A stretch of 52,011 nucleotides of DNA, from the UHGV virus genome UHGV-1352696; one strand, given 5' to 3'. A program made the translations under genes and the position numbers. Source of the stretch: a virus. The notes beneath the pieces were generated by a model. It was not told the DNA's origin, searched no databases, and worked only from the letters and a program-made list of their open reading frames with translations. Positions within the stretch are counted from its first letter, which is position 1; each line of letters begins with the position of its first letter. Shown here in pieces: positions 1 through 52,011 of this stretch.

Positions 1-2528
1 ACAAAGTTTGTTGCTGTTTGAACTCCGCTCTGTACAAGCTGTGAACCCCATGATATTACTCTACTTATAGTTTGTGATAGCCATTGATATATTCTGCTAG
101 GTAATGTTGATATCCATGTTACGACATTTGTTACAAAGTTTGTTGCGGCTTGAACACCAGTCTCAACTAAGTTTGTCCCAAACTCAATAACTTTGTTTAT
201 TGTATCAAGCAACCATTCCCATATTCTGCTAGGTAACTGTGCGAACCATGTTATAATGTTTTCAATTATCACTGGCAATTCTGTTGTTTCCCATTCAATA
301 CAAGACTGACCAAACAAATATATATGTCCTAACATTTCACCGATTACATAACCAATCTTATAAGGTAATTCACTGAACCATGTTACAATCGCATTTATTG
401 TGTTTGGTATTGTTTCATTCACAAAAGTATTAAATGCATTCGGTATTGTTTCTGTAAAAAAGCTAATTATGTTATTAACAAAGCCTTGTATTGTTTCAAC
501 TGCATTATTAAATACCTCTGGAATTGTTTCTGTAAAGAATGTTTTAACACTATCAAATGCTCCTAGAATAGTCTCTGGAAGTCTGCTGAAAATATCAGAC
601 ACTTTGTCAAAGAACTCTTGAAACTTTTGCGCCGCTTCATCAAGTCCAAACTTCTCTAATATCTTCGCTCCTATATCTCCTATAGTGCTTAAAATTGTGC
701 TTCCAATACTTGTGAACGTTTCTACTACGTTGTCAAACAATCCTTTTATGCCATCTGCAACTTGTTCAAAATCTCCTGTAAATATTCCAATGAATATATC
801 CATTATACTTAGAACATTGTTTAAAACAAGCTGTATAATATCTACAACTGTAGAAAAAGCACCCTCAAATACTGGTGCAAATATATCACACAATGTCTCC
901 CATGCTGTTTTAATCACATCTGTTATGCTTTCAAAATTAAAACCTAACTCATTTATTTTACTTACAAATTCATTCGCAAAATCTGAAAACACTTTCTTTA
1001 ATTCATTGAATGTATTTGTTATGTTAGTTCTAAATTCTTCATTTGTTTTCCACAATGTAACAAACATTGCAACCAATGTTCCAATAACTGCAACAACTCC
1101 TAAAATCGGTGCTATTACCGAACTAAAAGTCGTTGCGATTTTTGTTATAACACTTGGTATTCCACCCATGCTTGCTATCAGTTCTGATTGCCCCATACTA
1201 AGAAGCTGTATCGTTTTTGTTACACTTCCAATAACTCCACTTGCTGTTTTAACAATTGTAATTATAGTACCTATTGTGCTTGCCACTTTTGATAGAATAA
1301 GTAAAACTGGGCCGATTGCGGCAATTACAAGACCAGCCTTTACAATAAAATTCTGTTGTTCTTCTGACAACTCATTAAACTTTGTTACAAGGTTTGTAAG
1401 CCATTGAATAAAGTTTCTTATGTTTGGTATTAATACATTTGATATTATAATTCCAGCTCCCTCTAATGCTGATTTAAAAAGTGTTATATCACCCTTTAAA
1501 TTATCAAGCTGTGTTTGTGCTTGTTTTAGTGCCGAATCGTTTGCATCTTTCAATCCCTCTTTAAAGTTATTAACTTTCTCTGTTGATGAAACTGTCATTT
1601 TGTTAAACGCTTGCAAACCATATGTTGTAAATATTGTGTTTTTGTATGCGTTTCGTTGTTCTTCTGACATTCCACTTAGTTTGCCATTTAATTCATCTAC
1701 AACGTCATTGAAATCTCTTGCATTGCCTTGCGCATCATACACTGAAACACCTAATTCATCAAGCGCTTTCTTGGCTGTACTTGTAGGTGTATATAAATCC
1801 ATCATTGCTCTGTTCAATGCTGTTGCCGCTTCTTCACCTGTTATGTTTTGTTCTGCTAATCGTAACAAACTTAATGTTACACTATCCATATTTTGTCCAT
1901 AACTTTTAGCTGTTGCGGATGAAGAGGAAAGTGCTGTTCCTAATCCTCTAACATCTGTGTTCGCCATTGTTGCTCCTTTAGCAACTAAATCTGTAACACG
2001 CTTTGCTTCGTCCATTTCTTTTCCAAAACCTTTTAATGTTCCTACAACATAAGTGGAAGAATCTGCCAAACTTAAATTACCAGCCGCCGCAAGGTTCAAC
2101 ACCTCTGGAAGTGCTGTCATTTGCTCTTCTGCTGTTAATCCACTCTGCGCTAATACATTTAATCCCTCTGCCGCTTGCGTTGCGCTAAACGCTGTTGTAG
2201 CACCCATGTGTTGTGCGAACTTGGAAAGGTTTTGAATCTTATCTGTTGTTGTTCCCATTGTTGCGGCAACTTGTGACATAGCACTTTCAAAATCTGTTCC
2301 TGCTTTAAGTGCCGCCGCCCCTACTCCTACAAGTGGCAATGTTACATTTCTTGACATTGTACTTCCAACTGTAGCAAAGGCACTTGAAAGTCCTTTAAAC
2401 TTTTGTTCTGCTGTGGCTGATTTATCCCCAAAAACTTTTAGGTCATTATAAGCGGATTTAAACCCTTTTTGAAACTTACTTGAATCAAGTTCCAAATATG
2501 CCACAGCAGTTCCCATATTAACCGCCAT
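1..2528 (-). CDS. Tail tape measure protein, N-terminal about 843 codons (start ATG at 2528, RBS GGAGAAAC). Open to the window edge and continues in phase at 52011.
   Basis: Translated by hand. Ala/Gly/Thr-rich N-terminal helical region, then tandem modules of about 45 aa with recurring LPSRI/LPSKI motifs. No minus-strand stop across 1-2528. Sits directly downstream of the tail chaperone genes. Confidence 0.85.
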   Translation of the reverse strand, partial: MAVNMGTAVAYLELDSSKFQKGFKSAYNDLKVFGDKSATAEQKFKGLSSAFATVGSTMSRNVTLPLVGVGAAALKAGTDFESAMSQVAATMGTTTDKIQNLSKFAQHMGATTAFSATQAAEGLNVLAQSGLTAEEQMTALPEVLNLAAAGNLSLADSSTYVVGTLKGFGKEMDEAKRVTDLVAKGATMANTDVRGLGTALSSSSATAKSYGQNMDSVTLSLLRLAEQNITGEEAATALNRAMMDLYTPTSTAKKALDELGVSVYDAQGNARDFNDVVDELNGKLSGMSEEQRNAYKNTIFTTYGLQAFNKMTVSSTEKVNNFKEGLKDANDSALKQAQTQLDNLKGDITLFKSALEGAGIIISNVLIPNIRNFIQWLTNLVTKFNELSEEQQNFIVKAGLVIAAIGPVLLILSKVASTIGTIITIVKTASGVIGSVTKTIQLLSMGQSELIASMGGIPSVITKIATTFSSVIAPILGVVAVIGTLVAMFVTLWKTNEEFRTNITNTFNELKKVFSDFANEFVSKINELGFNFESITDVIKTAWETLCDIFAPVFEGAFSTVVDIIQLVLNNVLSIMDIFIGIFTGDFEQVADGIKGLFDNVVETFTSIGSTILSTIGDIGAKILEKFGLDEAAQKFQEFFDKVSDIFSRLPETILGAFDSVKTFFTETIPEVFNNAVETIQGFVNNIISFFTETIPNAFNTFVNETIPNTINAIVTWFSELPYKIGYVIGEMLGHIYLFGQSCIEWETTELPVIIENIITWFAQLPSRIWEWLLDTINKVIEFGTNLVETGVQAATNFVTNVVTWISTLPSRIYQWLSQTISRVISWGSQLVQSGVQTATNF

Positions 2529-2554
2529 TTTGTTTCTCCTTTCAAACAATACTT

Positions 2555-2797
2555 TTATTCGTACTGTTTATAAAAATCTTTAAAATTGTTATAGTGTTTT
2601 GTTTCCGCTTTTTTGTTCTGTTCTATGTAATGAGGTTTTTCTCCCTCTGTTAATCTCAATGTTAATTCACAACATGCTTCATTAATACAAAAGGCAGTAT
2701 AACTGTCCTCTATCCCCAGCACTTCACTAGGTAAACATTTATACTGCCTTGATATTGCTAATACGCTTTCTACCTTTTTACTCTGTACGAAAGGATT
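2555..2797 (-). CDS. ATG-less open frame (75 codons) in the +1 frame relative to the chaperone ORF. Putative programmed-frameshift extension of the tail assembly chaperone (a G-T fusion analogue).
   Basis: Hand translation from 2779 down to 2555 gives KKVESVLAISRQYKCLPSEVLGIEDSYTAFCINEACCELTLRLTEGEKPHYIEQNKKAETKHYNNFKDFYKQYE*. It overlaps the 3' end of the 2778..3185 ORF and ends 25 nt before the tape-measure ATG. There is no ATG in this frame. A 75-codon open frame is unlikely by chance in DNA of about 30% GC. Confidence 0.5.
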   Translation of the reverse strand, partial: NPFVQSKKVESVLAISRQYKCLPSEVLGIEDSYTAFCINEACCELTLRLTEGEKPHYIEQNKKAETKHYNNFKDFYKQYE

Positions 2798-3185
2798 CTA
2801 GTGCTTTTACCCCCTGTTGTGAGTAGTTGAAAATAAACATCATCTGTTCATCTGTAAGCTCAATCCCTGTACTTTTGATTTCATCATATGTTGGCTCTAC
2901 AAAAGTTTCACTTGCAATCAAATCAATTACATCATAGATTTCTTGCATCATGCTATTTTCTTCTGTATCAAGACTTCCACTCTGTACGAATAACTCATTT
3001 GTTTTAACAAGTAATGAGTTTGGAATCTTTCCCTGTTTTGCCATTCCTAAAATAGATGGTCTTTTAAGTTTTGCAACAAAAGGCTGACCCTCTGCAAAAT
3101 CAGGAAGCCTTACAATGTTACCATTTGCATATTGCTTCAACTGTTCCAAACTTGTTACCTGTTCTGTTTTTGCTGTTCTTGCCAT
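2778..3185 (-). CDS. Tail assembly chaperone (gpG-like)
   Basis: 135 aa, acidic. Positioned between the major tail protein and the tape measure, with a frameshift-accessible extension downstream. Confidence 0.7.
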   Translation of the reverse strand: MARTAKTEQVTSLEQLKQYANGNIVRLPDFAEGQPFVAKLKRPSILGMAKQGKIPNSLLVKTNELFVQSGSLDTEENSMMQEIYDVIDLIASETFVEPTYDEIKSTGIELTDEQMMFIFNYSQQGVKALESFRTE

Positions 3186-3210
3186 GTTCTTATTCTCCTA
3201 TCTTTTTTAT

Positions 3211-3846
3211 TTAATTTACTGCCAAACCTGTTTCTTCTGTTTCAAAATCATCTGACAATACAGACGCATCTGTGAACTGTGGGAGTGTTTTCACATAAGA
3301 AATCTTATATGGTGCTTCTCCCTCTTTTGGTGCAGAGTTGATTGTGTACTCCGGTACACGGAAAACATCATCTTCTGAACTCATTGCAACTGGTGTTCCT
3401 TGACAGTTAGGATATGTGATTTTCTCATATCTAACAATCTGACCACTTGCATCATACTGTGCTGAATAACAATCGAGTTCAAACACTTGTCCTTTATCCG
3501 TACTTCCTGCAACTGGTGGAGTATATGTTAATGTATCTCCTGTTCCGCTTACTGTTCCGCCTTGTAGAATCTTAACAAGTTCTGGAATGAATACATTATC
3601 TGTCATTGTAATCTGATGTCCGGTAATTGTCGTAGTTGCTGGCTTCTGTGCAATCAATCTTCCAAGTTTTACAAGTTTAATTGCGTCTGTTGTTTCTGTC
3701 TGCGGTTCAACTGCGATTTTATTTGCTGTATCTACCGCAATCTCTGTTGCGTTAGAATCATCACCACCAGCCATTCCTGTTCTTACAACTACAAGGGCAA
3801 CATCAATGGTTGGGATTCCAACTGCTTTTTTCTGTGCTTTCGGCAT
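3211..3846 (-). CDS. Major tail protein
   Basis: 211 aa, immediately upstream of the chaperone and tape-measure pair. Thr/Gly-rich beta-type composition typical of siphovirus major tail proteins. Confidence 0.7.
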   Translation of the reverse strand: MPKAQKKAVGIPTIDVALVVVRTGMAGGDDSNATEIAVDTANKIAVEPQTETTDAIKLVKLGRLIAQKPATTTITGHQITMTDNVFIPELVKILQGGTVSGTGDTLTYTPPVAGSTDKGQVFELDCYSAQYDASGQIVRYEKITYPNCQGTPVAMSSEDDVFRVPEYTINSAPKEGEAPYKISYVKTLPQFTDASVLSDDFETEETGLAVN

Positions 3847-3859
3847 TGCTCAATTCCTC

Positions 3860-4219
3860 CTAACGATTTTCTATTTTTCTACAACCTTGGTATTGAAATG
3901 ATACCATATGCGCATTTTTATCTTCATCATAAAAACTTGCTGTTTCATTTCCAACATACATAACAAGTGGAAATACTTGTTTCATTTTTTGTTTTGTTTC
4001 AAACATGAAACTTTCAATTCTTCCATATCTGTTCACTGGAACATATAACATAATTGTGTATAGCGGTCTTTCACTTGAAACTGATTGCTGTTCATAAGTT
4101 CCCTCTGATTTTACAACGACATACTCTTTTATACATTCTCCTTTGTGCTGTGATGGATAATATACTTCTGTTCCATCTACCGCTATAGTATCCCTAATCT
4201 GTTCTATAATGCTTTTCAT
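3860..4219 (-). CDS. Tail terminator or tail completion-like protein
   Basis: 119 aa. Conserved position between the HK97 gp10-like protein and the major tail protein. Confidence 0.45.
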   Translation of the reverse strand: MKSIIEQIRDTIAVDGTEVYYPSQHKGECIKEYVVVKSEGTYEQQSVSSERPLYTIMLYVPVNRYGRIESFMFETKQKMKQVFPLVMYVGNETASFYDEDKNAHMVSFQYQGCRKIENR

Positions 4220-4572
4220 TTGATATACCTCAATAAGTCCTTATACCCATCTAAGACTTCCTTAGAACACGCATTAACAGTTGGCTGTAGAATAGCAAAT
4301 CTTCTTTCATTACATAACTCTAAATATATACCATAATCAACTCCATGTCCTATATATATTCTTGTTCGCATTTTTCCAATTTGTTCAACCCATCCTGTTA
4401 GCCTTTGCCTTGCATGTCCTGTTCTGTCTGTCCACGGTCTGTTCCTCTTAGCATAGTTCTGAAACTTTTTTGCACCGCTTGTCGCAAACATTTTAATTGC
4501 AACTTGTGATTTTGTTTCTGCTCTCTCTAAATTGTCAAGTAACTGTTTCGCATCAATTCTAATTGTTCCCAT
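4216..4572 (-). CDS. HK97 gp10-family head-tail joining / tail completion protein
   Basis: 118 aa. Motif RNRPWTDRTGHARQRL resembles the P-x-DTG-x-L signature of this family. Synteny supports the call. Confidence 0.55.
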   Translation of the reverse strand: MGTIRIDAKQLLDNLERAETKSQVAIKMFATSGAKKFQNYAKRNRPWTDRTGHARQRLTGWVEQIGKMRTRIYIGHGVDYGIYLELCNERRFAILQPTVNACSKEVLDGYKDLLRYIK

Positions 4573-4939
4573 TTAACACCAACTCCATTGATATATCACA
4601 AATAATGTTAAACTCCTGCATATTATTTTTCTCAATAATCTTATAAGTGTTTTCGTTTATTTGTATCATATCTCCATTTTTAATCAAAACAGAATCATCA
4701 TATACAACCATTAATTTCGGCTGTCCTTTTGAATGTGTTTTAGAACCATCTGAAACGCTTTTTGTTATATATCCTTTTTGTGTATGAAACAATCCTTGTA
4801 CTTCTACAACTTCCTCTTGCTTGTCGGTATCTTCTCCATAGTCGTTTAATATTGTTCTTTTGACTACATAACTTCTGCCATGTGTTTTTATCTCACGTTT
4901 TACTTTGTTTAGTTCTATCTGTAACATTTTCTCATTCAT
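4559..4939 (-). CDS. Head closure / head-tail adaptor protein
   Basis: 126 aa. Position between the connector and the gp10-like protein. Confidence 0.5.
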   Translation of the reverse strand: MNEKMLQIELNKVKREIKTHGRSYVVKRTILNDYGEDTDKQEEVVEVQGLFHTQKGYITKSVSDGSKTHSKGQPKLMVVYDDSVLIKNGDMIQINENTYKIIEKNNMQEFNIICDISMELVLNGNN

Positions 4940-5184
4940 CTTAGCACCCCACTGTTTACAGAAACAAAGTGGGATGCAAGCATCTTGAAATAACTAGAAC
5001 TGTCTTTTGTAGTTAAACCACTCACATCCAACCCTGTTACCTCTGCTTTGATTATTAATCCATCATAGCTTGCTTTTCTAACATCACCGTTATTTTTTTC
5101 TAATAGATATTGCAATTCATCCACTTCAAAATATGGTGCTTGTTTTTCTCTCAAGTTGAATTTTAACTGTTCTAAATTATCCAT
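4936..5184 (-). CDS. Head-tail connector (gp6-like) protein
   Basis: 82 aa. Position downstream of the major capsid protein. Confidence 0.45.
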   Translation of the reverse strand: MDNLEQLKFNLREKQAPYFEVDELQYLLEKNNGDVRKASYDGLIIKAEVTGLDVSGLTTKDSSSYFKMLASHFVSVNSGVLR

Positions 5185-5205
5185 CTACTCACCTCCCACA
5201 TTTGT

Positions 5206-5508
5206 TTACATTTTACTCTGTTGGATTGCTTTCTGAATAATCTGTCTTGCTTCTCTTACATTTTTAGCTTTTGAAGTATCAATGTTATGTTTCTCTGCAT
5301 ACTCCATAAGCTGTTCTTTGTTCATTTCAGAAATCGGAATTGTATCAACTGGATCATCTTCTTCAATCTGTTCATCTTCTACAATATCATCAATGTTCTG
5401 TTTATTTTCATCAACAATAACATAACCATTCTTTTTGAACATTGTTTCATATGAATTGCGACTTACCTTAACAGTATGCTCACCTTTCATAATTTTAACC
5501 ATTGCCAT
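5206..5508 (-). CDS. Acidic protein with a Rho_N/SAP-like helix-hairpin motif (EQLMEYAEKHNIDTSKAKNVREARQIIQKAIQ)
   Basis: 100 aa. The motif is shared with ORFs 22935..23627, 39319..40167 and 41981..42625. Confidence 0.5.
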   Translation of the reverse strand: MAMVKIMKGEHTVKVSRNSYETMFKKNGYVIVDENKQNIDDIVEDEQIEEDDPVDTIPISEMNKEQLMEYAEKHNIDTSKAKNVREARQIIQKAIQQSKM

Positions 5509-5523
5509 GTTATCTCCCCCTTA

Positions 5524-6558
5524 CTAAGCAATTACATCAAGAATATATACTTGGTCTGCTGTTGGGAAATCCGGCAAACAAATCATTGTTACTTTTGTTT
5601 CAACGTTTACCGGGTCAACCTTTGTCATTGTTGTAACTGCTACTCCTGTATCTGTAATAGACACATTTGCAACATTACTTGACATAAGGTCTGACTCTTC
5701 CGGTGTTGTACCAAACCATGTGTTTCCGAGTTTTCCTGTTGGGAACATAACAAAAACATCTTCTGGAACATATCTCTGAACTGCTCCCTCTTCATCTTTG
5801 TATCGTTTGTCATATACTACAATATCAATTCCGAGTTCATCTTTAATGAACTGTTTAACTTTTGCATCTGATACAAAACCAACACCATCTGTAAGAACAT
5901 AGATAGATTTCTTAATTTCTGTATTTGCTCTGATATATCCGAACACCTTTGAAGAACATACCGCTCTTTCAACTGTTACGCCAGTATCATCAACGATTTT
6001 TGTAATTCCTGTTCTGATATCATCAAGGATTGTTGCTGACGGGTCACTCCAACTCTTTGTTACTGTTACTTTATGGCTTTCATCTACACCATAATCATAC
6101 TCATAAACCTGTCCATTTCCTTTCATAGAAATTGTTCCTGTAGTAAGCATCATCATTCTCATACGCTCTCTCTGTGCAGAAGCACCCTCAAGAAGTTCAA
6201 CCTCATCTGCAAAGATTCTATTTACGATAGCATCAATGTATGCTTGGTTTCCACTCTCAATGATTTTGTTAAGTTCCTGTCTTAACTCTTCATCAATGTA
6301 CTTGGACTCTTTGAAGAATGGCATGTCTGCGCTTAACTTCTCAAATCCAATTCTCGGTCTTGGAATAGCCTGTACATCAAACGCTGATGCTTTCAAAACT
6401 ACTGGAAGTCCATTAGAACCTTTCAACCATTTAAGCGTGAGTCCGAGTTTCTTATCATTTGGGAAAAGTTCCTCTCCTAAATATGGATCTCTGTCCTGTT
6501 GTAACAATTCCCAGTATGATGTAATTTCAGAACTAATAATAAGGTCATAAATTGTCAT
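5524..6558 (-). CDS. Major capsid protein, lambda gpE-like family
   Basis: 344 aa (lambda E is 341 aa). C-terminal FPTGKLGNTWFGTTPEE resembles lambda E LPDNTMVLGNTQARGLRTYG. Follows a D-like decoration gene, as in lambda. Confidence 0.75.
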   Translation of the reverse strand: MTIYDLIISSEITSYWELLQQDRDPYLGEELFPNDKKLGLTLKWLKGSNGLPVVLKASAFDVQAIPRPRIGFEKLSADMPFFKESKYIDEELRQELNKIIESGNQAYIDAIVNRIFADEVELLEGASAQRERMRMMMLTTGTISMKGNGQVYEYDYGVDESHKVTVTKSWSDPSATILDDIRTGITKIVDDTGVTVERAVCSSKVFGYIRANTEIKKSIYVLTDGVGFVSDAKVKQFIKDELGIDIVVYDKRYKDEEGAVQRYVPEDVFVMFPTGKLGNTWFGTTPEESDLMSSNVANVSITDTGVAVTTMTKVDPVNVETKVTMICLPDFPTADQVYILDVIA

Positions 6559-6583
6559 GTTTTGTTTTCCTCCTATTTCCTAA

Positions 6584-6979
6584 TTAACAAGCAACGAATT
6601 TAATCATTGGCATTGCTTTCTTTACTGTATCTGTAAGTTTCGCTTTTGTTGTTGCATCAACTCTGTTTGTGTTTACGAATCCAAACAAAAGCAATGTTCC
6701 GTTCGCATCACCTGTTGTTACATCTACATCATGTAGCAGAACTCCTACTGCATCAGATGACTCTGTAGAACTCCCAGCTGATGCCTCTGTGAATGCTGTT
6801 GTTCTTGCATCAAGATTTCCTGTAAGTGGTGTTCCAGCTTTAACAACTTTCTTTGTTCCCTCTGCAACTCCGAGTGCCTTACTTACTACTACACCCATAG
6901 AAACTTGATGTTCTACTGCAAAAAGAATTTGGTTTGTATTTCCATATGTTTCTTTTCTAACTCCTGTTTGATTTAACAT
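6584..6979 (-). CDS. Head decoration protein (lambda gpD-like)
   Basis: 131 aa. Gly/Thr/Val-rich. Located between scaffold and major capsid protein, matching the lambda D-E order. Confidence 0.55.
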   Translation of the reverse strand: MLNQTGVRKETYGNTNQILFAVEHQVSMGVVVSKALGVAEGTKKVVKAGTPLTGNLDARTTAFTEASAGSSTESSDAVGVLLHDVDVTTGDANGTLLLFGFVNTNRVDATTKAKLTDTVKKAMPMIKFVAC

Positions 6980-6994
6980 TTGTTTTACCCTCCT

Positions 6995-7648
6995 TTATTT
7001 AAAATAGTGGCTCTTTACTGCTTTTCTTCCAGCAAGTAATCTTTCAGCCATTGTTCCGGCATACTTTGAATCTCCGTTTGTACCCTGTTTATTTTGCTCT
7101 GTTGTTTTATTCACTCTTGAACGTGTTACTGTTCCCTTTTTATTTGCTTCATCTTCATCAGTTGCAAAATAAATCTTTCCGTTTGTGCTGTCTTTCATTT
7201 CTGCAATTACAGCATTAATGTCTTTCTCTTTTGTCACTTTTGCTTTTGCAACAATAACTAAATCATCCACAAGCTCCGGTTTTGCTCCTAACTGAATAGC
7301 TGACAATTTAGCTTCTGCAATTACTCTCGCTTCACGCTCTGTAACAAGTTCTTTTGTTGTTGTTGTTAGTGCATCATCCTTTTTCTGCAAATCAGTTTTG
7401 TTTGCTTCTTCATCCTCTTTAGCTTTCTTAACAATCGCTTGCAATGAATCCGAATTTTCAACTCCTAAAGATTTAAGATATTCAGCAATCGCATCACCTT
7501 TTACTTTTTCAACATCAACATTATTATTCTGCTGTGTACTTGTCTTCTGATTTGTGTCATTGTTCTGCTGTGCATTGTTATTGTTTGCGTTATTCTGTAC
7601 ATTTGTGTCTGCATTTGTTCCATTCGTGTTTGTATTTGTTTCTGACAT
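6995..7648 (-). CDS. Scaffolding protein
   Basis: 217 aa. Asn/Gln/Thr-rich low-complexity N-terminus, then a charged helical region. Located between the head morphogenesis and decoration/capsid genes. Confidence 0.6.
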   Translation of the reverse strand: MSETNTNTNGTNADTNVQNNANNNNAQQNNDTNQKTSTQQNNNVDVEKVKGDAIAEYLKSLGVENSDSLQAIVKKAKEDEEANKTDLQKKDDALTTTTKELVTEREARVIAEAKLSAIQLGAKPELVDDLVIVAKAKVTKEKDINAVIAEMKDSTNGKIYFATDEDEANKKGTVTRSRVNKTTEQNKQGTNGDSKYAGTMAERLLAGRKAVKSHYFK

Positions 7649-7653
7649 TTGTT

Positions 7654-7965
7654 CTATTCTCCTTTATTATATAATGTTTGTAAGATTCTCTCTTCTTTTT
7701 GTAACTGTCTTTTCTTTTTCTCAATACCTTTTAAAAATCTCGCCTTTTCTGTTTCATTTGTTTCACTGTTCATGTTTGCTGTTGATTTTCTTATTTGTTT
7801 TTTCAAAATCAATGTTTTTTGATTATCATAATAAGAATCATATTGTTTTCCACAATTCGGACATGCTAGAAAAGTCCTCGTTATGTTTTGTTTTCCAACT
7901 TGTTTGTTTTCTTCCTTTATCATTGGATAAAATGATATTTGACACTTATCACATGTCACTTTCAA
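7654..7965 (-). CDS. Zinc-ribbon protein (CxxC...CxxC), lysine-rich
   Basis: 103 aa; CDKC...CPNCGK. Confidence 0.5.
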   Translation of the reverse strand: MKVTCDKCQISFYPMIKEENKQVGKQNITRTFLACPNCGKQYDSYYDNQKTLILKKQIRKSTANMNSETNETEKARFLKGIEKKKRQLQKEERILQTLYNKGE

Positions 7966-8362
7966 TTATATCACCACCTGTATACATTGTCAACTCTTTT
8001 ATAAATATTTTTCCATTTTCATCATAAAAAGTTTTTCCTTTTGAAGTTTCATTAAGCAACTTTCTTTTTTCATTAAGTTTCTTTGTAAGTCTGTCCTTTT
8101 TCTTTACCTCTCTAGGGCTCACAGTTTCCTTTTTAAGGCGTTTTCTCATTGCCTTGATAAATAGTGCCTTAATCTCTTTAAACGTCTGTATGGACTCATT
8201 ATCATCTATCTGAACGACTTCGACTTCTTTACATCTTACACATTCAAAATACAAAATAACATAATGTTTTTTATCTTCGTCATATACATCTTTTTTCAGT
8301 AATGACTTTGAATCCAAACTATTTACTTCTCCACATTTGTTACACACTCTTTTTACTTCCAT
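7949..8362 (-). CDS. Zinc-ribbon protein (CxxC...CxxC), lysine-rich
   Basis: 137 aa; CNKCGE...CVRCKE. Adjacent to the previous one and of the same architecture. Confidence 0.5.
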   Translation of the reverse strand: MEVKRVCNKCGEVNSLDSKSLLKKDVYDEDKKHYVILYFECVRCKEVEVVQIDDNESIQTFKEIKALFIKAMRKRLKKETVSPREVKKKDRLTKKLNEKRKLLNETSKGKTFYDENGKIFIKELTMYTGGDIIESDM

Positions 8363-8376
8363 GTTCTTCTCCTGTT

Positions 8377-9438
8377 CTACATAAAATCTAATGCATATCT
8401 ATCAATCTCCGGGAACGTTCCAACTGGTGATTTATACCACATTCCTATCTTCTTCGCTATATCTGACATACTATCAGGAATCACAGCTTCAAATGTACAC
8501 ATTCCGTTTGGATGGTCTAATGGCAATGCATCTTTCGGATACACTCCCTGTCCTAATCCATATTTATCTTCTTTAGCTCTGTTCTCACATATCCTACAAA
8601 CTCTCCCATGAAAATTACTTGTTATCCATCTATAACCAATGACAAAAGGGTCATTTTTGTTTACTGCTTCAAAACTCTGTTGGTATGCGTGTGACACTAA
8701 TGTTCTAGCAAGCCTTTGTGCATTGTAATCAACATGTCCGAACCTAAACTTATTATTTATTGTTTCTCCAACTCTGTTCGCTCTACCGCTGTTTACATCT
8801 GTTATCCTTGCTTTCCTTGTGCTATAGATTACTTTACTTACCTTTCTTGCTTTTGGGTCTACATAACTTTCAATATCACGAGCTATCTCATATGCGCTCT
8901 TTCCTTGTGCTGTTCCTATTGAGATTATCTTATTTATACTTTCCTGTGTTTGTTTGTTATAACCCCATATTGCTTTACTCAATGACCAATTATCTTGATA
9001 TACATTTCCTGTTATGATATTTCTAACAATCTGGTCTGGAACAAACTTAAATGCTTCATGTATATCAGAATCTTTAAAACCACAATATTTTAAAAATGTT
9101 CTAGTATCATATACAACCGCTTCCGAAACTGTTGTCATATTTCGAACAACACCATTTTTAATATCTTTATTTAATTGTTCAATTCTTTTTGTTATGCTCC
9201 GCTTTAGTAATATGAGGTTTTGCTTTTGCATGTTTCCATTACCCATGCTTGCTATTTGTTTTGTAACATCTTTGTACAGATTCTCATACATTTGTTTTAT
9301 ATCTTTTTGCATCTGTACTGTTGTTGTTTGCCTTACTTGTTCTGAATTCTTTAAATTAAACTTTTGTTTCATTTCACACCCCCTTTTCTGTTTTCTTCTA
9401 ATTTGTTTTCTTCGTTCCTTACAAGTATTATAATACAC
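8377..9438 (-). CDS. Head morphogenesis protein, Mu F / SPP1 gp7 family
   Basis: Motifs SAYEIARDIE, RTLVSHAYQQ and HPNGMCTFE match this family. The true start is probably the internal Met (MKQKF...). Confidence 0.8.
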   Translation of the reverse strand: MYYNTCKERRKQIRRKQKRGCEMKQKFNLKNSEQVRQTTTVQMQKDIKQMYENLYKDVTKQIASMGNGNMQKQNLILLKRSITKRIEQLNKDIKNGVVRNMTTVSEAVVYDTRTFLKYCGFKDSDIHEAFKFVPDQIVRNIITGNVYQDNWSLSKAIWGYNKQTQESINKIISIGTAQGKSAYEIARDIESYVDPKARKVSKVIYSTRKARITDVNSGRANRVGETINNKFRFGHVDYNAQRLARTLVSHAYQQSFEAVNKNDPFVIGYRWITSNFHGRVCRICENRAKEDKYGLGQGVYPKDALPLDHPNGMCTFEAVIPDSMSDIAKKIGMWYKSPVGTFPEIDRYALDFM

Positions 9439-9439
9439 T

Positions 9440-9475
9440 ATAACAACATAAAAGTCAACACTTATTTAAAACTTT
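9440..9475 (-). promoter_or_regulatory. Sigma-70-like promoter (TTGACT-17-TATTAT) upstream of the Mu-F-like gene
   Basis: Minus-strand read: TTGACTTTTATGTTGTTATAGTGTATTATAAT. Confidence 0.45.
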
Positions 9476-11041
9476 TTATTCTTCTTCAAGTTTTGTTTGT
9501 GTTTCAATTTGTTGTACATTCTTTTCTACTTGGTTCTGTGTTCCAATATCATCAAGCTCACTCTGTACCTGTGTATTCATGCTCATGCTATCAAACATAT
9601 TATTTTCTATTGCTATTTGCATAAGTTCATCATCAATCTGTGCATCTGTTTTAAATTCATCCTTTCTCCACTTCTTAATGTATGACTTTCTACTTCTAGC
9701 ATTTGCCGCAATCTCTGAAAGATCTGACGCTTTTTCATCATCTTCATCTTCCATAAGAGCATAGTGTTCTAAAATATTAATGTTATACTGTATTTCGTCC
9801 AATCCTGTTAAAACATACCTTGAAACAACTTTTTCTTTGTTTAGCATTGCAATATCCAAAATACATTCAACAACAAACTCTAACGCTGGAATCCACGCTT
9901 TCATCTTTTCATCACATCTTACTTGTAATGGATAATATAATGCTTTTAATGCTTTTCCACTTGTTATTGTTCCCGCCATTGTCTCTTCTGAAATGTTTGG
10001 TATATCAAGCTCTCCATACATTGTTGTTTTAATTCTGTCTAGCGTTGCTTTAACACTCTCTGTATGATTCATCTGCGGTGCTAATGTTCCGACTTGCGGA
10101 TTTACTTCATTTTGATTTTGTTCTGAACGTAAGTCCCAATATGCACCAGCTCCACTGCTTAGGTTAGCTGTTGTTTCTGAATTCATATCCACTGTATAAC
10201 GAATAGGATTCATTCCTTTTCTTTCACTGTCTATATCTGCATTTCCAAGTCTACTATATCCAGCTTCATACATTGCTAAGTCTTCAATTTCCGATACACC
10301 TAGCTTATCAATCAGTGTTCCATCATTCAGAATAACAACTGCTGGGATATAGTCAAGCTCGATTATCTGTTCTTTTACAACTTCCTGTTCTACATTTCCA
10401 AGTCCATTATACAGAATAGAACTAAAATGTATTTGTCCATTTATTTCTTCATATCTGTTTACTAAATATTTCTTTTGGTTTGTTTGTCTTGTTCTGTTCA
10501 CACTCTCAAAACTTATAAACTTTGTTAATCTGTCTGAACCGTAGTCTGTCTCGTAATAAAACTGCAAACTGTTATAAAAATGTGTTTGTATTCCATCCTG
10601 TTTTGAAAAGTCAACCAAACATGCTACACGCTTTCCGATAAAACAATCTTTTGCACTTTGTAACAATGTTCTTGAAAAATTACTGTTCTTTAAAACCTTG
10701 TTTACTAATGTTTGATACTGCTGTATTTGTTCTGTGTTTTCTTCATCAACATAATTTTGTTGTATTAAAAAATCAGGTGTTTGACTGAACATAAATCTTG
10801 CTTCTTTATCAATCAATGTTTTTGCAATTTTAAACCTAACATCTGATGCTACATAATCCCCTGCTGTTCCCTCTGTTATAAATTCAGCGCCTTTTTTATA
10901 ATCAATATAGTTTTGTTGTATCTGTAACAATTCTTGTGTATATAAATTATATCCCTCTTCTATTTCATTTCTTAAAACAAAATAAGGAAAATTTCTTAAT
11001 GCTTGTATTACTTCAACACTATGTTGTTTATTACTAGCCAT
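9476..11041 (-). CDS. Portal protein
   Basis: 521 aa with an acidic C-terminus. Followed by a Mu-F-like head protein. Size and position are typical of portal genes. Confidence 0.75.
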   Translation of the reverse strand: MASNKQHSVEVIQALRNFPYFVLRNEIEEGYNLYTQELLQIQQNYIDYKKGAEFITEGTAGDYVASDVRFKIAKTLIDKEARFMFSQTPDFLIQQNYVDEENTEQIQQYQTLVNKVLKNSNFSRTLLQSAKDCFIGKRVACLVDFSKQDGIQTHFYNSLQFYYETDYGSDRLTKFISFESVNRTRQTNQKKYLVNRYEEINGQIHFSSILYNGLGNVEQEVVKEQIIELDYIPAVVILNDGTLIDKLGVSEIEDLAMYEAGYSRLGNADIDSERKGMNPIRYTVDMNSETTANLSSGAGAYWDLRSEQNQNEVNPQVGTLAPQMNHTESVKATLDRIKTTMYGELDIPNISEETMAGTITSGKALKALYYPLQVRCDEKMKAWIPALEFVVECILDIAMLNKEKVVSRYVLTGLDEIQYNINILEHYALMEDEDDEKASDLSEIAANARSRKSYIKKWRKDEFKTDAQIDDELMQIAIENNMFDSMSMNTQVQSELDDIGTQNQVEKNVQQIETQTKLEEE

Positions 11042-11065
11042 ATAATACTATACTCCTTTCTATTA

Positions 11066-11102
11066 TATAATATATTATAATATATAAATATATATAAGTC
11101 AA
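11066..11102 (-). promoter_or_regulatory. Sigma-70 consensus promoter (TTGACT-17 nt-TATAAT) driving the portal gene
   Basis: -35 at 11102..11097 and -10 at 11079..11074 on the minus strand. RBS GAAAGGAG upstream of the ATG at 11041. Confidence 0.6.
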
Positions 11103-11133
11103 TAATTATTTTATGTTTTTATATATAACAAAA

Positions 11134-11151
11134 GGGTGGATTTCTCCACCC
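11134..11151 (-). terminator. Rho-independent terminator after the lysin gene
   Basis: GGGTGGA-TTTC-TCCACCC hairpin. On the minus strand it is followed by TTTTGTTATATAT. Confidence 0.6.
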
Positions 11152-11167
11152 CCATTAAATGTTTGTT

Positions 11168-12082
11168 TTAGAATAACTGGAATCTATCAATAGGAACACC
11201 ATATGCACCAGCATATCCATCTTGTCCGCCTGTTGTTTCGTCATTATACTGCCATGAATAATATCCTCGCTTTACTGGTGACACTCTATACTGCGCTTTC
11301 TGCCAACTTCCTACTGGTGGATGATAAATAACTTGTATTGCATCAATAACTTTACCAACTCCGGCATATCCATTGTTACTATCATTCCAATTACAACCGG
11401 AAACATATGGTAGCCATCTTCCACCAAGAACATGAACTCTATAACTTACTGAACCAACATCACACTTAATTGCAATGTCTGTTATCTTTCTACCTTGTAC
11501 ACCAGCAAAATCTTGTAGGTTTCGAACAAATGGATATATTGTTCCTCCCTCTACTCTTACTGCATATGTAAAATTAACTGGTACATTATAATGTCCTCCA
11601 CTTGGCTGTGGTGTTGTTACTCCTGTTACTGTTACTCCATTACCATAATCAATATCACAAAGCTTTAAAAGGTGCGTGAACCTGTTCTGTGACAAATTAG
11701 CTATTCTTACACCATAAGCTGAACCATCTGCGGCAATGTATTTATCATCTCCGAGATAAATTCCAATATGTCCTTTCATCCATACTGCCCAACCAATGTT
11801 ATTGTTTGTTCTTTGTGAGATTGGAATAACTTCCACTGCTGTTTCTTTATATTGGTAACTGCCACGCATTTTACCAGTATACCAACTAATTAATCCACTA
11901 CAATCTACACATACTTTTCCGGCTTTGTTATCGTCACTATACCAAACACAGTTAGAACCATATGTTCTTCTTAACTCTCTGATTCTATCCAGTGTTACAA
12001 CTTCTCCTTTTGCCCCATAAATGTATGGAGTTCCAACTTTACTCTTTGCGAAATCAATTAACCCTTGTACTGTTTTACTCAT
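11168..12082 (-). CDS. Endolysin: N-terminal NlpC/P60 cysteine peptidase domain plus a C-terminal putative cell-wall-binding domain
   Basis: GTPYIYG...VDCSGLISWY (catalytic Cys) ... KGHIGIYLGDDKYIAADGS (His). 304 aa. Directly downstream of the holin. Confidence 0.8.
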   Translation of the reverse strand: MSKTVQGLIDFAKSKVGTPYIYGAKGEVVTLDRIRELRRTYGSNCVWYSDDNKAGKVCVDCSGLISWYTGKMRGSYQYKETAVEVIPISQRTNNNIGWAVWMKGHIGIYLGDDKYIAADGSAYGVRIANLSQNRFTHLLKLCDIDYGNGVTVTGVTTPQPSGGHYNVPVNFTYAVRVEGGTIYPFVRNLQDFAGVQGRKITDIAIKCDVGSVSYRVHVLGGRWLPYVSGCNWNDSNNGYAGVGKVIDAIQVIYHPPVGSWQKAQYRVSPVKRGYYSWQYNDETTGGQDGYAGAYGVPIDRFQLF

Positions 12083-12137
12083 ATACCTCTATAATCTCCT
12101 TAAATGCCCCTAGAATCAATTTTAATATGCTACACTA

Positions 12138-12383
12138 CTATTCCTTAGCTTCTACCTCTTTAATGCCTGCAATGCTCGTTAAAAGGCTTACAACACCAGC
12201 TACTACACTTGCAGATACTACCATCTTCCAATCTACTGAACTAATAACCACACTAGAACCAATTACACCAATAGCCGCCTGTGCCATTGTTTTAATTGCT
12301 CTTATGCTTGCCGCCTTAAGCCATTCAACAGTATCAACACTTGGTTTAAATACACAATTTTTAAACATGTTTTTTACCTCCAT
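12138..12383 (-). CDS. Holin (two transmembrane segments)
   Basis: 81 aa: MEVKNMFKNCVFKPSVDTVEWLKAASIRAIKTMAQAAIGVIG... plus a second hydrophobic segment. Adjacent to the lysin. Confidence 0.75.
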   Translation of the reverse strand: MEVKNMFKNCVFKPSVDTVEWLKAASIRAIKTMAQAAIGVIGSSVVISSVDWKMVVSASVVAGVVSLLTSIAGIKEVEAKE

Positions 12384-12708
12384 TTTCTAATTGACATAAC
12401 TCTAATGCATGTTTTGCTTCTCCTATTTCTTTTTCATTTCTTTCTATTGCGTCCCACTGCTGTTTCTGACCTTTTCTTACGTGTTCTTTGTATTCTTCTA
12501 TTTCTTTGTTTTGTTTTTCTAGTTTCTCATTTTGTTCTTTCATTTCTTTTGCTAACTGTTCTACTCTTAGTGTTAATTCTGTCATTGCTTTTGTGTTTTC
12601 GCTTAATGGTCTATATACTGCTGTAAATATTCCAATAAGCGAACTTAAGCCTAATACTACTATGCCTATCATTTCTGCTGTTGTCACATTATGAAACCTC
12701 CTATTCAT
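12361..12708 (-). CDS. Membrane-anchored coiled-coil protein in the lysis cassette (lysis-associated, function unknown)
   Basis: N-terminal transmembrane segment (IGIVVLGLSSLIGIFTAVY), then a coiled-coil rich in E/K/Q. Overlaps the holin start. Confidence 0.5.
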   Translation of the reverse strand: MNRRFHNVTTAEMIGIVVLGLSSLIGIFTAVYRPLSENTKAMTELTLRVEQLAKEMKEQNEKLEKQNKEIEEYKEHVRKGQKQQWDAIERNEKEIGEAKHALELCQLENGGKKHV

Positions 12709-12721
12709 TCACTTTTACATT

Positions 12722-14782
12722 TTAAGCTGCCATTTTCTGCTTCCATGCTTCGATTGCAGCGGTATAAGTAGCAGAATCACGTGTTGGAATATATACCAAG
12801 CGACCCCCGATACTCCGATTACGACCACCAACACCGTAAGTCAGATCCCAACAGAAACCGCCCGCACTACCGCCATTACCCCAATAACCGCCCAATGGAG
12901 CGATACGGTAACCGTTCGAGTTGATAGTGATATATGTGTAATCACCAACAGGTAATGAACTGTTACCAAGGCATTCTGACGCAATAAATAACCAGTCACA
13001 AGCTGTTGAATATCCCATTGCTGAAATATAACCGTTTGCGTTTGTTACTGTAAATCCGGCAGGTTCATAATTTCCACTGTTCTTTGATTCTGCAAAACTG
13101 AAATCAGAACAAATATAAGGCTGACCACCGCCCATTTTTCCATTGCCCCAAATATTGATACCATAGACAAATTCCCAAATGTTGCCCCAAAAGTTTTCTT
13201 TACCTCTCCAACATACAGAAGTCTTACCGTCAACAGTGTACTCTTTAGCAACACCACCTTCATAAGTGGTTGTTTTCTCTGCCCTACCTGTACCGTTTCC
13301 AAGGCTTGCTGTACTTCCGGTTGCAGCTGCATATGAACTTGTTGTGTCACTTCCTGTAGTCCAAGGTAAGGAAACAACCCCCTGTGCAATAGCGGTCTGT
13401 AAGTTCATCATACCCATTTCAATGATCATAAGCATCTGTTCAGCAGACACCTGTTTAATCAGATCACCATGCCAGTTTGTTCCACGATTCTGTGCCATTG
13501 CTTCAATATTCGGTCTTGTAAGATTCTGTGAAGAACCGGATGCAGGTCTTGCACCTGCGATTGATGAAAACTTATCTTCACCAGTGTTCATAACCTGTTC
13601 ATCATTCAACAGATACGCACTTGCTGATGCATCGTAAATACTACCTTCATAAGCACTTGTCAGGAAATAATCAATTTCATTTCCTGATGCATCGTAGAAT
13701 GCCGGGTGAAGTCTGAAACCTGCACGTGGCTTTTCTGACACATAATAGTTTGCCTTTCTTAAGTGGTAACCAATGCCTGTATCAATAGGGTCATACTCTA
13801 CAGGACACACCAAATAATAGAACTTTGGCTGATATACCATTACCTGACCCATTGAACCATCTTCTTTGTAATCTGCATCACCGTACCATGCTACGATAGA
13901 ACCATTATCAGCAACATTACAGCGTTTACGACCACCAAACATTGTGAACTTGTCAAAATCAGAACCTTTTGAAAGGTTGGCTGCTCCGGCAAGTCGTTTG
14001 AATGTTTTATTTTTGTAATCGACCTGAATACCGACAATATCATCAGCAGTGATACCCAAATAGGCACGAATATCTGCAATATTAGCAAAAACAGTCTGCA
14101 TTGCACTCATAAATTCTGTTTTATCAACTTTATGTTCCTTTAAATTACTAACATCTTTTAGCATTTGTGTATAATCACTTGGAATTGTTCCTATTACTTC
14201 TTGTGCTTTCTTTTCAATTTCTGTTTTTTGTTCATTTGCTACTCTTAACAATTCTGCTTCAAGCTGATTATAATAGTCCTTTGCAACTTGCTCCTGTTCC
14301 TGTGTTCCATCTACTTCTAATCCCTCTAATACTTCACCATTTGCAAGTGTTGTATTCCATTCATTTGTTATAATACCATCCGTTTTTGTTTTAATCGCAC
14401 AGACAATAAAAGAGATAATACCCTTATATGCTGTTACTTTTCTGCTTAATTCCCAACTAAATGTTACGTAATCTTGTCCATCTGTTTTTAAATCTGTTAC
14501 AATATATTTGTCTTTCCCACTTTCCAACCCACTTGCATTTTGATAAATAACTCTTAGGTCTAGCTTGCTTAAGTCTATTCCATTTCCAACAAACCTTTTA
14601 CATCTGAAATATTTTCTTTCACCTTTTTCATCACTCATAACACCGAATATTCTTTCTGTGTCTGGAATAATCATTGTTCTTGTGTCTGCATCTATCTCTA
14701 TTACATCATTTGTTTCTGTTAATCCTTTCGCTACAACTTCTGCCACATTTAGCAATTCATCTACACTAGGCACTTTATACAC
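12722..14782 (-). CDS. Receptor-binding / baseplate protein. BppU-like N-terminal anchor and coiled coil. C-terminal formylglycine-generating-enzyme-like (C-type lectin fold) domain.
   Basis: C-terminal motifs ENFWGNIWEFVYG and GGYWGNGGSAGGFCWD...GGRLVY resemble FGE/DUF323 signatures (GNVWEW..., RGGSW). The 3' two-thirds (12722 to about 14100) is markedly GC-richer than the rest of the genome. Confidence 0.6.
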   Translation of the reverse strand: MYKVPSVDELLNVAEVVAKGLTETNDVIEIDADTRTMIIPDTERIFGVMSDEKGERKYFRCKRFVGNGIDLSKLDLRVIYQNASGLESGKDKYIVTDLKTDGQDYVTFSWELSRKVTAYKGIISFIVCAIKTKTDGIITNEWNTTLANGEVLEGLEVDGTQEQEQVAKDYYNQLEAELLRVANEQKTEIEKKAQEVIGTIPSDYTQMLKDVSNLKEHKVDKTEFMSAMQTVFANIADIRAYLGITADDIVGIQVDYKNKTFKRLAGAANLSKGSDFDKFTMFGGRKRCNVADNGSIVAWYGDADYKEDGSMGQVMVYQPKFYYLVCPVEYDPIDTGIGYHLRKANYYVSEKPRAGFRLHPAFYDASGNEIDYFLTSAYEGSIYDASASAYLLNDEQVMNTGEDKFSSIAGARPASGSSQNLTRPNIEAMAQNRGTNWHGDLIKQVSAEQMLMIIEMGMMNLQTAIAQGVVSLPWTTGSDTTSSYAAATGSTASLGNGTGRAEKTTTYEGGVAKEYTVDGKTSVCWRGKENFWGNIWEFVYGINIWGNGKMGGGQPYICSDFSFAESKNSGNYEPAGFTVTNANGYISAMGYSTACDWLFIASECLGNSSLPVGDYTYITINSNGYRIAPLGGYWGNGGSAGGFCWDLTYGVGGRNRSIGGRLVYIPTRDSATYTAAIEAWKQKMAA

Positions 14783-14788
14783 CTCCTC

Positions 14789-15097
14789 TTATGTTTGTTC
14801 TATATATGCCCTGTTTGTTGTTATTCTTGTTTTATTACTTTTTCCTGTTAGTTCAAAATAAAACATACTTCCATGTGTTACATTTACTGGAACTGTGACT
14901 CTATCTTTTATGATTTCATTTGTTTGCTTTCCATCTACATCATAGAAACTTATAACTCTTTTTGTTTCTTTCCACTCTTGATTAAAATGAAATACCAAAC
15001 ACAAATAATTATCAGAACCTCTTACAATGTTTTCAAAGTCACATTGTTTATTTCTTCTTAATAACTGTCCAGTAACATCAAAGTGTAATTCTCTCAT
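14789..15097 (-). CDS. Hypothetical protein
   Basis: 102-aa ORF. Overlaps its upstream neighbour by 4 nt (translational coupling). Confidence 0.4.
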   Translation of the reverse strand: MRELHFDVTGQLLRRNKQCDFENIVRGSDNYLCLVFHFNQEWKETKRVISFYDVDGKQTNEIIKDRVTVPVNVTHGSMFYFELTGKSNKTRITTNRAYIEQT

Positions 15098-15354
15098 TGC
15101 TTTCCACCTCGCCTAATTATTCCGCTTGCCACTGTTCTTTCTACTGTTTCGTCATGTTCTATATTCAATGGTTCTGAATCATATGTTGCAAATACTGGCT
15201 CTCTTTCTTCTATGATTGCCATACATAATTCTATACCATTATATATTCCACAACTATAATCATCACCAATGCTTTGTGCTTGCATTCCTTTTAACTGTTT
15301 TATACTGTTCTTAATTGTTTTTAATTTCTTCCAACTTCTCAACATTCTTAGCAC
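15094..15354 (-). CDS. Hypothetical protein
   Basis: 86-aa ORF directly downstream of terL. Confidence 0.4.
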   Translation of the reverse strand: MLRMLRSWKKLKTIKNSIKQLKGMQAQSIGDDYSCGIYNGIELCMAIIEEREPVFATYDSEPLNIEHDETVERTVASGIIRRGGKQ

Positions 15355-15412
15355 CTCCTATGAGCTTCTATTCGCCACCTATAAGCCACTTTATTTCTTT
15401 AGCCTATAAATA

Positions 15413-16771
15413 CTAGCCTGCTTTACTATTTGTCTTTATTTGCTTGACATCGGCTACTGTATACTGGTCTAACGCATACCATAAGGCGCTCATGCAATGT
15501 GAATCGATATTGAATTCATCATATATTACATTTCCCTTTGAATCCTTGGCATACGTTAAGTCTTTTAGTTCCCTTATTGTATTCCTACATTTTGGTGAAC
15601 ATACTATTTTCTTAAATCTCTTTACCTTCTTTGTGTTCTGCAACCTACTTCCCGGGTATTTTCTACATGCATACATGTTGAATCCCTCTTGCCTATAGTA
15701 CTGTATATCTTTTGGTGATGCGCTATCTGCAAATATAGGCTTCTTACAATTCTCTGCTCTTTGTTTTGCTTTCCTTACTCCATCTAATAAAATAAACTTA
15801 TTGTCCGTCATATGGTTTCTGTATACTTCATCATAAATGTAAAGTATTTTGTTTTTATCATCTACTGCACAGCTAATTAGTGCATTATAACTTGTTTCAA
15901 AACCAAAATCCAAACCGAAGAAATGATATTTACTTGGTATGTTTGCTATTGTATTTGTAAATTGTTTTGCATTTGTCGCAATAGTAAATTGTGGTAGAAC
16001 TCTTGTTCCACTTGCTCCGAATCTTCCCCACCTTGCTACCGTCCATAAGTGTGGGTCATTAATCTTTAAACTATCAAGACGCTTTATATATGACACTGGC
16101 AAGAAAGGATTATCGTCTGCAATACTATGATGATAATATACTCCATTCTTTTTATTTACTAATGTTCTTCTTTTGTATATCTCCTGTTCTTCCTGTATTA
16201 CGTGTTCTTTTCCTTTATCATCTGTATGAACAAAAAATGTGTTATACACCCAATTTTCTTTCCCTGCCGGATTTGTTGTCATAATAAAGTGTAGTGACAT
16301 TTTAGGCTCTCTGATACGTCCTAGAAGCTCTGTATAAGCATCATAACGTATTTCGCTACACTCTTCCATCCAAACGATAGAAACACCATGTATGGACTTT
16401 ATTTTCTCTACATTGTCCATTCCTCTAAATATGATTCTACTACCATTTGAAAATCTTACTTCCATTGGTGACATAACCGCTACAGCCTTTCCATTCTTAG
16501 GCAAGTGCTGATTAGGTAATGATTCATCACTTAACATGTTCATCTTTTCTAGTATTTCTTTAAATAATGCAAAACATGATTCTTTTATTGTTCCATATAC
16601 TTGTCTTACTACAAGGCATGTTCTTCTTTCTTCTAATAGTTTTAATATGATTTTAAGTGCTACATGGTAACTCTTACCACTACCATATCCACCGAATAAA
16701 AGGTATTGTTCATAATTCCAATCTGTTAAAAAAGTGGAGAATCTTTTCGAAACATCAATATTAACATCCAT
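15413..16771 (-). CDS. terL: Terminase large subunit (PBSX-type)
   Basis: Walker A FGGYGSGKS, Walker B VWMEEC, and a C-terminal RNase-H-like nuclease domain (FGLDFGF, ADSASPKD). 452 aa. Confidence 0.9.
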   Translation of the reverse strand: MDVNIDVSKRFSTFLTDWNYEQYLLFGGYGSGKSYHVALKIILKLLEERRTCLVVRQVYGTIKESCFALFKEILEKMNMLSDESLPNQHLPKNGKAVAVMSPMEVRFSNGSRIIFRGMDNVEKIKSIHGVSIVWMEECSEIRYDAYTELLGRIREPKMSLHFIMTTNPAGKENWVYNTFFVHTDDKGKEHVIQEEQEIYKRRTLVNKKNGVYYHHSIADDNPFLPVSYIKRLDSLKINDPHLWTVARWGRFGASGTRVLPQFTIATNAKQFTNTIANIPSKYHFFGLDFGFETSYNALISCAVDDKNKILYIYDEVYRNHMTDNKFILLDGVRKAKQRAENCKKPIFADSASPKDIQYYRQEGFNMYACRKYPGSRLQNTKKVKRFKKIVCSPKCRNTIRELKDLTYAKDSKGNVIYDEFNIDSHCMSALWYALDQYTVADVKQIKTNSKAG

Positions 16772-16892
16772 GCTTCTTCTCTCCTTTTTGTTTTAATTTG
16801 TTTGTAATAGCAGAAAAGGACAGATACATCACTGTGCATCTGCCTTTCTGTTTGAATTAATTATACCATATTATATTTTATACGTCAATGCT

Positions 16893-17198
16893 TTACTTAG
16901 ATATTTTAGATAAAATATCTCCAAGATTATTAACTACTTTATCCATTGTTTTAAACAGCTCTTCATATGATTCACCATACACTTCTTTCATGCATTCATC
17001 CCTGTGATTAATCAGATTCTCAAGTGTTGCATTTTTCATTTTCAAATCTTCATCTTTAATTTCAATCATACATATCACTGAACCGATTGCATTCATAATT
17101 GTTGCTTGACTTTCAAGAATAATATCAAGTTTGTTTTCTACTTTTTCAATTCTCTCCTCAACTGTTTTCTCATTTACTCTTTCTTTTCTTTCTTCCAT
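16893..17198 (-). CDS. Hypothetical coiled-coil protein. Sits immediately upstream of terL, where a terminase small subunit would be expected, but has no recognisable HTH.
   Basis: 101 aa, E/K-rich. Confidence 0.4.
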   Translation of the reverse strand: MEERKERVNEKTVEERIEKVENKLDIILESQATIMNAIGSVICMIEIKDEDLKMKNATLENLINHRDECMKEVYGESYEELFKTMDKVVNNLGDILSKISK

Positions 17199-17260
17199 TG
17201 TTTTGTATTTCCTTTCTGAAATAGATGTTTATTTGTTTTCTTTTAGACTTTACTGCCTAA

Positions 17261-17332
17261 TGGACTATATAGGAATCGAACCTATTACTCTTCGCTTATG
17301 AGGCGACTGTTCTACCAATGAACTAATAGTCC
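17261..17332 (-). tRNA. tRNA-Met (anticodon CAU; could be initiator or elongator Met, or a lysidine-modified Ile2 tRNA)
   Basis: Minus-strand read GGACTATTAGTTCATTGGTAGAACAGTCGCCTCATAAGCGAAGAGTAATAGGTTCGATTCCTATATAGTCCA. 7-bp acceptor stem GGACTAT/ATAGTCC. T-arm ATAGG-TTCGATT-CCTAT. Anticodon loop CTCATAA. No encoded CCA. Confidence 0.8.
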
Positions 17333-17397
17333 TTATGTGTTGCTTTCATGCGCTTGAACACTACTCACAACACTTTAGCAAGAAAAGAAATTTGGTA

Positions 17398-17418
17398 TGC
17401 ACACTGTAAAGGTGTGCA
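17398..17418 (-). terminator. Hairpin with a T-run immediately 3' of tRNA-Gln (terminator or processing site)
   Basis: TGCACAC-loop-GTGTGCA. On the minus strand it is followed by TACCAAATTTCTTTTCTT. Confidence 0.4.
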
Positions 17419-17419
17419 A

Positions 17420-17491
17420 CTACCTAGGTTGGATTCGAACCAACGAATGCAGGAGTCAAATTCCTGTGCCTTACCACTTGGCTACTAGGCA
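17420..17491 (-). tRNA. tRNA-Gln (anticodon UUG)
   Basis: Minus-strand read TGCCTAGTAGCCAAGTGGTAAGGCACAGGAATTTGACTCCTGCATTCGTTGGTTCGAATCCAACCTAGGTAG. U1-A72 acceptor pair as in bacterial tRNA-Gln. Anticodon stem CAGGA/TCCTG with loop ATTTGAC. T-arm GTTGG-TTCGAAT-CCAAC. Confidence 0.8.
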
Positions 17492-17910
17492 ATGTGTAGG
17501 CTGTAAAAGGATGGGGGTACTCTACAACCTACGAACTACAATAGATTAAGAAAAATACCCTCAAAGCATCATACCTGTGTTTTAATGACTTTAACCACCT
17601 GTCATATAATCCTATGCTTCTAATAAACAACCACTTGCGAAGAACACTTCTCTTGTATCCCAATCATGAATCTTTGTTCTTTTTGGCTCTTCTCTTATTT
17701 CATTGTATTTTCCATACTTCTGAATTTCAACATATGTTAAAAACTTTGCTGTTCTTTTTTATTACTTCAAACACTAACACATCATTTTCTGTATATGTTT
17801 TTCCTACTTCAAATTTTCTTTTTCCCATTTCTGTTCTCCTTATTTGTTTGCTTTCTTTAACTGTCTTTATTATATCATTTGTTTTTTGTTTTGTCAACAA
17901 CTATTTTAAA

Positions 17911-18141
17911 TTATGCAAATACTTTTTTAGGACTTTCTCTAAAATGTTCCTCTGCATACTCCTTTGCTGTTTTTAATGTTTTAGTTTCTGAATACTTTGC
18001 TCCATTTATATACAAATAATACTTTCCTGTTACTGGTTCTTTTTCAATAACATATTCGTTACTTGATATCCATAACTTATCAACTATTCTTTCTGCTTCC
18101 CATAAACCATCAATTCTTTTGTCTTTCTTAAATTTCATCAT
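17911..18141 (-). CDS. Hypothetical protein
   Basis: 76-aa ORF downstream of the promoter at 18197-18224. Confidence 0.45.
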   Translation of the reverse strand: MMKFKKDKRIDGLWEAERIVDKLWISSNEYVIEKEPVTGKYYLYINGAKYSETKTLKTAKEYAEEHFRESPKKVFA

Positions 18142-18196
18142 TTTTATTTTCTCCTTGTTTGTTTACTTTATTTTTGTTTTCCTTATCTTTGATTAT

Positions 18197-18224
18197 ATTA
18201 TAACACAACAAAACAAAAAGTCAA
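18197..18224 (-). promoter_or_regulatory. Sigma-70-like promoter (TTGACT-16-TATAAT)
   Basis: Minus-strand read TTGACTTTTTGTTTTGTTGTGTTATAAT. Confidence 0.55.
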
Positions 18225-18303
18225 TAACTATTTATAATAATATTTATATATTTATATAATAAAATAAGCACGTATATTTCAACGTGCTAACAACATAAAA
18301 CAT

Positions 18304-19686
18304 TTATGCTATTTTTGTGAACTCTATAAATGGTTCTCCACCATTTCCTGTTCTTTTACCAATACCATTGCCACCTATTTTAAAATCATTTACGTTCCTA
18401 AACTCTATATCATGTTCTATACACCATTCTTTTATATCATTTTCTATCGGATATAACACGTTTCCAACATTGAGCAAACAAACGCCTCCAACTTTCAGCG
18501 ACTTATATATTTTATCAAGCATAACATATAAAAACGACTGTTTCCACTCTGCATAGCTTGCATACCTTTTATAACTTTGTTCACTATCATCAGAGTAATG
18601 TTCTGTATCATAGTACGGTGGAGAAGTAAAACAAAAATCAATACTGTTTTCTTTTATATTCAAATCTTCAAACGGAACATTTTTATATTTAAAATTTTTA
18701 CCAAGTCCCAAGAAGTCTTTAAGTTCCAACAAACCGTTATACGTTTTTTTACTAGGGTCTGTTGCAAGATATTTTATATTCTTAAACATGCATGAAGCAA
18801 GTCCTATCGTTCTTCCACCCCAGCCAGCACAAGGGTCTAGTATAGTATAACCATCTTTGCAATATGTTCTGTAAATGTCTCTTGCAAGATACGGTTGAAA
18901 CTCATTAACGTACTGCACACCACCACAGCCAAGACTAACAAACTTAAAATAATTATGTTTTGTCACAAATTTATTTTGTACTTTAATCATAAACCGAAAC
19001 AACTGTTTTTTATATGTTCCATTTTTATTCAATGCTTGATAAATTGATTGCTCATTCTTCTTTGTTCCTGTAGCCAATCTGTGCGGATTAAACAATAACG
19101 ATATATTATAGCCATCATTATAACCTTGGCACAATCTATTGAATTGGTACATTGCAGTTGGCTTGTCAATTATACTTGAAACAAACTGTTTAAGACTTTT
19201 AAACGGTGTAAAATCATCAAGAGCCTGTTTTATGATTTGTTCATCAGAAAAATATTTTATCGTATCGTCTTTTACTTCAACCTCTATTTCACCATCTTCT
19301 GTTAAATCAACATCTTCATCAAACCCAAACAAATTCATGTCTATATCTTCTTCTAGATTTTCCAGTTCTTCATCAAGTAAACTATAATCCCATTCACTCT
19401 CATTTAGTTTGTTATCTACTAGCCTATATGCTTTTATTTGTTCTTCTGTTAAATCTTCCAAACAAACTGTAGGTACTTGTTTTAACCCGGCTTTCTTTGC
19501 TCCTAATATTCTTCCATGTCCAGCTACTACACTATTATGTTTATCTATTATTACTGGCTGTGTAAAACCAAACTCTTTAATGCTGTTTGCTATTTGTTCT
19601 ACTTGTTCTTTACTGTGTTTCTTTGCGTTCTTCTTATATGGTTTTAGTTCTTTTATTGGTTTATAAACAATGTTTAGTTCTTCCAT
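18304..19686 (-). CDS. ParB-like N-terminal nuclease domain fused to a DNA methyltransferase (N6-adenine/N4-cytosine type)
   Basis: N-terminal ParB-like region (QPVIIDKHNSVVAGHGRILGAKKAG), motif I (ILDPCAGWGGRTIG) and motif IV (DFCFTSPPYYD). 460 aa. Confidence 0.75.
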   Translation of the reverse strand: MEELNIVYKPIKELKPYKKNAKKHSKEQVEQIANSIKEFGFTQPVIIDKHNSVVAGHGRILGAKKAGLKQVPTVCLEDLTEEQIKAYRLVDNKLNESEWDYSLLDEELENLEEDIDMNLFGFDEDVDLTEDGEIEVEVKDDTIKYFSDEQIIKQALDDFTPFKSLKQFVSSIIDKPTAMYQFNRLCQGYNDGYNISLLFNPHRLATGTKKNEQSIYQALNKNGTYKKQLFRFMIKVQNKFVTKHNYFKFVSLGCGGVQYVNEFQPYLARDIYRTYCKDGYTILDPCAGWGGRTIGLASCMFKNIKYLATDPSKKTYNGLLELKDFLGLGKNFKYKNVPFEDLNIKENSIDFCFTSPPYYDTEHYSDDSEQSYKRYASYAEWKQSFLYVMLDKIYKSLKVGGVCLLNVGNVLYPIENDIKEWCIEHDIEFRNVNDFKIGGNGIGKRTGNGGEPFIEFTKIA

Positions 19687-19816
19687 GTTCTCCTATCCTT
19701 TCTTATGTTTTACTATATATATGTTCTATATATCTTTGTTATGCTTACCTTTGTTTTGTTATGCGTTTGTTCTATGTTTTACTATATAGCTTTTTATTAT
19801 GCACATGGTGTTCTGT

Positions 19817-20086
19817 TTAATATAATAGCTTGCCCATGTATTTTACACTTTTAACCTTACAATTTTTTAATGATAGTAACATTATGCTTTTATGTTTTGC
19901 TTCGTGTATGTTTTCTGCATAGCATATTGTTTTATTTGTTTGTTCTGTTTCCTTACCAAAATCATCTAGCTTTGTATATATTACTAAATACTTACTTTGT
20001 TTTTCTTCATCCATTTGCATATTTAGTTTTTCTAGCTCTTCTAGTTCTTCTTTTGCTTTTAAATATGTTTTATTAGCAATACCCAT
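19817..20086 (-). CDS. Hypothetical protein
   Basis: 89-aa ORF. Confidence 0.4.
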   Translation of the reverse strand: MGIANKTYLKAKEELEELEKLNMQMDEEKQSKYLVIYTKLDDFGKETEQTNKTICYAENIHEAKHKSIMLLSLKNCKVKSVKYMGKLLY

Positions 20087-20173
20087 TTAAACCTCCTATC
20101 TGCCTTTTCTAGCTGTTTTATTTATATGTGCCTATACTTTATAGGGTATGTGATTTAAAACGCTTATATAGGC

Positions 20174-20698
20174 TTATTTACCACCATATACTTCATTTCC
20201 CCATTCTTCCTCTTCGCTTTCTTCTTCAAGCCAGTCTGTTCCATTTTCTGCATCCCATATTTCTTCATCATCCTGTTTGTTTGGTTCATACACATCACCC
20301 TGTGTTATTAGGTTGATTGTTACTTCATTCTGTACTTTGCCTGTTTGTTTGAACATATCTAACTTATCCATCATTGAAACAATTTCTTTAATTGCCGCCA
20401 CATCGCCTGTTAAGCCTTTTTTGAATAGTGCTACCATTAATAAGTTTTGGTTTGTTAATTCGCCACTTTTGAAACCCATATGCATTAAAACTTGTTTTTG
20501 TTTTTGTGTTGTTATATCCATTGTTAGTAATGCTTTCATGGCTTGCTGTAATGCCATTTTTTCTTCACGTTTCTTTTTTCTTGCTTCAACACCTAGCTGT
20601 CCAATCCTTTTTCTTTCTTCCGGTGTTCTCTCATTCATTGGAATTAAGTTTTCTACTCCATTACGCAATACTTTTGGAGACTTCTTATTTGTTGCCAT
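20174..20698 (-). CDS. Basic N-terminal / acidic Trp-containing C-terminal protein. Possible DNA-binding or terminase-small-subunit-like protein; unresolved.
   Basis: 174 aa. KR-rich N-terminal helix (ERKRIGQLGVEARKKKREEK). C-terminal tail DDEEIWDAENGTDWLEEESEEEEWG. RBS GGAGTG. Preceded by a leader of about 290 nt from the promoter at 21000-21028. Confidence 0.5.
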   Translation of the reverse strand: MATNKKSPKVLRNGVENLIPMNERTPEERKRIGQLGVEARKKKREEKMALQQAMKALLTMDITTQKQKQVLMHMGFKSGELTNQNLLMVALFKKGLTGDVAAIKEIVSMMDKLDMFKQTGKVQNEVTINLITQGDVYEPNKQDDEEIWDAENGTDWLEEESEEEEWGNEVYGGK

Positions 20699-20999
20699 TT
20701 GTTTCTGTTCACACTCCTTTTACTTTTTGTTCCATAATATCAAATAAGGCAAGGAAGTATGCTTTGTTTCGCTTCTCCCTCACCAATATTTCTTTTATAT
20801 AAAAACAGTGAACATATAAAACTATCGAGTATACGTGGACTTTTTTGTGTATATGAACGAAATTATTTTATAAGTACAAGCATGGCTTTTTATTGTTTTG
20901 TTTTATACATCCACTGTTTTTATCCTTTTATATTTTGGCTAACATTTATGGCTGTTACTTATATGTTTCTATCCTAAAACATTTCCTTAGTTCCATTTT

Positions 21000-21028
21000 A
21001 TTATAGCATGTTACTATCTATTTGTCAA
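21000..21028 (-). promoter_or_regulatory. Sigma-70 consensus promoter (TTGACA-17-TATAAT)
   Basis: Minus-strand read TTGACAAATAGATAGTAACATGCTATAAT. Confidence 0.55.
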
Positions 21029-21231
21029 TGTATTTTATTAAATAAATTATACTTTTTTTTACCTTTGTTTCCTTTGTTTGTTTTGCCTAAAAAGTAAATC
21101 CCTTTCTTTCTTGGCTTTTATTCTTTCCGCTTTCGCCTTTTCATTTGCTTCATAGTATTCTAAATACTTTGCGCACATTTCATGGCAATGTAATATTCTT
21201 TCTTTGCAATCCTTACATGGACTGTGTAACA

Positions 21232-21606
21232 TCATATCAACCCTTTTCTCCTTAAATAGTCTTCTACATCACATAAATATAATATTGCTTCCTGTGTATC
21301 CTGTTCCTTTATACTTACTATTCCATCTGTGTCTTTTACTGTGTATCTATATTCTGATAACGGGAATCCCTCTTTTGTTTCATTCTTTAGCTTTCGCTTT
21401 ACTTTTGTTATAAAATTTAATATGAATACTACAACCAATGTTATCACAATGCTTTCTAATGCCCCTATATGGCTTTTTATCAGCACATATGGAAGTAATA
21501 TATAAATAATACATACAAGTTCTTCAAAATGCCCTACAAGCCAATTACGAGCCTGTACAATAGTTTCCTTTGTAGAGCTTGCTACTGCCTCAAATAGTTT
21601 ACTCAT
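21232..21606 (-). CDS. Small membrane protein
   Basis: Two hydrophobic segments (CIIYILLPYVLI, IVITLVVVFILNFI). Confidence 0.45.
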   Translation of the reverse strand: MSKLFEAVASSTKETIVQARNWLVGHFEELVCIIYILLPYVLIKSHIGALESIVITLVVVFILNFITKVKRKLKNETKEGFPLSEYRYTVKDTDGIVSIKEQDTQEAILYLCDVEDYLRRKGLI

Positions 21607-21968
21607 AATACCTTGCCTTTCAATCCCATTTTTAATGTTTCTAATTTTGTTTCAAGCCTTTTTCTATATGGTGGAGTTTTGCATACTTCACATCTGTATT
21701 TATTTTCTTTGTTAAAAAACGCACCGGCAAACTCTTTACATATTTCACAGTTATGTTCAAACACTTCTTTTTCATCTGCCATAACATATACTTCTAATTC
21801 TACACAACCAATTCCACTACTTTCATTTTTCTTTATATTGTAGCTTATGTTTTTTGAATTATTCTTTGCTACAATGTTTGTTGATATCCATTTACAACAT
21901 TCAAGGTATGCCTGTTTCATTGTTTTAGCTTTGAACTCTTTACTTATAATCTTTTCTGCTATTAACAT
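21603..21968 (-). CDS. Hypothetical Cys-containing protein
   Basis: 121-aa ORF: CEICKEF...CEVCK. Confidence 0.4.
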   Translation of the reverse strand: MLIAEKIISKEFKAKTMKQAYLECCKWISTNIVAKNNSKNISYNIKKNESSGIGCVELEVYVMADEKEVFEHNCEICKEFAGAFFNKENKYRCEVCKTPPYRKRLETKLETLKMGLKGKVL

Positions 21969-21972
21969 GGCT

Positions 21973-22440
21973 TTAATCCTCCGATAACTCTTGCTTTGCT
22001 TCTACTGCACTTCTATCTGCAAGCTCATTTAGTGGGTCTCCATTATGTCCTTTTATGTGTACCATGTTTATCACCATTTTCTTTTCATACACTAACTTGA
22101 ACATCTTTTCCCATATGTGTTTATTTTTCACTGGCTTATCCTCTTTTGTTTTCCATCCATTTTTATACCAGTTTAAAAGCCACCCTTTTGTTATAGCATT
22201 CACAACATACGCACTATCACAATATACTGTCACCTTTTTTGCTTTACTCTTAAAGGCTTTTACTAATGCCATATATACCCCTGTTAATTCCATTTCATTG
22301 TTTGTTGTGTTTCGTTTGTTCCCTTTTGTTACACTTGTTTTGAATCCGCTGTCACATTTTACAAGTTCAACATAGCTCCATCCACCTATACCGGGGTTTC
22401 CACTACAAGCACCATCTGTATAAAATATCAATTCTTTCAT
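21973..22440 (-). CDS. rnhA: Ribonuclease H (RNase HI)
   Basis: IFYTDGACSGNPGIGGWSY...EMELTGVYMAL...VYCDSAYVVNAI...HIKGHNGDPLNELADRSA matches the RNase HI catalytic D-E-D-D layout. Confidence 0.85.
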   Translation of the reverse strand: MKELIFYTDGACSGNPGIGGWSYVELVKCDSGFKTSVTKGNKRNTTNNEMELTGVYMALVKAFKSKAKKVTVYCDSAYVVNAITKGWLLNWYKNGWKTKEDKPVKNKHIWEKMFKLVYEKKMVINMVHIKGHNGDPLNELADRSAVEAKQELSED

Positions 22441-22874
22441 TCATTTGTTCCTTTCTTTGCATCTGCTTTAATGTCTGCATATAATTTCACAATAATCTTT
22501 GCAACTAACTCCCACAATGTTTTACCATACACTGTTCCAATCCAATCATGTTTTTCTCTTACTTTTATGCAACAGCATGAATAGAATACAAACTTTCTTG
22601 TTTCATTAAGCTGTTCATAATATGGCATAAAGCTCTGTGTTCTGTAGTTATATCTTATACAAATTCCTTGCATTGCTTTTTCTAATATTTCAAGTGGTGC
22701 AATCTCTGTTTTTGTATAGTTTTGTTTTTCAAGCATCTTTGCAACTGGTTTTACTTTCCAAAGAAAATTGTTTAACGTTTTTATGTTCTCCTGTTTTGTG
22801 CAATCTAAGTTTAAAATCTCTTCTGTTTTCATTGTTTTATTCCTCTTAATTAAAAAAGGCAAGAAATAGAACAC
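22437..22874 (-). CDS. Hypothetical protein
   Basis: The ORF probably starts at the internal MKTEEIL. Confidence 0.4.
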   Translation of the reverse strand: MFYFLPFLIKRNKTMKTEEILNLDCTKQENIKTLNNFLWKVKPVAKMLEKQNYTKTEIAPLEILEKAMQGICIRYNYRTQSFMPYYEQLNETRKFVFYSCCCIKVREKHDWIGTVYGKTLWELVAKIIVKLYADIKADAKKGTNE

Positions 22875-22934
22875 TTCCTACCTCCTGCCTTTTATCAACA
22901 TCTATGCAACGTTTGTTTTATTTATTTGTTTGTT

Positions 22935-23627
22935 TTAGATTTCCCAGTCATCATCTTCATCATCCTCTGCTTCTTCTGCTTCGGACTCTACATCAGCGGC
23001 TTTCAAAAGTTTAACATATGCATCTGCTTTCATCTTTGTTTTTGCTTTGATGCCACGTTCTTTACACATTTTGAAAAGCTCCATTGCTGTTTTACCCTCA
23101 TACGGGTCTTTCTCTTCATCATCCTCTGTATCCCAATCATCATCTTCATCAACTGGCTCTTCTTCTTTCTTAGCCTGTTTCTTAGATGTTGCTTTAGCTT
23201 TCTTTGTTTCTTTCTTAGGCTCTTCCTCGTCAAGTTCACCTCTGTCAAACTTTTCAAGAAGTTCAATCAGTGCATCTTTCTTTCTTGATTTACACTTAGA
23301 AGAGATTCCTCTTGCACAACACAACTTGTAAAGGTTTGCACCTGTCATATCAGTGTAGTCAAGTTCATCGTCCTCTACTTCTGTTTCAGCTTCTTTTGTT
23401 TCCTCTTCTACTTCTGTTTCAACTTCCACACCATCTTTAAGTCCTGTCTCAAGAACTCTTGCTGTTACCTTTGGAAGTGCTTTAAGAATTACAAGAATCT
23501 TATCTCCCGCAACTGCTACCTCTCTTGTAAGCATTGGATAACGTGAACCAATCTCACAGATGTTTTCTTTGTTCTTTCCCTCAATAATTTCTTTTGCCGC
23601 TTCATAGGCTGTCCAATTCTTTGCCAT
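22935..23627 (-). CDS. Highly acidic protein with two Rho_N/SAP-like modules and DDDWD/DDDWEI tails
   Basis: ANLYKLCCARGISSKCKSRKKDALIELLEKFD and AMELFKMCKERGIKAKTKMKADAYVKLLKAAD. Poly-D/E stretches with Trp. Confidence 0.55.
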   Translation of the reverse strand: MAKNWTAYEAAKEIIEGKNKENICEIGSRYPMLTREVAVAGDKILVILKALPKVTARVLETGLKDGVEVETEVEEETKEAETEVEDDELDYTDMTGANLYKLCCARGISSKCKSRKKDALIELLEKFDRGELDEEEPKKETKKAKATSKKQAKKEEEPVDEDDDWDTEDDEEKDPYEGKTAMELFKMCKERGIKAKTKMKADAYVKLLKAADVESEAEEAEDDEDDDWEI

Positions 23628-23688
23628 CTTTCATTCTCCTTTTTTCTCTTTGATTTTGTCTTGTTTGATTTGCTTTGTTTACTCTTAA

Positions 23689-23717
23689 ATATTAACATAC
23701 TGTTTATGTTTTGTCAA
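23689..23717 (-). promoter_or_regulatory. Sigma-70-like promoter (TTGACA-17-TAATAT)
   Basis: Minus-strand read TTGACAAAACATAAACAGTATGTTAATAT. Confidence 0.5.
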
Positions 23718-23733
23718 CAGTTATTTAAACTTT

Positions 23734-24030
23734 TTATTTGCTTTCTTCTTCGGACTGTGTTCTAACATCAATGAAAGGGTCTACAAGTCCAACAGCTTCA
23801 CACGCTTCAAGAACACAATCTGCTAAAGCAATTAGACCATCTTCATCAAGGATTCCTAAACTGCCTTTAAGAAATACCTTTGTTTCTTTTCCATCTTCTT
23901 CTGTTACAAGCTGTTCTGCAACACTATAACCTACTTTGTTTGTTTCACTATTGTATGCTTCTGAAATCACAACATTTCTTCTGTCCTTAAAACGCTTTGA
24001 GGAAAGTTCTCTGAACGTTAGTCTTCCCAT
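23734..24030 (-). CDS. Hypothetical protein
   Basis: 98-aa ORF. Confidence 0.4.
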   Translation of the reverse strand: MGRLTFRELSSKRFKDRRNVVISEAYNSETNKVGYSVAEQLVTEEDGKETKVFLKGSLGILDEDGLIALADCVLEACEAVGLVDPFIDVRTQSEEESK

Positions 24031-24404
24031 TCTTCTCCACCTCCCTCTTCTCCATTATCTGGAAGTTCTAATACTGCCATAAATTTAAGCATAATATATT
24101 CTTCATCAACCAATGAACAAATGTTATCTAAATTTACATTTTCCACAAGTGACTTAAATGGTATTGTTGCATTTCCATCTTTGTCAAAGTTAATTGCTCC
24201 AATAGTAAACATACCTAAATTTACTGCTCTACTTGTAGCTCCTTTTGCATGTAAAGTAATGTCATTGTTTAATCCCTGTAATAACTCTACACTTGTTAAG
24301 ATTTCATCATATCGGAGTTTAAACTTAACTTGTACTGTTTTGTTTTTTCCAATAGTTAAACCCTCAAAAGTTGCTATCCCTTTTTGTTGTAACTTTCTTT
24401 CCAC
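24018..24404 (-). CDS. Hypothetical protein with an acidic Trp-containing C-terminus (GEEGGGEEWED)
   Basis: 128 aa. Confidence 0.4.
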   Translation of the reverse strand: MERKLQQKGIATFEGLTIGKNKTVQVKFKLRYDEILTSVELLQGLNNDITLHAKGATSRAVNLGMFTIGAINFDKDGNATIPFKSLVENVNLDNICSLVDEEYIMLKFMAVLELPDNGEEGGGEEWED

Positions 24405-25063
24405 TGTTTTGTTTTTCTCCTTTCTGTTCTAAACTTCTGTTCTTGTTTTCTTCTTTCTTGTTCTTTTTGTTTGAAATAGTTATTTCTAGCATTTATGTTA
24501 TGTTTTACTTTATTAACATCTATAACATCAATACTTTGTTTTATATTACTATTTCTCTGTGTTGAGTTAGAATCTAAGCTGTTTAACTTATCTGTGTTGT
24601 GCATGAAGCTAACAGCTTCAGAACCCCCTCTTTCTTTCTCCCCCTTATAATACTCTTCTTCACTTTGGTTGTCAATACCCTTTTTGCAGATTTTATATTT
24701 TTTTAAGAATTCTTCATCTTCTTCTGCAAGCTTATTTATTACATCACGCTCTATAAGCTCCCTATATGCCTGTATATCCTCTTCTTTTATTGCGACCCAT
24801 ACTTCATCCCTGTTAATGAACTGAAAGGCAAATAGGGGTATTTTATGCGCTTCTAATGCATGGTGTTCTAATACATGTAATACACTTTGCTTAATACTGA
24901 AACTTTCATGGTCTGTGCTTTTAAGCTCACAAAGGAAATTCTCGCTCTCTCCATCACATTTTTCTATCCATCCAGCACCACTGTTTCTTGTAGGTTTTAA
25001 ACCTAGCCTGTGCATTACTTCCGCTTCATTCTTTCTATACCACTTTGTACTACGTTTATTCAT
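24374..25063 (-). CDS. PD-(D/E)xK nuclease, Hjc/RecU-like Holliday-junction-resolvase fold, with a long K/R/E-rich tail
   Basis: Motif E..V...LGLKPTRNSGAGWIEKCDGE...FLCELKST resembles the Hjc-like resolvase signature (G...R.SG...D......E.K). Confidence 0.5.
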   Translation of the reverse strand: MNKRSTKWYRKNEAEVMHRLGLKPTRNSGAGWIEKCDGESENFLCELKSTDHESFSIKQSVLHVLEHHALEAHKIPLFAFQFINRDEVWVAIKEEDIQAYRELIERDVINKLAEEDEEFLKKYKICKKGIDNQSEEEYYKGEKERGGSEAVSFMHNTDKLNSLDSNSTQRNSNIKQSIDVIDVNKVKHNINARNNYFKQKEQERRKQEQKFRTERRKTKQWKESYNKKG

Positions 25064-25579
25064 TTGTTTTATCCTTTTCCCAACTTGCTACTACTTCCAA
25101 AACATCTACAATTTCCTGTGCTGTTATGATATCAATACCAACATGCTTTGTTCCACAATTTCTACACTTTTCAATTTTTTCTTTTACTTTATTTGCAAAC
25201 TCCTGTACATCATATTCTTTTTCAATCTTCATCTGTTTCTCCATCCTGTTCTTTTAGTTTTTGTTTTGTTAATGCTTCAAGGTACTTGATATATCCTAAT
25301 CCAAGTCTACGTGTGCTTTTACTTCTGTAATTCTTTCTTGCCTCATGTAATTCCTGTGTCCCAAACAAGTCACGGAACTTAGTTTCTGTTTGTACTATAA
25401 CATAACTGCAATTATCTTTTCCATTTAACATTTAATCTTTATACCTCCATTCTAAAAAATATAATCTTCTTAAAATAGCATTTCTAAGATTTATACGTGC
25501 AACTTTATTGAGCTTTTTAATACATTTCGCCATGTATTTTCTTAAATCATTTATTTCTGCTTCTGTGATATTATATTCT

Positions 25580-26119
25580 TCATACTTCATTTTCTTCATT
25601 TCCCCATTCTAAGTGTGCTACTATATACATCTTCTTTATAATATCTTTTCTAAGACTTGTATATGCCTCTAGGCTGAACTTTTCTTTTCCATCAATACAT
25701 TTTGCTATACGACTAATTAAATAGTCTATTTTATCTGATATGGTATAATAATCACCACACTGAGAACTGCTATTTCTCCATTTTCCTATAGGACAACAAA
25801 GACAAACACACTTAAACGCACTTGCCATTCCAAACTCAACTTGTATTTTATGTTCTACATGCGAAATATAGCAAGCGGCACAATCATTACTCATTAATAA
25901 ATTGTTCTTCTCCTGTTCTGTTATCTTTCCACTAACAAATAGATTAAATAATGCTGCTGTTTTTAATTTTACAATACTTAATGTTTTTATTTGTTCTCGG
26001 TTTACTCTATAATATTCAATGTCTCTAATTTCTCTTGTCCTAGCCGCAAATACTTTTATTATTTCTTCCCAAAGCATTATATGTATTTCATTGTACCTTT
26101 TTAATATGTTTTGTTCCAT
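25580..26119 (-). CDS. Cys-rich hypothetical protein
   Basis: 179 aa: NDCAACYISHVEH...CVCLCCPIGKWRNSSSQCGDYY. Confidence 0.45.
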   Translation of the reverse strand: MEQNILKRYNEIHIMLWEEIIKVFAARTREIRDIEYYRVNREQIKTLSIVKLKTAALFNLFVSGKITEQEKNNLLMSNDCAACYISHVEHKIQVEFGMASAFKCVCLCCPIGKWRNSSSQCGDYYTISDKIDYLISRIAKCIDGKEKFSLEAYTSLRKDIIKKMYIVAHLEWGNEENEV

Positions 26120-26134
26120 GTTTGTTTTACCTAC

Positions 26135-26374
26135 CTATTGTACTTTTGTTATTTCTCCTACACATTCACTAACATATTTACAACCTAAACAACTAAAGAA
26201 CTGGCATTCTCTACCACAGTCTTTATGTTTACGTGCTAAACAATTACCATTCCTACATTCCCATTTCAAACAAGGAAGATTATTATGCCTTTTTAATAAA
26301 ATATTTATTGCGCCTTTTATTCTTTCCTGTTCTATGCCTTTCTGTGATTGTTGTTTATTTACCATTTGTTTCAC
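26135..26374 (-). CDS. Small Cys-rich protein, paralog of 30376..30600
   Basis: LPCLKWECRNGNCLARKHKDCGRECQFFSCLGCKYVSEC aligned against RPCIEWQCGEALVKRCDKEPCKWCCYYNCSCCIHMDEC. Confidence 0.5.
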   Translation of the reverse strand: MKQMVNKQQSQKGIEQERIKGAINILLKRHNNLPCLKWECRNGNCLARKHKDCGRECQFFSCLGCKYVSECVGEITKVQ

Positions 26375-26377
26375 TTC

Positions 26378-27049
26378 CTACTTCTTCCATATACCATCAT
26401 TTACTGTCCAGTGCCTTATTTCTCCATCCCACCATTTTGTTATGCATTTCTTTTTATTTCCTGTTGTGATATATGCATTGTCTTTTAACATTTGTTCTAA
26501 ATCAAAATCAAACAAGAAATGCTCTACCGGATTTTTTTGAGCCACATATCCTCTAATTGCACATACTCTTTGCAATGAATATTCTCTTGTCATTATTTTT
26601 TCATACTCTTCATGGGTCAGCTCATTCAATTCTCCACTATACCAAATTAAAATCCCATGAGCATTTACTCTTGGCTTCTTTACTTTACTTTGTCTCCTTT
26701 TATTCTCTCTTCTTTTTAGCTGCTCTTTTGTTAGTTCATAATCTCTTTTCAATGTTGAACAATTTCCTCTCACACGTCCAATTCTTTGAAACGTATTACG
26801 ATTTTTATCATCATACTCCTTCTTTTTCTTTCGAACAACTTCTATATTGGCTTTATAATACGCTCTACTACGTGCTTTCTGTTTTTCACTATTGTTATAA
26901 TAATATTTTGTTTGGCTAATTTTACTGCACTCTCTGCACTGGTCAGAAACACCGTCACTTCTTGTTCTATTTTTATTAAACATTTCTATAGGCAATTCCC
27001 TTTTACATTTAGAACATACCTTTGTTCCTTTTTCAAAATCTGCTTTCAT
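26378..27049 (-). CDS. Zinc-ribbon (CxxC...CxxC) basic protein, possible nuclease or DNA-binding protein
   Basis: N-terminal CSKCKRELPIEMFNKN...SDQCRECSK, a motif common at the N-terminus of phage homing-endonuclease-like proteins. Confidence 0.4.
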   Translation of the reverse strand: MKADFEKGTKVCSKCKRELPIEMFNKNRTRSDGVSDQCRECSKISQTKYYYNNSEKQKARSRAYYKANIEVVRKKKKEYDDKNRNTFQRIGRVRGNCSTLKRDYELTKEQLKRRENKRRQSKVKKPRVNAHGILIWYSGELNELTHEEYEKIMTREYSLQRVCAIRGYVAQKNPVEHFLFDFDLEQMLKDNAYITTGNKKKCITKWWDGEIRHWTVNDGIWKK

Positions 27050-27058
27050 TTTGTTTTC

Positions 27059-27373
27059 CTATTCACCTTTTATAATTTGTTTTGCTAGTTTACCAATGAA
27101 CTGTTTGTCCATTCCATTCAGCCGACTAAACAAATCAAATCCTGTTGTCCCATCAAAATCATAGAAAACATATCCATACTGTGTATTTATTCTAATTGTT
27201 TTCTGTGAATATTCTTTTTGTTCTCTCACTAACTGTTGCGCCACTTCATCAAACTTTTTATCACTCCATTTAGGACTATCCTCTTCATAGTACAAATAAC
27301 TATGTATTAAAACAACTCTTTGGAGGAAATCTATTTTTAATTTATCTGTCCAATATACTGGGAAAATATACAT
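27059..27373 (-). CDS. Hypothetical protein
   Basis: 104-aa ORF. Weak resemblance to the LigA Ia motif (HSYLYYEEDSPKWSDKKFDEV). Confidence 0.35.
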   Translation of the reverse strand: MYIFPVYWTDKLKIDFLQRVVLIHSYLYYEEDSPKWSDKKFDEVAQQLVREQKEYSQKTIRINTQYGYVFYDFDGTTGFDLFSRLNGMDKQFIGKLAKQIIKGE

Positions 27374-27586
27374 TTATTCCACCTCTATCACATACATTTT
27401 TTTATCTAAATCAAACGATATACCTTTTATAAATTTTACTTTTATACCGTCCAATACACTTAACGACATATCAATAGCTTTTACTCTTTTGCCTGTTGAA
27501 AATTCAACTAACACTTGGTCATAATTTCCATACATAAAACCAGCTATAAATTGTGTTAATGTATCTATTTCAATTTCTTTACACAT
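27374..27586 (-). CDS. Hypothetical protein
   Basis: 70-aa ORF. Confidence 0.35.
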   Translation of the reverse strand: MCKEIEIDTLTQFIAGFMYGNYDQVLVEFSTGKRVKAIDMSLSVLDGIKVKFIKGISFDLDKKMYVIEVE

Positions 27587-27590
27587 TACT

Positions 27591-27803
27591 CTATACCCTC
27601 CTGTTCCACTCTTCTATTACTTGTTCAACAGAATTTGTAGCTATTAATTCTTGTGACACTCCTTTTTGATAAATCTTATCTACTTTTGAAGAAGTTCTAA
27701 CTCCACATGATAAACATATAACATGTACACCATTTTCTACAAATAAAACTGCTTTACCTCCACAAAACGGACAAGGCTTTAATACTGAATTAATACTTTC
27801 CAT
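27591..27803 (-). CDS. Zinc-ribbon protein
   Basis: CPFCGGK...CLSCGV. Confidence 0.45.
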   Translation of the reverse strand: MESINSVLKPCPFCGGKAVLFVENGVHVICLSCGVRTSSKVDKIYQKGVSQELIATNSVEQVIEEWNRRV

Positions 27804-27894
27804 TTGTTATACCTCCTTTGTTATTATATTTTCTTCTAATCTGTTTTAATCTCCCTATTTGTTTTATATCACTGTTATCTTGTTTACAAATAAT

Positions 27895-27923
27895 ACTATA
27901 ATACATTTGTTATTATATGTCAA
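27895..27923 (-). promoter_or_regulatory. Sigma-70 promoter (TTGACA-17-TATAGT). A direct repeat of CAATAACTATTTTA lies upstream.
   Basis: Minus-strand read TTGACATATAATAACAAATGTATTATAGT. Repeat copies at 27921-27934 and 27948-27961. Confidence 0.55.
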
Positions 27924-28269
27924 TAACTATTTTAAAAATAAACAATAACTATTTTAACTTTTATAAATATAAGCTGTATAGCTTTATAAAGAAAAATATA
28001 TATAAATATATATACAAAAAGAAAAATTGTTCTTTAAAAATTTATTTGTTTTATTCCTCTTCGTTTGCAATCTTGTTTAAATGTTATATTATTCTTCTTT
28101 AAATATTCTCTTACGTTATAAACTGTTTCCTTTTAACCTTAAAATATTACATTCCATTATATGACCCTCCTATTTAACGATTTAAGACACTTTATGCCTT
28201 TAGCCTATACTTTTATTACTGAACTATATAAACACGCTAGAAACTTAAAATACAAGCTCTAAAGGTATA

Positions 28270-28295
28270 ATAAAAGGTAGCTTTTTAGGCTACCT
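28270..28295 (-). terminator. Rho-independent terminator overlapping the stop codon of the AAA+ ATPase gene
   Basis: AGGTAGC-CTAAAAA-GCTACCT followed by TTTTATTAT on the minus strand. Confidence 0.5.
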
Positions 28296-29424
28296 TAAAC
28301 TCTTCCCTAAATACTTTCATGTATTTGTTATTACAAAGTCTGTATTTATTAAATGTATTAATTGTATCAGCTCCCAACCCTTTAAATACTGCAATCTCTA
28401 ACAATGTATTAATATCAATTCCAGCTTTCTCAAGTTTTGTTACTGCCATAATACATCTATAACTAAATGTTGCTCTGATTCCATTTGTTCTAGCCTGTGT
28501 TCTGAGTTCTTCGATAAAATCAACAAGCTCTGTGTTTCCCTTTGCAAGGTTAAGTTCTATTCTTCTATCATAATCAAACTTAATTGTAACAAATCTATCA
28601 AGTGTTGCTTGGTCAAGAACAAGTCTTCCTGTGTACATTTCATCAGCACCACTTCCAACAGTATTTCCAGCCGCTACAACTCTAAAGTTTTCATTTGCTT
28701 CTACCCTACCAGTTGGAAACTCAAAATACCTATTAGCAAGTGCCGCATTGAGTAATACTAATACTTCTGGAATACTTGCATCCATTTCATCAAGGAAGAA
28801 TAAACCGCCTTTTGTAAACGCTTTATAAAACTCTGTTTCATGGTAAACACCACCAGCATCAATGAATCCTGTGATTTTATATTCTTGCTGTACACTGTTT
28901 GTGAAATAGAAATCCAAACCTAAATCCCATGCAATCTGTTCAAGTGTAAAGTTCTTTCCTGTTCCTGCATCCCCTACAAGGTAAACAGCTTCATTCTGTT
29001 CAATACAAGTTTTAATTAAATTATATTTCTCATGTCTGATTTCTTTTTCTTCTTCCACTAAAGAAATTTCTTTTACTGGTTCTTCCTTTTTAGGTTTTAC
29101 TACTGGGTGAATAAGCTCCACAGAAGTTTTATTTGTTTTACTTTTTCTTCCTTGTGTTTTAAGTTCGTTTGTTGTTCTGTTTTCTGAACGGAAATTTTCC
29201 GGCTCTTTATACTGTGTACCATTTCCATTTTCATCAAACGTGTAATAATAGAAGATGCCTTGAATCTCAAAAACATAAATGCCATTCTTCTGCATTTCCC
29301 TAATTTCTTTGGTATGTTTTCTGAATGTTCTTTTCAATGTTACAAAACCAAAATCTGTTTTTGTTATACACTCCACATGCATATCATCAATCTTTGTTAC
29401 ACTTTCAAATGTTCTTCCTATCAT
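28285..29424 (-). CDS. MoxR/AAA_5-type AAA+ ATPase with a 130-aa N-terminal extension
   Basis: Walker A VYLVGDAGTGKNFT. Walker B GLFFLDEMDA. Confidence 0.7.
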   Translation of the reverse strand: MIGRTFESVTKIDDMHVECITKTDFGFVTLKRTFRKHTKEIREMQKNGIYVFEIQGIFYYYTFDENGNGTQYKEPENFRSENRTTNELKTQGRKSKTNKTSVELIHPVVKPKKEEPVKEISLVEEEKEIRHEKYNLIKTCIEQNEAVYLVGDAGTGKNFTLEQIAWDLGLDFYFTNSVQQEYKITGFIDAGGVYHETEFYKAFTKGGLFFLDEMDASIPEVLVLLNAALANRYFEFPTGRVEANENFRVVAAGNTVGSGADEMYTGRLVLDQATLDRFVTIKFDYDRRIELNLAKGNTELVDFIEELRTQARTNGIRATFSYRCIMAVTKLEKAGIDINTLLEIAVFKGLGADTINTFNKYRLCNNKYMKVFREEFKVA

Positions 29425-29479
29425 CGCTTTGTTCTCCTTATTTGTTTTCTGACTTATTTATTTATTCCTTACATCTATT

Positions 29480-29508
29480 ATAATATACCAAACAAACAAA
29501 TAAGTCAA
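29480..29508 (-). promoter_or_regulatory. Sigma-70-like promoter (TTGACT-17-TATTAT)
   Basis: Minus-strand read TTGACTTATTTGTTTGTTTGGTATATTAT. Confidence 0.45.
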
Positions 29509-29518
29509 TAGTTTTGTT

Positions 29519-30316
29519 TTAATTTATTTTGTATTTTTCAATGTTTGTTATCTCTTCTTCTCTAACATTTCTTGGAACATAATATTCACCTTTGTATAAA
29601 TGTTTTACTTCTTCCCAGTTTGTACACCATCCATATCCCTCACCGAAGTTTTTGCAATCTTCCAATCTTTCAATTAATGCAAATACTATTCTTCTAAACA
29701 TACTTGGATGCGCTAACGGAAATGCAAGCTGTTTTAAATTCATACGCTGTGAACTGTCTTTCACTTTTATTCTAATATCAACATATCCATTGTGTCTTGC
29801 ATTTCTTGAAACAAAACTAACAAATACATTACAACGCACTCCCTGTTTTTCTAATTTGTCTACAGCCTGTAAGAACTTTACACTTTCACGCATCATTGTT
29901 TCCTTTGTTACCATTCCACTATAACCAAAATCTTTTGTTATATTCACAACTTTCTGTTTTTGCACTACCCTTTTGTTATTAATCATATTTGTTGGAATAC
30001 CTTGTAAATATCTTGGAACACTACATTGAAATCCAGCAATATCATAAAATGCTTTGTTTCTGTACCCATTGTTATTCACATTAACTTTAGCATCCAATTT
30101 GCTTTTTAACTGTTTTGTTCCATCTTCCCAACCATGAAACAACAGCTCTCTTGCTTCCTCCATTGTATGCGTTCCTCTAAAATAATAATTAATATCATCT
30201 GATTTATGATACTTTTGATACAACAATGTTCTTTCTGTTGTATCAATATAATTAACCACATCTGCTATTGAATTAAAACTAATATTTATATCATTGTTTG
30301 TTTCTGTTCTTTTCAT
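29519..30316 (-). CDS. Hypothetical protein, cotranscribed partner of the AAA+ ATPase
   Basis: 265-aa ORF directly upstream of the ATPase. No recognisable motifs. Confidence 0.45.
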   Translation of the reverse strand: MKRTETNNDINISFNSIADVVNYIDTTERTLLYQKYHKSDDINYYFRGTHTMEEARELLFHGWEDGTKQLKSKLDAKVNVNNNGYRNKAFYDIAGFQCSVPRYLQGIPTNMINNKRVVQKQKVVNITKDFGYSGMVTKETMMRESVKFLQAVDKLEKQGVRCNVFVSFVSRNARHNGYVDIRIKVKDSSQRMNLKQLAFPLAHPSMFRRIVFALIERLEDCKNFGEGYGWCTNWEEVKHLYKGEYYVPRNVREEEITNIEKYKIN

Positions 30317-30358
30317 TTTTATTTTCTCCTTGTTTGTTTTCTCTTATTTACAATTATT

Positions 30359-30387
30359 ATATTACACTATTTGTTTTATTTTGTCAA
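30359..30387 (-). promoter_or_regulatory. Sigma-70-like promoter (TTGACA-17-TAATAT)
   Basis: Minus-strand read TTGACAAAATAAAACAAATAGTGTAATAT. Confidence 0.5.
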
Positions 30388-30600
30388 TAACATTTTTGAA
30401 ACACATTCATCCATATGGATACAACAAGAACAGTTATAATAACAGCACCATTTACAAGGCTCTTTGTCGCACCTTTTGACTAATGCTTCTCCACATTGCC
30501 ACTCAATACAAGGTCTATTTTTATTCACAGCGATTAATTTATTGAATCCTTTGATGTAATCATTTATTTCTTTTTCTGTTTTTAATTCCATATATATCAC
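30376..30600 (-). CDS. Small Cys-rich protein (paralog of 26135..26374)
   Basis: 74 aa with 10 Cys. Has its own promoter at 30638-30666. Confidence 0.5.
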   Translation of the reverse strand: MIYMELKTEKEINDYIKGFNKLIAVNKNRPCIEWQCGEALVKRCDKEPCKWCCYYNCSCCIHMDECVSKMLLTK

Positions 30601-30637
30601 TCCTATTTTGTATGCTTCCTAATTTGCTTCTGATAAC

Positions 30638-30666
30638 AATATAACACAAACAATATAATATGTCAA
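30638..30666 (-). promoter_or_regulatory. Sigma-70-like promoter (TTGACA-17-TATATT)
   Basis: Minus-strand read TTGACATATTATATTGTTTGTGTTATATT. Confidence 0.45.
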
Positions 30667-30718
30667 ATGTAAATTGTGTATTTTATAAAACAAAAAAGGA
30701 ACGCTTTTTATACGTTCC

Positions 30719-31336
30719 CTAGAATGTTTCTTCTTTTAGTTTCTGTTTTGTTTTAGGAATGAATCCATACATTGCAATACAATAACTATCTGCTAAATCA
30801 TCATTTATTGTACACGGTACTTTCTCAGCTCCTATTTTAACGTTTATAACGCCTTTCTTACCCCTACCCTTATATTCCTCTGCTATGTACTTTAAAAGTC
30901 CTCTATCCCTCAAATATAAGATTGTACGATACTTCTCTGGATTAATTCCATATGGATTTTGTAAAGGCTTACTATCACCCACTATTTGACTTTTCCAACT
31001 ACGTGTGTCTACTGAATAAACTGGTACATTATATAACTTCGCTACATCTATGATTGTTGCTATTAATGCTCCTGTTGATTTAATATATGCTTCTGACAAG
31101 AAACCTTGAGAGCGCAATCTAATTCTTTCTGTTATGATAATTACATTGTTTTGTTCTATCTGTTTCTTTAGTCTACGCTTAAATATTGTTTCAAGATATG
31201 TATAAATTGCTAATCGTTTTTCTGTGTTGTTTTTGCATTCTTCAAAGTTGATTGATTTCATTCTTAATATTTTCTTGTCTTGTAATATTGTAATTCCTGT
31301 TCTTGTATATGATTGGTCAATTCCTATTACTACCAT
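30719..31336 (-). CDS. RuvC-like Holliday junction resolvase
   Basis: N-terminal VVIGIDQSYTRTGITIL matches the RuvC GIDPG..TG motif. C-terminal INDDLADSYCIAMYG matches the RuvC DAADALAIA-type motif. Confidence 0.7.
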   Translation of the reverse strand: MVVIGIDQSYTRTGITILQDKKILRMKSINFEECKNNTEKRLAIYTYLETIFKRRLKKQIEQNNVIIITERIRLRSQGFLSEAYIKSTGALIATIIDVAKLYNVPVYSVDTRSWKSQIVGDSKPLQNPYGINPEKYRTILYLRDRGLLKYIAEEYKGRGKKGVINVKIGAEKVPCTINDDLADSYCIAMYGFIPKTKQKLKEETF

Positions 31337-32126
31337 ATTGCCTCCCTAATATATCTTGATTATGAAACAATCTTCGCATTGCCCAAACTTCACTAAACCA
31401 CATTGGAGTTATCCATATCTTTTCTAAATCATCTGGTAACACTGGCTCTGGTTTGATTAATGAATTGTCATGTATAACATACCCGGCTAATCCATGCAAT
31501 GATAATTGTATATAACACATATGTACACAAATTATATCAATATCCTGTCCAACAAAATAAACATGGTTCTGATAATTATACTTTTTAAACATTTCCTTAC
31601 ATTGTTCACTTGCACTTATTAATGTCGCACCAGCACCACAAGTCGGGTCATATACATTTGCATATCCTTTTTTATGTACTGTTTTTCCTAATTCTTTTCG
31701 GTCGAATGTAAGTTTTGACATTACTTCGCAAACATTGTATGGTGTAAAGAATTGCCCCGCATTTTTGTTATGTATTTGTAACATCATGTAGAGTTCACCT
31801 AACAAATCTTGGTTCGGTCTTTCTTCCAACTCTTCTACGATTAATGCAAACATTTGCGGAAATAATTTCTGTTCATTTTTTGAATAACTATTAATAATTC
31901 TTAAATATTCTTTTTCCCTTTTATCCAATATCTCTTTAAATTGTTTATCTTCGGTCATTGGTAAAATACTTTGGTTTGCTAATGTTATAGCAAATAACGC
32001 CATGCAATCAGACCACACTTGATATGTCGACTTTGAACTACATAACTTCTTGAAACCTTTTTCAAATCTCTTTTTATAATTTCTATCATCTGTTTTGTTT
32101 TTCATGCTTTTAACCACTCCAAACAT
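31317..32126 (-). CDS. N6-adenine DNA methyltransferase-like protein (HsdM/N6_Mtase family) with a non-canonical motif IV
   Basis: GQFFTPYNV (motif X-like) and VYDPTCGAGATL (motif I). TPMW appears where NPPF/NPPY is expected. The protein ends soon after (269 aa). Confidence 0.5.
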   Translation of the reverse strand: MFGVVKSMKNKTDDRNYKKRFEKGFKKLCSSKSTYQVWSDCMALFAITLANQSILPMTEDKQFKEILDKREKEYLRIINSYSKNEQKLFPQMFALIVEELEERPNQDLLGELYMMLQIHNKNAGQFFTPYNVCEVMSKLTFDRKELGKTVHKKGYANVYDPTCGAGATLISASEQCKEMFKKYNYQNHVYFVGQDIDIICVHMCYIQLSLHGLAGYVIHDNSLIKPEPVLPDDLEKIWITPMWFSEVWAMRRLFHNQDILGRQYGSNRN

Positions 32127-32503
32127 TTTTCTTTTGTTGTAAATACTGGATAAATGTCTCGCTGTGTTTTTCTGATGCCAGTATCTATTGTGCTATTAAT
32201 ACATAAAAAGTTTTGTTTATGGCTTTCTATATTTTCCTTTTTATCTGTTACACACTTAATAGGTTTTAAGTTATACAATGTTTCTTCTTTGCGTACTATA
32301 CATTCTTTTACAATACATTTTAGAACAACATTCTTTTTTGCCTTTTCCCTTTTACTTACAAATACAAGAAAGCATTCTTGCTCCGGTAAAAGCCTTAAAT
32401 ATGTTTTGTGTACATTTTGCATTCCTTTGCACTCCTTTGTTTCACACTCCATGCAATCAAGATAGGTTACATGGAGTGCATATGCTTTACAATATTTTGC
32501 CAT
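32102..32503 (-). CDS. Cys-rich hypothetical protein
   Basis: 133-aa ORF with 12 Cys: CMECETKECKG... Confidence 0.4.
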   Translation of the reverse strand: MAKYCKAYALHVTYLDCMECETKECKGMQNVHKTYLRLLPEQECFLVFVSKREKAKKNVVLKCIVKECIVRKEETLYNLKPIKCVTDKKENIESHKQNFLCINSTIDTGIRKTQRDIYPVFTTKEKCLEWLKA

Positions 32504-33360
32504 TAATTAGATAGCCTTTCTTTCGCCTTTCCGTAGCATACATCTTTCATGTTACATTCTTCTGCCATCTTACAATTATACCCTGTACATTTCTTGTGCC
32601 TTTTTACAAGTTTGTTTTGTTCTAATAGCTTTGTTTTACTTTCCTGTATTCTTTCTAATCTTCCAATGTACTGTGCTATTTCACTTGGATTATATTCATA
32701 ATGGTATACTTTAAATTCTTGTGTATTTTTATCATCACACAAAACTATTCCATGGTGTATCCCTGTTAAATACATATAAAGCTGGCATTGTTTTCTACCA
32801 CTTGCATGATACTTTTGTTTTTTGAATGTAAATGTATTTACACTTTTGATTTCGACTATATATGGAATCTTTTTAACACTTTCATCATATACGCTTTCAA
32901 GCTTGTAATCGGCTGGTATTTCGCATATTATATCGGGGGTATAGGATAAGTCAAACTCTTCTGCAAAGCGGCTATAATCACAATCTAGGGGCTTACACAA
33001 GCCACCCCTAATAAATAGCCTTTGCCACTTCTCATGTATTGCATCACCCTCACTGAATATTCTCCTTAAACCTACTGGAACTTGCTCGCCTTGTAGCTGT
33101 TTATAAAATAATGATAATACTTGCTGTCGTATACAAAACTTATCATCTGATACAATTACTGCACTGGCATGTAATCCTTTTCTTTCTGTTGTTTCTGCAC
33201 CCCTTGTCATTACACTCTTAAGGAATTTAAGTTCTTTCGGAATGTCCTTATCTAAGTAAAATAAACCATTTAACATTTGTTCTATTTCTTTTTCTTGCGT
33301 ACTTTGTACCTTTGTAAATGTTTTGTCTGCATCCTTTTTAATATCGTCTATGATTCCCAT
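32503..33360 (-). CDS. PD-(D/E)xK exonuclease with a C-terminal Cys cluster (Cas4/RecB-like)
   Basis: YTPDIICEIPAD ... YIVEIKSV (D...E.K). C-terminal CTGYNCKMAEECNMKDVC. Confidence 0.6.
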   Translation of the reverse strand: MGIIDDIKKDADKTFTKVQSTQEKEIEQMLNGLFYLDKDIPKELKFLKSVMTRGAETTERKGLHASAVIVSDDKFCIRQQVLSLFYKQLQGEQVPVGLRRIFSEGDAIHEKWQRLFIRGGLCKPLDCDYSRFAEEFDLSYTPDIICEIPADYKLESVYDESVKKIPYIVEIKSVNTFTFKKQKYHASGRKQCQLYMYLTGIHHGIVLCDDKNTQEFKVYHYEYNPSEIAQYIGRLERIQESKTKLLEQNKLVKRHKKCTGYNCKMAEECNMKDVCYGKAKERLSN

Positions 33361-33525
33361 TTTATTCTCCTTGTTCTGAAATAGATAATATGTTTGTTTG
33401 TTTCAAACCAGTGGTTGTACAAAACCTTGTTCTTGCTTGCTTTTCTGTCTCAGCATAACAGAAGAATTTATGTTCTATACTTCCACCATTTGTATAAGTT
33501 CGCTTAAATACTATACAATAAAATA

Positions 33526-34446
33526 TCACTCTAACATTTCCTTGTACTTTTTCTTATGTTCATCCATGATTTCTTTTCTAACAGAATCAAGGTCTGCAAA
33601 ATCAACAAAACCGCGTTCATAGAATAATGGGATTTCACAGCTCTGCATTGGTGGGTTTACTTTTGACTTAACAACTTTTACTTTCATAATCATTCCAATT
33701 CTTTCTTTTGTTTCTGTGTTGAATGGGTTATGGTTAGGGATTTCAATATACCCTTTTCTTGCTACTTGAATTTTAAGTGAAGCCGCATGTGATAATTTAT
33801 GACCACCAGGAGTTTTAATGTTGTCTCCGAAAGGTAATGCATTCATTTTATCACGAATCTGATTAATAAACACAACTGTCGTTCCTGTTTGTTCAATGAT
33901 ATACTCTAATGTTGGTAAATACTTATCCATGAGCCTTGCTACACCACCGATTCGCATTTCTTGTTCACTGTCTGTATTTACCGCCTTTCTAACCTTGTCA
34001 ATATCATCTTTTGGCTGTAATGATGGCACACTATCAATCATAATTAACGGAATACCCTCTTCCGCAAACCTTATGGCTCTATTAAATGCCTTTTCTCCAT
34101 ATGGTGCTCTATATATAATCATTTGTTTTGGTCTGTTACCGAACAACTTCGCTCTTTCTGTTGATAGCGTTCCCTCCACAGGTTCAACAAGACATAACTC
34201 ATGCTGGGCGCATAGCTGATATCCTAATGTTGTTTTTCCTGCACTCTCTGCTCCAAAAATTTCAATGATTCTTCCTTTTGGCATTCCACCGCCAATAATA
34301 TTATCAAGGTCAACAAGCCCTGTACTCCATCTTGGAATGTCCAAATCTGCTGTTTTCTTTCCTAGACTGTAAACACTTCCCTTTTCCTTTTTGTCAATCT
34401 CTGCAATCAATTTTAAAATTCCATCTTTATTAGTTGCTTTTGCCAT
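33526..34446 (-). CDS. RecA-family recombinase (phage Sak4/UvsX-like)
   Basis: Walker A GIIEIFGAESAGKTTL. Walker B hydrophobic-D stretch IPLIMIDSV. Confidence 0.75.
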   Translation of the reverse strand: MAKATNKDGILKLIAEIDKKEKGSVYSLGKKTADLDIPRWSTGLVDLDNIIGGGMPKGRIIEIFGAESAGKTTLGYQLCAQHELCLVEPVEGTLSTERAKLFGNRPKQMIIYRAPYGEKAFNRAIRFAEEGIPLIMIDSVPSLQPKDDIDKVRKAVNTDSEQEMRIGGVARLMDKYLPTLEYIIEQTGTTVVFINQIRDKMNALPFGDNIKTPGGHKLSHAASLKIQVARKGYIEIPNHNPFNTETKERIGMIMKVKVVKSKVNPPMQSCEIPLFYERGFVDFADLDSVRKEIMDEHKKKYKEMLE

Positions 34447-34906
34447 ATTCTTTTAATGCTCCTTTTACTAATTCTTTTATCGTTTCCGCTTTTTCATCCG
34501 GCAGTTTTATCCACTCTTTATCATTTGTTAGGTCTGTATACTTCTCAAGATACCACATTGCTTTCTTCAAATCCTCTAATCTGTTTTTATATTTATGTCT
34601 CCACAAATACTTATACGCATTTACAATGCAATAAATTGCTACGTCCATGTCTCCGAATGCTATTCGCATTGTATCTATGCATTCAATGCTTGTTCTTTCT
34701 TTGTAGTGGTCTGGATTTATGTTATCATGTTTGTTTGTTTCTGTTCTTTTCATATCTGCTTTCTCCTTTTCAATAGTAGGTGCTTTCGACACTTCCTCTC
34801 TCACTTTATTTGTTATTACGTCACAAAAAAATATTGAATTACACTCTCTCCCTTTTGCTGTGCATATTCCATCATTTTCATACTCGCAACCTCCACATCT
34901 ATCCAT
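34430..34906 (-). CDS. DUF3310-family phage protein
   Basis: NPDHYK...IECIDTMRIAFGD...AIYCIVNAYKYLWRHKYKN...DLKKAMWYLEKY. N-terminal Cys cluster. Confidence 0.7.
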   Translation of the reverse strand: MDRCGGCEYENDGICTAKGRECNSIFFCDVITNKVREEVSKAPTIEKEKADMKRTETNKHDNINPDHYKERTSIECIDTMRIAFGDMDVAIYCIVNAYKYLWRHKYKNRLEDLKKAMWYLEKYTDLTNDKEWIKLPDEKAETIKELVKGALKEYGKSN

Positions 34907-34911
34907 TTATT

Positions 34912-36438
34912 TCACCTCGCCATTAATGTACTATTATATTTTACAACTCTGCTCATATATTTGTTTTTATTAAATTCAAGTGCACCCTGTTCTTTTAATG
35001 TTTTAATTACTCCTTTTGTAACACTTCTTCCTTTGCATCTATCATAGAAATCATCATAAGACTTAAATACACCCTTTCTGCGCTCTTCTTCTATGGTTTC
35101 TGCGGCTTTTTCTCCAATACCCTTAATAATACTCAACCCTTGCTGTATAACGTCCTCTCCATCCATTTTACGCAATGAAGTTTTAGCTGAATAGTTTACG
35201 TGTGGTAACATAACCACAGCACCATCTTTTACTGCAAACTGTGAATATTTAAAGATATCTGCATCATTATCTGCATACTTCATTTTAACATACCAAAACT
35301 GTGTTGGGTAATGTACTTTGTAAAACATCTGGTCAATACTTATTAACGCATAGCCAGTGCTATGTCCCTTGTTGAAGCCATAGATTAGCATACTCGCCCA
35401 TATGCTATTTGTTTGTTCTTTTGTTAATCCCTCTTTTTTACATCCTATAAAGAAATCTTTTTTCATTTGTTCAATGATTGGAATATACTCCGACTTTGTT
35501 AAGTTCTCTGCTTTCTTCATAATCTTTAACATATCAAAACTTTGTTGCGCTGTTAAATGTCCAACCTTTTGTGCTACTTCAACTGTTTGCTCTTGGTATA
35601 ACATTGTTCCATATGTTTCTTGCGTATATTTATAATATGGTGTATTCTTATCTACTTTATCAGAAAGTTTGTTATGTGCATACGTTTCATGCATATGCAA
35701 CTGTAGTGGTGCTGGCCTGTTTAATGCGTTCACCGCTATAATATCATTTATGCAATCACACTGAATCATATCAAGAATCTTTTTAGGTGCTGACTTTTCC
35801 ATCTGAAAAATCCCATCTGTTCTTCCATCTCTGAATCCCTCTATAACCTCTTTGCTTTCTTCATCTTCTTCTGTTATTGTATGTCCTGTTTTCTCTCTAA
35901 GCTCACGCATTTCTGACATTGTTTTAAGTCCAAGCATATCAAACTTTACACAATTAATATGCTCTAAATCATCTTTATCAAAACAACTGCTTAATGCTCC
36001 TGTCTTTCTATCTCTCATGATAATACAAGTATAATCACTTATATCTGTTCCAACCACAGCAACCCCAGCCGAATGTTTTCCAAGGTACTTTATTTTACCA
36101 TAAAGTTTTGAAAAATGTTTTATAATGTTGTCATACTTTTCATTAAACTCTTCTGTTCTGTATCCATTCAATAAATTACTCATATTCAGCTCATCATCTA
36201 CTATGAATCCCTTAATATATGACTTAATTTCTGCAATAACTTTTTTATTTTCATCTGCTTCAAACCAATCAACATCTTTTGTTGTTTTTAAGTTACAAAC
36301 ACTTGCCAAATCATTCACAAGATTATCAACTCCATACATACCATAAGAACAAATTTGTATTGCTTTGTTTGGATATTTGTTTATAACATAATCAATTACT
36401 TCCTGTCTCCTATCTCGTTCGAAATCTAAATCAATATC
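34912..36438 (-). CDS. dnaE: DNA polymerase III alpha (DnaE-type), exon 2 (starts ...DIDLDFERDRRQEVIDYVINKY...)
   Basis: Motifs DIDLDFERDRRQEVIDYV, KFDMLGLKTM and FNKGHSTGYALISIDQMFYKVHYPTQFW match the DnaE polymerase core. The in-frame region upstream of the listed ATG restores the DIDxDF catalytic motif. Confidence 0.85.
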   Translation of the reverse strand, partial: DIDLDFERDRRQEVIDYVINKYPNKAIQICSYGMYGVDNLVNDLASVCNLKTTKDVDWFEADENKKVIAEIKSYIKGFIVDDELNMSNLLNGYRTEEFNEKYDNIIKHFSKLYGKIKYLGKHSAGVAVVGTDISDYTCIIMRDRKTGALSSCFDKDDLEHINCVKFDMLGLKTMSEMRELREKTGHTITEEDEESKEVIEGFRDGRTDGIFQMEKSAPKKILDMIQCDCINDIIAVNALNRPAPLQLHMHETYAHNKLSDKVDKNTPYYKYTQETYGTMLYQEQTVEVAQKVGHLTAQQSFDMLKIMKKAENLTKSEYIPIIEQMKKDFFIGCKKEGLTKEQTNSIWASMLIYGFNKGHSTGYALISIDQMFYKVHYPTQFWYVKMKYADNDADIFKYSQFAVKDGAVVMLPHVNYSAKTSLRKMDGEDVIQQGLSIIKGIGEKAAETIEEERRKGVFKSYDDFYDRCKGRSVTKGVIKTLKEQGALEFNKNKYMSRVVKYNSTLMAR

Positions 36439-37261
36439 CTACCTTAGTCGTTCGTTTCCAAACTATCAAGGCTAGACTATATCTTCCACTATTGTGGCAT
36501 TCGCACTTCGGAATGGTGCTTATCTCCATTCCTACACTTGTTACTCTCTTCGCAAGCTAGTCGTTACACCTTTCTATACGAACATTTCCATAAACTAGAT
36601 GTTTATGTAACATTGTTCTTTTAACATTGTAGTGTTTTTCTGCATATTCCACAGCTTCCGTTATACTTAGAAATTCATCTATCAATTTATTTCCAACATA
36701 CAATTTACATGGTCTATAATTTCTGAATGGTGTATCTTTTCTTCTCTCATATCCATACTTCAAATTGTCTGCTTGCTTACACCATCTAAGATTTTCATAA
36801 TAGTTGTTCTTTACATTTCCATCTATGTGGTCAACAACTAGCTTTGGTTTGTATCCTTTGCAAAAATATTTTGCTACTGCTCTATGTATTGACAAATGTT
36901 TTGTTATATTGTTCTCACATGGCTTTACATACAAATAACCTCCACTTCCAACATAAGGTTTTAATATATTTCCTGTTTTCTCGTTTAAAACATTTCCATA
37001 TTCATCTATTGAATGGTGGTCAAACTCTTCCATACTTTTAAACATCTAATTCACTTCCTTTCTATATAGACTTGGCACGGTATTCCCTCTATCTCACCGT
37101 CACTGGTTTAGGGTTTCTTAGTCAGATTATTCGTCTATGGTCTATGCCCTATTATCTTGTTGTAACATTTCAATAAGGAGTCTTATTTTTCTGATACCGT
37201 TAGCATATTATAATAATACACACCATTAAGCAATGTTCACGAATGATGCCCAATTAAGTTT
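36439..37261 (-). ncRNA. Group I self-splicing intron (about 823 nt) interrupting dnaE, with an HNH endonuclease ORF in a peripheral loop
   Basis: Exon 1 ends in U (..UCAUUGCCU). The intron ends in G (..GACUAAGGUAG). R-like element GACUAA at 37118-37123 and S element AAGAUAUAGUCU at 36474-36485. Splicing joins KKSLP to DIDLDF, restoring the conserved DnaE motif. Confidence 0.8.
36557..37045 (-). CDS. HNH homing endonuclease (intron-encoded)
   Basis: VVDHIDGNVKNNYYENLRWCKQADN (H-N-H motif). Lies entirely inside the intron. Confidence 0.8.
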   Translation of the reverse strand: MFKSMEEFDHHSIDEYGNVLNEKTGNILKPYVGSGGYLYVKPCENNITKHLSIHRAVAKYFCKGYKPKLVVDHIDGNVKNNYYENLRWCKQADNLKYGYERRKDTPFRNYRPCKLYVGNKLIDEFLSITEAVEYAEKHYNVKRTMLHKHLVYGNVRIERCND

Positions 37262-38455
37262 AGGCAATGACTTCTTTTCCTTTCTCATAAATCTACTAAA
37301 ATCAAGATTATATTTTATGCTGTCTACTTCTGTGATTCCTACTGCATAAGCTACAAGACAATTACAAACAGAGCCTCTTCCCTTTCCTGTTTCAATTCCA
37401 TTTTCTTTCGCCCATGTTATGTAATCTCTAACAATAAGGAAATAATCTGCAAAACCGTGGTAATTAATTACTTCTAATTCTTCTTTGCATCTTTTCCAAT
37501 ATTCTTTGTTCCACTTGTTTCTGTTTTTCAATCCCTGCTTTGTTAGTGTTTCAAGTTGTTTCGCTCCATCTTCTGATATTTTAGGAAGTTCTAGTTCCAA
37601 TCCATCTAATATGTTATCTTCGACTTTGTTATATATTTCTTTCATGTTATCTGCAAATCGTTCTGCCATTCCCATTGGTCTTTTGAACTTCTTTTTATAG
37701 ATGTTTGCAAACCTTTCTGTTATCTCATACTCTGTAGGCATGTACCTTTCACTGTATGTTCTTTTTACATCCAATGTTGTTTTTCCTATTTCATGCATTT
37801 TACAATATGTATCGAAATCTTCCTTACTTCCAAAATGTGAGTCACTTGTTAGAATACATTTAATATGTTTTCTTCTTGCCATTCCCATAAGTTCATAATC
37901 TGTTCTTTGTTGTGTACCCTGTGCATCTATCTTATATGGCTGTATTTCAACATATAAATCATCTTTGAATATTTCCTTGAACTTATCTAACAAACGCTCT
38001 GCTGTGCTTCTATGACCATTTAAAATAGCTTGTGACGTTGCGCTTGCTATACAAGCTGTTGTACATATAAGTCCATCTGAATACTTTTCTAACAACTTAA
38101 AATCAACTATTGGTTTGTAATAAAATTGCTTTGTATTTGCTTCTGTCATTATGTGACACAAGTTTTTATACCCCTGTAAGTTTTTAACAAACAAGTTTAA
38201 GTGGTACGATTTCCTTTGCGGATTTTTTTTATTAAATTTTGGTTGAAAATATATTTCACATCCCATAACAGGTTTTATTCCAACTTCATTACACGCTTGA
38301 TAATGTTTTATTAATCCACTAATTGTTCCATGATCGCTTATTCCTAATGCTCTGTAGCCTAATTCCTTTGCGTGTTTTGCAAGATTTATAGACTTTCCAA
38401 ACCCATCAAATAATGAATACTCCGTGTGCCTGTGTAAATCAAAAAAATTACCCAT
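37262..38455 (-). CDS. dnaE: DNA polymerase III alpha (DnaE-type), exon 1 (PHP domain through ...KKSLP). The listed ORF continues into the intron until a stop at 37226.
   Basis: N-terminal PHP motif DLHRHTEYSLFDGFG. GRGSVCNCLVAYAVGITEVDSIKYNLDFSRFM matches DnaE GRGSAAGSLVAYALGIT...FERFL. Confidence 0.85.
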
Positions 38456-39302
38456 TCAACAAACGCTCCTTTCCATATTCACACTGTTCTTTGTCTATCT
38501 CACTACAAATACATTTTATGTTTCTGTTCTCCATTTTACAAGCGACAGCTGTTGTACACGTTCCTGCAAATGGGTCATACACAGTGCTATTATCTCTAAC
38601 ATACATGTTAAGTAAATTTGCAACCATTTCAATACTAAATGTTGCACCATTATATTCATTCTTTCCATCATTGTTCTTTGCTTCAAAATAATTGAACATA
38701 TTACTATAAGATGTATATACCTTTCCTTGTATTTCTCTCTTATTTGATTTAAAAGTACAATACCCTTTTTCTCTACATAATACGAATATATATTCGCATA
38801 TCCTTGTACATTTATTTTTGTTTCTATTGTTTGGCAATGCATTTTTCTTCTTCCAACAAACAATATCCGCAACTTCTAACTGTAAATTAAAACATATATT
38901 CAATATAGTTCTTAGCATTTTAGTTGCTGTTGCTCCAGTTTCTACGTTTGTGGCATAACTCATATTTAGTAATATTACACCGTCTTTTTTTAACACAGAT
39001 AAACAACCACTTAATACATCCTGTAAAAAATCTTCATATTTATTCCAATTTAATGTATCATCATAACATTTATATAATTTCTCTCTATTTTTTAACTGTC
39101 TTTGTTTATCACCAGTTCTTCTGCTTCTGCTTATGTTATACGGTGGACTTGTTATCACACAATCAACTTTAATTCCCTTTTGTTTCATATGTTTTATTGT
39201 TTTCCTACAATCTTCGCTACGAATTATGTATCTTTTCGTTTCTTTCATTTCCTTACACCTCATATTATAATAAAAGGGTTGAACTATGCCAACCCCAACC
39301 AT
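38448..39302 (-). CDS. DNA methyltransferase (beta-class amino-MTase: motif IV SPPY before motif I)
   Basis: DCVITSPPYNISRSRR (motif IV) ... VYDPFAGTCTTAVACK (motif I). Confidence 0.75.
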   Translation of the reverse strand: MVGVGIVQPFYYNMRCKEMKETKRYIIRSEDCRKTIKHMKQKGIKVDCVITSPPYNISRSRRTGDKQRQLKNREKLYKCYDDTLNWNKYEDFLQDVLSGCLSVLKKDGVILLNMSYATNVETGATATKMLRTILNICFNLQLEVADIVCWKKKNALPNNRNKNKCTRICEYIFVLCREKGYCTFKSNKREIQGKVYTSYSNMFNYFEAKNNDGKNEYNGATFSIEMVANLLNMYVRDNSTVYDPFAGTCTTAVACKMENRNIKCICSEIDKEQCEYGKERLLNG

Positions 39303-39318
39303 ATAACTTTATTTTGTT

Positions 39319-40167
39319 TTACTCTTCCCAATCATCCTCTTCTTCATCCCAATCGTCAGAATCATTTTCTTCGTCTGCTTCTTCCAAAAGGTCAATGTAA
39401 TATTCTTTTGACTTCTTCGGTTTACAATCAATGTCACGCTCTTTACACAGCTTATAAAGCTCCTGTGGCTTCATGCTTTCATAGTCATTCGTTTCGTCCT
39501 CTTCTTCATCCCAGTCATCTGTTTCTTCGACTTTTGTTTTAGCTTTTGTTTTTGTTTTGTTTGATTTCTTCTTAGGTTCATCCTCTTCATCAAAATCTTC
39601 ATTGTTATCAGATGGATATGCCTTATCAATGTATTTTAAGATTGCTGAATCAGACAATGGCTTTACTTTGTTATTTCTAAATTTTGCTTTGTCTAACGGA
39701 ATAACAGAATATGTTGTGTTCTGCCCTTTACCAATTCTTTTAATCTCATAGTCTCTATCAAGAAGCGTTCCATAGTTTTCATACAATGAAGCAAGTGCTG
39801 GAACTGGTGAACAGTTATTAACTGCCGCCATTAACAGTTTTACTTCTTTGCTTTCGTAGTCATAGACACTCCAAATGTACATTTTTCGTGTTCTCAGATT
39901 TTCATCTTCGCAGTACTCACAAGTTCTGCCAAATTCCTCTTGGCATGGAACGTTTACACCTAAAGCAAAACTATCATGAAACTTGATTTCTAAACCATCT
40001 TCCATATCTGTTAAGAAACGAACTCTCGCTTTTGAGTCCTCTTTGAAAAACATAAATTTTCCCTTACTTGTTCCACTTTTTGAAATTTCACTTTTAATGT
40101 CTGATAACTTAATTTTTCCCATGTTGTTTCTCCTTTTATTCTTTTGATATGTTTGTTTTATACTCAC
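39319..40167 (-). CDS. Putative ssDNA-binding protein. Acidic C-terminal region with a Rho_N/SAP-like module and DDWDEEEDDWEE tail.
   Basis: N-terminal about 170 aa with a Cys cluster (CQEEFGRTCEYC). C-terminal ELYKLCKERDIDCKPKKSKEYYIDLLEEAD. Located in the replication module between the MTase and the primase. Confidence 0.45.
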   Translation of the reverse strand: MSIKQTYQKNKRRNNMGKIKLSDIKSEISKSGTSKGKFMFFKEDSKARVRFLTDMEDGLEIKFHDSFALGVNVPCQEEFGRTCEYCEDENLRTRKMYIWSVYDYESKEVKLLMAAVNNCSPVPALASLYENYGTLLDRDYEIKRIGKGQNTTYSVIPLDKAKFRNNKVKPLSDSAILKYIDKAYPSDNNEDFDEEDEPKKKSNKTKTKAKTKVEETDDWDEEEDETNDYESMKPQELYKLCKERDIDCKPKKSKEYYIDLLEEADEENDSDDWDEEEDDWEE

Positions 40168-40519
40168 CGATTTCTACCGCACAAAACTGTTTTGGATTTA
40201 TGATATAACCGCCAAACTCTATATATGCATTTGCATCTTCAAGGTAACATTGTTTTATAACATTTGCTATATTACTAACTGACTCTTTCACAACTTGTTT
40301 TGCCTGTTTTACAAGTTCAGTTAAAAGCATTTCGTCAAAACTTGCTTTATCTTCATCACGCATAAATCCGAATTTTGTTTCATATTCGCTACAAATCAGT
40401 TTGTACTCTTCACTTTCTTCATTATACTCTCCATGTACCGTTCTGTCAATCGTTAATTTTTCAAGCGTATCTTTGTGATATAAATTCATTTTACAAGTTA
40501 CTTTATATTTCAGCACCAT
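40136..40519 (-). CDS. Hypothetical protein
   Basis: 127-aa ORF. Confidence 0.4.
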   Translation of the reverse strand: MVLKYKVTCKMNLYHKDTLEKLTIDRTVHGEYNEESEEYKLICSEYETKFGFMRDEDKASFDEMLLTELVKQAKQVVKESVSNIANVIKQCYLEDANAYIEFGGYIINPKQFCAVEIGEYKTNISKE

Positions 40520-41465
40520 GCTTTCTGACCCTCCTAGAACGCTGTTTAGCGGCTTTTATTTCTTCCTCTGACATTTCCCCCACATCCTTTTTATCAGCTG
40601 GGTAATCAAAGCGTATCACATTAAAAAACCGCTTTAAATACTCTGTTCCTTTTACTCCGCATTCATCATTATCTAATGCAGATATCACTGTAGTAATTCC
40701 TTTTTGTTTTAATTTGTTTACCTGTTCATCTGATATATGCCACCCAAGTATTGCAACAACATTTTTTACATGTCCGCGTGTTTTAAGACTTAAATAGTCC
40801 ATGAATCCCTCACATATATATGGAATGCAGTTCTCTTCATATGTTCCACATAATGTGTCACGCTTTCTGAATCCCTCGTTGTATAAATATTTTCTTTTCT
40901 TTTCAACATGCTGGTTCATTGTTCTCCCAACCCATCCCATAAACTTTCCATTGTCCAATATTGGAAATATAAATGGATAAGCTACATTATAATTGTATTT
41001 ACATTTTGAAACATTCAATGCTCGTTTGCTGAATCCACGTTTCTTCATGTATTCAATTATTTGTTTTTCATCCTTGCTGTTTGCTTCATTCCAATCTGTT
41101 GTTTTTAATCCATAGTAATAATCCTTTGCTTCAATCAATGCTTGCTTACTTTGTTTCTTGCGCTTTCTTTTGACCTTTATCTGTAGCTTTTCTATCTTAT
41201 CGCTATGCAATATTTGTTCCAATAAACAACATGCCTGTAGGTCATTTAGCTCCGGATGTGCTTTCATAACAAAATCTAATGCATTTCCTTTTGCTTCACA
41301 ACCAAAACAAAAAAATGTTCCATCATCTAAACAAATTCGCATTGATGGGTTTATATCATCATGGAAAGGACATATAATATTAAACTCTGTTGTTGTTATT
41401 TCTTCAACAATTCCATAATAGATTAATACTTTCGCAAGTTCCTTTCCTCCATATGTTCTTATCAT
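40503..41465 (-). CDS. DNA primase (DnaG-type: CHC2 zinc finger plus TOPRIM)
   Basis: CPFHDDINPSMRICLDDGTFFCFGCEAKGNALDF (CHC2). EGFMDYLSL and LDNDECG (TOPRIM acidic motifs). Confidence 0.8.
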   Translation of the reverse strand: MIRTYGGKELAKVLIYYGIVEEITTTEFNIICPFHDDINPSMRICLDDGTFFCFGCEAKGNALDFVMKAHPELNDLQACCLLEQILHSDKIEKLQIKVKRKRKKQSKQALIEAKDYYYGLKTTDWNEANSKDEKQIIEYMKKRGFSKRALNVSKCKYNYNVAYPFIFPILDNGKFMGWVGRTMNQHVEKKRKYLYNEGFRKRDTLCGTYEENCIPYICEGFMDYLSLKTRGHVKNVVAILGWHISDEQVNKLKQKGITTVISALDNDECGVKGTEYLKRFFNVIRFDYPADKKDVGEMSEEEIKAAKQRSRRVRKHGAEI

Positions 41466-41475
41466 GCATCTTGTT

Positions 41476-42012
41476 CTAGCCTTTCTGTTCTGTTATCTTA
41501 ATGTATGGCTCTGATATTTCAACATCACAGCATTTTCCTAGCTGTGCTTTGTCCTCTTTACTTATTTTACCTGTTTCATACATCCTGTCTAACTTTGCTT
41601 CGTCCATACTCTCTTCAACATCAATGAACTTTTTGAACTTCTTCGCATCTACTCCACACTGTTTCAAATACTTAATAAGTCCATCCATATCATTTACTTT
41701 GTATGTTTTGTTTATGACTTCCTTATATAGCTGTTTTGAAATGTTTTGTTTTAACTTTTCAAACTTCCATGTTAGCTTCTTTCTTCTAACTTTTGTTATT
41801 TTAAGTTTCACATGGTTTGTGTAATAGTTCATCCCATCTTTTAACTCAATATCAAAAGTCTCTTCTCCTTTTGGAAGATTTGTAAACATGAAATTTGCTA
41901 CTGTAATCTGTTCTTTTTTTCTTACTTCATTGTAGTATTCATCAAACTTCTTTTTCTCTTGCTGTGCTTCATACAATCTTCTAACGCTCTGCTCTATCTG
42001 TGCTGTATTCAT
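41476..42012 (-). CDS. Hypothetical protein
   Basis: 178-aa ORF. Confidence 0.4.
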   Translation of the reverse strand: MNTAQIEQSVRRLYEAQQEKKKFDEYYNEVRKKEQITVANFMFTNLPKGEETFDIELKDGMNYYTNHVKLKITKVRRKKLTWKFEKLKQNISKQLYKEVINKTYKVNDMDGLIKYLKQCGVDAKKFKKFIDVEESMDEAKLDRMYETGKISKEDKAQLGKCCDVEISEPYIKITEQKG

Positions 42013-42625
42013 TCTTCTGTCCTGTCCTTTCCTTGTATTCTTTTACTGCCTGTCTCTGTGCATATAATACTGAATTGATATCTTTCGGATATGTTCTGAC
42101 ATTTACATCACGAATGAAAATAAGTTCATCAAATGTTAATTCTTTTTCTTCTCCTACCGGAGTCTGTACTCTTACAAGCTCCTTTCTTCTATTTACTCCG
42201 ACAACTTTTGCTGTTCCCAACTTCTTTAAAAGTTTTCCATGTTTTGTTTCAATAAATCTAACATAACAAATCATGCACCCAACTTGTAAAACATTGTCAT
42301 AAATTCTCTGCTCTTTTCTTGAACCATATTTCATTTCGATTTCTTCAAGTGTTGCAAATTTTCTTTCTTCTGTTTCATCTGTACCTGTTTTAACCTCTTT
42401 TGTTTCAGCTGGTTTTTCTACCTTTGTTTCGCTTTTTACTTCACCCCATGCTTCATTATCCTCGTTGTTTGATTCTAACTGTTTTTCAACAACTTCATTC
42501 TCATAAGCATTAAGTCTGTCAATCAACTCCTGTTTTGTGAACTTATGTCCTTTGCTTTCTAATGTGAGTCCTCTGTTTCTTGACTCCTGTTTTAAATCTG
42601 CAACTTTCATTTCTTCAAATCTCAT
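41981..42625 (-). CDS. Hypothetical protein with an N-terminal Rho_N/SAP-like module
   Basis: MKVADLKQESRNRGLTLESKGHKFTKQELIDRL. First gene after the promoter at 42658-42686. Confidence 0.45.
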   Translation of the reverse strand: MRFEEMKVADLKQESRNRGLTLESKGHKFTKQELIDRLNAYENEVVEKQLESNNEDNEAWGEVKSETKVEKPAETKEVKTGTDETEERKFATLEEIEMKYGSRKEQRIYDNVLQVGCMICYVRFIETKHGKLLKKLGTAKVVGVNRRKELVRVQTPVGEEKELTFDELIFIRDVNVRTYPKDINSVLYAQRQAVKEYKERTGQKNEYSTDRAER

Positions 42626-42657
42626 TTGTTCTGTTCTCCTTTTCTTTTTATGCCTTA

Positions 42658-42686
42658 ATTATATCACTCTACTTTTTCTTTGTCAA
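42658..42686 (-). promoter_or_regulatory. Sigma-70 consensus promoter (TTGACA-17-TATAAT)
   Basis: Minus-strand read TTGACAAAGAAAAAGTAGAGTGATATAAT. Confidence 0.55.
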
Positions 42687-42689
42687 TAT

Positions 42690-42881
42690 TTATTTTAAAA
42701 CGATTATACAAATTACTGATAACATATAAATCATTCCAAACAATGATAAACAAGCTATGATATCATTAAAATCCTGTTTTGTTATACCCCATTCTTTCCA
42801 AAAGGTTCGGAACGCTCTTTTAAACGTCCTCGCCTTTCTTTTTACTTTTCTCTGTAACTTTCTATAATTGTATGGTGTCAT
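42690..42881 (-). CDS. Small basic membrane protein
   Basis: 63 aa with a C-terminal transmembrane segment. Confidence 0.35.
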   Translation of the reverse strand: MTPYNYRKLQRKVKRKARTFKRAFRTFWKEWGITKQDFNDIIACLSLFGMIYMLSVICIIVLK

Positions 42882-42887
42882 TTTGTT

Positions 42888-43085
42888 TTATCTCCTTTCT
42901 GAAATGTCCAACAGTTTCTTTACTGAAATCTGAAATTCCTCACTTGCTATATGCACTTCTAACACCCCTATATCTGTCATGCATTTCAGATATCCATACA
43001 ACTTGTTTTCTGCTTCCTCAAAACTAGCCAATCCTCTTCTGTATGTTGCTAATACGATTGTTTCAAACTCTACATATTTTACCAT
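42888..43085 (-). CDS. Hypothetical protein
   Basis: 65-aa ORF with a promoter (TTGACA-17-TAATAT) at about 43120-43160. Confidence 0.35.
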   Translation of the reverse strand: MVKYVEFETIVLATYRRGLASFEEAENKLYGYLKCMTDIGVLEVHIASEEFQISVKKLLDISERR

Positions 43086-43161
43086 TTTTATTTCCTCCTA
43101 ATTTGTTTTCTTTCTTGTTTCTAAAACTATATTAACATATGTTTCAAATACTGTCAACATT

Positions 43162-43314
43162 TATTTTAAATATTTTTTAGCAAATTCTTCATTGCTCATT
43201 GTTTTCATATCATAAACATATTCAATAGCATCTGCACTGCTCATTCCCAAACCATCAACAAGCTCTATAACCATTCCTGTTAAATTATTATTTTTAATAA
43301 ATTCTTTCTTCATT
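43162..43314 (-). CDS. Small ORF (50 aa, MKKEFIKNNNLTGMVIELVDGLGMSSADAIEYVYDMKTMSNEEFAKKYLK), not in the supplied track
   Basis: Strong RBS GGAGAAAACAAAA before the ATG. Downstream of the promoter/hairpin at 43379-43400. Confidence 0.35.
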
Positions 43315-43378
43315 TTTGTTTTCTCCTTTTTTGTTTTATTTGTTTTCTCTTAACTTGATTTAATTATATATCAAAGGG

Positions 43379-43400
43379 TTGATTTTGTCAACCCTCTTAA
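43379..43400 (-). promoter_or_regulatory. Hairpin (GGGTTGA-caaaa-TCAACCC) overlapping the -35 of a sigma-70 promoter (TTGACA-17-TATAAT). A terminator/promoter composite.
   Basis: Minus-strand read AGGGTTGACAAAATCAACCCTTTGATATATAAT. Confidence 0.5.
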
Positions 43401-43409
43401 TTATATTTT

Positions 43410-43751
43410 TTAATTGAATAAACAATATCTTGCATAGCTATAACCTTGTGTATTTACAAAAAACTTTTGTTCTGTTTTTTCATTTACAATCATTATAACA
43501 TATTGTGTATAATCTTCTTCACATCCACAAGGAACATCTTTTAAAAAATTAAAATCTTTTAACAAATTATTTTTGAAATAAGCAAATTCTTTATCATTCA
43601 TAATAAATGCCATTGAACAAATTGCCTTTACATTGTAATATTCATTTTCATCTAACAACTGTTCTGTATATTCCTTAAGTGTATTGTTTTTATTTAATTT
43701 AGGCTCTGCTAAATTTAATTTCATTTCTGTTTTAAATGTTCTTTTCTTCAT
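43410..43751 (-). CDS. Hypothetical protein
   Basis: 113-aa ORF. Promoter TTGACT-16-TATAAT at about 43810-43845. Confidence 0.4.
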   Translation of the reverse strand: MKKRTFKTEMKLNLAEPKLNKNNTLKEYTEQLLDENEYYNVKAICSMAFIMNDKEFAYFKNNLLKDFNFLKDVPCGCEEDYTQYVIMIVNEKTEQKFFVNTQGYSYARYCLFN

Positions 43752-43931
43752 TTGTTCTTCCTCCTAGTTTGTTTTATTTATTAACTGTTTACCTTTAACT
43801 TGATTATATTATAACATATTTAAAACAAAAGTCAATACTTTTTTATAAAATATTTTAAAATAAATAAAGCTATATAAAATATATAAATATATTAATTATA
43901 TTATATATAATATATAGCCTTATACTTTGTT

Positions 43932-44663
43932 TTATTTATTTGTTTTGTTATGTTTTGTTTCTTTCTTCCACTTATCTGTATAAGTATCATTGTATTTATC
44001 CTTATACTTTTTGTGGTATTTATCTTGCATATTATGAATTGCTATTACATCATATCCAGTACCGTTAAGCTGTTCGCACATTCTGTTTATTTCTTTTAGC
44101 TCTTTTGTTACATCCTGTATAAGCTTTGAAATATATTCAGCATCAGCACCCATTCCATTATTCATACATTTCTGCCACTGTTCTTCATACAGTTCTTTTG
44201 TTTCGTGTTCCCACTGTTTATACTGCTCAATTGCATTTTTTACAAATTTAGGAAGAACACTGTCATTCACATCATCTGTTGTGTATTTACTCCAATCTCT
44301 AGGAATCATCTGTGGAAACTGCACTTGTCTTAATGGGATTAACTTCTGATGAAGATTTATGTACTTGTGGTGTAGCTTTCTTTTGTTTGCACATTCATCC
44401 ATGTACTGACATTCTAACTTTCTTTTGAATCCTTGTAAACCAAGAAAACAGAAATAGTCTGCAAGCTGTTCATGGAAACTTAATGCTTTCTGCATGTGTT
44501 CATCAAGTTTTACATATACTTCTTCTGCAATGTTTTCTTGCATACGTTTGTTTCTTTGTGTTCCCATATATGGCTGCTGTTCCTGTGTATTCCATCCCTG
44601 TTCTGTATTTGTTTTACTTGTATTTATGTTTTCATCATATTTCACACCATTTACTTCATACAT
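43932..44663 (-). CDS. Hypothetical protein
   Basis: 243-aa ORF. Confidence 0.4.
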   Translation of the reverse strand: MYEVNGVKYDENINTSKTNTEQGWNTQEQQPYMGTQRNKRMQENIAEEVYVKLDEHMQKALSFHEQLADYFCFLGLQGFKRKLECQYMDECANKRKLHHKYINLHQKLIPLRQVQFPQMIPRDWSKYTTDDVNDSVLPKFVKNAIEQYKQWEHETKELYEEQWQKCMNNGMGADAEYISKLIQDVTKELKEINRMCEQLNGTGYDVIAIHNMQDKYHKKYKDKYNDTYTDKWKKETKHNKTNK

Positions 44664-44676
44664 TGTTTTGCCCTCC

Positions 44677-45051
44677 TTATATTACTGGAAAATTATAGCT
44701 TGTTCCACATAACTCACAGCTACTAACCATGAAAGTACCAACATCTGTTGCTACATTTGTGTGGTACACTTTTCTACTTCTTAACTGGTCTGCATGAACA
44801 TTATTTCCGCACTTTGTTCTAAGCACATATTGTGTTGTTCCTGTTCCGATTGTTATAGCTACCGTTTCTGCACTTGTTACTGTTGGAATTGCCTGTGCTA
44901 TACAAATACACACTTTTTCTTTATTACTATAACTTGCCTGCGGTATATTCAGAATCAAAACACCATCTTGTACTGTTACACTTACTGTTTTAACAAAGTG
45001 TATACAACCACCGCATCCATATCCATTATTATTATATAAACTACATGCCAT
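44677..45051 (-). CDS. Cys/Gly-rich protein (starts MACSLYNNNGYGCGGC)
   Basis: 124 aa with 9 Cys. Own RBS GAAAGGGTG. Confidence 0.45.
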   Translation of the reverse strand: MACSLYNNNGYGCGGCIHFVKTVSVTVQDGVLILNIPQASYSNKEKVCICIAQAIPTVTSAETVAITIGTGTTQYVLRTKCGNNVHADQLRSRKVYHTNVATDVGTFMVSSCELCGTSYNFPVI

Positions 45052-45090
45052 TCTATATCACCCTTTCTAACCATTTTAATTAAACGAATA

Positions 45091-45110
45091 GGGCGGTTTT
45101 TATGCCGCCC
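45091..45110 (-). terminator. GC-rich hairpin (GGGCGG-TTTTTATG-CCGCCC) between the two Cys-rich genes (terminator or attenuator)
   Basis: A GC clamp that stands out in AT-rich DNA. Weak T-run (TATTCGTTT) on the minus strand. Confidence 0.4.
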
Positions 45111-45164
45111 CTACAAATATATCACGCATAAGCGGAAACTCTCTTAAATCATCAAATAAACGCT

Positions 45165-45872
45165 TTAGCACCCACATCCATTATTGCAAGCTGTTCCATA
45201 ATGTGAAAACATCTGTGCGCTTTCATATGGACTGCATGTCTGATATGCTGGAATTGGTGTTGGTCTTAATGTTGAAATCAGTGTTGCGTTCTGTGCCTGT
45301 TGACTCAACTGGAAGTTTGCTGTCTGTAACTGGTCACGTAAGCTCTGAATTTCATTCTGTGTCATTAATGCTCTTGTTGCATCACCATCTGCTTTAATAG
45401 CGTTCACAATATCACAAGTGTTTTTTGCATTCTCATATCTTACAGAGTCAATGCTTCTCTGCGTTGTGCAACAGCAATCTGCAAGCTGTGAAGCAAGTGC
45501 ATTTGTGTTCTGCATTCCGGCTACTGCTACATTGTTAATTGCTTGCTGTGTTCCGTTAAAACCATTCAGAAGCGAAGTATTAACTGCATAGAATCCATCA
45601 CAAATTCCATTCTCCAAACCATTCAGCTTGTTCATTACTGCTTGGTTGTCAAAGCCTCTTTGAATTGCACTATCTGTATATGCGCTTGCTGTACTATTCA
45701 TACCATTTCCACCCCAGTTTCCAAAGTTACCGTTCCATGCGAGTAAGAAAAATAAGAAAAAAATCCAACTTCCATTACCGTCACCGAACATTCCATTGTT
45801 TTCTTTACCGAGTGCCAATGCATCAGCTACACTCAATCCATTTCCATCCATTCCCATAATTGTTACCTCCAT
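45165..45872 (-). CDS. Gly/Asn-rich protein with one transmembrane segment and a Cys-rich C-terminus (ends ...ACNNGCGC)
   Basis: WIFFLFFLLAW transmembrane segment flanked by GNG repeats. ADCCCTTQRS. C-terminus YGTACNNGCGC. Confidence 0.45.
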   Translation of the reverse strand: MEVTIMGMDGNGLSVADALALGKENNGMFGDGNGSWIFFLFFLLAWNGNFGNWGGNGMNSTASAYTDSAIQRGFDNQAVMNKLNGLENGICDGFYAVNTSLLNGFNGTQQAINNVAVAGMQNTNALASQLADCCCTTQRSIDSVRYENAKNTCDIVNAIKADGDATRALMTQNEIQSLRDQLQTANFQLSQQAQNATLISTLRPTPIPAYQTCSPYESAQMFSHYGTACNNGCGC

Positions 45873-45906
45873 TAATATTATTTATATAAACCGCTATATG
45901 TACACT

Positions 45907-46104
45907 TTAGCGGCTCATACCACCCATAAAAGCTTGAAACTGTTTATAAGCCTGTTCTATATCTATTCCTCTTTGCTTACATAAGTTTCTAGCTACTTGC
46001 TCAAGTTCTTGTTCTGATTTACCTTGTGCCATTTCTTCTGCTCTTTTAAAAAGCGGATTATTCTGCATCATTTGTTTGCTCAACTTCTGAAACATAAGCC
46101 ACAC
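45907..46104 (-). CDS. Hypothetical small protein
   Basis: 65-aa ORF. Confidence 0.35.
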   Translation of the reverse strand: MWLMFQKLSKQMMQNNPLFKRAEEMAQGKSEQELEQVARNLCKQRGIDIEQAYKQFQAFMGGMSR

Positions 46105-46492
46105 CCTCCTTGAGTTCTTTTATTCTTTGTTTCAATTCACTTACAACATTTTCAAACTGCTGTTTAGATACATATTCAACATTTACTTTATTTTCTGTTG
46201 GTTTTAATATATATGTTTTAAGTTCTGCTGAACCATCTAACAATATTTGCTTTGTGTAAATACAACCATTTGCAATATCTGTAAAAACAAATAAACTACC
46301 ATCTAAGTCAATCATGCTTGCTTTCGCTTCATCATAGCTTGAAACTGGTCTACCTTTTAGCATCTGTGTTTGACTTTGATTCTGCATATATGGTTGTTGG
46401 TAATTATATTGCTGTTCCATCTGTGCAATTCTATTTTGTGTTAATTGTTGCTGATATGGATTCATTCCATACCCTGTATAATTGTACATCAA
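46058..46492 (-). CDS. Hypothetical protein with a Q/N/Y-rich N-terminus
   Basis: 144 aa. N-terminus QQQLTQNRIAQMEQQYNYQQPYMQNQSQTQ. Confidence 0.4.
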   Translation of the reverse strand: MMYNYTGYGMNPYQQQLTQNRIAQMEQQYNYQQPYMQNQSQTQMLKGRPVSSYDEAKASMIDLDGSLFVFTDIANGCIYTKQILLDGSAELKTYILKPTENKVNVEYVSKQQFENVVSELKQRIKELKEGVAYVSEVEQTNDAE

Positions 46493-46612
46493 TCACCACT
46501 CCTTTCATGCTTTTAATATATCACACTTTTAATATTTTGAAATATAAACAAAGTATACCGGGAATAACCTTAAAGAATATGTGCAATAAAAAAGGAGTGC
46601 TTTCGCACTCCA

Positions 46613-46855
46613 TCAAATCATTCTACCTATTTTCATAAGCATCTTTCTATGTTTCTTTTTAACTGCAATTTCTGATAATCCAATTTCATCCGCTATACAT
46701 TGTAAGGTTTTCTTCTCCTTATAATGCATCCATAAAATCTTCTTTTCTTCATCACTTAACATTGTTTGTTCCATCAAATCACCAAACTCTTTTACAGAGC
46801 TTATATCCTTTAGCTTCGTCCTAGTTTCTGCGTTCTTTTTATCCATGCTTACCAC
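46613..46855 (-). CDS. Sigma-70 region-4-only protein (putative late transcription regulator; ArpU/Xpf-like)
   Basis: LSDEEKKILWMHYKEKKTLQCIADEIGLSEIAVKKKHRKMLMKI matches the sigma region 4 HTH pattern. Likely start MDKKNAE at 46855; the track ORF extends to 46900. Confidence 0.55.
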   Translation of the reverse strand: MVSMDKKNAETRTKLKDISSVKEFGDLMEQTMLSDEEKKILWMHYKEKKTLQCIADEIGLSEIAVKKKHRKMLMKIGRMI

Positions 46856-46985
46856 TTCCCATAAACTTTCCGCATACTGGACATTTCTTAGAATTACCAC
46901 CTTGCTTATTTCTACTCTTCGGAACTTTAACTTTTGACCTTGTTATTGTTCTTGTTTTTGTTACATGTATGCTTGCTTTCGCCAT
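46839..46985 (-). CDS. Small basic zinc-ribbon ORF (48 aa, MAKASIHVTKTRTITRSKVKVPKSRNKQGGNSKKCPVCGKFMGSGKHG), not in the supplied track
   Basis: RBS GGTGAGAATTAAGG. Stop overlaps the start of the sigma-like gene (ATGGATAA coupling). Confidence 0.3.
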   Translation of the reverse strand: MAKASIHVTKTRTITRSKVKVPKSRNKQGGNSKKCPVCGKFMGSGKHG

Positions 46986-46987
46986 CC

Positions 46988-47284
46988 TTAATTCTCACCA
47001 CCTTGGTTATGAACCGCATTATCATTATATTTATTTCCACTTACGTCATTGTATTCTGCATTTGCACTGTCTCCACTTGTTTCAATGTCAACATCTTTTG
47101 TATTTTCTTCCTGTGCTGTGTCATAATATTCAAATTGTGATTCATACCAAACAAAACAACCAAAACTAAATGCTGATTGCAAGAACATTAAAACAATTAA
47201 AATGATAATTATAATATCTTTTAACTTGTTTGAACGTTTGTACTCTTTCTGTACGTCTAACAGAACTTCACCAAATTCTTCCAT
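46988..47284 (-). CDS. Small membrane protein with an acidic C-terminus
   Basis: One transmembrane segment (IIIIILIVLMFLQSAFSFGCFVW). Confidence 0.4.
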   Translation of the reverse strand: MEEFGEVLLDVQKEYKRSNKLKDIIIIILIVLMFLQSAFSFGCFVWYESQFEYYDTAQEENTKDVDIETSGDSANAEYNDVSGNKYNDNAVHNQGGEN

Positions 47285-47299
47285 ACTTGTTTCACTTCC

Positions 47300-48295
47300 T
47301 TAAATTGTTGCATCTTTGTATTTTCCATTTACTTTTACTTTTACAATTCCTGTACTGTATTTTCCATCTTTTCTATACATCATACCAGTTTTGTACTTGC
47401 TACTTTGTTTTGTGTAACAATTAGCTTGTAACTTAAATATTGCATATAATGTTATATTTGCTGTTATTATGCTCGTTTCTTCAATATATGAACCACTTCC
47501 ATTTTGATTTGTATTCCAGCCTAAAAATTCATAGTTCAGCCTTTTTGCTGTTGGTAGTTCTCCTAACCTGTCTCCATAATATACGGTTCGTACAATCGAA
47601 TCAGAACCATTAACAGTTCCACCATTTGAACCTGCATCAAATTTGACAGCACAACTTATTCTCTCCCATACTGCATATAAATCTACATTTCTTTCATACG
47701 TCCATGTCCATGGCTTTCCAATCCACGAAGTCCAGTCCACTCCATTACTTTCCCTCCAACCTTTAAACACATAGCCATTTCTTGTAAAAAAGTTTTTTTG
47801 TGTAACATAACTCGAACCATAGTAAACTTGTTCTGACCATCTATCCTTTTGATTCCACAGACCACCATTTCCATAATAAGTAATTGTATATTTGTCTATT
47901 GCCGGAATTGTAAAGTTTACACTTATTGTGTACGAATCTCCGCCACCATATTCAATTCCAGTAAACCTAGCAGAACATGTATCAATAGAACTAGATGTTC
48001 CTCTGTCGTATGTTTTGCTGTATGTTCCAATTAAGACTTGGTTTGCTGTATCCCAACTATGTCCAGAACTTGTGTTGATATTTCTACTTCCAATACTTGA
48101 ACTTGCTGAACTGCCCCAATCAAAATAAAATGTATTAGAACTATCTTGACAAGAATATTGTGACCAATACCATATTTGCACTGTTACTTCCGTTTTGGTT
48201 TTGCTGTTAGAAGAATCAACATATAAACCAATACAACCTTGATATTTTGTTCCTGTTGAAACGGAACTCCATTGTATGCCGCTTGGTGCTGACAT
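47300..48295 (-). CDS. Receptor-binding / tail fibre protein with two Listeria-Bacteroides (Flg_new) repeats
   Basis: YTITYYGNGGLWNQ...NGYVFKGWRE and CAVKFDAGSNGGTVNG...NYEFLGWNT match the Flg_new pattern. Confidence 0.65.
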   Translation of the reverse strand: MSAPSGIQWSSVSTGTKYQGCIGLYVDSSNSKTKTEVTVQIWYWSQYSCQDSSNTFYFDWGSSASSSIGSRNINTSSGHSWDTANQVLIGTYSKTYDRGTSSSIDTCSARFTGIEYGGGDSYTISVNFTIPAIDKYTITYYGNGGLWNQKDRWSEQVYYGSSYVTQKNFFTRNGYVFKGWRESNGVDWTSWIGKPWTWTYERNVDLYAVWERISCAVKFDAGSNGGTVNGSDSIVRTVYYGDRLGELPTAKRLNYEFLGWNTNQNGSGSYIEETSIITANITLYAIFKLQANCYTKQSSKYKTGMMYRKDGKYSTGIVKVKVNGKYKDATI

Positions 48296-48307
48296 ATATC
48301 ACACCTC

Positions 48308-49018
48308 CTAACCAGTAATACGGATATAGATATCTCCGTTTTTTCCTGTTGAATCACTAGGTTCTGATGTTCCTTGCCTGATTGTTGGCATTGCATCTAT
48401 CTTTTTGTTAATCTCATTAATTTGATTTTGTAAACTTGTTGCCACATCTCCGCTAAGCTGTCCTTTAATTCCATTAAACCATTCATTGAACATTGATGTA
48501 AATTGTGAAAATAAATCAGATGTACTTATCTGCTGAACAACCCCTGTTACGAACCCACACACTTCATTATATGGTCGCATATCCGTTACGTCTGATGCAC
48601 TTAAGTTTGTAGCACCAACAGGCTTTCTTATTGTTGCTAATTGCAGTTCCTTAACTGTTGATGTTCTTGAAACACTTGCATTGTTCTGTTTTAGCTCAAG
48701 CGACATTTTTCTATTCACTTTATCAAGTCTTACGACAACTGAATCTTGTTGAACATATGATGCACTATTAACCGGTATTGTTAATGTTTTATTTTCTGTT
48801 AGTTCATAATAATATCCATCTATATAAGCACTTCCGGCTTTTACTGTTACTTTCAATCCGCTCTGAATTGACACTTTCAACCCATCTGTAGGTTCTACAA
48901 ATACGCCATTACCGATAAACTTTGAAAAATAATTTGCAAAATCTTCCGCATTATATGTTCTGTCATAAACACCGGTACTTGTTTCTACCGCATTAAAAAA
49001 ACCATACCTTTCTGACAT
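48308..49018 (-). CDS. Tail fibre / baseplate protein
   Basis: 236 aa. N-terminal MSERYGFFNAVETSTGVYDRTYNAEDFANYF pattern typical of Gram-positive phage tail/baseplate proteins. Located between Tal and the receptor-binding protein. Confidence 0.5.
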   Translation of the reverse strand: MSERYGFFNAVETSTGVYDRTYNAEDFANYFSKFIGNGVFVEPTDGLKVSIQSGLKVTVKAGSAYIDGYYYELTENKTLTIPVNSASYVQQDSVVVRLDKVNRKMSLELKQNNASVSRTSTVKELQLATIRKPVGATNLSASDVTDMRPYNEVCGFVTGVVQQISTSDLFSQFTSMFNEWFNGIKGQLSGDVATSLQNQINEINKKIDAMPTIRQGTSEPSDSTGKNGDIYIRITG

Positions 49019-49042
49019 ATCAAATCACTCCTTTCAATTATT

Positions 49043-50551
49043 TTATATCTTTCTTCCACTCCATGTTCCACCATTTCTAAAACCAATGTAAAAATTATTT
49101 GAAACGTCAACCATCATTATCACGCCATCTTTTCCTCCATTTGTTACAAACACTCCTTTTGAATATGTTGGTATTGTCAAACCGCTTGGAAATGGAACAT
49201 TACTCTTCGCATGAACAAAAAACGATTTATTGTCTTGTGGAAGATTATCTATATTTTTTGCAAGAGCATCTGCTTTCAAATTTTTAAGTGACAAAACATC
49301 ATTCTTAACACCATCAAGTCCAGTTTCTAACTTCTTTGTATTTGCTTCAATGTATTTAACATTAACATTGTTTTCTTCAACTTTTTTTATTGCGGTTTCT
49401 GACCTTTCTATAACATCTTTGATTCTTGAACCATATGTAAATTCTATATCAATTATATTTCTGTCGTCCTGTCTCGTTATAATCACATTTGTAATTTGTG
49501 CATCTATCTCCATTCCAAGTTCTTCATCTGCTACTGTTACAAAATCACCAACGTTATAATCTTTTTTGTATGTATATTGTTTTGTTATATCTGTTACTGT
49601 TGCTGTGTACTCTTCACTCAAATCATTGTCTTTAGCTTTTTCATCCGCCCTTTGTTTCATGAGTTCTTCATACTCTGCATCCGTTAATGTTACATTATCC
49701 TGTTCACTTTGAACATCCCTTGCATCAACCCACAACTCTCTTCTGTTCCAACCTTTACGCTCTCCAAAAGTAACATCTGAATTAACATCTATGTTGTACC
49801 ACTTTCTGTCTGTTCCCTCTCCCTCTCCTGCAATATATACTGTATTTCTTAGCTTACTTCTATCAACTATGTAGTCTGTGTTTGCTATATTGCTTAATGA
49901 TTGAGAGAACATAACAGAACTAACTGCATTGTTTGCCCTATGTCTTGTTCTATCTTCACCAGCTCCAATTATCAATGTCCATCCGTCAATGTTCTGATGG
50001 TGTTCTGTATTAACAACTACAACATTTGGTCTTAATATGATTCTTAATTTGTCTGCTTCTGCAACCTCACTAATTTCATCCCACAATGAACCGCCTGTCA
50101 CTTGCTTGTCTATAATACTGCATACTTGTTTTAATCTTTCTTCATCCTCGAATTCAACTGAAAGTGCAATATTTCTATTGCTATCGTCTGACATTATAAG
50201 ATTTTGTTTTACCAACTCTTCAATATATTTATAACTTTTTCCTTTAAATGTCACTTGTCCTTTAATAACTCTATATTCTAACAGTTTTAATGCAAGACTA
50301 CCTTTTATTACAAACACCTTGCTTGTTTCACTATCACTTTCACGCTTTACTGACTCAATAACTCCAAAAACATCATTATCAAACAGAACATAAAAGTTTT
50401 TTGTTTTGTCCATCAAATATAAGTTTTCTTTGTCAAGCATTGCATTTATTTGAAATGTTCCTATTTCTCTTGCCTTATACTGATACTGCGAATATTCATA
50501 CTTACGGAGAACATCAACTATACGCATTGTATCGTCTAATATTGTTATCAT
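49043..50551 (-). CDS. Tail-associated lysin / tail endopeptidase (Tal)
   Basis: 502 aa, immediately after Dit. Conserved siphovirus Dit-Tal order. Confidence 0.65.
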   Translation of the reverse strand: MITILDDTMRIVDVLRKYEYSQYQYKAREIGTFQINAMLDKENLYLMDKTKNFYVLFDNDVFGVIESVKRESDSETSKVFVIKGSLALKLLEYRVIKGQVTFKGKSYKYIEELVKQNLIMSDDSNRNIALSVEFEDEERLKQVCSIIDKQVTGGSLWDEISEVAEADKLRIILRPNVVVVNTEHHQNIDGWTLIIGAGEDRTRHRANNAVSSVMFSQSLSNIANTDYIVDRSKLRNTVYIAGEGEGTDRKWYNIDVNSDVTFGERKGWNRRELWVDARDVQSEQDNVTLTDAEYEELMKQRADEKAKDNDLSEEYTATVTDITKQYTYKKDYNVGDFVTVADEELGMEIDAQITNVIITRQDDRNIIDIEFTYGSRIKDVIERSETAIKKVEENNVNVKYIEANTKKLETGLDGVKNDVLSLKNLKADALAKNIDNLPQDNKSFFVHAKSNVPFPSGLTIPTYSKGVFVTNGGKDGVIMMVDVSNNFYIGFRNGGTWSGRKI

Positions 50552-50554
50552 GTT

Positions 50555-51499
50555 CTACATCCCCCTTATGTTGAAATATTGTTCCCTGTACTCAAAACTA
50601 ACATCCATAACACCATCACTTGGCTGTGTTTCGTAAGAATAATAATTCTTACCAATGAGTATTTTAAACAGCTTATAACCAACTTCCATATTCCCAACAA
50701 TAGAAGCTTCGTCACCGCTTTGTGTATGTAATTTAACACTTTCTTCTCCTATGTTAGTATTTATAACAATTTCATCACCAGCCGACATACTCAGAGAAGA
50801 AAATATAATTTTTGCATCTTCTGCTATACTATTTACTTGCTGTGTTATTAGGAAATCACTAATTGCTTTCATTCGTATAATACAACCAACTGGAACATCA
50901 CCATTGTTTTCAATCAATACAATTTTCTTACTATGTTCTATCCCCATTGTTATTCCTTTTGTTTTAGGAATCGTTAGTGGAAATTTAAACTTGTTCTCAA
51001 GAACAGAAAAATTAATTGTTTTTGTTTCCTTATAAAACATTGGATTGAAGCATTCAAACTCCAAAATAAACTTACATAGAACCTCATTGTTTTCTTTATA
51101 AGTATTAGAATATTTTGGTGGTGCTGTTGGTCTTGCATCTAAGTAAAATCCATTTGCTTCAATCACAATTTCTTGATATATAGAAATCATTCTATCTAGT
51201 TCTTCCTTTTTGTCTTGTACTGCTGTTTCACAGTTCTCCCAGTATTGTTCCCATGTGCTTGTTTGTTCTACATCCTTAGCAACAACATATCCTGTTATAG
51301 TTGGCTTTCTTGTTCCAACTGTTAAACCAGCATAAGACTGCCCTATTTGATAAGGCACTCTATATGCTGACATTTCTACGCTAGGTGTATCCCAGTCAAT
51401 TTCATCAATGATATAATAACCATCTTTTGAATCAATAACAATACTGTCTTTTGTTACGCTATTTGTTAGTGTAACTTTTTTGACCATTGTTTTCACCAC
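50555..51499 (-). CDS. Distal tail protein (Dit)
   Basis: 314 aa, immediately after the tape measure protein. Confidence 0.65.
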   Translation of the reverse strand: MVKTMVKKVTLTNSVTKDSIVIDSKDGYYIIDEIDWDTPSVEMSAYRVPYQIGQSYAGLTVGTRKPTITGYVVAKDVEQTSTWEQYWENCETAVQDKKEELDRMISIYQEIVIEANGFYLDARPTAPPKYSNTYKENNEVLCKFILEFECFNPMFYKETKTINFSVLENKFKFPLTIPKTKGITMGIEHSKKIVLIENNGDVPVGCIIRMKAISDFLITQQVNSIAEDAKIIFSSLSMSAGDEIVINTNIGEESVKLHTQSGDEASIVGNMEVGYKLFKILIGKNYYSYETQPSDGVMDVSFEYREQYFNIRGM

Positions 51500-51503
51500 C
51501 TTT

Positions 51504-52011
51504 TTAAAATCCTAACAGTAACTCCCTTTTTGCTTTTTTCATTTGTCTTGCATACTCATATGCGTTTGGTTTTGTATTGTAGAAATTAAATGTGTCTCCA
51601 CTACTATTTTTACCTCTACTGTTATTATACTCTTCATTCTCCTGTTTTGTCAACACCCTTTCACCTTTATGCAACTCTGCTATATATCCATTAAACGGTA
51701 CATAATCCAAACCGTTTGCATGCTTACCATTTACACTCTTAGCGGCTGACTTTGCCTCATTCGCACCACTTACAACATTCTTAAATCCGCTAATTATTCC
51801 ACTTACAAAACTTCCTATCTTACTTGCAAAATCACTTACCCAACCGAGTATGCTTTCTCCTATACTCTTTAATCCATTCCACAACTGCGACAAAATATTT
51901 CTACCAGCACTGTACATCTGACCTCCTATTGCTAATATCTTACTAGGTATTTGCGATACTATACTCCATACTTTACTCGGTAGTTGTTGCAAGAATGAAA
52001 TAAATCTTGAA
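51504..52011 (-). CDS. Tape measure protein, C-terminal 168 codons. The 5' part lies at 1..2528 across the circular junction.
   Basis: Frame open to the window end. Position 52011 is the third base of a codon whose first two bases are positions 2 and 1 (GTT, Val). LPSKV/LPSKI repeats match those at the window start. Confidence 0.85.
   Translation of the reverse strand, partial: SRFISFLQQLPSKVWSIVSQIPSKILAIGGQMYSAGRNILSQLWNGLKSIGESILGWVSDFASKIGSFVSGIISGFKNVVSGANEAKSAAKSVNGKHANGLDYVPFNGYIAELHKGERVLTKQENEEYNNSRGKNSSGDTFNFYNTKPNAYEYARQMKKAKRELLLGF

What the first reader, a model, noticed from the sequence alone, without database searches (positions are those of the whole stretch)
11066..15354. 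Non-canonical late-region synteny: receptor-binding protein and complete lysis cassette inserted between terL and portal
The order terL -> two small ORFs -> receptor-binding protein -> membrane coiled-coil protein -> holin -> NlpC/P60 lysin -> terminator (11134-11151) -> consensus promoter (11066-11102) -> portal is unusual. The large terminase is normally followed directly by portal, and lysis genes normally follow the tail genes.

The remaining tail genes and a second, Flg_new-type receptor-binding protein sit about 20 kb further along the transcript. The cassette is bounded by its own terminator and promoter. That fits a mobile or exchangeable module.
Basis: partly seen in the sequence, partly recalled or inferred. 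Interest (0 to 1): 0.6.

Follow-up and report, generated by a model that had tools for sequence, protein, structure and literature searches.

The report
Lysis and fibre genes between terL, portal

Summary
The gene order is real. The window is a complete, circularly permuted 52-kb siphophage genome, transcribed almost entirely on the minus strand. The order is terL, two small ORFs, a 686-aa tail fibre/RBP, a membrane coiled-coil protein, an r1t-type holin, an NlpC/P60 endolysin, a terminator, a promoter, then portal.

Of 72 related IMG/VR contigs, all 62 with portal identity of 48% or more have the same block. Seven of nine at 40-48% have an endolysin-bearing gap there. GenBank phages CS266P1-4 and Dulem virus 36 also have the block. 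Only relatives at about 36-38% portal identity have terL beside portal.

The block has no recombinase, no flanking repeats and no promoter of its own. I infer that it is co-transcribed with terL.

The contents do turn over. The same slots hold at least 10 endolysin clusters and about 19 large-ORF clusters, and cultured relatives lack the fibre gene. The fibre's C-terminal domain is 95.9% nucleotide-identical to a Lachnospira eligens prophage fibre. It also carries a DGR variable region, although the window has no template repeat or reverse transcriptase.

Interest is modest.

The parts
16860..16888 (-). Sigma-70-like promoter upstream of terL (TTGACG-17-TATAAT with an extended -10 TG). It is the inferred start of the terL-fibre-lysis transcription unit.
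   Evidence: 11 of 12 matches, TG present. The layout is conserved upstream of terL in all subclades.
16811..16850 (-). Leader hairpin followed by a U-run, between the promoter and the terL start codon. It resembles an attenuator or terminator.
   Evidence: dG -20.4 kcal/mol, z = -4.9, 0 of 200 shuffles fold as well. Hairpins of different sequence sit at the same place in diverged relatives. No Rfam match.
15413..16771 (-). Large terminase (terL), intact in the window.
   Evidence: Terminase_3 1.4e-56 and Terminase_3C 1.9e-35. In many relatives terL is split by inserts that carry HNH ORFs.
15094..15354 (-). Small ORF s86 (83-86 aa), function unknown. It is the most conserved member of the block.
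   Evidence: A homolog lies directly after terL in 62 of 62 relatives with portal identity of 48% or more. No Pfam or PHROG hit.
14789..15097 (-). Small ORF s102, a partner of the BppU-type fibre.
   Evidence: phrog_19695 8e-14. It is 37% identical (5e-14) to FP_oengus gp63, which likewise directly precedes the homologous tail protein gp64. It mostly co-occurs with RBP_N.
12722..14782 (-). 686-aa tail fibre / receptor-binding protein. It has an N-terminal beta-sandwich anchor (about aa 25-158), a long coiled coil (aa 161-241) and an imported C-terminal receptor-binding domain (aa 235-686).
   Evidence: phrog_5302 'tail protein' 5.7e-89. Best fold hits are the TP901-1 baseplate protein BppU (4v96) and the 80alpha baseplate (only the N-terminal part of the model is confident). 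The C-terminal 1,356 nt are 95.9% identical to a Lachnospira eligens prophage gene that sits between Tal and the lysis genes. GC is 42.3% against a genome mean of 33.0%.
12798..12904 (-). Orphan DGR variable region at the 3' end of the fibre gene.
   Evidence: Against the prophage template repeat there are 22 mismatches at 35 TR adenines and 0 at 72 other positions. No TR or RT exists anywhere in the window.
12361..12708 (-). 115-aa protein with an N-terminal transmembrane segment and a coiled coil. It overlaps the holin start and is probably a lysis accessory.
   Evidence: phrog_1009 1.7e-9 and a weak 'Rz-like spanin' hit. A homolog lies directly before the holin in most relatives.
12138..12383 (-). 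Holin.
   Evidence: Phage_r1t_holin 8.8e-15. phrog_443 'holin' 9.7e-18.
11168..12082 (-). Endolysin: an NlpC/P60 catalytic domain plus a C-terminal wall-binding region.
   Evidence: NLPC_P60 at 24.2 bits against a cutoff of 23. phrog_3393 and phrog_22474 'endolysin'. The same slot in relatives holds Amidase_3, Amidase_2, GH25, GH24, CHAP and Phage_lysozyme2 enzymes.
11132..11153 (-). Intrinsic terminator that closes the terL-fibre-lysis unit.
   Evidence: 9-bp stem, 5 GC pairs, then TTTTGTTAT. A hairpin plus T-run of differing sequence occupies this place in every subclade.
11074..11102 (-). Sigma-70-like promoter for portal and the head and tail genes (TTGACT-17-TATAAT).
   Evidence: 11 of 12 matches. 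TTGACA-17-TATAAT is conserved 30-50 nt upstream of portal in all but one of the 43 distinct relative sequences.
9476..11041 (-). Portal protein, first gene of the head-tail unit.
   Evidence: SPP1_portal 2.3e-13. phrog_64.
47300..51499 (-). Distal end of the canonical tail module: Dit (50555-51499), a Tal-like Sipho_Gp37 protein (49043-50551), a 236-aa protein (48308-49018) and a Flg_new-repeat protein (47300-48295). No lysis genes follow it.

Best explanation
The window is the complete genome of a virulent-type siphophage from the human gut, probably infecting Lachnospira eligens or a close relative.

Its late region is organised as two transcription units. The first appears to run from a promoter and hairpin leader, through terL, two small ORFs, an accessory baseplate fibre (RBP), a membrane coiled-coil protein, the holin and the endolysin, to an intrinsic terminator. 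The second starts at a consensus promoter directly in front of portal and continues through the head and tail genes.

This layout is equivalent to swapping the usual 'portal-to-tail' segment with the 'fibre + lysis' segment. It arose once, deep in this phage lineage, and has been inherited ever since. It is not a mobile cassette.

The position is fixed, but what fills it is not:
- Endolysin catalytic and wall-binding domains are replaced freely.
- The fibre gene is gained, lost and re-tipped.
- In this genome the fibre's receptor-binding domain was recently copied from the DGR-diversified tail fibre of a temperate L. eligens phage, without the retroelement's template repeat or reverse transcriptase.

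Shown here: the gene identities, the conserved order, the conserved terminator/promoter layout, the content turnover and the horizontal origin of the fibre tip. Inferred: co-transcription with terL, a regulatory role for the leader hairpin, virion attachment of the fibre through its BppU-like N-terminus, and its accessory (dispensable) status.
For: Genome and gene content
- The genome is circular, and all late genes lie on one strand.
- No second lysin, integrase or RT was found among the ORFs scanned.

The same order in relatives
- CS266P1 and CS266P3 and Dulem virus 36 share it.
- Of 72 IMG/VR contigs, 62 of 62 with portal identity of 48% or more have a 1.7-6.9 kb gap. The s86 homolog is present in 62 of 62 and the holin homolog in 60 of 62.
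- Seven of nine contigs at 40-48% have a gap above 1.3 kb. In each of the five gap types checked by Pfam, covering all seven, the gap ends in an endolysin gene.
- Outgroups at 36-38% have terL adjacent to portal.

Regulatory signals
- The terminator plus promoter before portal is conserved in structure despite sequence change.
- The promoter plus hairpin leader before terL is conserved in the same way.
- No regulatory signal was found at the terL/s86 junction.
- No flanking repeats were found.

Content turnover
- At least 10 endolysin clusters and about 19 large-ORF clusters occupy the same slots.
- The fibre gene is absent in L011 (93% portal identity) and in the cultured phages CS266P1, P2 and P4. 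They were isolated on the same strain as CS266P3, which has it.

The fibre
- It is 95.9% nucleotide-identical over 1,356 nt to the L. eligens prophage gene, and this stretch is the GC maximum of the genome.
- In the prophage the homolog sits in the order Tal, 79-aa ORF, fibre, DGR RT, holin, endolysin.
- VR/TR mismatches fall only at TR adenines.
- The N-terminal fold is BppU-like.
Against: - Transcription units are inferred from sequence motifs only. Promoter-like hexamers are as frequent as chance in this AT-rich genome.
- The structure model is poor: mean pLDDT 37.8, with only aa 25-158 confident. The BppU resemblance therefore rests on weak TM-scores.
- Dispensability of the fibre is inferred from natural deletion variants in the CS266P group, not tested in this phage.
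- Single origin is argued from identity bins, not from a formal tree with ancestral-state reconstruction.
- Two contigs at 42-44% portal identity have only small gaps (393 and 713 bp). The deep history therefore includes at least one loss or an independent gain.
- Not every small ORF in the genome was scanned for lysis functions.
Confidence: 0.8

Rival explanations
1. One reading: the fibre-plus-lysis block is a self-contained mobile or recently inserted cassette that landed between terL and portal.
For: - Outgroups have terL directly beside portal, so an insertion or rearrangement did happen at some point.
- A terminator closes the block.
- Block contents vary greatly.
- The s102 + fibre pair also sits next to terL, on the other side, in the unrelated Faecalibacterium phage FP_oengus.
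Against: - The block is at the same place in 62 of 62 relatives down to 48% portal identity, and in most at 40-48%.
- It has no recombinase, transposase or homing endonuclease, and no flanking direct or inverted repeats.
- It has no promoter of its own at the upstream edge.
- The 11102 promoter serves portal, not the block.
Confidence: 0.05
2. The order is an assembly or binning artefact: a chimeric contig, or a mis-joined circular permutation.
For: - The window is a metagenome-style contig that is cut inside the tape-measure gene.
Against: - The same order is seen in more than 60 independent contigs from many samples.
- It is also seen in four cultured, sequenced phages (CS266P1-4) and in a circular GenBank genome (Dulem virus 36).
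- The tape-measure reading frame closes perfectly across the window ends.
Confidence: 0.01
3. The 686-aa protein is not a virion fibre. Instead it is a soluble lysis-associated enzyme, such as a wall or capsule depolymerase released at lysis, which would explain why it sits with the lysis genes.
For: - It lies directly upstream of the lysis genes and far from the Dit and Tal genes.
- tblastn hits include a phiCp-D gene annotated 'polysaccharide deacetylase' (29% identity).
- It has no Pfam hit.
- Cultured relatives lack it.
Against: - PHROG 'tail protein' at 5.7e-89.
- The near-identical C-domain in the L. eligens prophage sits between Tal and a DGR RT, which is the classical position of a DGR-targeted receptor-binding protein.
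- The VR shows adenine-specific variation, as expected of ligand-binding C-type-lectin-fold DGR targets.
- The N-terminal domain plus coiled coil gives its best fold matches to phage baseplate proteins.
- An N-terminus conserved at 85-95% joined to swapped C-termini is the usual RBP pattern.
Confidence: 0.08

Closest known systems
Clostridium phages CS266P1-P4 (OP172775-OP172778) and Dulem virus 36 (PP511521), deposited genomes of the same clade
   Same: - terL is followed by small ORFs, then (optionally) a fibre gene, a roughly 105-aa membrane protein, a holin, an endolysin and portal.
- The tail module ends without lysis genes.
- Portal identity to the window is 75-76% (CS266P1-4) and 62% (Dulem virus 36).
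   Different: - CS266P1, P2 and P4 lack the fibre gene. CS266P1 keeps only half of a DGR template repeat where the gene would be.
- CS266P3 keeps the VR and a TR copy.
- Their endolysins are a GenBank-annotated 'CPL1 lysozyme' (CS266P1, P3) and an Amidase_3 + SH3_3 enzyme (Dulem virus 36), not NlpC/P60.
- Their terL is split by HNH-containing inserts, while the window's terL is intact.
- I found no paper in the searchable library that names the CS266P phages.
Canonical Firmicutes siphophage late region: terS-terL-portal-head-tail-RBP-holin-endolysin. Examples here are the L. eligens prophage in L053 and phiCDKH01.
   Same: - The gene families are the same, all lie on one strand, and the holin-endolysin pair directly follows the fibre gene.
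- The fibre's C-domain is 87% amino-acid identical to the prophage fibre over the aligned 514 residues.
   Different: - The 'fibre + lysis' segment and the 'portal-to-tail' segment are interchanged.
- As a result, the lysis genes lie upstream of the head genes and share a unit with terL.
Phages with other non-canonical placements: Microbacterium phages with up to 17-40 ORFs between terL and portal, or with the lysis cassette left of the structural genes (PMC7302621); RcZahn (PMC8601537); lambda and mycobacteriophage L5, whose lysis genes lie upstream of the terminase (own knowledge)
   Same: - The terL-portal junction tolerates insertions.
- Lysis-cassette position is not universal among tailed phages.
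   Different: - In those cases the inserts are mostly small ORFs of unknown function or DNA-metabolism genes, or the lysis genes precede the terminase.
- In the two full-text searches aimed at this arrangement I found no description of a fibre + holin + endolysin set lying between terL and portal.
TP901-1 BppU / BppL baseplate (PDB 4v96)
   Same: - An N-terminal beta-sandwich followed by a long coiled coil.
- 4v96 gave the best fold-search hits (E 3e-4).
   Different: - In TP901-1 the anchor (BppU) and the receptor-binding head (BppL) are separate proteins encoded inside the tail module. Here both are in one chain, encoded next to terL.
- Sequence identity is only about 12%, and the model is poor outside aa 25-158.
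Diversity-generating retroelements of phage tail fibres (Bordetella BPP-1 Mtd; gut prophage DGRs, PMC5883640)
   Same: - The VR lies at the 3' end of the fibre gene.
- Its differences from a template repeat fall only at adenines, and hypervariable codons interleave with invariant scaffold residues.
   Different: - The window has no template repeat, reverse transcriptase or accessory gene.
- The matching TR and RT sit in a different, temperate phage.

Membership tests
Holin-endolysin lysis cassette of Gram-positive phages | A small membrane protein belonging to a recognised holin family | tested here: met
   Phage_r1t_holin 55 bits against a cutoff of 26.9. phrog_443 'holin' 9.7e-18.
Holin-endolysin lysis cassette of Gram-positive phages | An adjacent gene for a peptidoglycan hydrolase with a catalytic domain plus a wall-binding domain | tested here: met
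   NLPC_P60 at 24.2 bits against a cutoff of 23, which is marginal. PHROG endolysin families at 4.6e-21 and 4.8e-17 cover aa 88-303. The orthologous slot in relatives holds clear-cut endolysins.
Holin-endolysin lysis cassette of Gram-positive phages | Demonstrated lytic activity and holin-dependent timing | not testable with these tools
   This needs expression or lysis assays.
Mobile genetic cassette (transposon, homing element or integrative module) | Encodes its own recombinase, transposase or homing endonuclease | tested here: not met
   None of the seven ORFs of the block hits such a family. HNH ORFs in relatives lie inside terL, not in the block.
Mobile genetic cassette (transposon, homing element or integrative module) | Terminal direct or inverted repeats, or target-site duplication, at the block ends | tested here: not met
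   Only short matches of chance quality were found in 10900-15600.
Mobile genetic cassette (transposon, homing element or integrative module) | Patchy presence or absence of the whole unit among close relatives, or occurrence in unrelated backbones | tested here: not met
   The block is present in 62 of 62 relatives with portal identity of 48% or more. Only sub-parts travel: the fibre tip occurs in a prophage, and the s102 + fibre N-terminus occurs in FP_oengus.
Phage receptor-binding protein / baseplate fibre (BppU-like anchor with a distal binding domain) | A conserved N-terminal anchor domain joined to interchangeable C-terminal domains among related phages | tested here: met
   RBP_N is 85-95% identical in 14 of 15 near relatives, while RBP_C is homologous in only one of them.
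Phage receptor-binding protein / baseplate fibre (BppU-like anchor with a distal binding domain) | N-terminal fold matching known baseplate anchor proteins | tested here: inconclusive
   The top Foldseek hits are 4v96 (the TP901-1 baseplate) and 6v8i (the 80alpha baseplate) at E 3e-4 to 9e-4, but TM-scores are 0.14-0.41 and the model's mean pLDDT is 37.8.
Phage receptor-binding protein / baseplate fibre (BppU-like anchor with a distal binding domain) | Presence in the virion and binding to a host receptor | not testable with these tools
   This needs virion proteomics and adsorption assays.
Diversity-generating retroelement (DGR) | A reverse transcriptase gene | tested here: not met
   tblastn with the prophage RT gave no hit in the window (best E 2.1). 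There is no YxDD-type motif ([YF][AVIMLC]DD) in any open frame longer than 200 aa.
Diversity-generating retroelement (DGR) | A template repeat cognate to the variable region | tested here: not met
   The only match to the TR or to the VR in the window is the VR itself.
Diversity-generating retroelement (DGR) | A variable region differing from a TR only at TR adenines | tested here: met
   Against the L. eligens prophage TR there are 22 of 35 mismatches at A positions and 0 of 72 elsewhere. The window therefore holds a DGR target but not a DGR.
Intrinsic terminator followed by a sigma-70-type promoter (transcription-unit boundary) | A GC-rich hairpin with a U-run, then -35 and -10 hexamers at 17-nt spacing, conserved in relatives | tested here: met
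   The layout is retained with seven or more different hairpin sequences across subclades.
Intrinsic terminator followed by a sigma-70-type promoter (transcription-unit boundary) | Mapped 3' and 5' RNA ends at these sites | not testable with these tools
   This needs Term-seq, 5'-RACE or RNA-seq.

The most novel reading that the evidence does not exclude
The fibre gene of this RT-less, TR-less virulent phage keeps a fully DGR-competent-looking variable region: the same 3' boundary sequence as the prophage VR, and mismatches to the prophage TR only at adenines.

Among 41 fibres with this phage's N-terminus, the ten hot VR positions differ at 7-8 of 10. This holds even between proteins that differ at 6 or fewer of 394 other C-domain residues.

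The most novel reading not excluded is that a DGR carried by a resident Lachnospira eligens prophage diversifies, in trans, the receptor-binding tip of a superinfecting virulent phage. The virulent phage would in effect borrow the host prophage's retroelement.

The alternative is repeated import of already-diversified prophage alleles downstream of a shared junction at aa 235. I could not separate the two.
Probability: 0.15. Interest if true: 0.8.

Novelty: new variant of a known kind. Interest (0 to 1): 0.33.

Why it matters
Annotation and module-based host or lifestyle predictors assume that terL is followed by portal, and that lysis genes and the RBP follow the tail genes. A large, abundant clade of human-gut Lachnospiraceae phages breaks both rules in a fixed, heritable way. 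Their RBP and endolysin can therefore be mis-assigned or missed; the CS266P3 fibre is unannotated because the record is cut through it.

The terL-portal interval of this clade is a natural library of endolysins and fibre tips in a constant genetic frame. That is useful for host-range engineering and for tracking host switches.

The conserved promoter-hairpin leader before terL and the terminator-promoter pair before portal give a testable model of two separately controlled late units. Cultured members (CS266P1-4) are available to test it.

The orphan DGR variable region links a virulent phage to a temperate phage of the same host. It also raises a testable question about retroelement action in trans.

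Tried and rejected
- Pfam gave no hit for the 686-aa protein or the two small ORFs. A sequence search of PDB gave nothing useful.
- The AlphaFold model from a 15-sequence alignment was poor (mean pLDDT 37.8). Only the N-terminal domain could be used, and I did not spend the second prediction job.
- Searches for a TR or RT in the window and for an RT in CS266P3 were negative.
- A search for repeats flanking the block found nothing.
- Rfam gave only two tRNAs and no match to the terL leader.
- The membrane coiled-coil protein is not detectably related to the 104-aa ORF that precedes the holin in the L. eligens prophage.
- Literature searches found no description of this arrangement and no paper in the searchable library that names CS266P1. 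They did show that insertions between terL and portal, and relocated lysis cassettes, are known in actinobacteriophages.
- I tried to decide between trans-DGR and allele import using near-identical protein pairs and lineage-specific substitutions. The result was inconclusive, because the protein database is collapsed at 90% identity and the C-domain shows no lineage-specific markers apart from the junction residue.
- I considered and rejected the assembly-artefact and whole-cassette-mobility readings (see the rival explanations).

Full report
**What the window is**

The tape-measure reading frame runs off position 1 and continues in frame at position 52011. The 52,011-bp window is therefore a complete, circularly permuted phage genome cut inside that gene.

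Almost every gene is on the minus strand. Read in the direction of transcription, the map is as follows:
- Two tRNA genes at 17491-17420 and 17332-17261.
- A 101-aa ORF.
- terL, then the block under study.
- Portal, a MuF-like head protein, scaffold, decoration protein, major capsid, connector proteins and tail tube.
- Tape measure, Dit, a Sipho_Gp37 Tal-like protein, a 236-aa protein and a Flg_new-repeat protein.
- About 30 kb of replication and recombination genes: primase, a DNA polymerase split by an HNH ORF, a UvsX-like recombinase, exonuclease, resolvases and methyltransferases.

I found no integrase, no reverse transcriptase and no second endolysin or holin among the ORFs scanned. No lysis genes follow the tail module.

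**Check of the observation**

- terL: Terminase_3 1.4e-56 and Terminase_3C 1.9e-35.
- The 686-aa protein: phrog_5302 'tail protein', 5.7e-89.
- The 115-aa protein has an N-terminal hydrophobic segment (EMIGIVVLGLSSLIGIFTAVY) followed by a charged coiled coil.
- Holin: Phage_r1t_holin 8.8e-15.
- Endolysin: NlpC/P60, just above the Pfam cutoff (24.2 against 23 bits). PHROG endolysin families back it at 4.6e-21.
- Portal: SPP1_portal.

The 126-bp spacer between the endolysin and portal holds a 9-bp GC-rich hairpin followed by TTTTGTTAT (11153-11132) and then TTGACT-17-TATAAT (11102-11074).

Promoter-like hexamers are no more frequent than chance in this AT-rich DNA (40 found, 42.5 expected). The motif alone therefore proves nothing. 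The comparative evidence below is what gives it weight.

The block does not have its own promoter. The 11102 promoter faces portal. The 58-bp spacer between terL and the first small ORF contains only a ribosome-binding site.

DNA and protein searches found cultured relatives. These are Clostridium phages CS266P1-4, isolated on Clostridium_AP sp000509125 strain DA266, with 75-76% portal identity. A circular metagenomic genome, Dulem virus 36, has 62% portal identity.

All of them show the same layout: terL, small ORFs, a roughly 105-aa protein, a holin, an endolysin, then portal. Their tail modules end without lysis genes.

Two scans of IMG/VR, using the portal protein and then a portal alignment, gave 81 distinct loci. 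Of these, 72 contain both the end of terL and the start of portal.

| Portal identity to window | Contigs | terL-to-portal gap | Content |
|---|---|---|---|
| 48% or more | 62 | 1.7-6.9 kb in all 62 | s86 homolog 62 of 62; holin homolog 60 of 62 |
| 40-48% | 9 | 1.3-2.7 kb in 7; 393 and 713 bp in 2 | in 7, the gap ends in an endolysin gene (all five gap types Pfam-checked) |
| 38% (L049) | 1 | 58 bp | terL adjacent to portal |

The endolysins in the 40-48% group are of several types: GH25 + CW_7 + LysM, GH25 + CHAP + CW_7, Phage_lysozyme2 + Amidase_2 + SPOR, Amidase_2 + SH3_3 and CHAP + CW_7. The GenBank phages bajarodcaudo virus 5 and phiCDKH01, at 36-37% portal identity, also have terL directly next to portal.

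The arrangement is therefore a derived but deep and stably inherited character of a large gut-phage lineage. That is what is found.

The full version with a fibre gene recurs in several subclades:
- 14 of 15 near relatives.
- Dulem virus 36.
- L105.
- L112, L113, L117, L118 and L120.

**No hallmarks of mobility**

The block encodes no recombinase, transposase or homing endonuclease. It has no flanking direct or inverted repeats beyond chance-level matches.

Topologically, the arrangement is a single interchange of two adjacent segments of the canonical map: 'portal to tail' (about 25 kb) and 'fibre + lysis' (about 4 kb).

**Regulatory architecture (inferred)**

In all 43 distinct sequences taken from upstream of portal in relatives, a GC-rich hairpin plus T-run follows the endolysin stop codon. 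In all but one, TTGACA-17-TATAAT (or TAGAAT) lies 30-50 nt before the portal start.

The hairpin sequences differ between subclades. Examples are GGGGTGGAGAAATCCACCC, GGCGGCAATAAGCCGCC, GGGTGGATGTTTTCCACCC, GGTGGCAGAAATGCCACC and GGGGCAGGAATTTATTTTCTGTCC. Conservation of structure despite sequence turnover argues for function.

The same holds upstream of terL. An extended -10 promoter (TTGACG-17-TGgTATAAT, 16888-16860) is followed by a stable hairpin with a U-run (16850-16811). Its dG is -20.4 kcal/mol with z = -4.9. Relatives have hairpins of different sequence at the same place. It matches no Rfam family.

My reading is that there are two late units:
- Unit 1: promoter, hairpin leader, terL, s86, s102, fibre, membrane protein, holin, endolysin, terminator.
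- Unit 2: promoter, portal, head genes, tail genes.

The leader hairpin could act as an attenuator that holds back packaging and lysis functions relative to procapsid and tail synthesis. This is inference only, and no RNA data were available.

**The contents turn over**

The ORF directly upstream of portal falls into at least 10 clusters (40% identity, 60% coverage). Together with the more distant relatives, the slot holds these catalytic types:
- NlpC/P60.
- Amidase_3, with choline-binding, ChW, SH3_3 or a shared novel wall-binding domain.
- Amidase_2.
- GH25 + CW_7 + LysM.
- GH24 + PG_binding_1.

The large ORFs in the fibre slot fall into about 19 clusters. Among the 15 nearest relatives, the fibre's first 190 or so residues are 85-95% identical in 14. 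Only one of them, L018, shares the window's C-terminal part.

L011 (93% portal identity) lacks the fibre gene altogether. So do CS266P1, P2 and P4, which plate on the same strain as the fibre-bearing CS266P3. The fibre therefore looks accessory rather than essential. The Dit, Tal and Flg_new proteins of the tail module probably provide the core adsorption apparatus.

**What the 686-aa protein is**

Only the N-terminal part of the structure model is confident (aa 25-158, pLDDT 70-87). It is a beta-sandwich followed by a long helix at aa 161-241.

Foldseek against PDB puts the 299-aa chains of the TP901-1 baseplate (4v96; BppU by my own knowledge of that structure) and the 80alpha and NF5 baseplates at the top, with E of 3e-4 to 2e-3 but low TM-scores. 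This is suggestive, not conclusive.

The 102-aa ORF just upstream is 37% identical (5e-14) to FP_oengus gp63. That gene likewise directly precedes a tail protein (gp64) whose N-terminus is 37% identical to this fibre. In that Faecalibacterium phage, the pair sits immediately upstream of terL.

**The fibre's C-terminal domain came from a prophage**

The last 1,356 nt of the gene (window 12722-14077) are 95.9% identical to a 713-aa gene of a prophage in Lachnospira eligens GCA_015553285.1.

In that prophage the gene order is tape measure, Dit, Tal (Peptidase_S74), a 79-aa ORF, the 713-aa protein, a reverse transcriptase (RVT_1), holin (Phage_holin_1), then endolysin. This is the canonical RBP position, next to a DGR.

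The imported segment has 42.3% GC. That is the highest value of any window of its size in the genome (mean 33.0%, sd 2.7%).

This points to recent horizontal acquisition. It also suggests L. eligens, or a close relative, as the host.

**An orphan DGR variable region (side finding)**

The prophage has a 107-nt template repeat (L053 12231-12337) matching the 3' end of its fibre gene, with differences at adenines.

| Variable region compared with the prophage TR | Mismatches at TR adenines | Mismatches at other positions |
|---|---|---|
| Window (12798-12904) | 22 of 35 | 0 of 72 |
| L018 | 21 of 35 | 1 of 72 |
| L059 | 27 of 35 | 5 of 72 |
| CS266P3 | 27 of 35 | 6 of 72 |

The window has neither a TR nor an RT. 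The fibre stop codon is 13 nt from the next gene.

The CS266P phages preserve successive stages of decay:
- CS266P3 retains a TR copy (92% identical to the prophage TR) but no RT.
- CS266P1 retains half a TR and no fibre gene.

Across 41 database proteins with this phage's N-terminus, ten VR positions carry 8-13 residue types. They differ at 7-8 of 10 positions on average, even between proteins with 6 or fewer differences in the other 394 C-domain residues.

The only lineage-specific residue is at the junction, aa 235. Two explanations fit:
- Repeated import of pre-diversified prophage alleles.
- Action of a resident prophage's DGR in trans on the infecting phage.

I could not separate them. 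I give the second a probability of about 0.15.

**Comparison with what is known**

The components are ordinary: an r1t-type holin, a modular endolysin, a modular fibre, an intrinsic terminator and sigma-70-type promoters.

Variation in lysis-cassette position and insertions between terL and portal are documented:
- Microbacterium phages Quhwah and Hendrix have 17 and 40 ORFs between terL and portal.
- Microbacterium cluster EL phages and Triscuit have the lysis cassette left of the structural genes (PMC7302621).
- RcZahn has many genes between terminase and portal (PMC8601537).
- Lambda and mycobacteriophage L5 place lysis genes upstream of the terminase (own knowledge).

I found no paper that describes a fibre + holin + endolysin set fixed between terL and portal, and no paper in the searchable library that names the CS266P phages. 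The arrangement does already exist, unremarked, in deposited genomes.

**Verdict**

The 'mobile module' interpretation is not supported for the block as a unit, but 'exchangeable' is right for its contents.

It is a new variant of a known kind: a clade-specific late-region architecture. Its practical relevance is for annotation and for mining endolysins and fibre tips.

Overall interest is about 0.33. The orphan DGR variable region is the most interesting lead and deserves its own follow-up.

Noticed in passing
window 12798-12904 (minus strand); L053 11960-12066 (VR) and 12231-12337 (TR); L004 28-114 (VR) and 257-363 (TR); L001 12498-12551: The fibre gene ends in a DGR variable region whose mismatches to a Lachnospira eligens prophage template repeat fall only at adenines. 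The window has no TR or RT. CS266P3 keeps the VR and a TR copy but no RT. CS266P1 keeps half a TR and no fibre gene.
   Followed up: partly
window 16811-16888 (minus strand): A consensus extended -10 promoter is followed at once by a stable hairpin plus U-run in the terL 5' leader. The layout is conserved, with different hairpin sequences, in all subclades. It may be an attenuator or antitermination site controlling the terL-fibre-lysis unit. It has no Rfam match.
   Followed up: partly
relatives L005, L008, L009, L012, L013, L019, L026, L028, L031, L035, L036, L039, L040, L045, L052, L001-L003; corresponds to window terL codons about 351-353 and 425-428: In many relatives terL is interrupted at two fixed sites by 0.85-1.1 kb inserts. 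These carry free-standing HNH (I-HmuI-like) ORFs of about 196 aa and 247 aa, and look like group I introns. The window's terL is uninterrupted.
   Followed up: no
window 34912-38455 (minus strand): The DNA polymerase is encoded in two ORFs (37226-38455 and 34912-36339, both phrog_405). They are separated by an HNH endonuclease ORF (36557-37045). This is either a split gene or an intron-containing one.
   Followed up: no
window 17261-17332 and 17420-17491 (minus strand): Two tRNA genes lie just upstream of the 101-aa ORF and terL.
   Followed up: no
L055 (Faecalibacterium phage FP_oengus NC_047916) 6631-9010: Homologs of s102 (gp63) and of the fibre N-terminus (gp64) form the same two-gene pair. 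Here they sit immediately upstream of terL in an otherwise unrelated phage, so the pair tends to lie beside the packaging genes in more than one lineage.
   Followed up: partly
OP172777.1 (CS266P3) record ends: 46742-47855 and 1-198: The GenBank record is linearised through the fibre gene, which is therefore unannotated. The two ends do not join in one frame in my simple concatenation.
   Followed up: partly
window 9430-9458, 17869-17897, 18197-18224, about 23.7 kb, 27.9 kb, 29.5 kb, 30.4 kb, 42.7 kb, 43.1 kb and 43.8 kb: Repeated intergenic motifs of 40-85 nt contain TTGAC-N17-TATAAT. Sigma-70-like promoters seem to punctuate the whole genome, including one between portal and the MuF-like gene.
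   Followed up: no
window 46613-46900 (minus strand): A 95-aa ORF with a Sigma70_r4 domain (1.1e-7) lies just after the tail module. It is a candidate phage-encoded transcription regulator.
   Followed up: no
window 685-1407 and 1420-1902 (plus strand): These two plus-strand ORFs lie entirely inside the tape-measure gene on the opposite strand and have no family hits. They are probably spurious.
   Followed up: no
L118 (IMGVR_UViG_3300045988_064560) about 5180 onward: A phage with only 60% portal identity to the window carries a fibre C-domain 89% identical to the window's. The receptor-binding tip therefore moves between subclades.
   Followed up: no

What the first reader, a model, noticed from the sequence alone, without database searches (positions are those of the whole stretch)
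36439..37261. Group I intron with an HNH homing endonuclease splitting the phage dnaE gene just before the DIDxDF catalytic motif
The dnaE gene is in two pieces.
- Exon 1 (38455-37262) ends ...KKSLP.
- Exon 2 (36438-34912) begins DIDLDFERDRRQEVIDYV..., which restores the universal DnaE PDIDIDF motif only after precise excision of 823 nt.
- Exon 1 ends in U and the intron ends in G.
- The intron has a textbook S element (AAGAUAUAGUCU at 36474-36485) and an R-like GACUAA (37118-37123).
- The peripheral ORF 36557..37045 has an H-N-H motif.

An intron at a catalytic-site codon of an essential polymerase fits the usual homing pattern.
Basis: partly seen in the sequence, partly recalled or inferred. 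Interest (0 to 1): 0.75.

Follow-up and report, generated by a model that had tools for sequence, protein, structure and literature searches.

The report
Group I intron splitting phage dnaE
The phage's replicative DNA polymerase gene (dnaE) is interrupted, just before its two catalytic aspartate codons, by a very probably self-splicing group I intron carrying an HNH homing-endonuclease gene; this is a real but ordinary kind of mobile element in phages.

Summary
The finding holds. On the minus strand, dnaE is split into 38455-37262 and 36438-34912 by an 823-nt insert (37261-36439). Removing it joins Pfam DNA_pol3_alpha profile position 102 to 103 and restores ...SLP|DIDLDF..., which aligns without a gap to E. 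coli Pol III alpha P400-D401-x-D403.

The insert cannot be an intein: its length is not a multiple of 3 and its read-through frame has many stops. It has a full group I fold: P1 with a U.G pair at the 5' splice site, P3 to P9 with P7.1/P7.2, and a terminal G. Across 15 distinct relatives, 98.2% of modelled pairs form, against 80.1% in shuffles (0/500), and 20 of 37 pairs change on both sides. The guide sequence changes together with the exon in different host genes.

Near-identical phages carry the same intron without the ORF. Other phages read straight through the site. The ORF (37045-36557) is an I-HmuI-like HNH endonuclease lying in loop L6.

Two corrections:
The true R is GGUGUAACGACUAG at 36570-36557.
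- Rfam RF00028 does not detect this subfamily, although it detects the Twort introns.

Verdict: a new member of a known kind. Splicing itself is inferred, not shown.

The parts
37262..38455 (-). dnaE exon 1 (398 codons: PHP domain and the first part of the Pol III alpha palm); ends ...KKSLP, last base U
   Evidence: Pfam PHP E 1.2e-44 and DNA_pol3_alpha profile 2-102/260; translation
36439..37261 (-). group I intron, 823 nt (IA2-like, without P2, with two hairpins after the P3 5' strand)
34912..36438 (-). dnaE exon 2 (508 codons plus stop); begins DIDLDF, the equivalents of E. coli D401 and D403
   Evidence: Pfam DNA_pol3_alpha 103-260/260, finger domain, HHH_6; gapless alignment to 2HNH across the junction
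37247..37266 (-). P1: exon UGCCU (37266-37262) pairs with guide GGGCA (37251-37247); U.G pair at the splice site; 3 bp of P10 possible between UUA-type bases 5' of the guide and exon 2 GAU
   Evidence: sequence; exon/guide co-variation across host genes, own 5.45/6 vs 3.55/6 for other exons after re-optimisation; coordinates
37238..37245 (-). P3 5' strand CAUUCGUG
   Evidence: pairs 8/8 with 36505-36498; 13 different variable 5-mers, each with its own complement
37224..37235 (-). hairpin hpA (P3.1-like) CAUU-GCUU-AAUG; holds the UAA (37228-37226) that stops the exon 1 read-through frame
37203..37221 (-). hairpin hpB (P3.2-like) GUGUAUU...AAUAUGC
   Evidence: 100% of cells paired, 4 of 6 pairs changed on both sides; folds in all lineages
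37195..37202 (-). J3/4 (UAA) and P4 5' strand ACGGUA
   Evidence: 6/6 pairing in all members, C-G to U-A compensation in L007/L032
37083..37194 (-).
   Evidence: folds as UCAG...CUGA plus a second hairpin in every member with a long P5; the hexamer is at chance level
37074..37084 (-). Q element AAUACCGUGCC (P4 3' strand UACCGU and the start of P6)
   Evidence: close to the Rfam consensus AAuCCGCAGCC shown
37065..37070 (-). P6 5' strand UCUAUA
   Evidence: pairs with 36578-36573; the homologous stem has different sequences in other lineages
36557..37045 (-). HNH homing-endonuclease ORF (162 aa) in L6, with RBS AAAGGAAG at 37061-37054; its last codons and UAG stop lie in J6/7 and the P7 5' strand
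   Evidence: Pfam HNH_3; PDB 1U3E I-HmuI E 2.1e-14; PHROG 59 E 1.5e-25; intact in 7 relatives, synonymous changes outnumber non-synonymous in the more diverged ones
36573..36578 (-). P6 3' strand UAUAGA
36557..36570 (-). true R element GGUGUAACGACUAG (J6/7 and P7 5' strand A[C]GACUA with a bulged C)
   Evidence: unique in the window; P7 6/6 in all members, outer pair A-U / G-C / C-G; 21-nt 90% match to Twort I3
36537..36556 (-). P7.1 hairpin CUUG...CAAG
36510..36532 (-). P7.2 hairpin GGAAUGG-AGAUAAGCA-CCAUUCC
   Evidence: all 7 pairs changed on both sides across the family
36498..36505 (-). P3 3' strand UGCGAAUG
36486..36497 (-). P8 hairpin CCAC-AAUA-GUGG
   Evidence: a hairpin at this position in every lineage, with different sequences
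36474..36485 (-). S element AAGAUAUAGUCU (J8/7 and P7 3' strand)
   Evidence: the 10-nt core is identical in all three Twort introns
36439..36472 (-). P9 (GCCUU/AAGGU enclosing GUUUG-GAAA-CGAAC) followed by the terminal G at 36439
   Evidence: relatives keep a GAAA-capped P9 with different stems

Best explanation
An 823-nt group I intron (IA2-like) sits in the phage dnaE gene between the Pro codon and the first catalytic Asp codon.

**Splicing (inferred from the fold)**
- In the pre-mRNA the intron folds.
- Its guide GGGCA pairs with the exon end UGCCU, giving a U.G pair at the splice site.
- A free guanosine bound in P7 attacks after U37262.
- The released exon 1 then attacks after the terminal G (36439).
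- The ligated mRNA encodes a continuous 906-aa Pol III alpha.

**Mobility (inferred from homology)**
- Loop L6 carries a separately translated I-HmuI-type HNH endonuclease.
- It would nick or cut intron-less dnaE alleles of co-infecting relatives at this conserved site.
- Repair would then copy the intron in (homing).

**Shown here:** the exact junction, the RNA fold with covariation, ORF-less and intron-less alleles, and the endonuclease homology.

**Inferred:** the splicing chemistry, the endonuclease activity and its target.
For: **1. Junction**
- The Pfam DNA_pol3_alpha profile breaks exactly at 102|103.
- The spliced protein aligns without a gap to E. coli Pol III alpha across ...SLP|DIDLDF..., equivalent to M-P400-D401-F-D403.
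- Dulem virus 36 (68% identity) and Agathobaculum phage AB434P2 (47%) read straight through the site.

**2. Not protein splicing**
- 823 nt is not a multiple of 3, and the read-through frame has many stops.
- The exon 2 frame is closed by UAG immediately upstream, and its first possible start codon is 33 codons downstream.

**3. RNA fold**
- P1, P3, P4, P5, P6, P7 (with a bulged nucleotide), P7.1, P7.2, P8 and a GAAA-capped P9 are all present.
- So are the Q (AAUACCGUGCC), R (GGUGUAACGACUAG) and S (AAGAUAUAGUCU) elements and a terminal G.

**4. Covariation**
- 98.2% of cells pair, against 80.1% in shuffles (0/500).
- 20 of 37 pairs change on both sides.
- Sliding the partner by 1-3 columns gives 29-48%.
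- The five variable P3 pairs score 4.73/5 with their own partner and 2.36/5 with swapped partners.

**5. Guide sequence follows the exon**
- UGCCU/GGGCA, UACCU/GGGUA, CUCGGU/GCCGAG, CUAGGU/GCCUAG, GGGUGGU/GCCACCC, AAUGGGU/GCUCAUU.

**6. ORF-less relatives**
- L025, L029, L031 and L033 have the same intron at the same site.
- Core identity to the window is 193/197 and 134/141, with a 7-bp hairpin in place of the ORF.
- The unconstrained MFE fold of L025 recovers P3, P4, P5, P6, P8 and P9.

**7. Known relatives**
- The same architecture occurs in the S. thermophilus phage S3b lysin intron, annotated 'group I intron' in GenBank.
- From Q to S the layout matches Twort I2/I3 element by element, and Rfam scores those at 97-101 bits.

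**8. Endonuclease**
- I-HmuI homologue with its own ribosome-binding site.
- Intact in 7 relatives, with synonymous changes outnumbering non-synonymous ones in the more diverged of them.

**9. Transcription unit**
- No terminator-like site and no excess of promoter-like sites inside the interruption.
Against: - Rfam RF00028 gives no hit at any threshold. This holds for the window, for its halves, for ORF-less relatives and for the most compact member. The same model scores the Twort introns at 64-101 bits.
- My explanation for the miss is that this subfamily lacks P2, has two hairpins between the P3 5' strand and J3/4, and has a long P5 extension. That is plausible but not proven.
- hpA is weak in the window itself (no stable fold on its own).
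- P10 is only 3 bp in the window.
- There is no RNA or cDNA evidence. Some phage introns do not self-splice in vitro yet splice in vivo (PMC11878797), so autonomous catalysis is not guaranteed.
Confidence: 0.93

Rival explanations
1. The core is a decayed or host-factor-dependent group I intron. The RNA derives from a group I intron but no longer self-splices efficiently, or at all, so dnaE expression depends on a helper or is impaired.
For: - No hit with the general Rfam model.
- P10 is short and hpA is marginal in the window.
- PMC11878797 reports phage introns that splice in vivo but not in vitro.
Against: - All core helices are intact, and they are kept by compensatory changes across many lineages.
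- dnaE is the only Pol III alpha gene seen in this replication module, and both exons remain open and conserved.
- Near-identical introns persist in at least 12 related contigs.
Confidence: 0.05
2. The gene is a split dnaE with a free-standing HNH gene between the halves. The two halves are made as separate proteins, or joined by split inteins as in the 'fractured genes' of PMC2677866, and there is no RNA splicing.
For: - GenBank annotates the CS266P1-4 homologues as two hypothetical proteins plus a DNA endonuclease.
- Fractured genes with an endonuclease gene between split-intein halves exist and include dnaE (PMC2677866).
Against: - Exon 1 runs only 11 codons past the junction.
- Exon 2 is closed by UAG directly upstream, and its first start codon lies 33 codons inside, so it would lose both catalytic Asp residues.
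- There are no intein N or C segments.
- The break falls in the middle of a Pfam domain.
- ORF-less relatives still keep a 343-nt structured insert.
- The RNA helices covary, which a mere spacer would not do.
Confidence: 0.01
3. The insert is an intein or another in-frame protein insertion.
For: - Inteins are common in DnaE.
- Phage G gp329 appears to carry one at a different site, GRG|C...HN|S.
Against: - 823 nt is not divisible by 3.
- The read-through frame contains many stops.
- The HNH ORF has its own ribosome-binding site and start codon; it lies in the exon 1 reading frame but is separated from exon 1 by many stop codons.
Confidence: 0.005

Closest known systems
[quoted passage not shown]
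   Same: - Same order of elements: P1, then an NNNNN-GUG P3 5' strand, AAC, two hairpins, UAA, P4, Q AAUACCGUGCC, P6, R GGUGUAACGACUA, P7.1, P7.2, GAAG plus the P3 3' strand, P8, and S AAGAUAUAGUCU.
- Also missed by Rfam.
- Also has ORF-deleted derivatives, according to the paper's title.
- From my memory of the abstract, mRNA splicing was demonstrated; the paper is not held here.
   Different: - The host gene is lysin, not dnaE.
- The endonuclease ORF (orf253) lies in L8, not L6.
- The P5 region is short (18 nt against 112 nt).
Staphylococcus phage Twort orf142 introns I1-I3 (AF132670). From my own knowledge they are proven self-splicing and a crystal structure of the Twort ribozyme exists.
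   Same: - Identical P7 and S sequences (ACGACUA / GAUAUAGUCU).
- GCCAAG[stem]AAGGUG(C/U)AACGACUA across P6 and J6/7.
- P7.1 and P7.2 lie between P7 and the P3 3' strand.
- P9 is GAAA-capped.

   Different: - Twort has P2 between P1 and P3, and its P3 5' strand abuts J3/4.
- Here there is no P2, and two hairpins separate P3 from J3/4.
- Twort I2 and I3 have no ORF.
- Twort is detected by RF00028; this family is not.
Bacillus phage SPO1/SP82 DNA polymerase intron encoding I-HmuI / I-HmuII
   Same: - A group I intron in an essential phage DNA polymerase gene, carrying an HNH endonuclease of the same family (PDB 1U3E, E 2e-14).
- Homing there is started by a nick (Landthaler et al. 2004, listed in the references of PMC7685451).
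   Different: - The SPO1 polymerase is a family A (Pol I-type) enzyme, not DnaE.
- No detectable nucleotide similarity between the introns (SPO1 is absent from the hits).
- The window ORF is 162 aa. Only its residues 9-97 align with residues 11-99 of the 174-residue I-HmuI chain; the C-terminal part did not align in this search.
Unpublished or unannotated dnaE introns at the same site: Clostridium phages CS266P1-4, Bacillus phage G (gp329/gp330), Enterococcus phages EF1/EF5
   Same: - Same insertion point ...LP|D(I/V)D and the same intron family.
- The EF1 ORF is annotated 'HNH homing endonuclease # Phage intron'.
   Different: - About 70% nucleotide identity or less.
- Phage G carries a GIY-YIG ORF instead of an HNH one.
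- The CS266P records annotate no intron.

Membership tests
Group I intron | P1 helix between the 5' exon end and an internal guide sequence, with a U.G pair at the 5' splice site | tested here: met
   UGCCU|...GGGCA with U37262.G37251. The guide co-varies with the exon in 6 or more exon contexts; own exon 5.45/6 vs 3.55/6 for other exons after re-optimisation.
Group I intron | Intron ends in G (omega G) directly before the 3' exon | tested here: met
   G at 36439. All 10 relatives with a mapped 3' junction also end in G.
Group I intron | Conserved core: P4-P6 and P3-P8 domains, with the P3/P7 pseudoknot and a bulged P7 (guanosine-binding helix) | tested here: met
   P3 97.5%, P4 100% and P7 100% of cells paired, with compensatory changes; whole structure 98.2% vs 80.1% in shuffles, 0/500. 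P6 and P8 hairpins are present in every lineage.
Group I intron | Conserved sequence elements P/Q/R/S | tested here: met
UAACGGUAUC, AAUACCGUGCC, GGUGUAACGACUAG and AAGAUAUAGUCU, in the right order; R and S are unique in the window.
Group I intron | Match to the curated covariance model Rfam RF00028. This is a detection criterion, not a defining property. | tested here: not met
   No hit at the gathering threshold or at E<=10 for the window, its halves, ORF-less L025 or compact L015. Positive control: Twort scores 64-101 bits. The annotated S. thermophilus intron is also missed.
Group I intron | Guanosine-initiated two-step transesterification giving ligated exons | not testable with these tools
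   Needs RT-PCR or an in vitro splicing assay.
Group I intron | Excision restores an intact, conserved host gene | tested here: met
   Pfam profile 102|103; gapless alignment to 2HNH; intron-less homologues.
Subgroup IA2 (phage-type) | P7.1 and P7.2 hairpins between the P7 5' strand and the P3 3' strand | tested here: met
   36556-36537 and 36532-36510; all 7 P7.2 pairs are compensated.
Subgroup IA2 (phage-type) | Canonical 5' layout P1-P2-P3-J3/4-P4, as in Twort or T4 | tested here: not met
   There is no P2 (1 nt between the guide and P3), and two hairpins lie between P3 and J3/4. P2 and P3.1 are listed as optional pairings (PMC3873408), so this is a variant and not an exclusion from group I.
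HNH homing endonuclease, I-HmuI family | HNH (His-Me finger) catalytic motif with the I-HmuI-type N-terminal region | tested here: met
   Pfam HNH_3 residues 54-94; 1U3E alignment 9-97 vs 11-99 with VVDH.DGN..NN...NLRW conserved; PHROG 59.
HNH homing endonuclease, I-HmuI family | Encoded within a loop of a self-splicing intron | tested here: met
   The ORF lies between the P6 strands; ORF-less relatives have a 7-bp hairpin there.
HNH homing endonuclease, I-HmuI family | Site-specific nicking or cleavage of the intron-less allele, and homing | not testable with these tools
   Only indirect support: the same site is occupied in distant phages, and ORF-plus, ORF-less and intron-less alleles all exist.
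Intein | In-frame insertion translated together with the host protein | tested here: not met
   823 nt is not a multiple of 3; stops in the read-through frame.
Fractured gene (split inteins plus an endonuclease gene) | Intein N and C halves fused to the two gene fragments, each with its own translation start | tested here: not met
   Only 11 extra codons after exon 1; no start codon and no extension before exon 2.

The most novel reading that the evidence does not exclude
This intron belongs to a widespread phage subfamily of group I introns with three shared features: no P2, two P3.1/P3.2-type hairpins between P3 and J3/4, and IA2-like P7.1/P7.2. The standard Rfam model missed every member tested here, whole or in part, including ORF-less and compact members. 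If so, such introns are systematically left unannotated, as in Clostridium phages CS266P1-4. The ...LP|DID codon boundary at the Pol III alpha catalytic aspartates would then be a homing hot spot shared by phages of Clostridia, Bacillus and Enterococcus, with HNH and GIY-YIG cassettes exchanged within the same ribozyme loop.
Probability: 0.4. Interest if true: 0.4.

Novelty: new member of a known kind. Interest (0 to 1): 0.27.

Why it matters
- **Annotation.** The two 'hypothetical proteins' flanking an endonuclease gene in this phage, and in the GenBank relatives CS266P1-4, are one replicative polymerase. The gene should be annotated as a joined CDS.
- **Detection method.** The general Rfam group I model misses an entire phage subfamily, so a missing covariance-model hit cannot be used to reject a candidate intron.
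- **Biology.**
  - The find adds a DnaE-type polymerase to the phage replication genes known to be colonised at catalytic-site codons.
  - It provides natural ORF-plus, ORF-less and intron-less alleles.
  - HNH and GIY-YIG cassettes occupy the same loop, which is useful material for studying the gain and loss of homing-endonuclease genes.
- **Limit.** None of this changes current understanding of group I introns.

Tried and rejected
- **Rfam searches, all eight used.** No Intron_gpI hit for:
  - the whole window at the gathering threshold;
  - 36300-37400 and the 5' half alone at E<=10;
  - five annotated relatives;
  - ten loci with ORF-less or short-ORF members of the family at the gathering threshold;
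  - L025 and L015 alone at E<=10.

  The positive control worked: Twort was detected.
- **First explanation for the miss was wrong.** I first blamed the ORF in a loop, but ORF-less members are missed too. I then attributed the miss to the different 5' layout. That explanation is not tested.
An early version of my script also picked the P5 CUGACUA as R, giving 5/6 P7 pairs. The correct R gives 6/6 in all members.
- **Early P3 candidates rejected.** I tried GGUGU with the L7.2 loop AAGCAC, and UGC with GC(G/A). Neither covaried or paired consistently when the strands were read across members (sequences). The NNNNN-GUG / YGC-NNNNN pairing did.
- **Rivals rejected.** Intein, fractured gene with split inteins, and two separate genes.
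- **Other introns in the window.** A regex scan for further S-like elements found no convincing second site.
- **Literature.** Foley et al. 2000 (PMC111580) could not be read. No held paper was found that describes an intron at this DnaE site.
- **Not done.** I built no covariance model of my own. The anchor-registered covariation test made it unnecessary.
Full report
**1. What is in the sequence**

- Everything relevant lies on the minus strand. An ORF from 38455 encodes a PHP domain and the first part of the Pol III alpha palm. It reads ...RKEKKSLP and then runs on for 11 codons (KLNWASFVNIA) to a UAA at 37228-37226.
- From 36438 a second reading frame starts directly with DIDLDFERDRRQ... 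and runs to 34912. The triplet immediately upstream in that frame is UAG, and the first possible start codon is 33 codons inside.
- Pfam places exon 1 on DNA_pol3_alpha profile positions 2-102 and exon 2 on 103-260, followed by the finger and HHH_6 domains.
- Joined at 37262|36438, the protein is 906 aa. It aligns without a gap to E. coli Pol III alpha (2HNH)...KKSLP-DIDLDF... lies over ...RVSMP-DFDVDF....
- Counting back from chain residue 416, the two aspartates are E. coli D401 and D403. From my own knowledge these are two of the three catalytic carboxylates.
- The insert is 823 nt, not a multiple of 3, and its read-through frame holds many stops. Protein splicing is therefore excluded.
- The neighbourhood is a replication module on the same strand: N6/N4 DNA methylase, dnaE, DUF3310, RecA.
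- Inside the interruption there is no terminator-like site and no excess of promoter-like sites.

**2. Relatives define the junction independently**

- A blastn search of phage records found Clostridium phages CS266P1-4 with the same three-part layout at about 70% identity. They are annotated as two hypothetical proteins plus 'DNA endonuclease I-HmuI'.
- The search also matched the 5' part of the insert alone in Bacillus phage G (gp329 'DnaE-like', gp330 'homing endonuclease') and in Enterococcus phages EF1 and EF5 ('HNH homing endonuclease # Phage intron').
- All of these break at the same point...LP|D(I/V)D.
- Dulem virus 36 (68% protein identity) and Agathobaculum phage AB434P2 (47%) read straight through...CCC|GATATTGAT and ...CCT|GATATTGAT.

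**3. The Rfam problem**

None was obtained in any of six attempts on this family. These covered the window, its halves, ORF-less relatives and the most compact member.
- The control shows this is not general insensitivity to phage introns. RF00028 scores the three Twort orf142 introns at 100.9, 97.4 and 63.6 bits.
- RF00028 also misses the S. thermophilus phage S3b and ST3 lysin introns, which GenBank annotates as group I.
- PMC11878797 states that the Rfam and GISSD models may fail on phage variants.
- I therefore tested the fold directly.

**4. The fold**

- A scan of viral contigs with the conserved 5' motif GTGAACMTTGCTNAAKGGTGT returned 32 loci.
- Four of them (L025, L029, L031, L033) have near-identical exons and the same insert but no ORF. 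That insert is 343 nt, and the ORF is replaced by the hairpin CAUAUAC-AGUA-GUAUAUG.
- Reading the members side by side gives this order in the window (coordinates):

| Element | Window sequence | Coordinates |
|---|---|---|
| P1 | exon UGCCU with guide GGGCA | 37266-37262 / 37251-37247 |
| P3 5' strand | CAUUCGUG | 37245-37238 |
| hairpin hpA | CAUU-GCUU-AAUG | 37235-37224 |
| hairpin hpB | GUGUAUU...AAUAUGC | 37221-37203 |
| J3/4 and P4 5' strand | UAA, ACGGUA | 37202-37195 |
| P5 and 112-nt extension | UCAG...CUGA | 37194-37083 |
| Q | AAUACCGUGCC | 37084-37074 |
| P6 | UCUAUA with UAUAGA, enclosing the ORF | 37070-37065 / 36578-36573 |
| R (J6/7, P7 5' strand) | GGUGUAACGACUAG | 36570-36557 |
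| P7.1 | CUUG...CAAG | 36556-36537 |
| P7.2 | GGAAUGG-AGAUAAGCA-CCAUUCC | 36532-36510 |
| P3 3' strand | UGCGAAUG | 36505-36498 |
| P8 | CCAC-AAUA-GUGG | 36497-36486 |
| S (J8/7, P7 3' strand) | AAGAUAUAGUCU | 36485-36474 |
| P9 | GCCUU/AAGGU around GUUUG-GAAA-CGAAC | 36472-36441 |
| terminal G | G | 36439 |

- From Q to S the layout matches Twort I2 and I3 element by element. P7 and S have the same sequence as in Twort, and a 21-nt stretch around R is 90% identical to Twort I3.
- The unconstrained MFE fold of the ORF-less L025 intron recovers P3, P4, P5, P6, P8 and P9.

**5. Covariation**

- P3 pairs 7-8 of 8 in every complete member. There are 13 different variable 5-mers, each with its own complement. 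With their own partner they score 4.73/5, with swapped partners 2.36/5.
- I extracted only those strands whose register is fixed by sequence anchors, not by pairing. These were P3, hpA, hpB, P4, P7 and P7.2 from 15 distinct members, aligned without gaps.
- The pair-counting tool gave the following:
  - 98.2% of cells paired, against 80.1% in column shuffles (0 of 500 reach the observed value);
  - 20 of 37 pairs with changes on both sides;
  - a covariation score of 0.528 against 0.153;
  - 29-48% paired when the partner is slid by 1-3 columns.
- The outer P7 pair, next to the bulged nucleotide, is A-U, G-C or C-G in different lineages.
- P6, P7.1, P8 and the P5 extension form hairpins at the homologous positions with unrelated sequences.

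**6. The guide sequence follows the exon**

- At the dnaE site: UGCCU/GGGCA in the window, phage G and EF1. CS266P1 has UACCU/GGGUA, where a synonymous Leu codon change is compensated in the guide.
- In a second clade the exon ends ...ELG. It has CUCGGU/GCCGAG and CUAGGU/GCCUAG.
- In other host genes: GGGUGGU/GCCACCC, AAUGGGU/GCUCAUU and CAUGGGU/GCUCAUG.
- The best guide match is 5.45/6 for the intron's own exon. It is 3.55/6 for other exons, even after re-optimising the guide position.
[quoted passage not shown] Together with the core fold, the U.G pair and the terminal G, I take it as decisive.

**7.

- GACUAA at 37123-37118 is not R. CUGA there pairs with UCAG directly after P4 (this is P5), and CUAAGA is a conserved joiner. 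The hexamer alone is below chance frequency in the window: 8 found, about 23 expected.
- The ORF lies in L6. Its last five codons (RCND, stop) are J6/7 and the P7 5' strand.
- The family lacks P2, and two hairpins follow the P3 5' strand. P2 and P3.1 are recognised optional pairings (PMC3873408), so this is a variant layout within group I. The S. thermophilus lysin intron shares it.

**8. The endonuclease**

- The 162-aa ORF has a ribosome-binding site (AAAGGAAG, 8 nt before the AUG).
- It matches HNH_3, PHROG 59 and I-HmuI, PDB 1U3E (E 2.1e-14). The VVDH-DGN--NN---NLRW motif is conserved.
- It is intact in seven ORF-bearing relatives. Synonymous codon changes outnumber non-synonymous ones in the more diverged of them, for example 22:7 and 23:10.
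- Against ORF-less L025, the ribozyme core is 193/197 and 134/141 identical and the exons are 94-96% identical. The only real difference is a cassette of about 485 nt, flanked in the window by a 10-nt direct repeat, TATAGAAAGG.
- In other phages the same loop of the same intron family holds GIY-YIG ORFs or decayed remnants.
- This is the familiar cycle of gain and loss of homing-endonuclease genes.

**9. Mechanism, and what is inferred**

- Shown: the junction, the fold, the polymorphisms and the homologies.
- Inferred from established group I chemistry: guanosine attack at U37262, then exon ligation after G36439.
- Inferred from I-HmuI (Landthaler et al. 2004): nicking of intron-less alleles and homing during co-infection.
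- Two translation-related details are also inferences. The exon 1 reading frame stops inside hpA, so ribosomes would disrupt only P1 and P3 transiently. Translation of the HNH ORF must unwind P6 and P7, so endonuclease synthesis and splicing are probably mutually exclusive on a single RNA molecule.

**10. Novelty and score**

- Group I introns with HNH endonuclease genes in phage DNA polymerase and other replication genes are well known (SPO1, Bastille and others; PMC11878797).
- The same-site dnaE introns already sit in GenBank records, partly annotated.
- This is a new member of a known kind in an uncultivated phage whose closest GenBank relatives are Clostridium phages at about 70% identity.
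- The mildly interesting extras are the Rfam blind spot for this subfamily, the shared homing site at the catalytic aspartates across phages of Clostridia, Bacillus and Enterococcus, and the natural ORF-plus and ORF-less pairs.
- Interest 0.27. Confidence that this is a group I intron spliced at the stated junction: 0.93.

Noticed in passing
window 17261-17332 and 17420-17491 (minus strand): Two tRNA genes, Rfam tRNA 65.1 and 62.2 bits.
   Followed up: no
window 37066-37057 and 36578-36569: A 10-nt direct repeat, TATAGAAAGG, brackets the HNH cassette. ORF-less relatives have a short hairpin there. This may mark how the cassette was inserted or is lost.
   Followed up: partly
window 38448-39302 (minus strand): An N6/N4 DNA methylase gene (Pfam E 9e-32) overlaps the dnaE start by 8 nt. 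DUF3310 (34430-34906) and RecA (33526-34446) follow dnaE.
   Followed up: partly
L003 (Bacillus phage G) gp329, aa ~467-713: The same dnaE also holds an in-frame insertion of about 245 aa, GRG|CFVPG...VHN|SAAGS, which looks like an intein at the GRGS motif. That gene would then carry both an intein and the group I intron, here with a GIY-YIG ORF (gp330).
   Followed up: partly
L002 3767-4915 (Dulem virus 36); L004 ~5476-6465 (Enterococcus phage EF1): There is a second interruption hot spot in phage dnaE at ...NKGH|S.GY. Dulem has a LAGLIDADG-like ORF there. EF1 has a GIY-YIG ORF and an S-like AAGATATAGTC at 6414. The window gene is uninterrupted at that site.
   Followed up: partly
L009 / L023, upstream of the family motif: Two group I introns lie about 29 nt apart. 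An S-like element and a 3' end sit just before a mini-exon, ATATGAACC...CTGGGT, and the next intron then begins.
   Followed up: no
window 37125-37114 and the homologous positions in L003, L006, L007, L009, L010, L019, L024, L035: A conserved CUGACUAAGA(G/A)A motif follows P5 in every member with a long P5 extension. Its role is unknown; it could be a tertiary contact.
   Followed up: no
L001 (Clostridium phages CS266P1-4, OP172775-8): The GenBank records annotate the two dnaE exons as separate hypothetical proteins and do not mark an intron.
   Followed up: yes
L015 (IMGVR_UViG_3300026522_000001), L014 / L037: The same intron family also sits in other, unidentified host genes, with matching guide sequences. 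In L015 the endonuclease-like ORF follows P7 at the 3' end instead of lying in L6.
   Followed up: no
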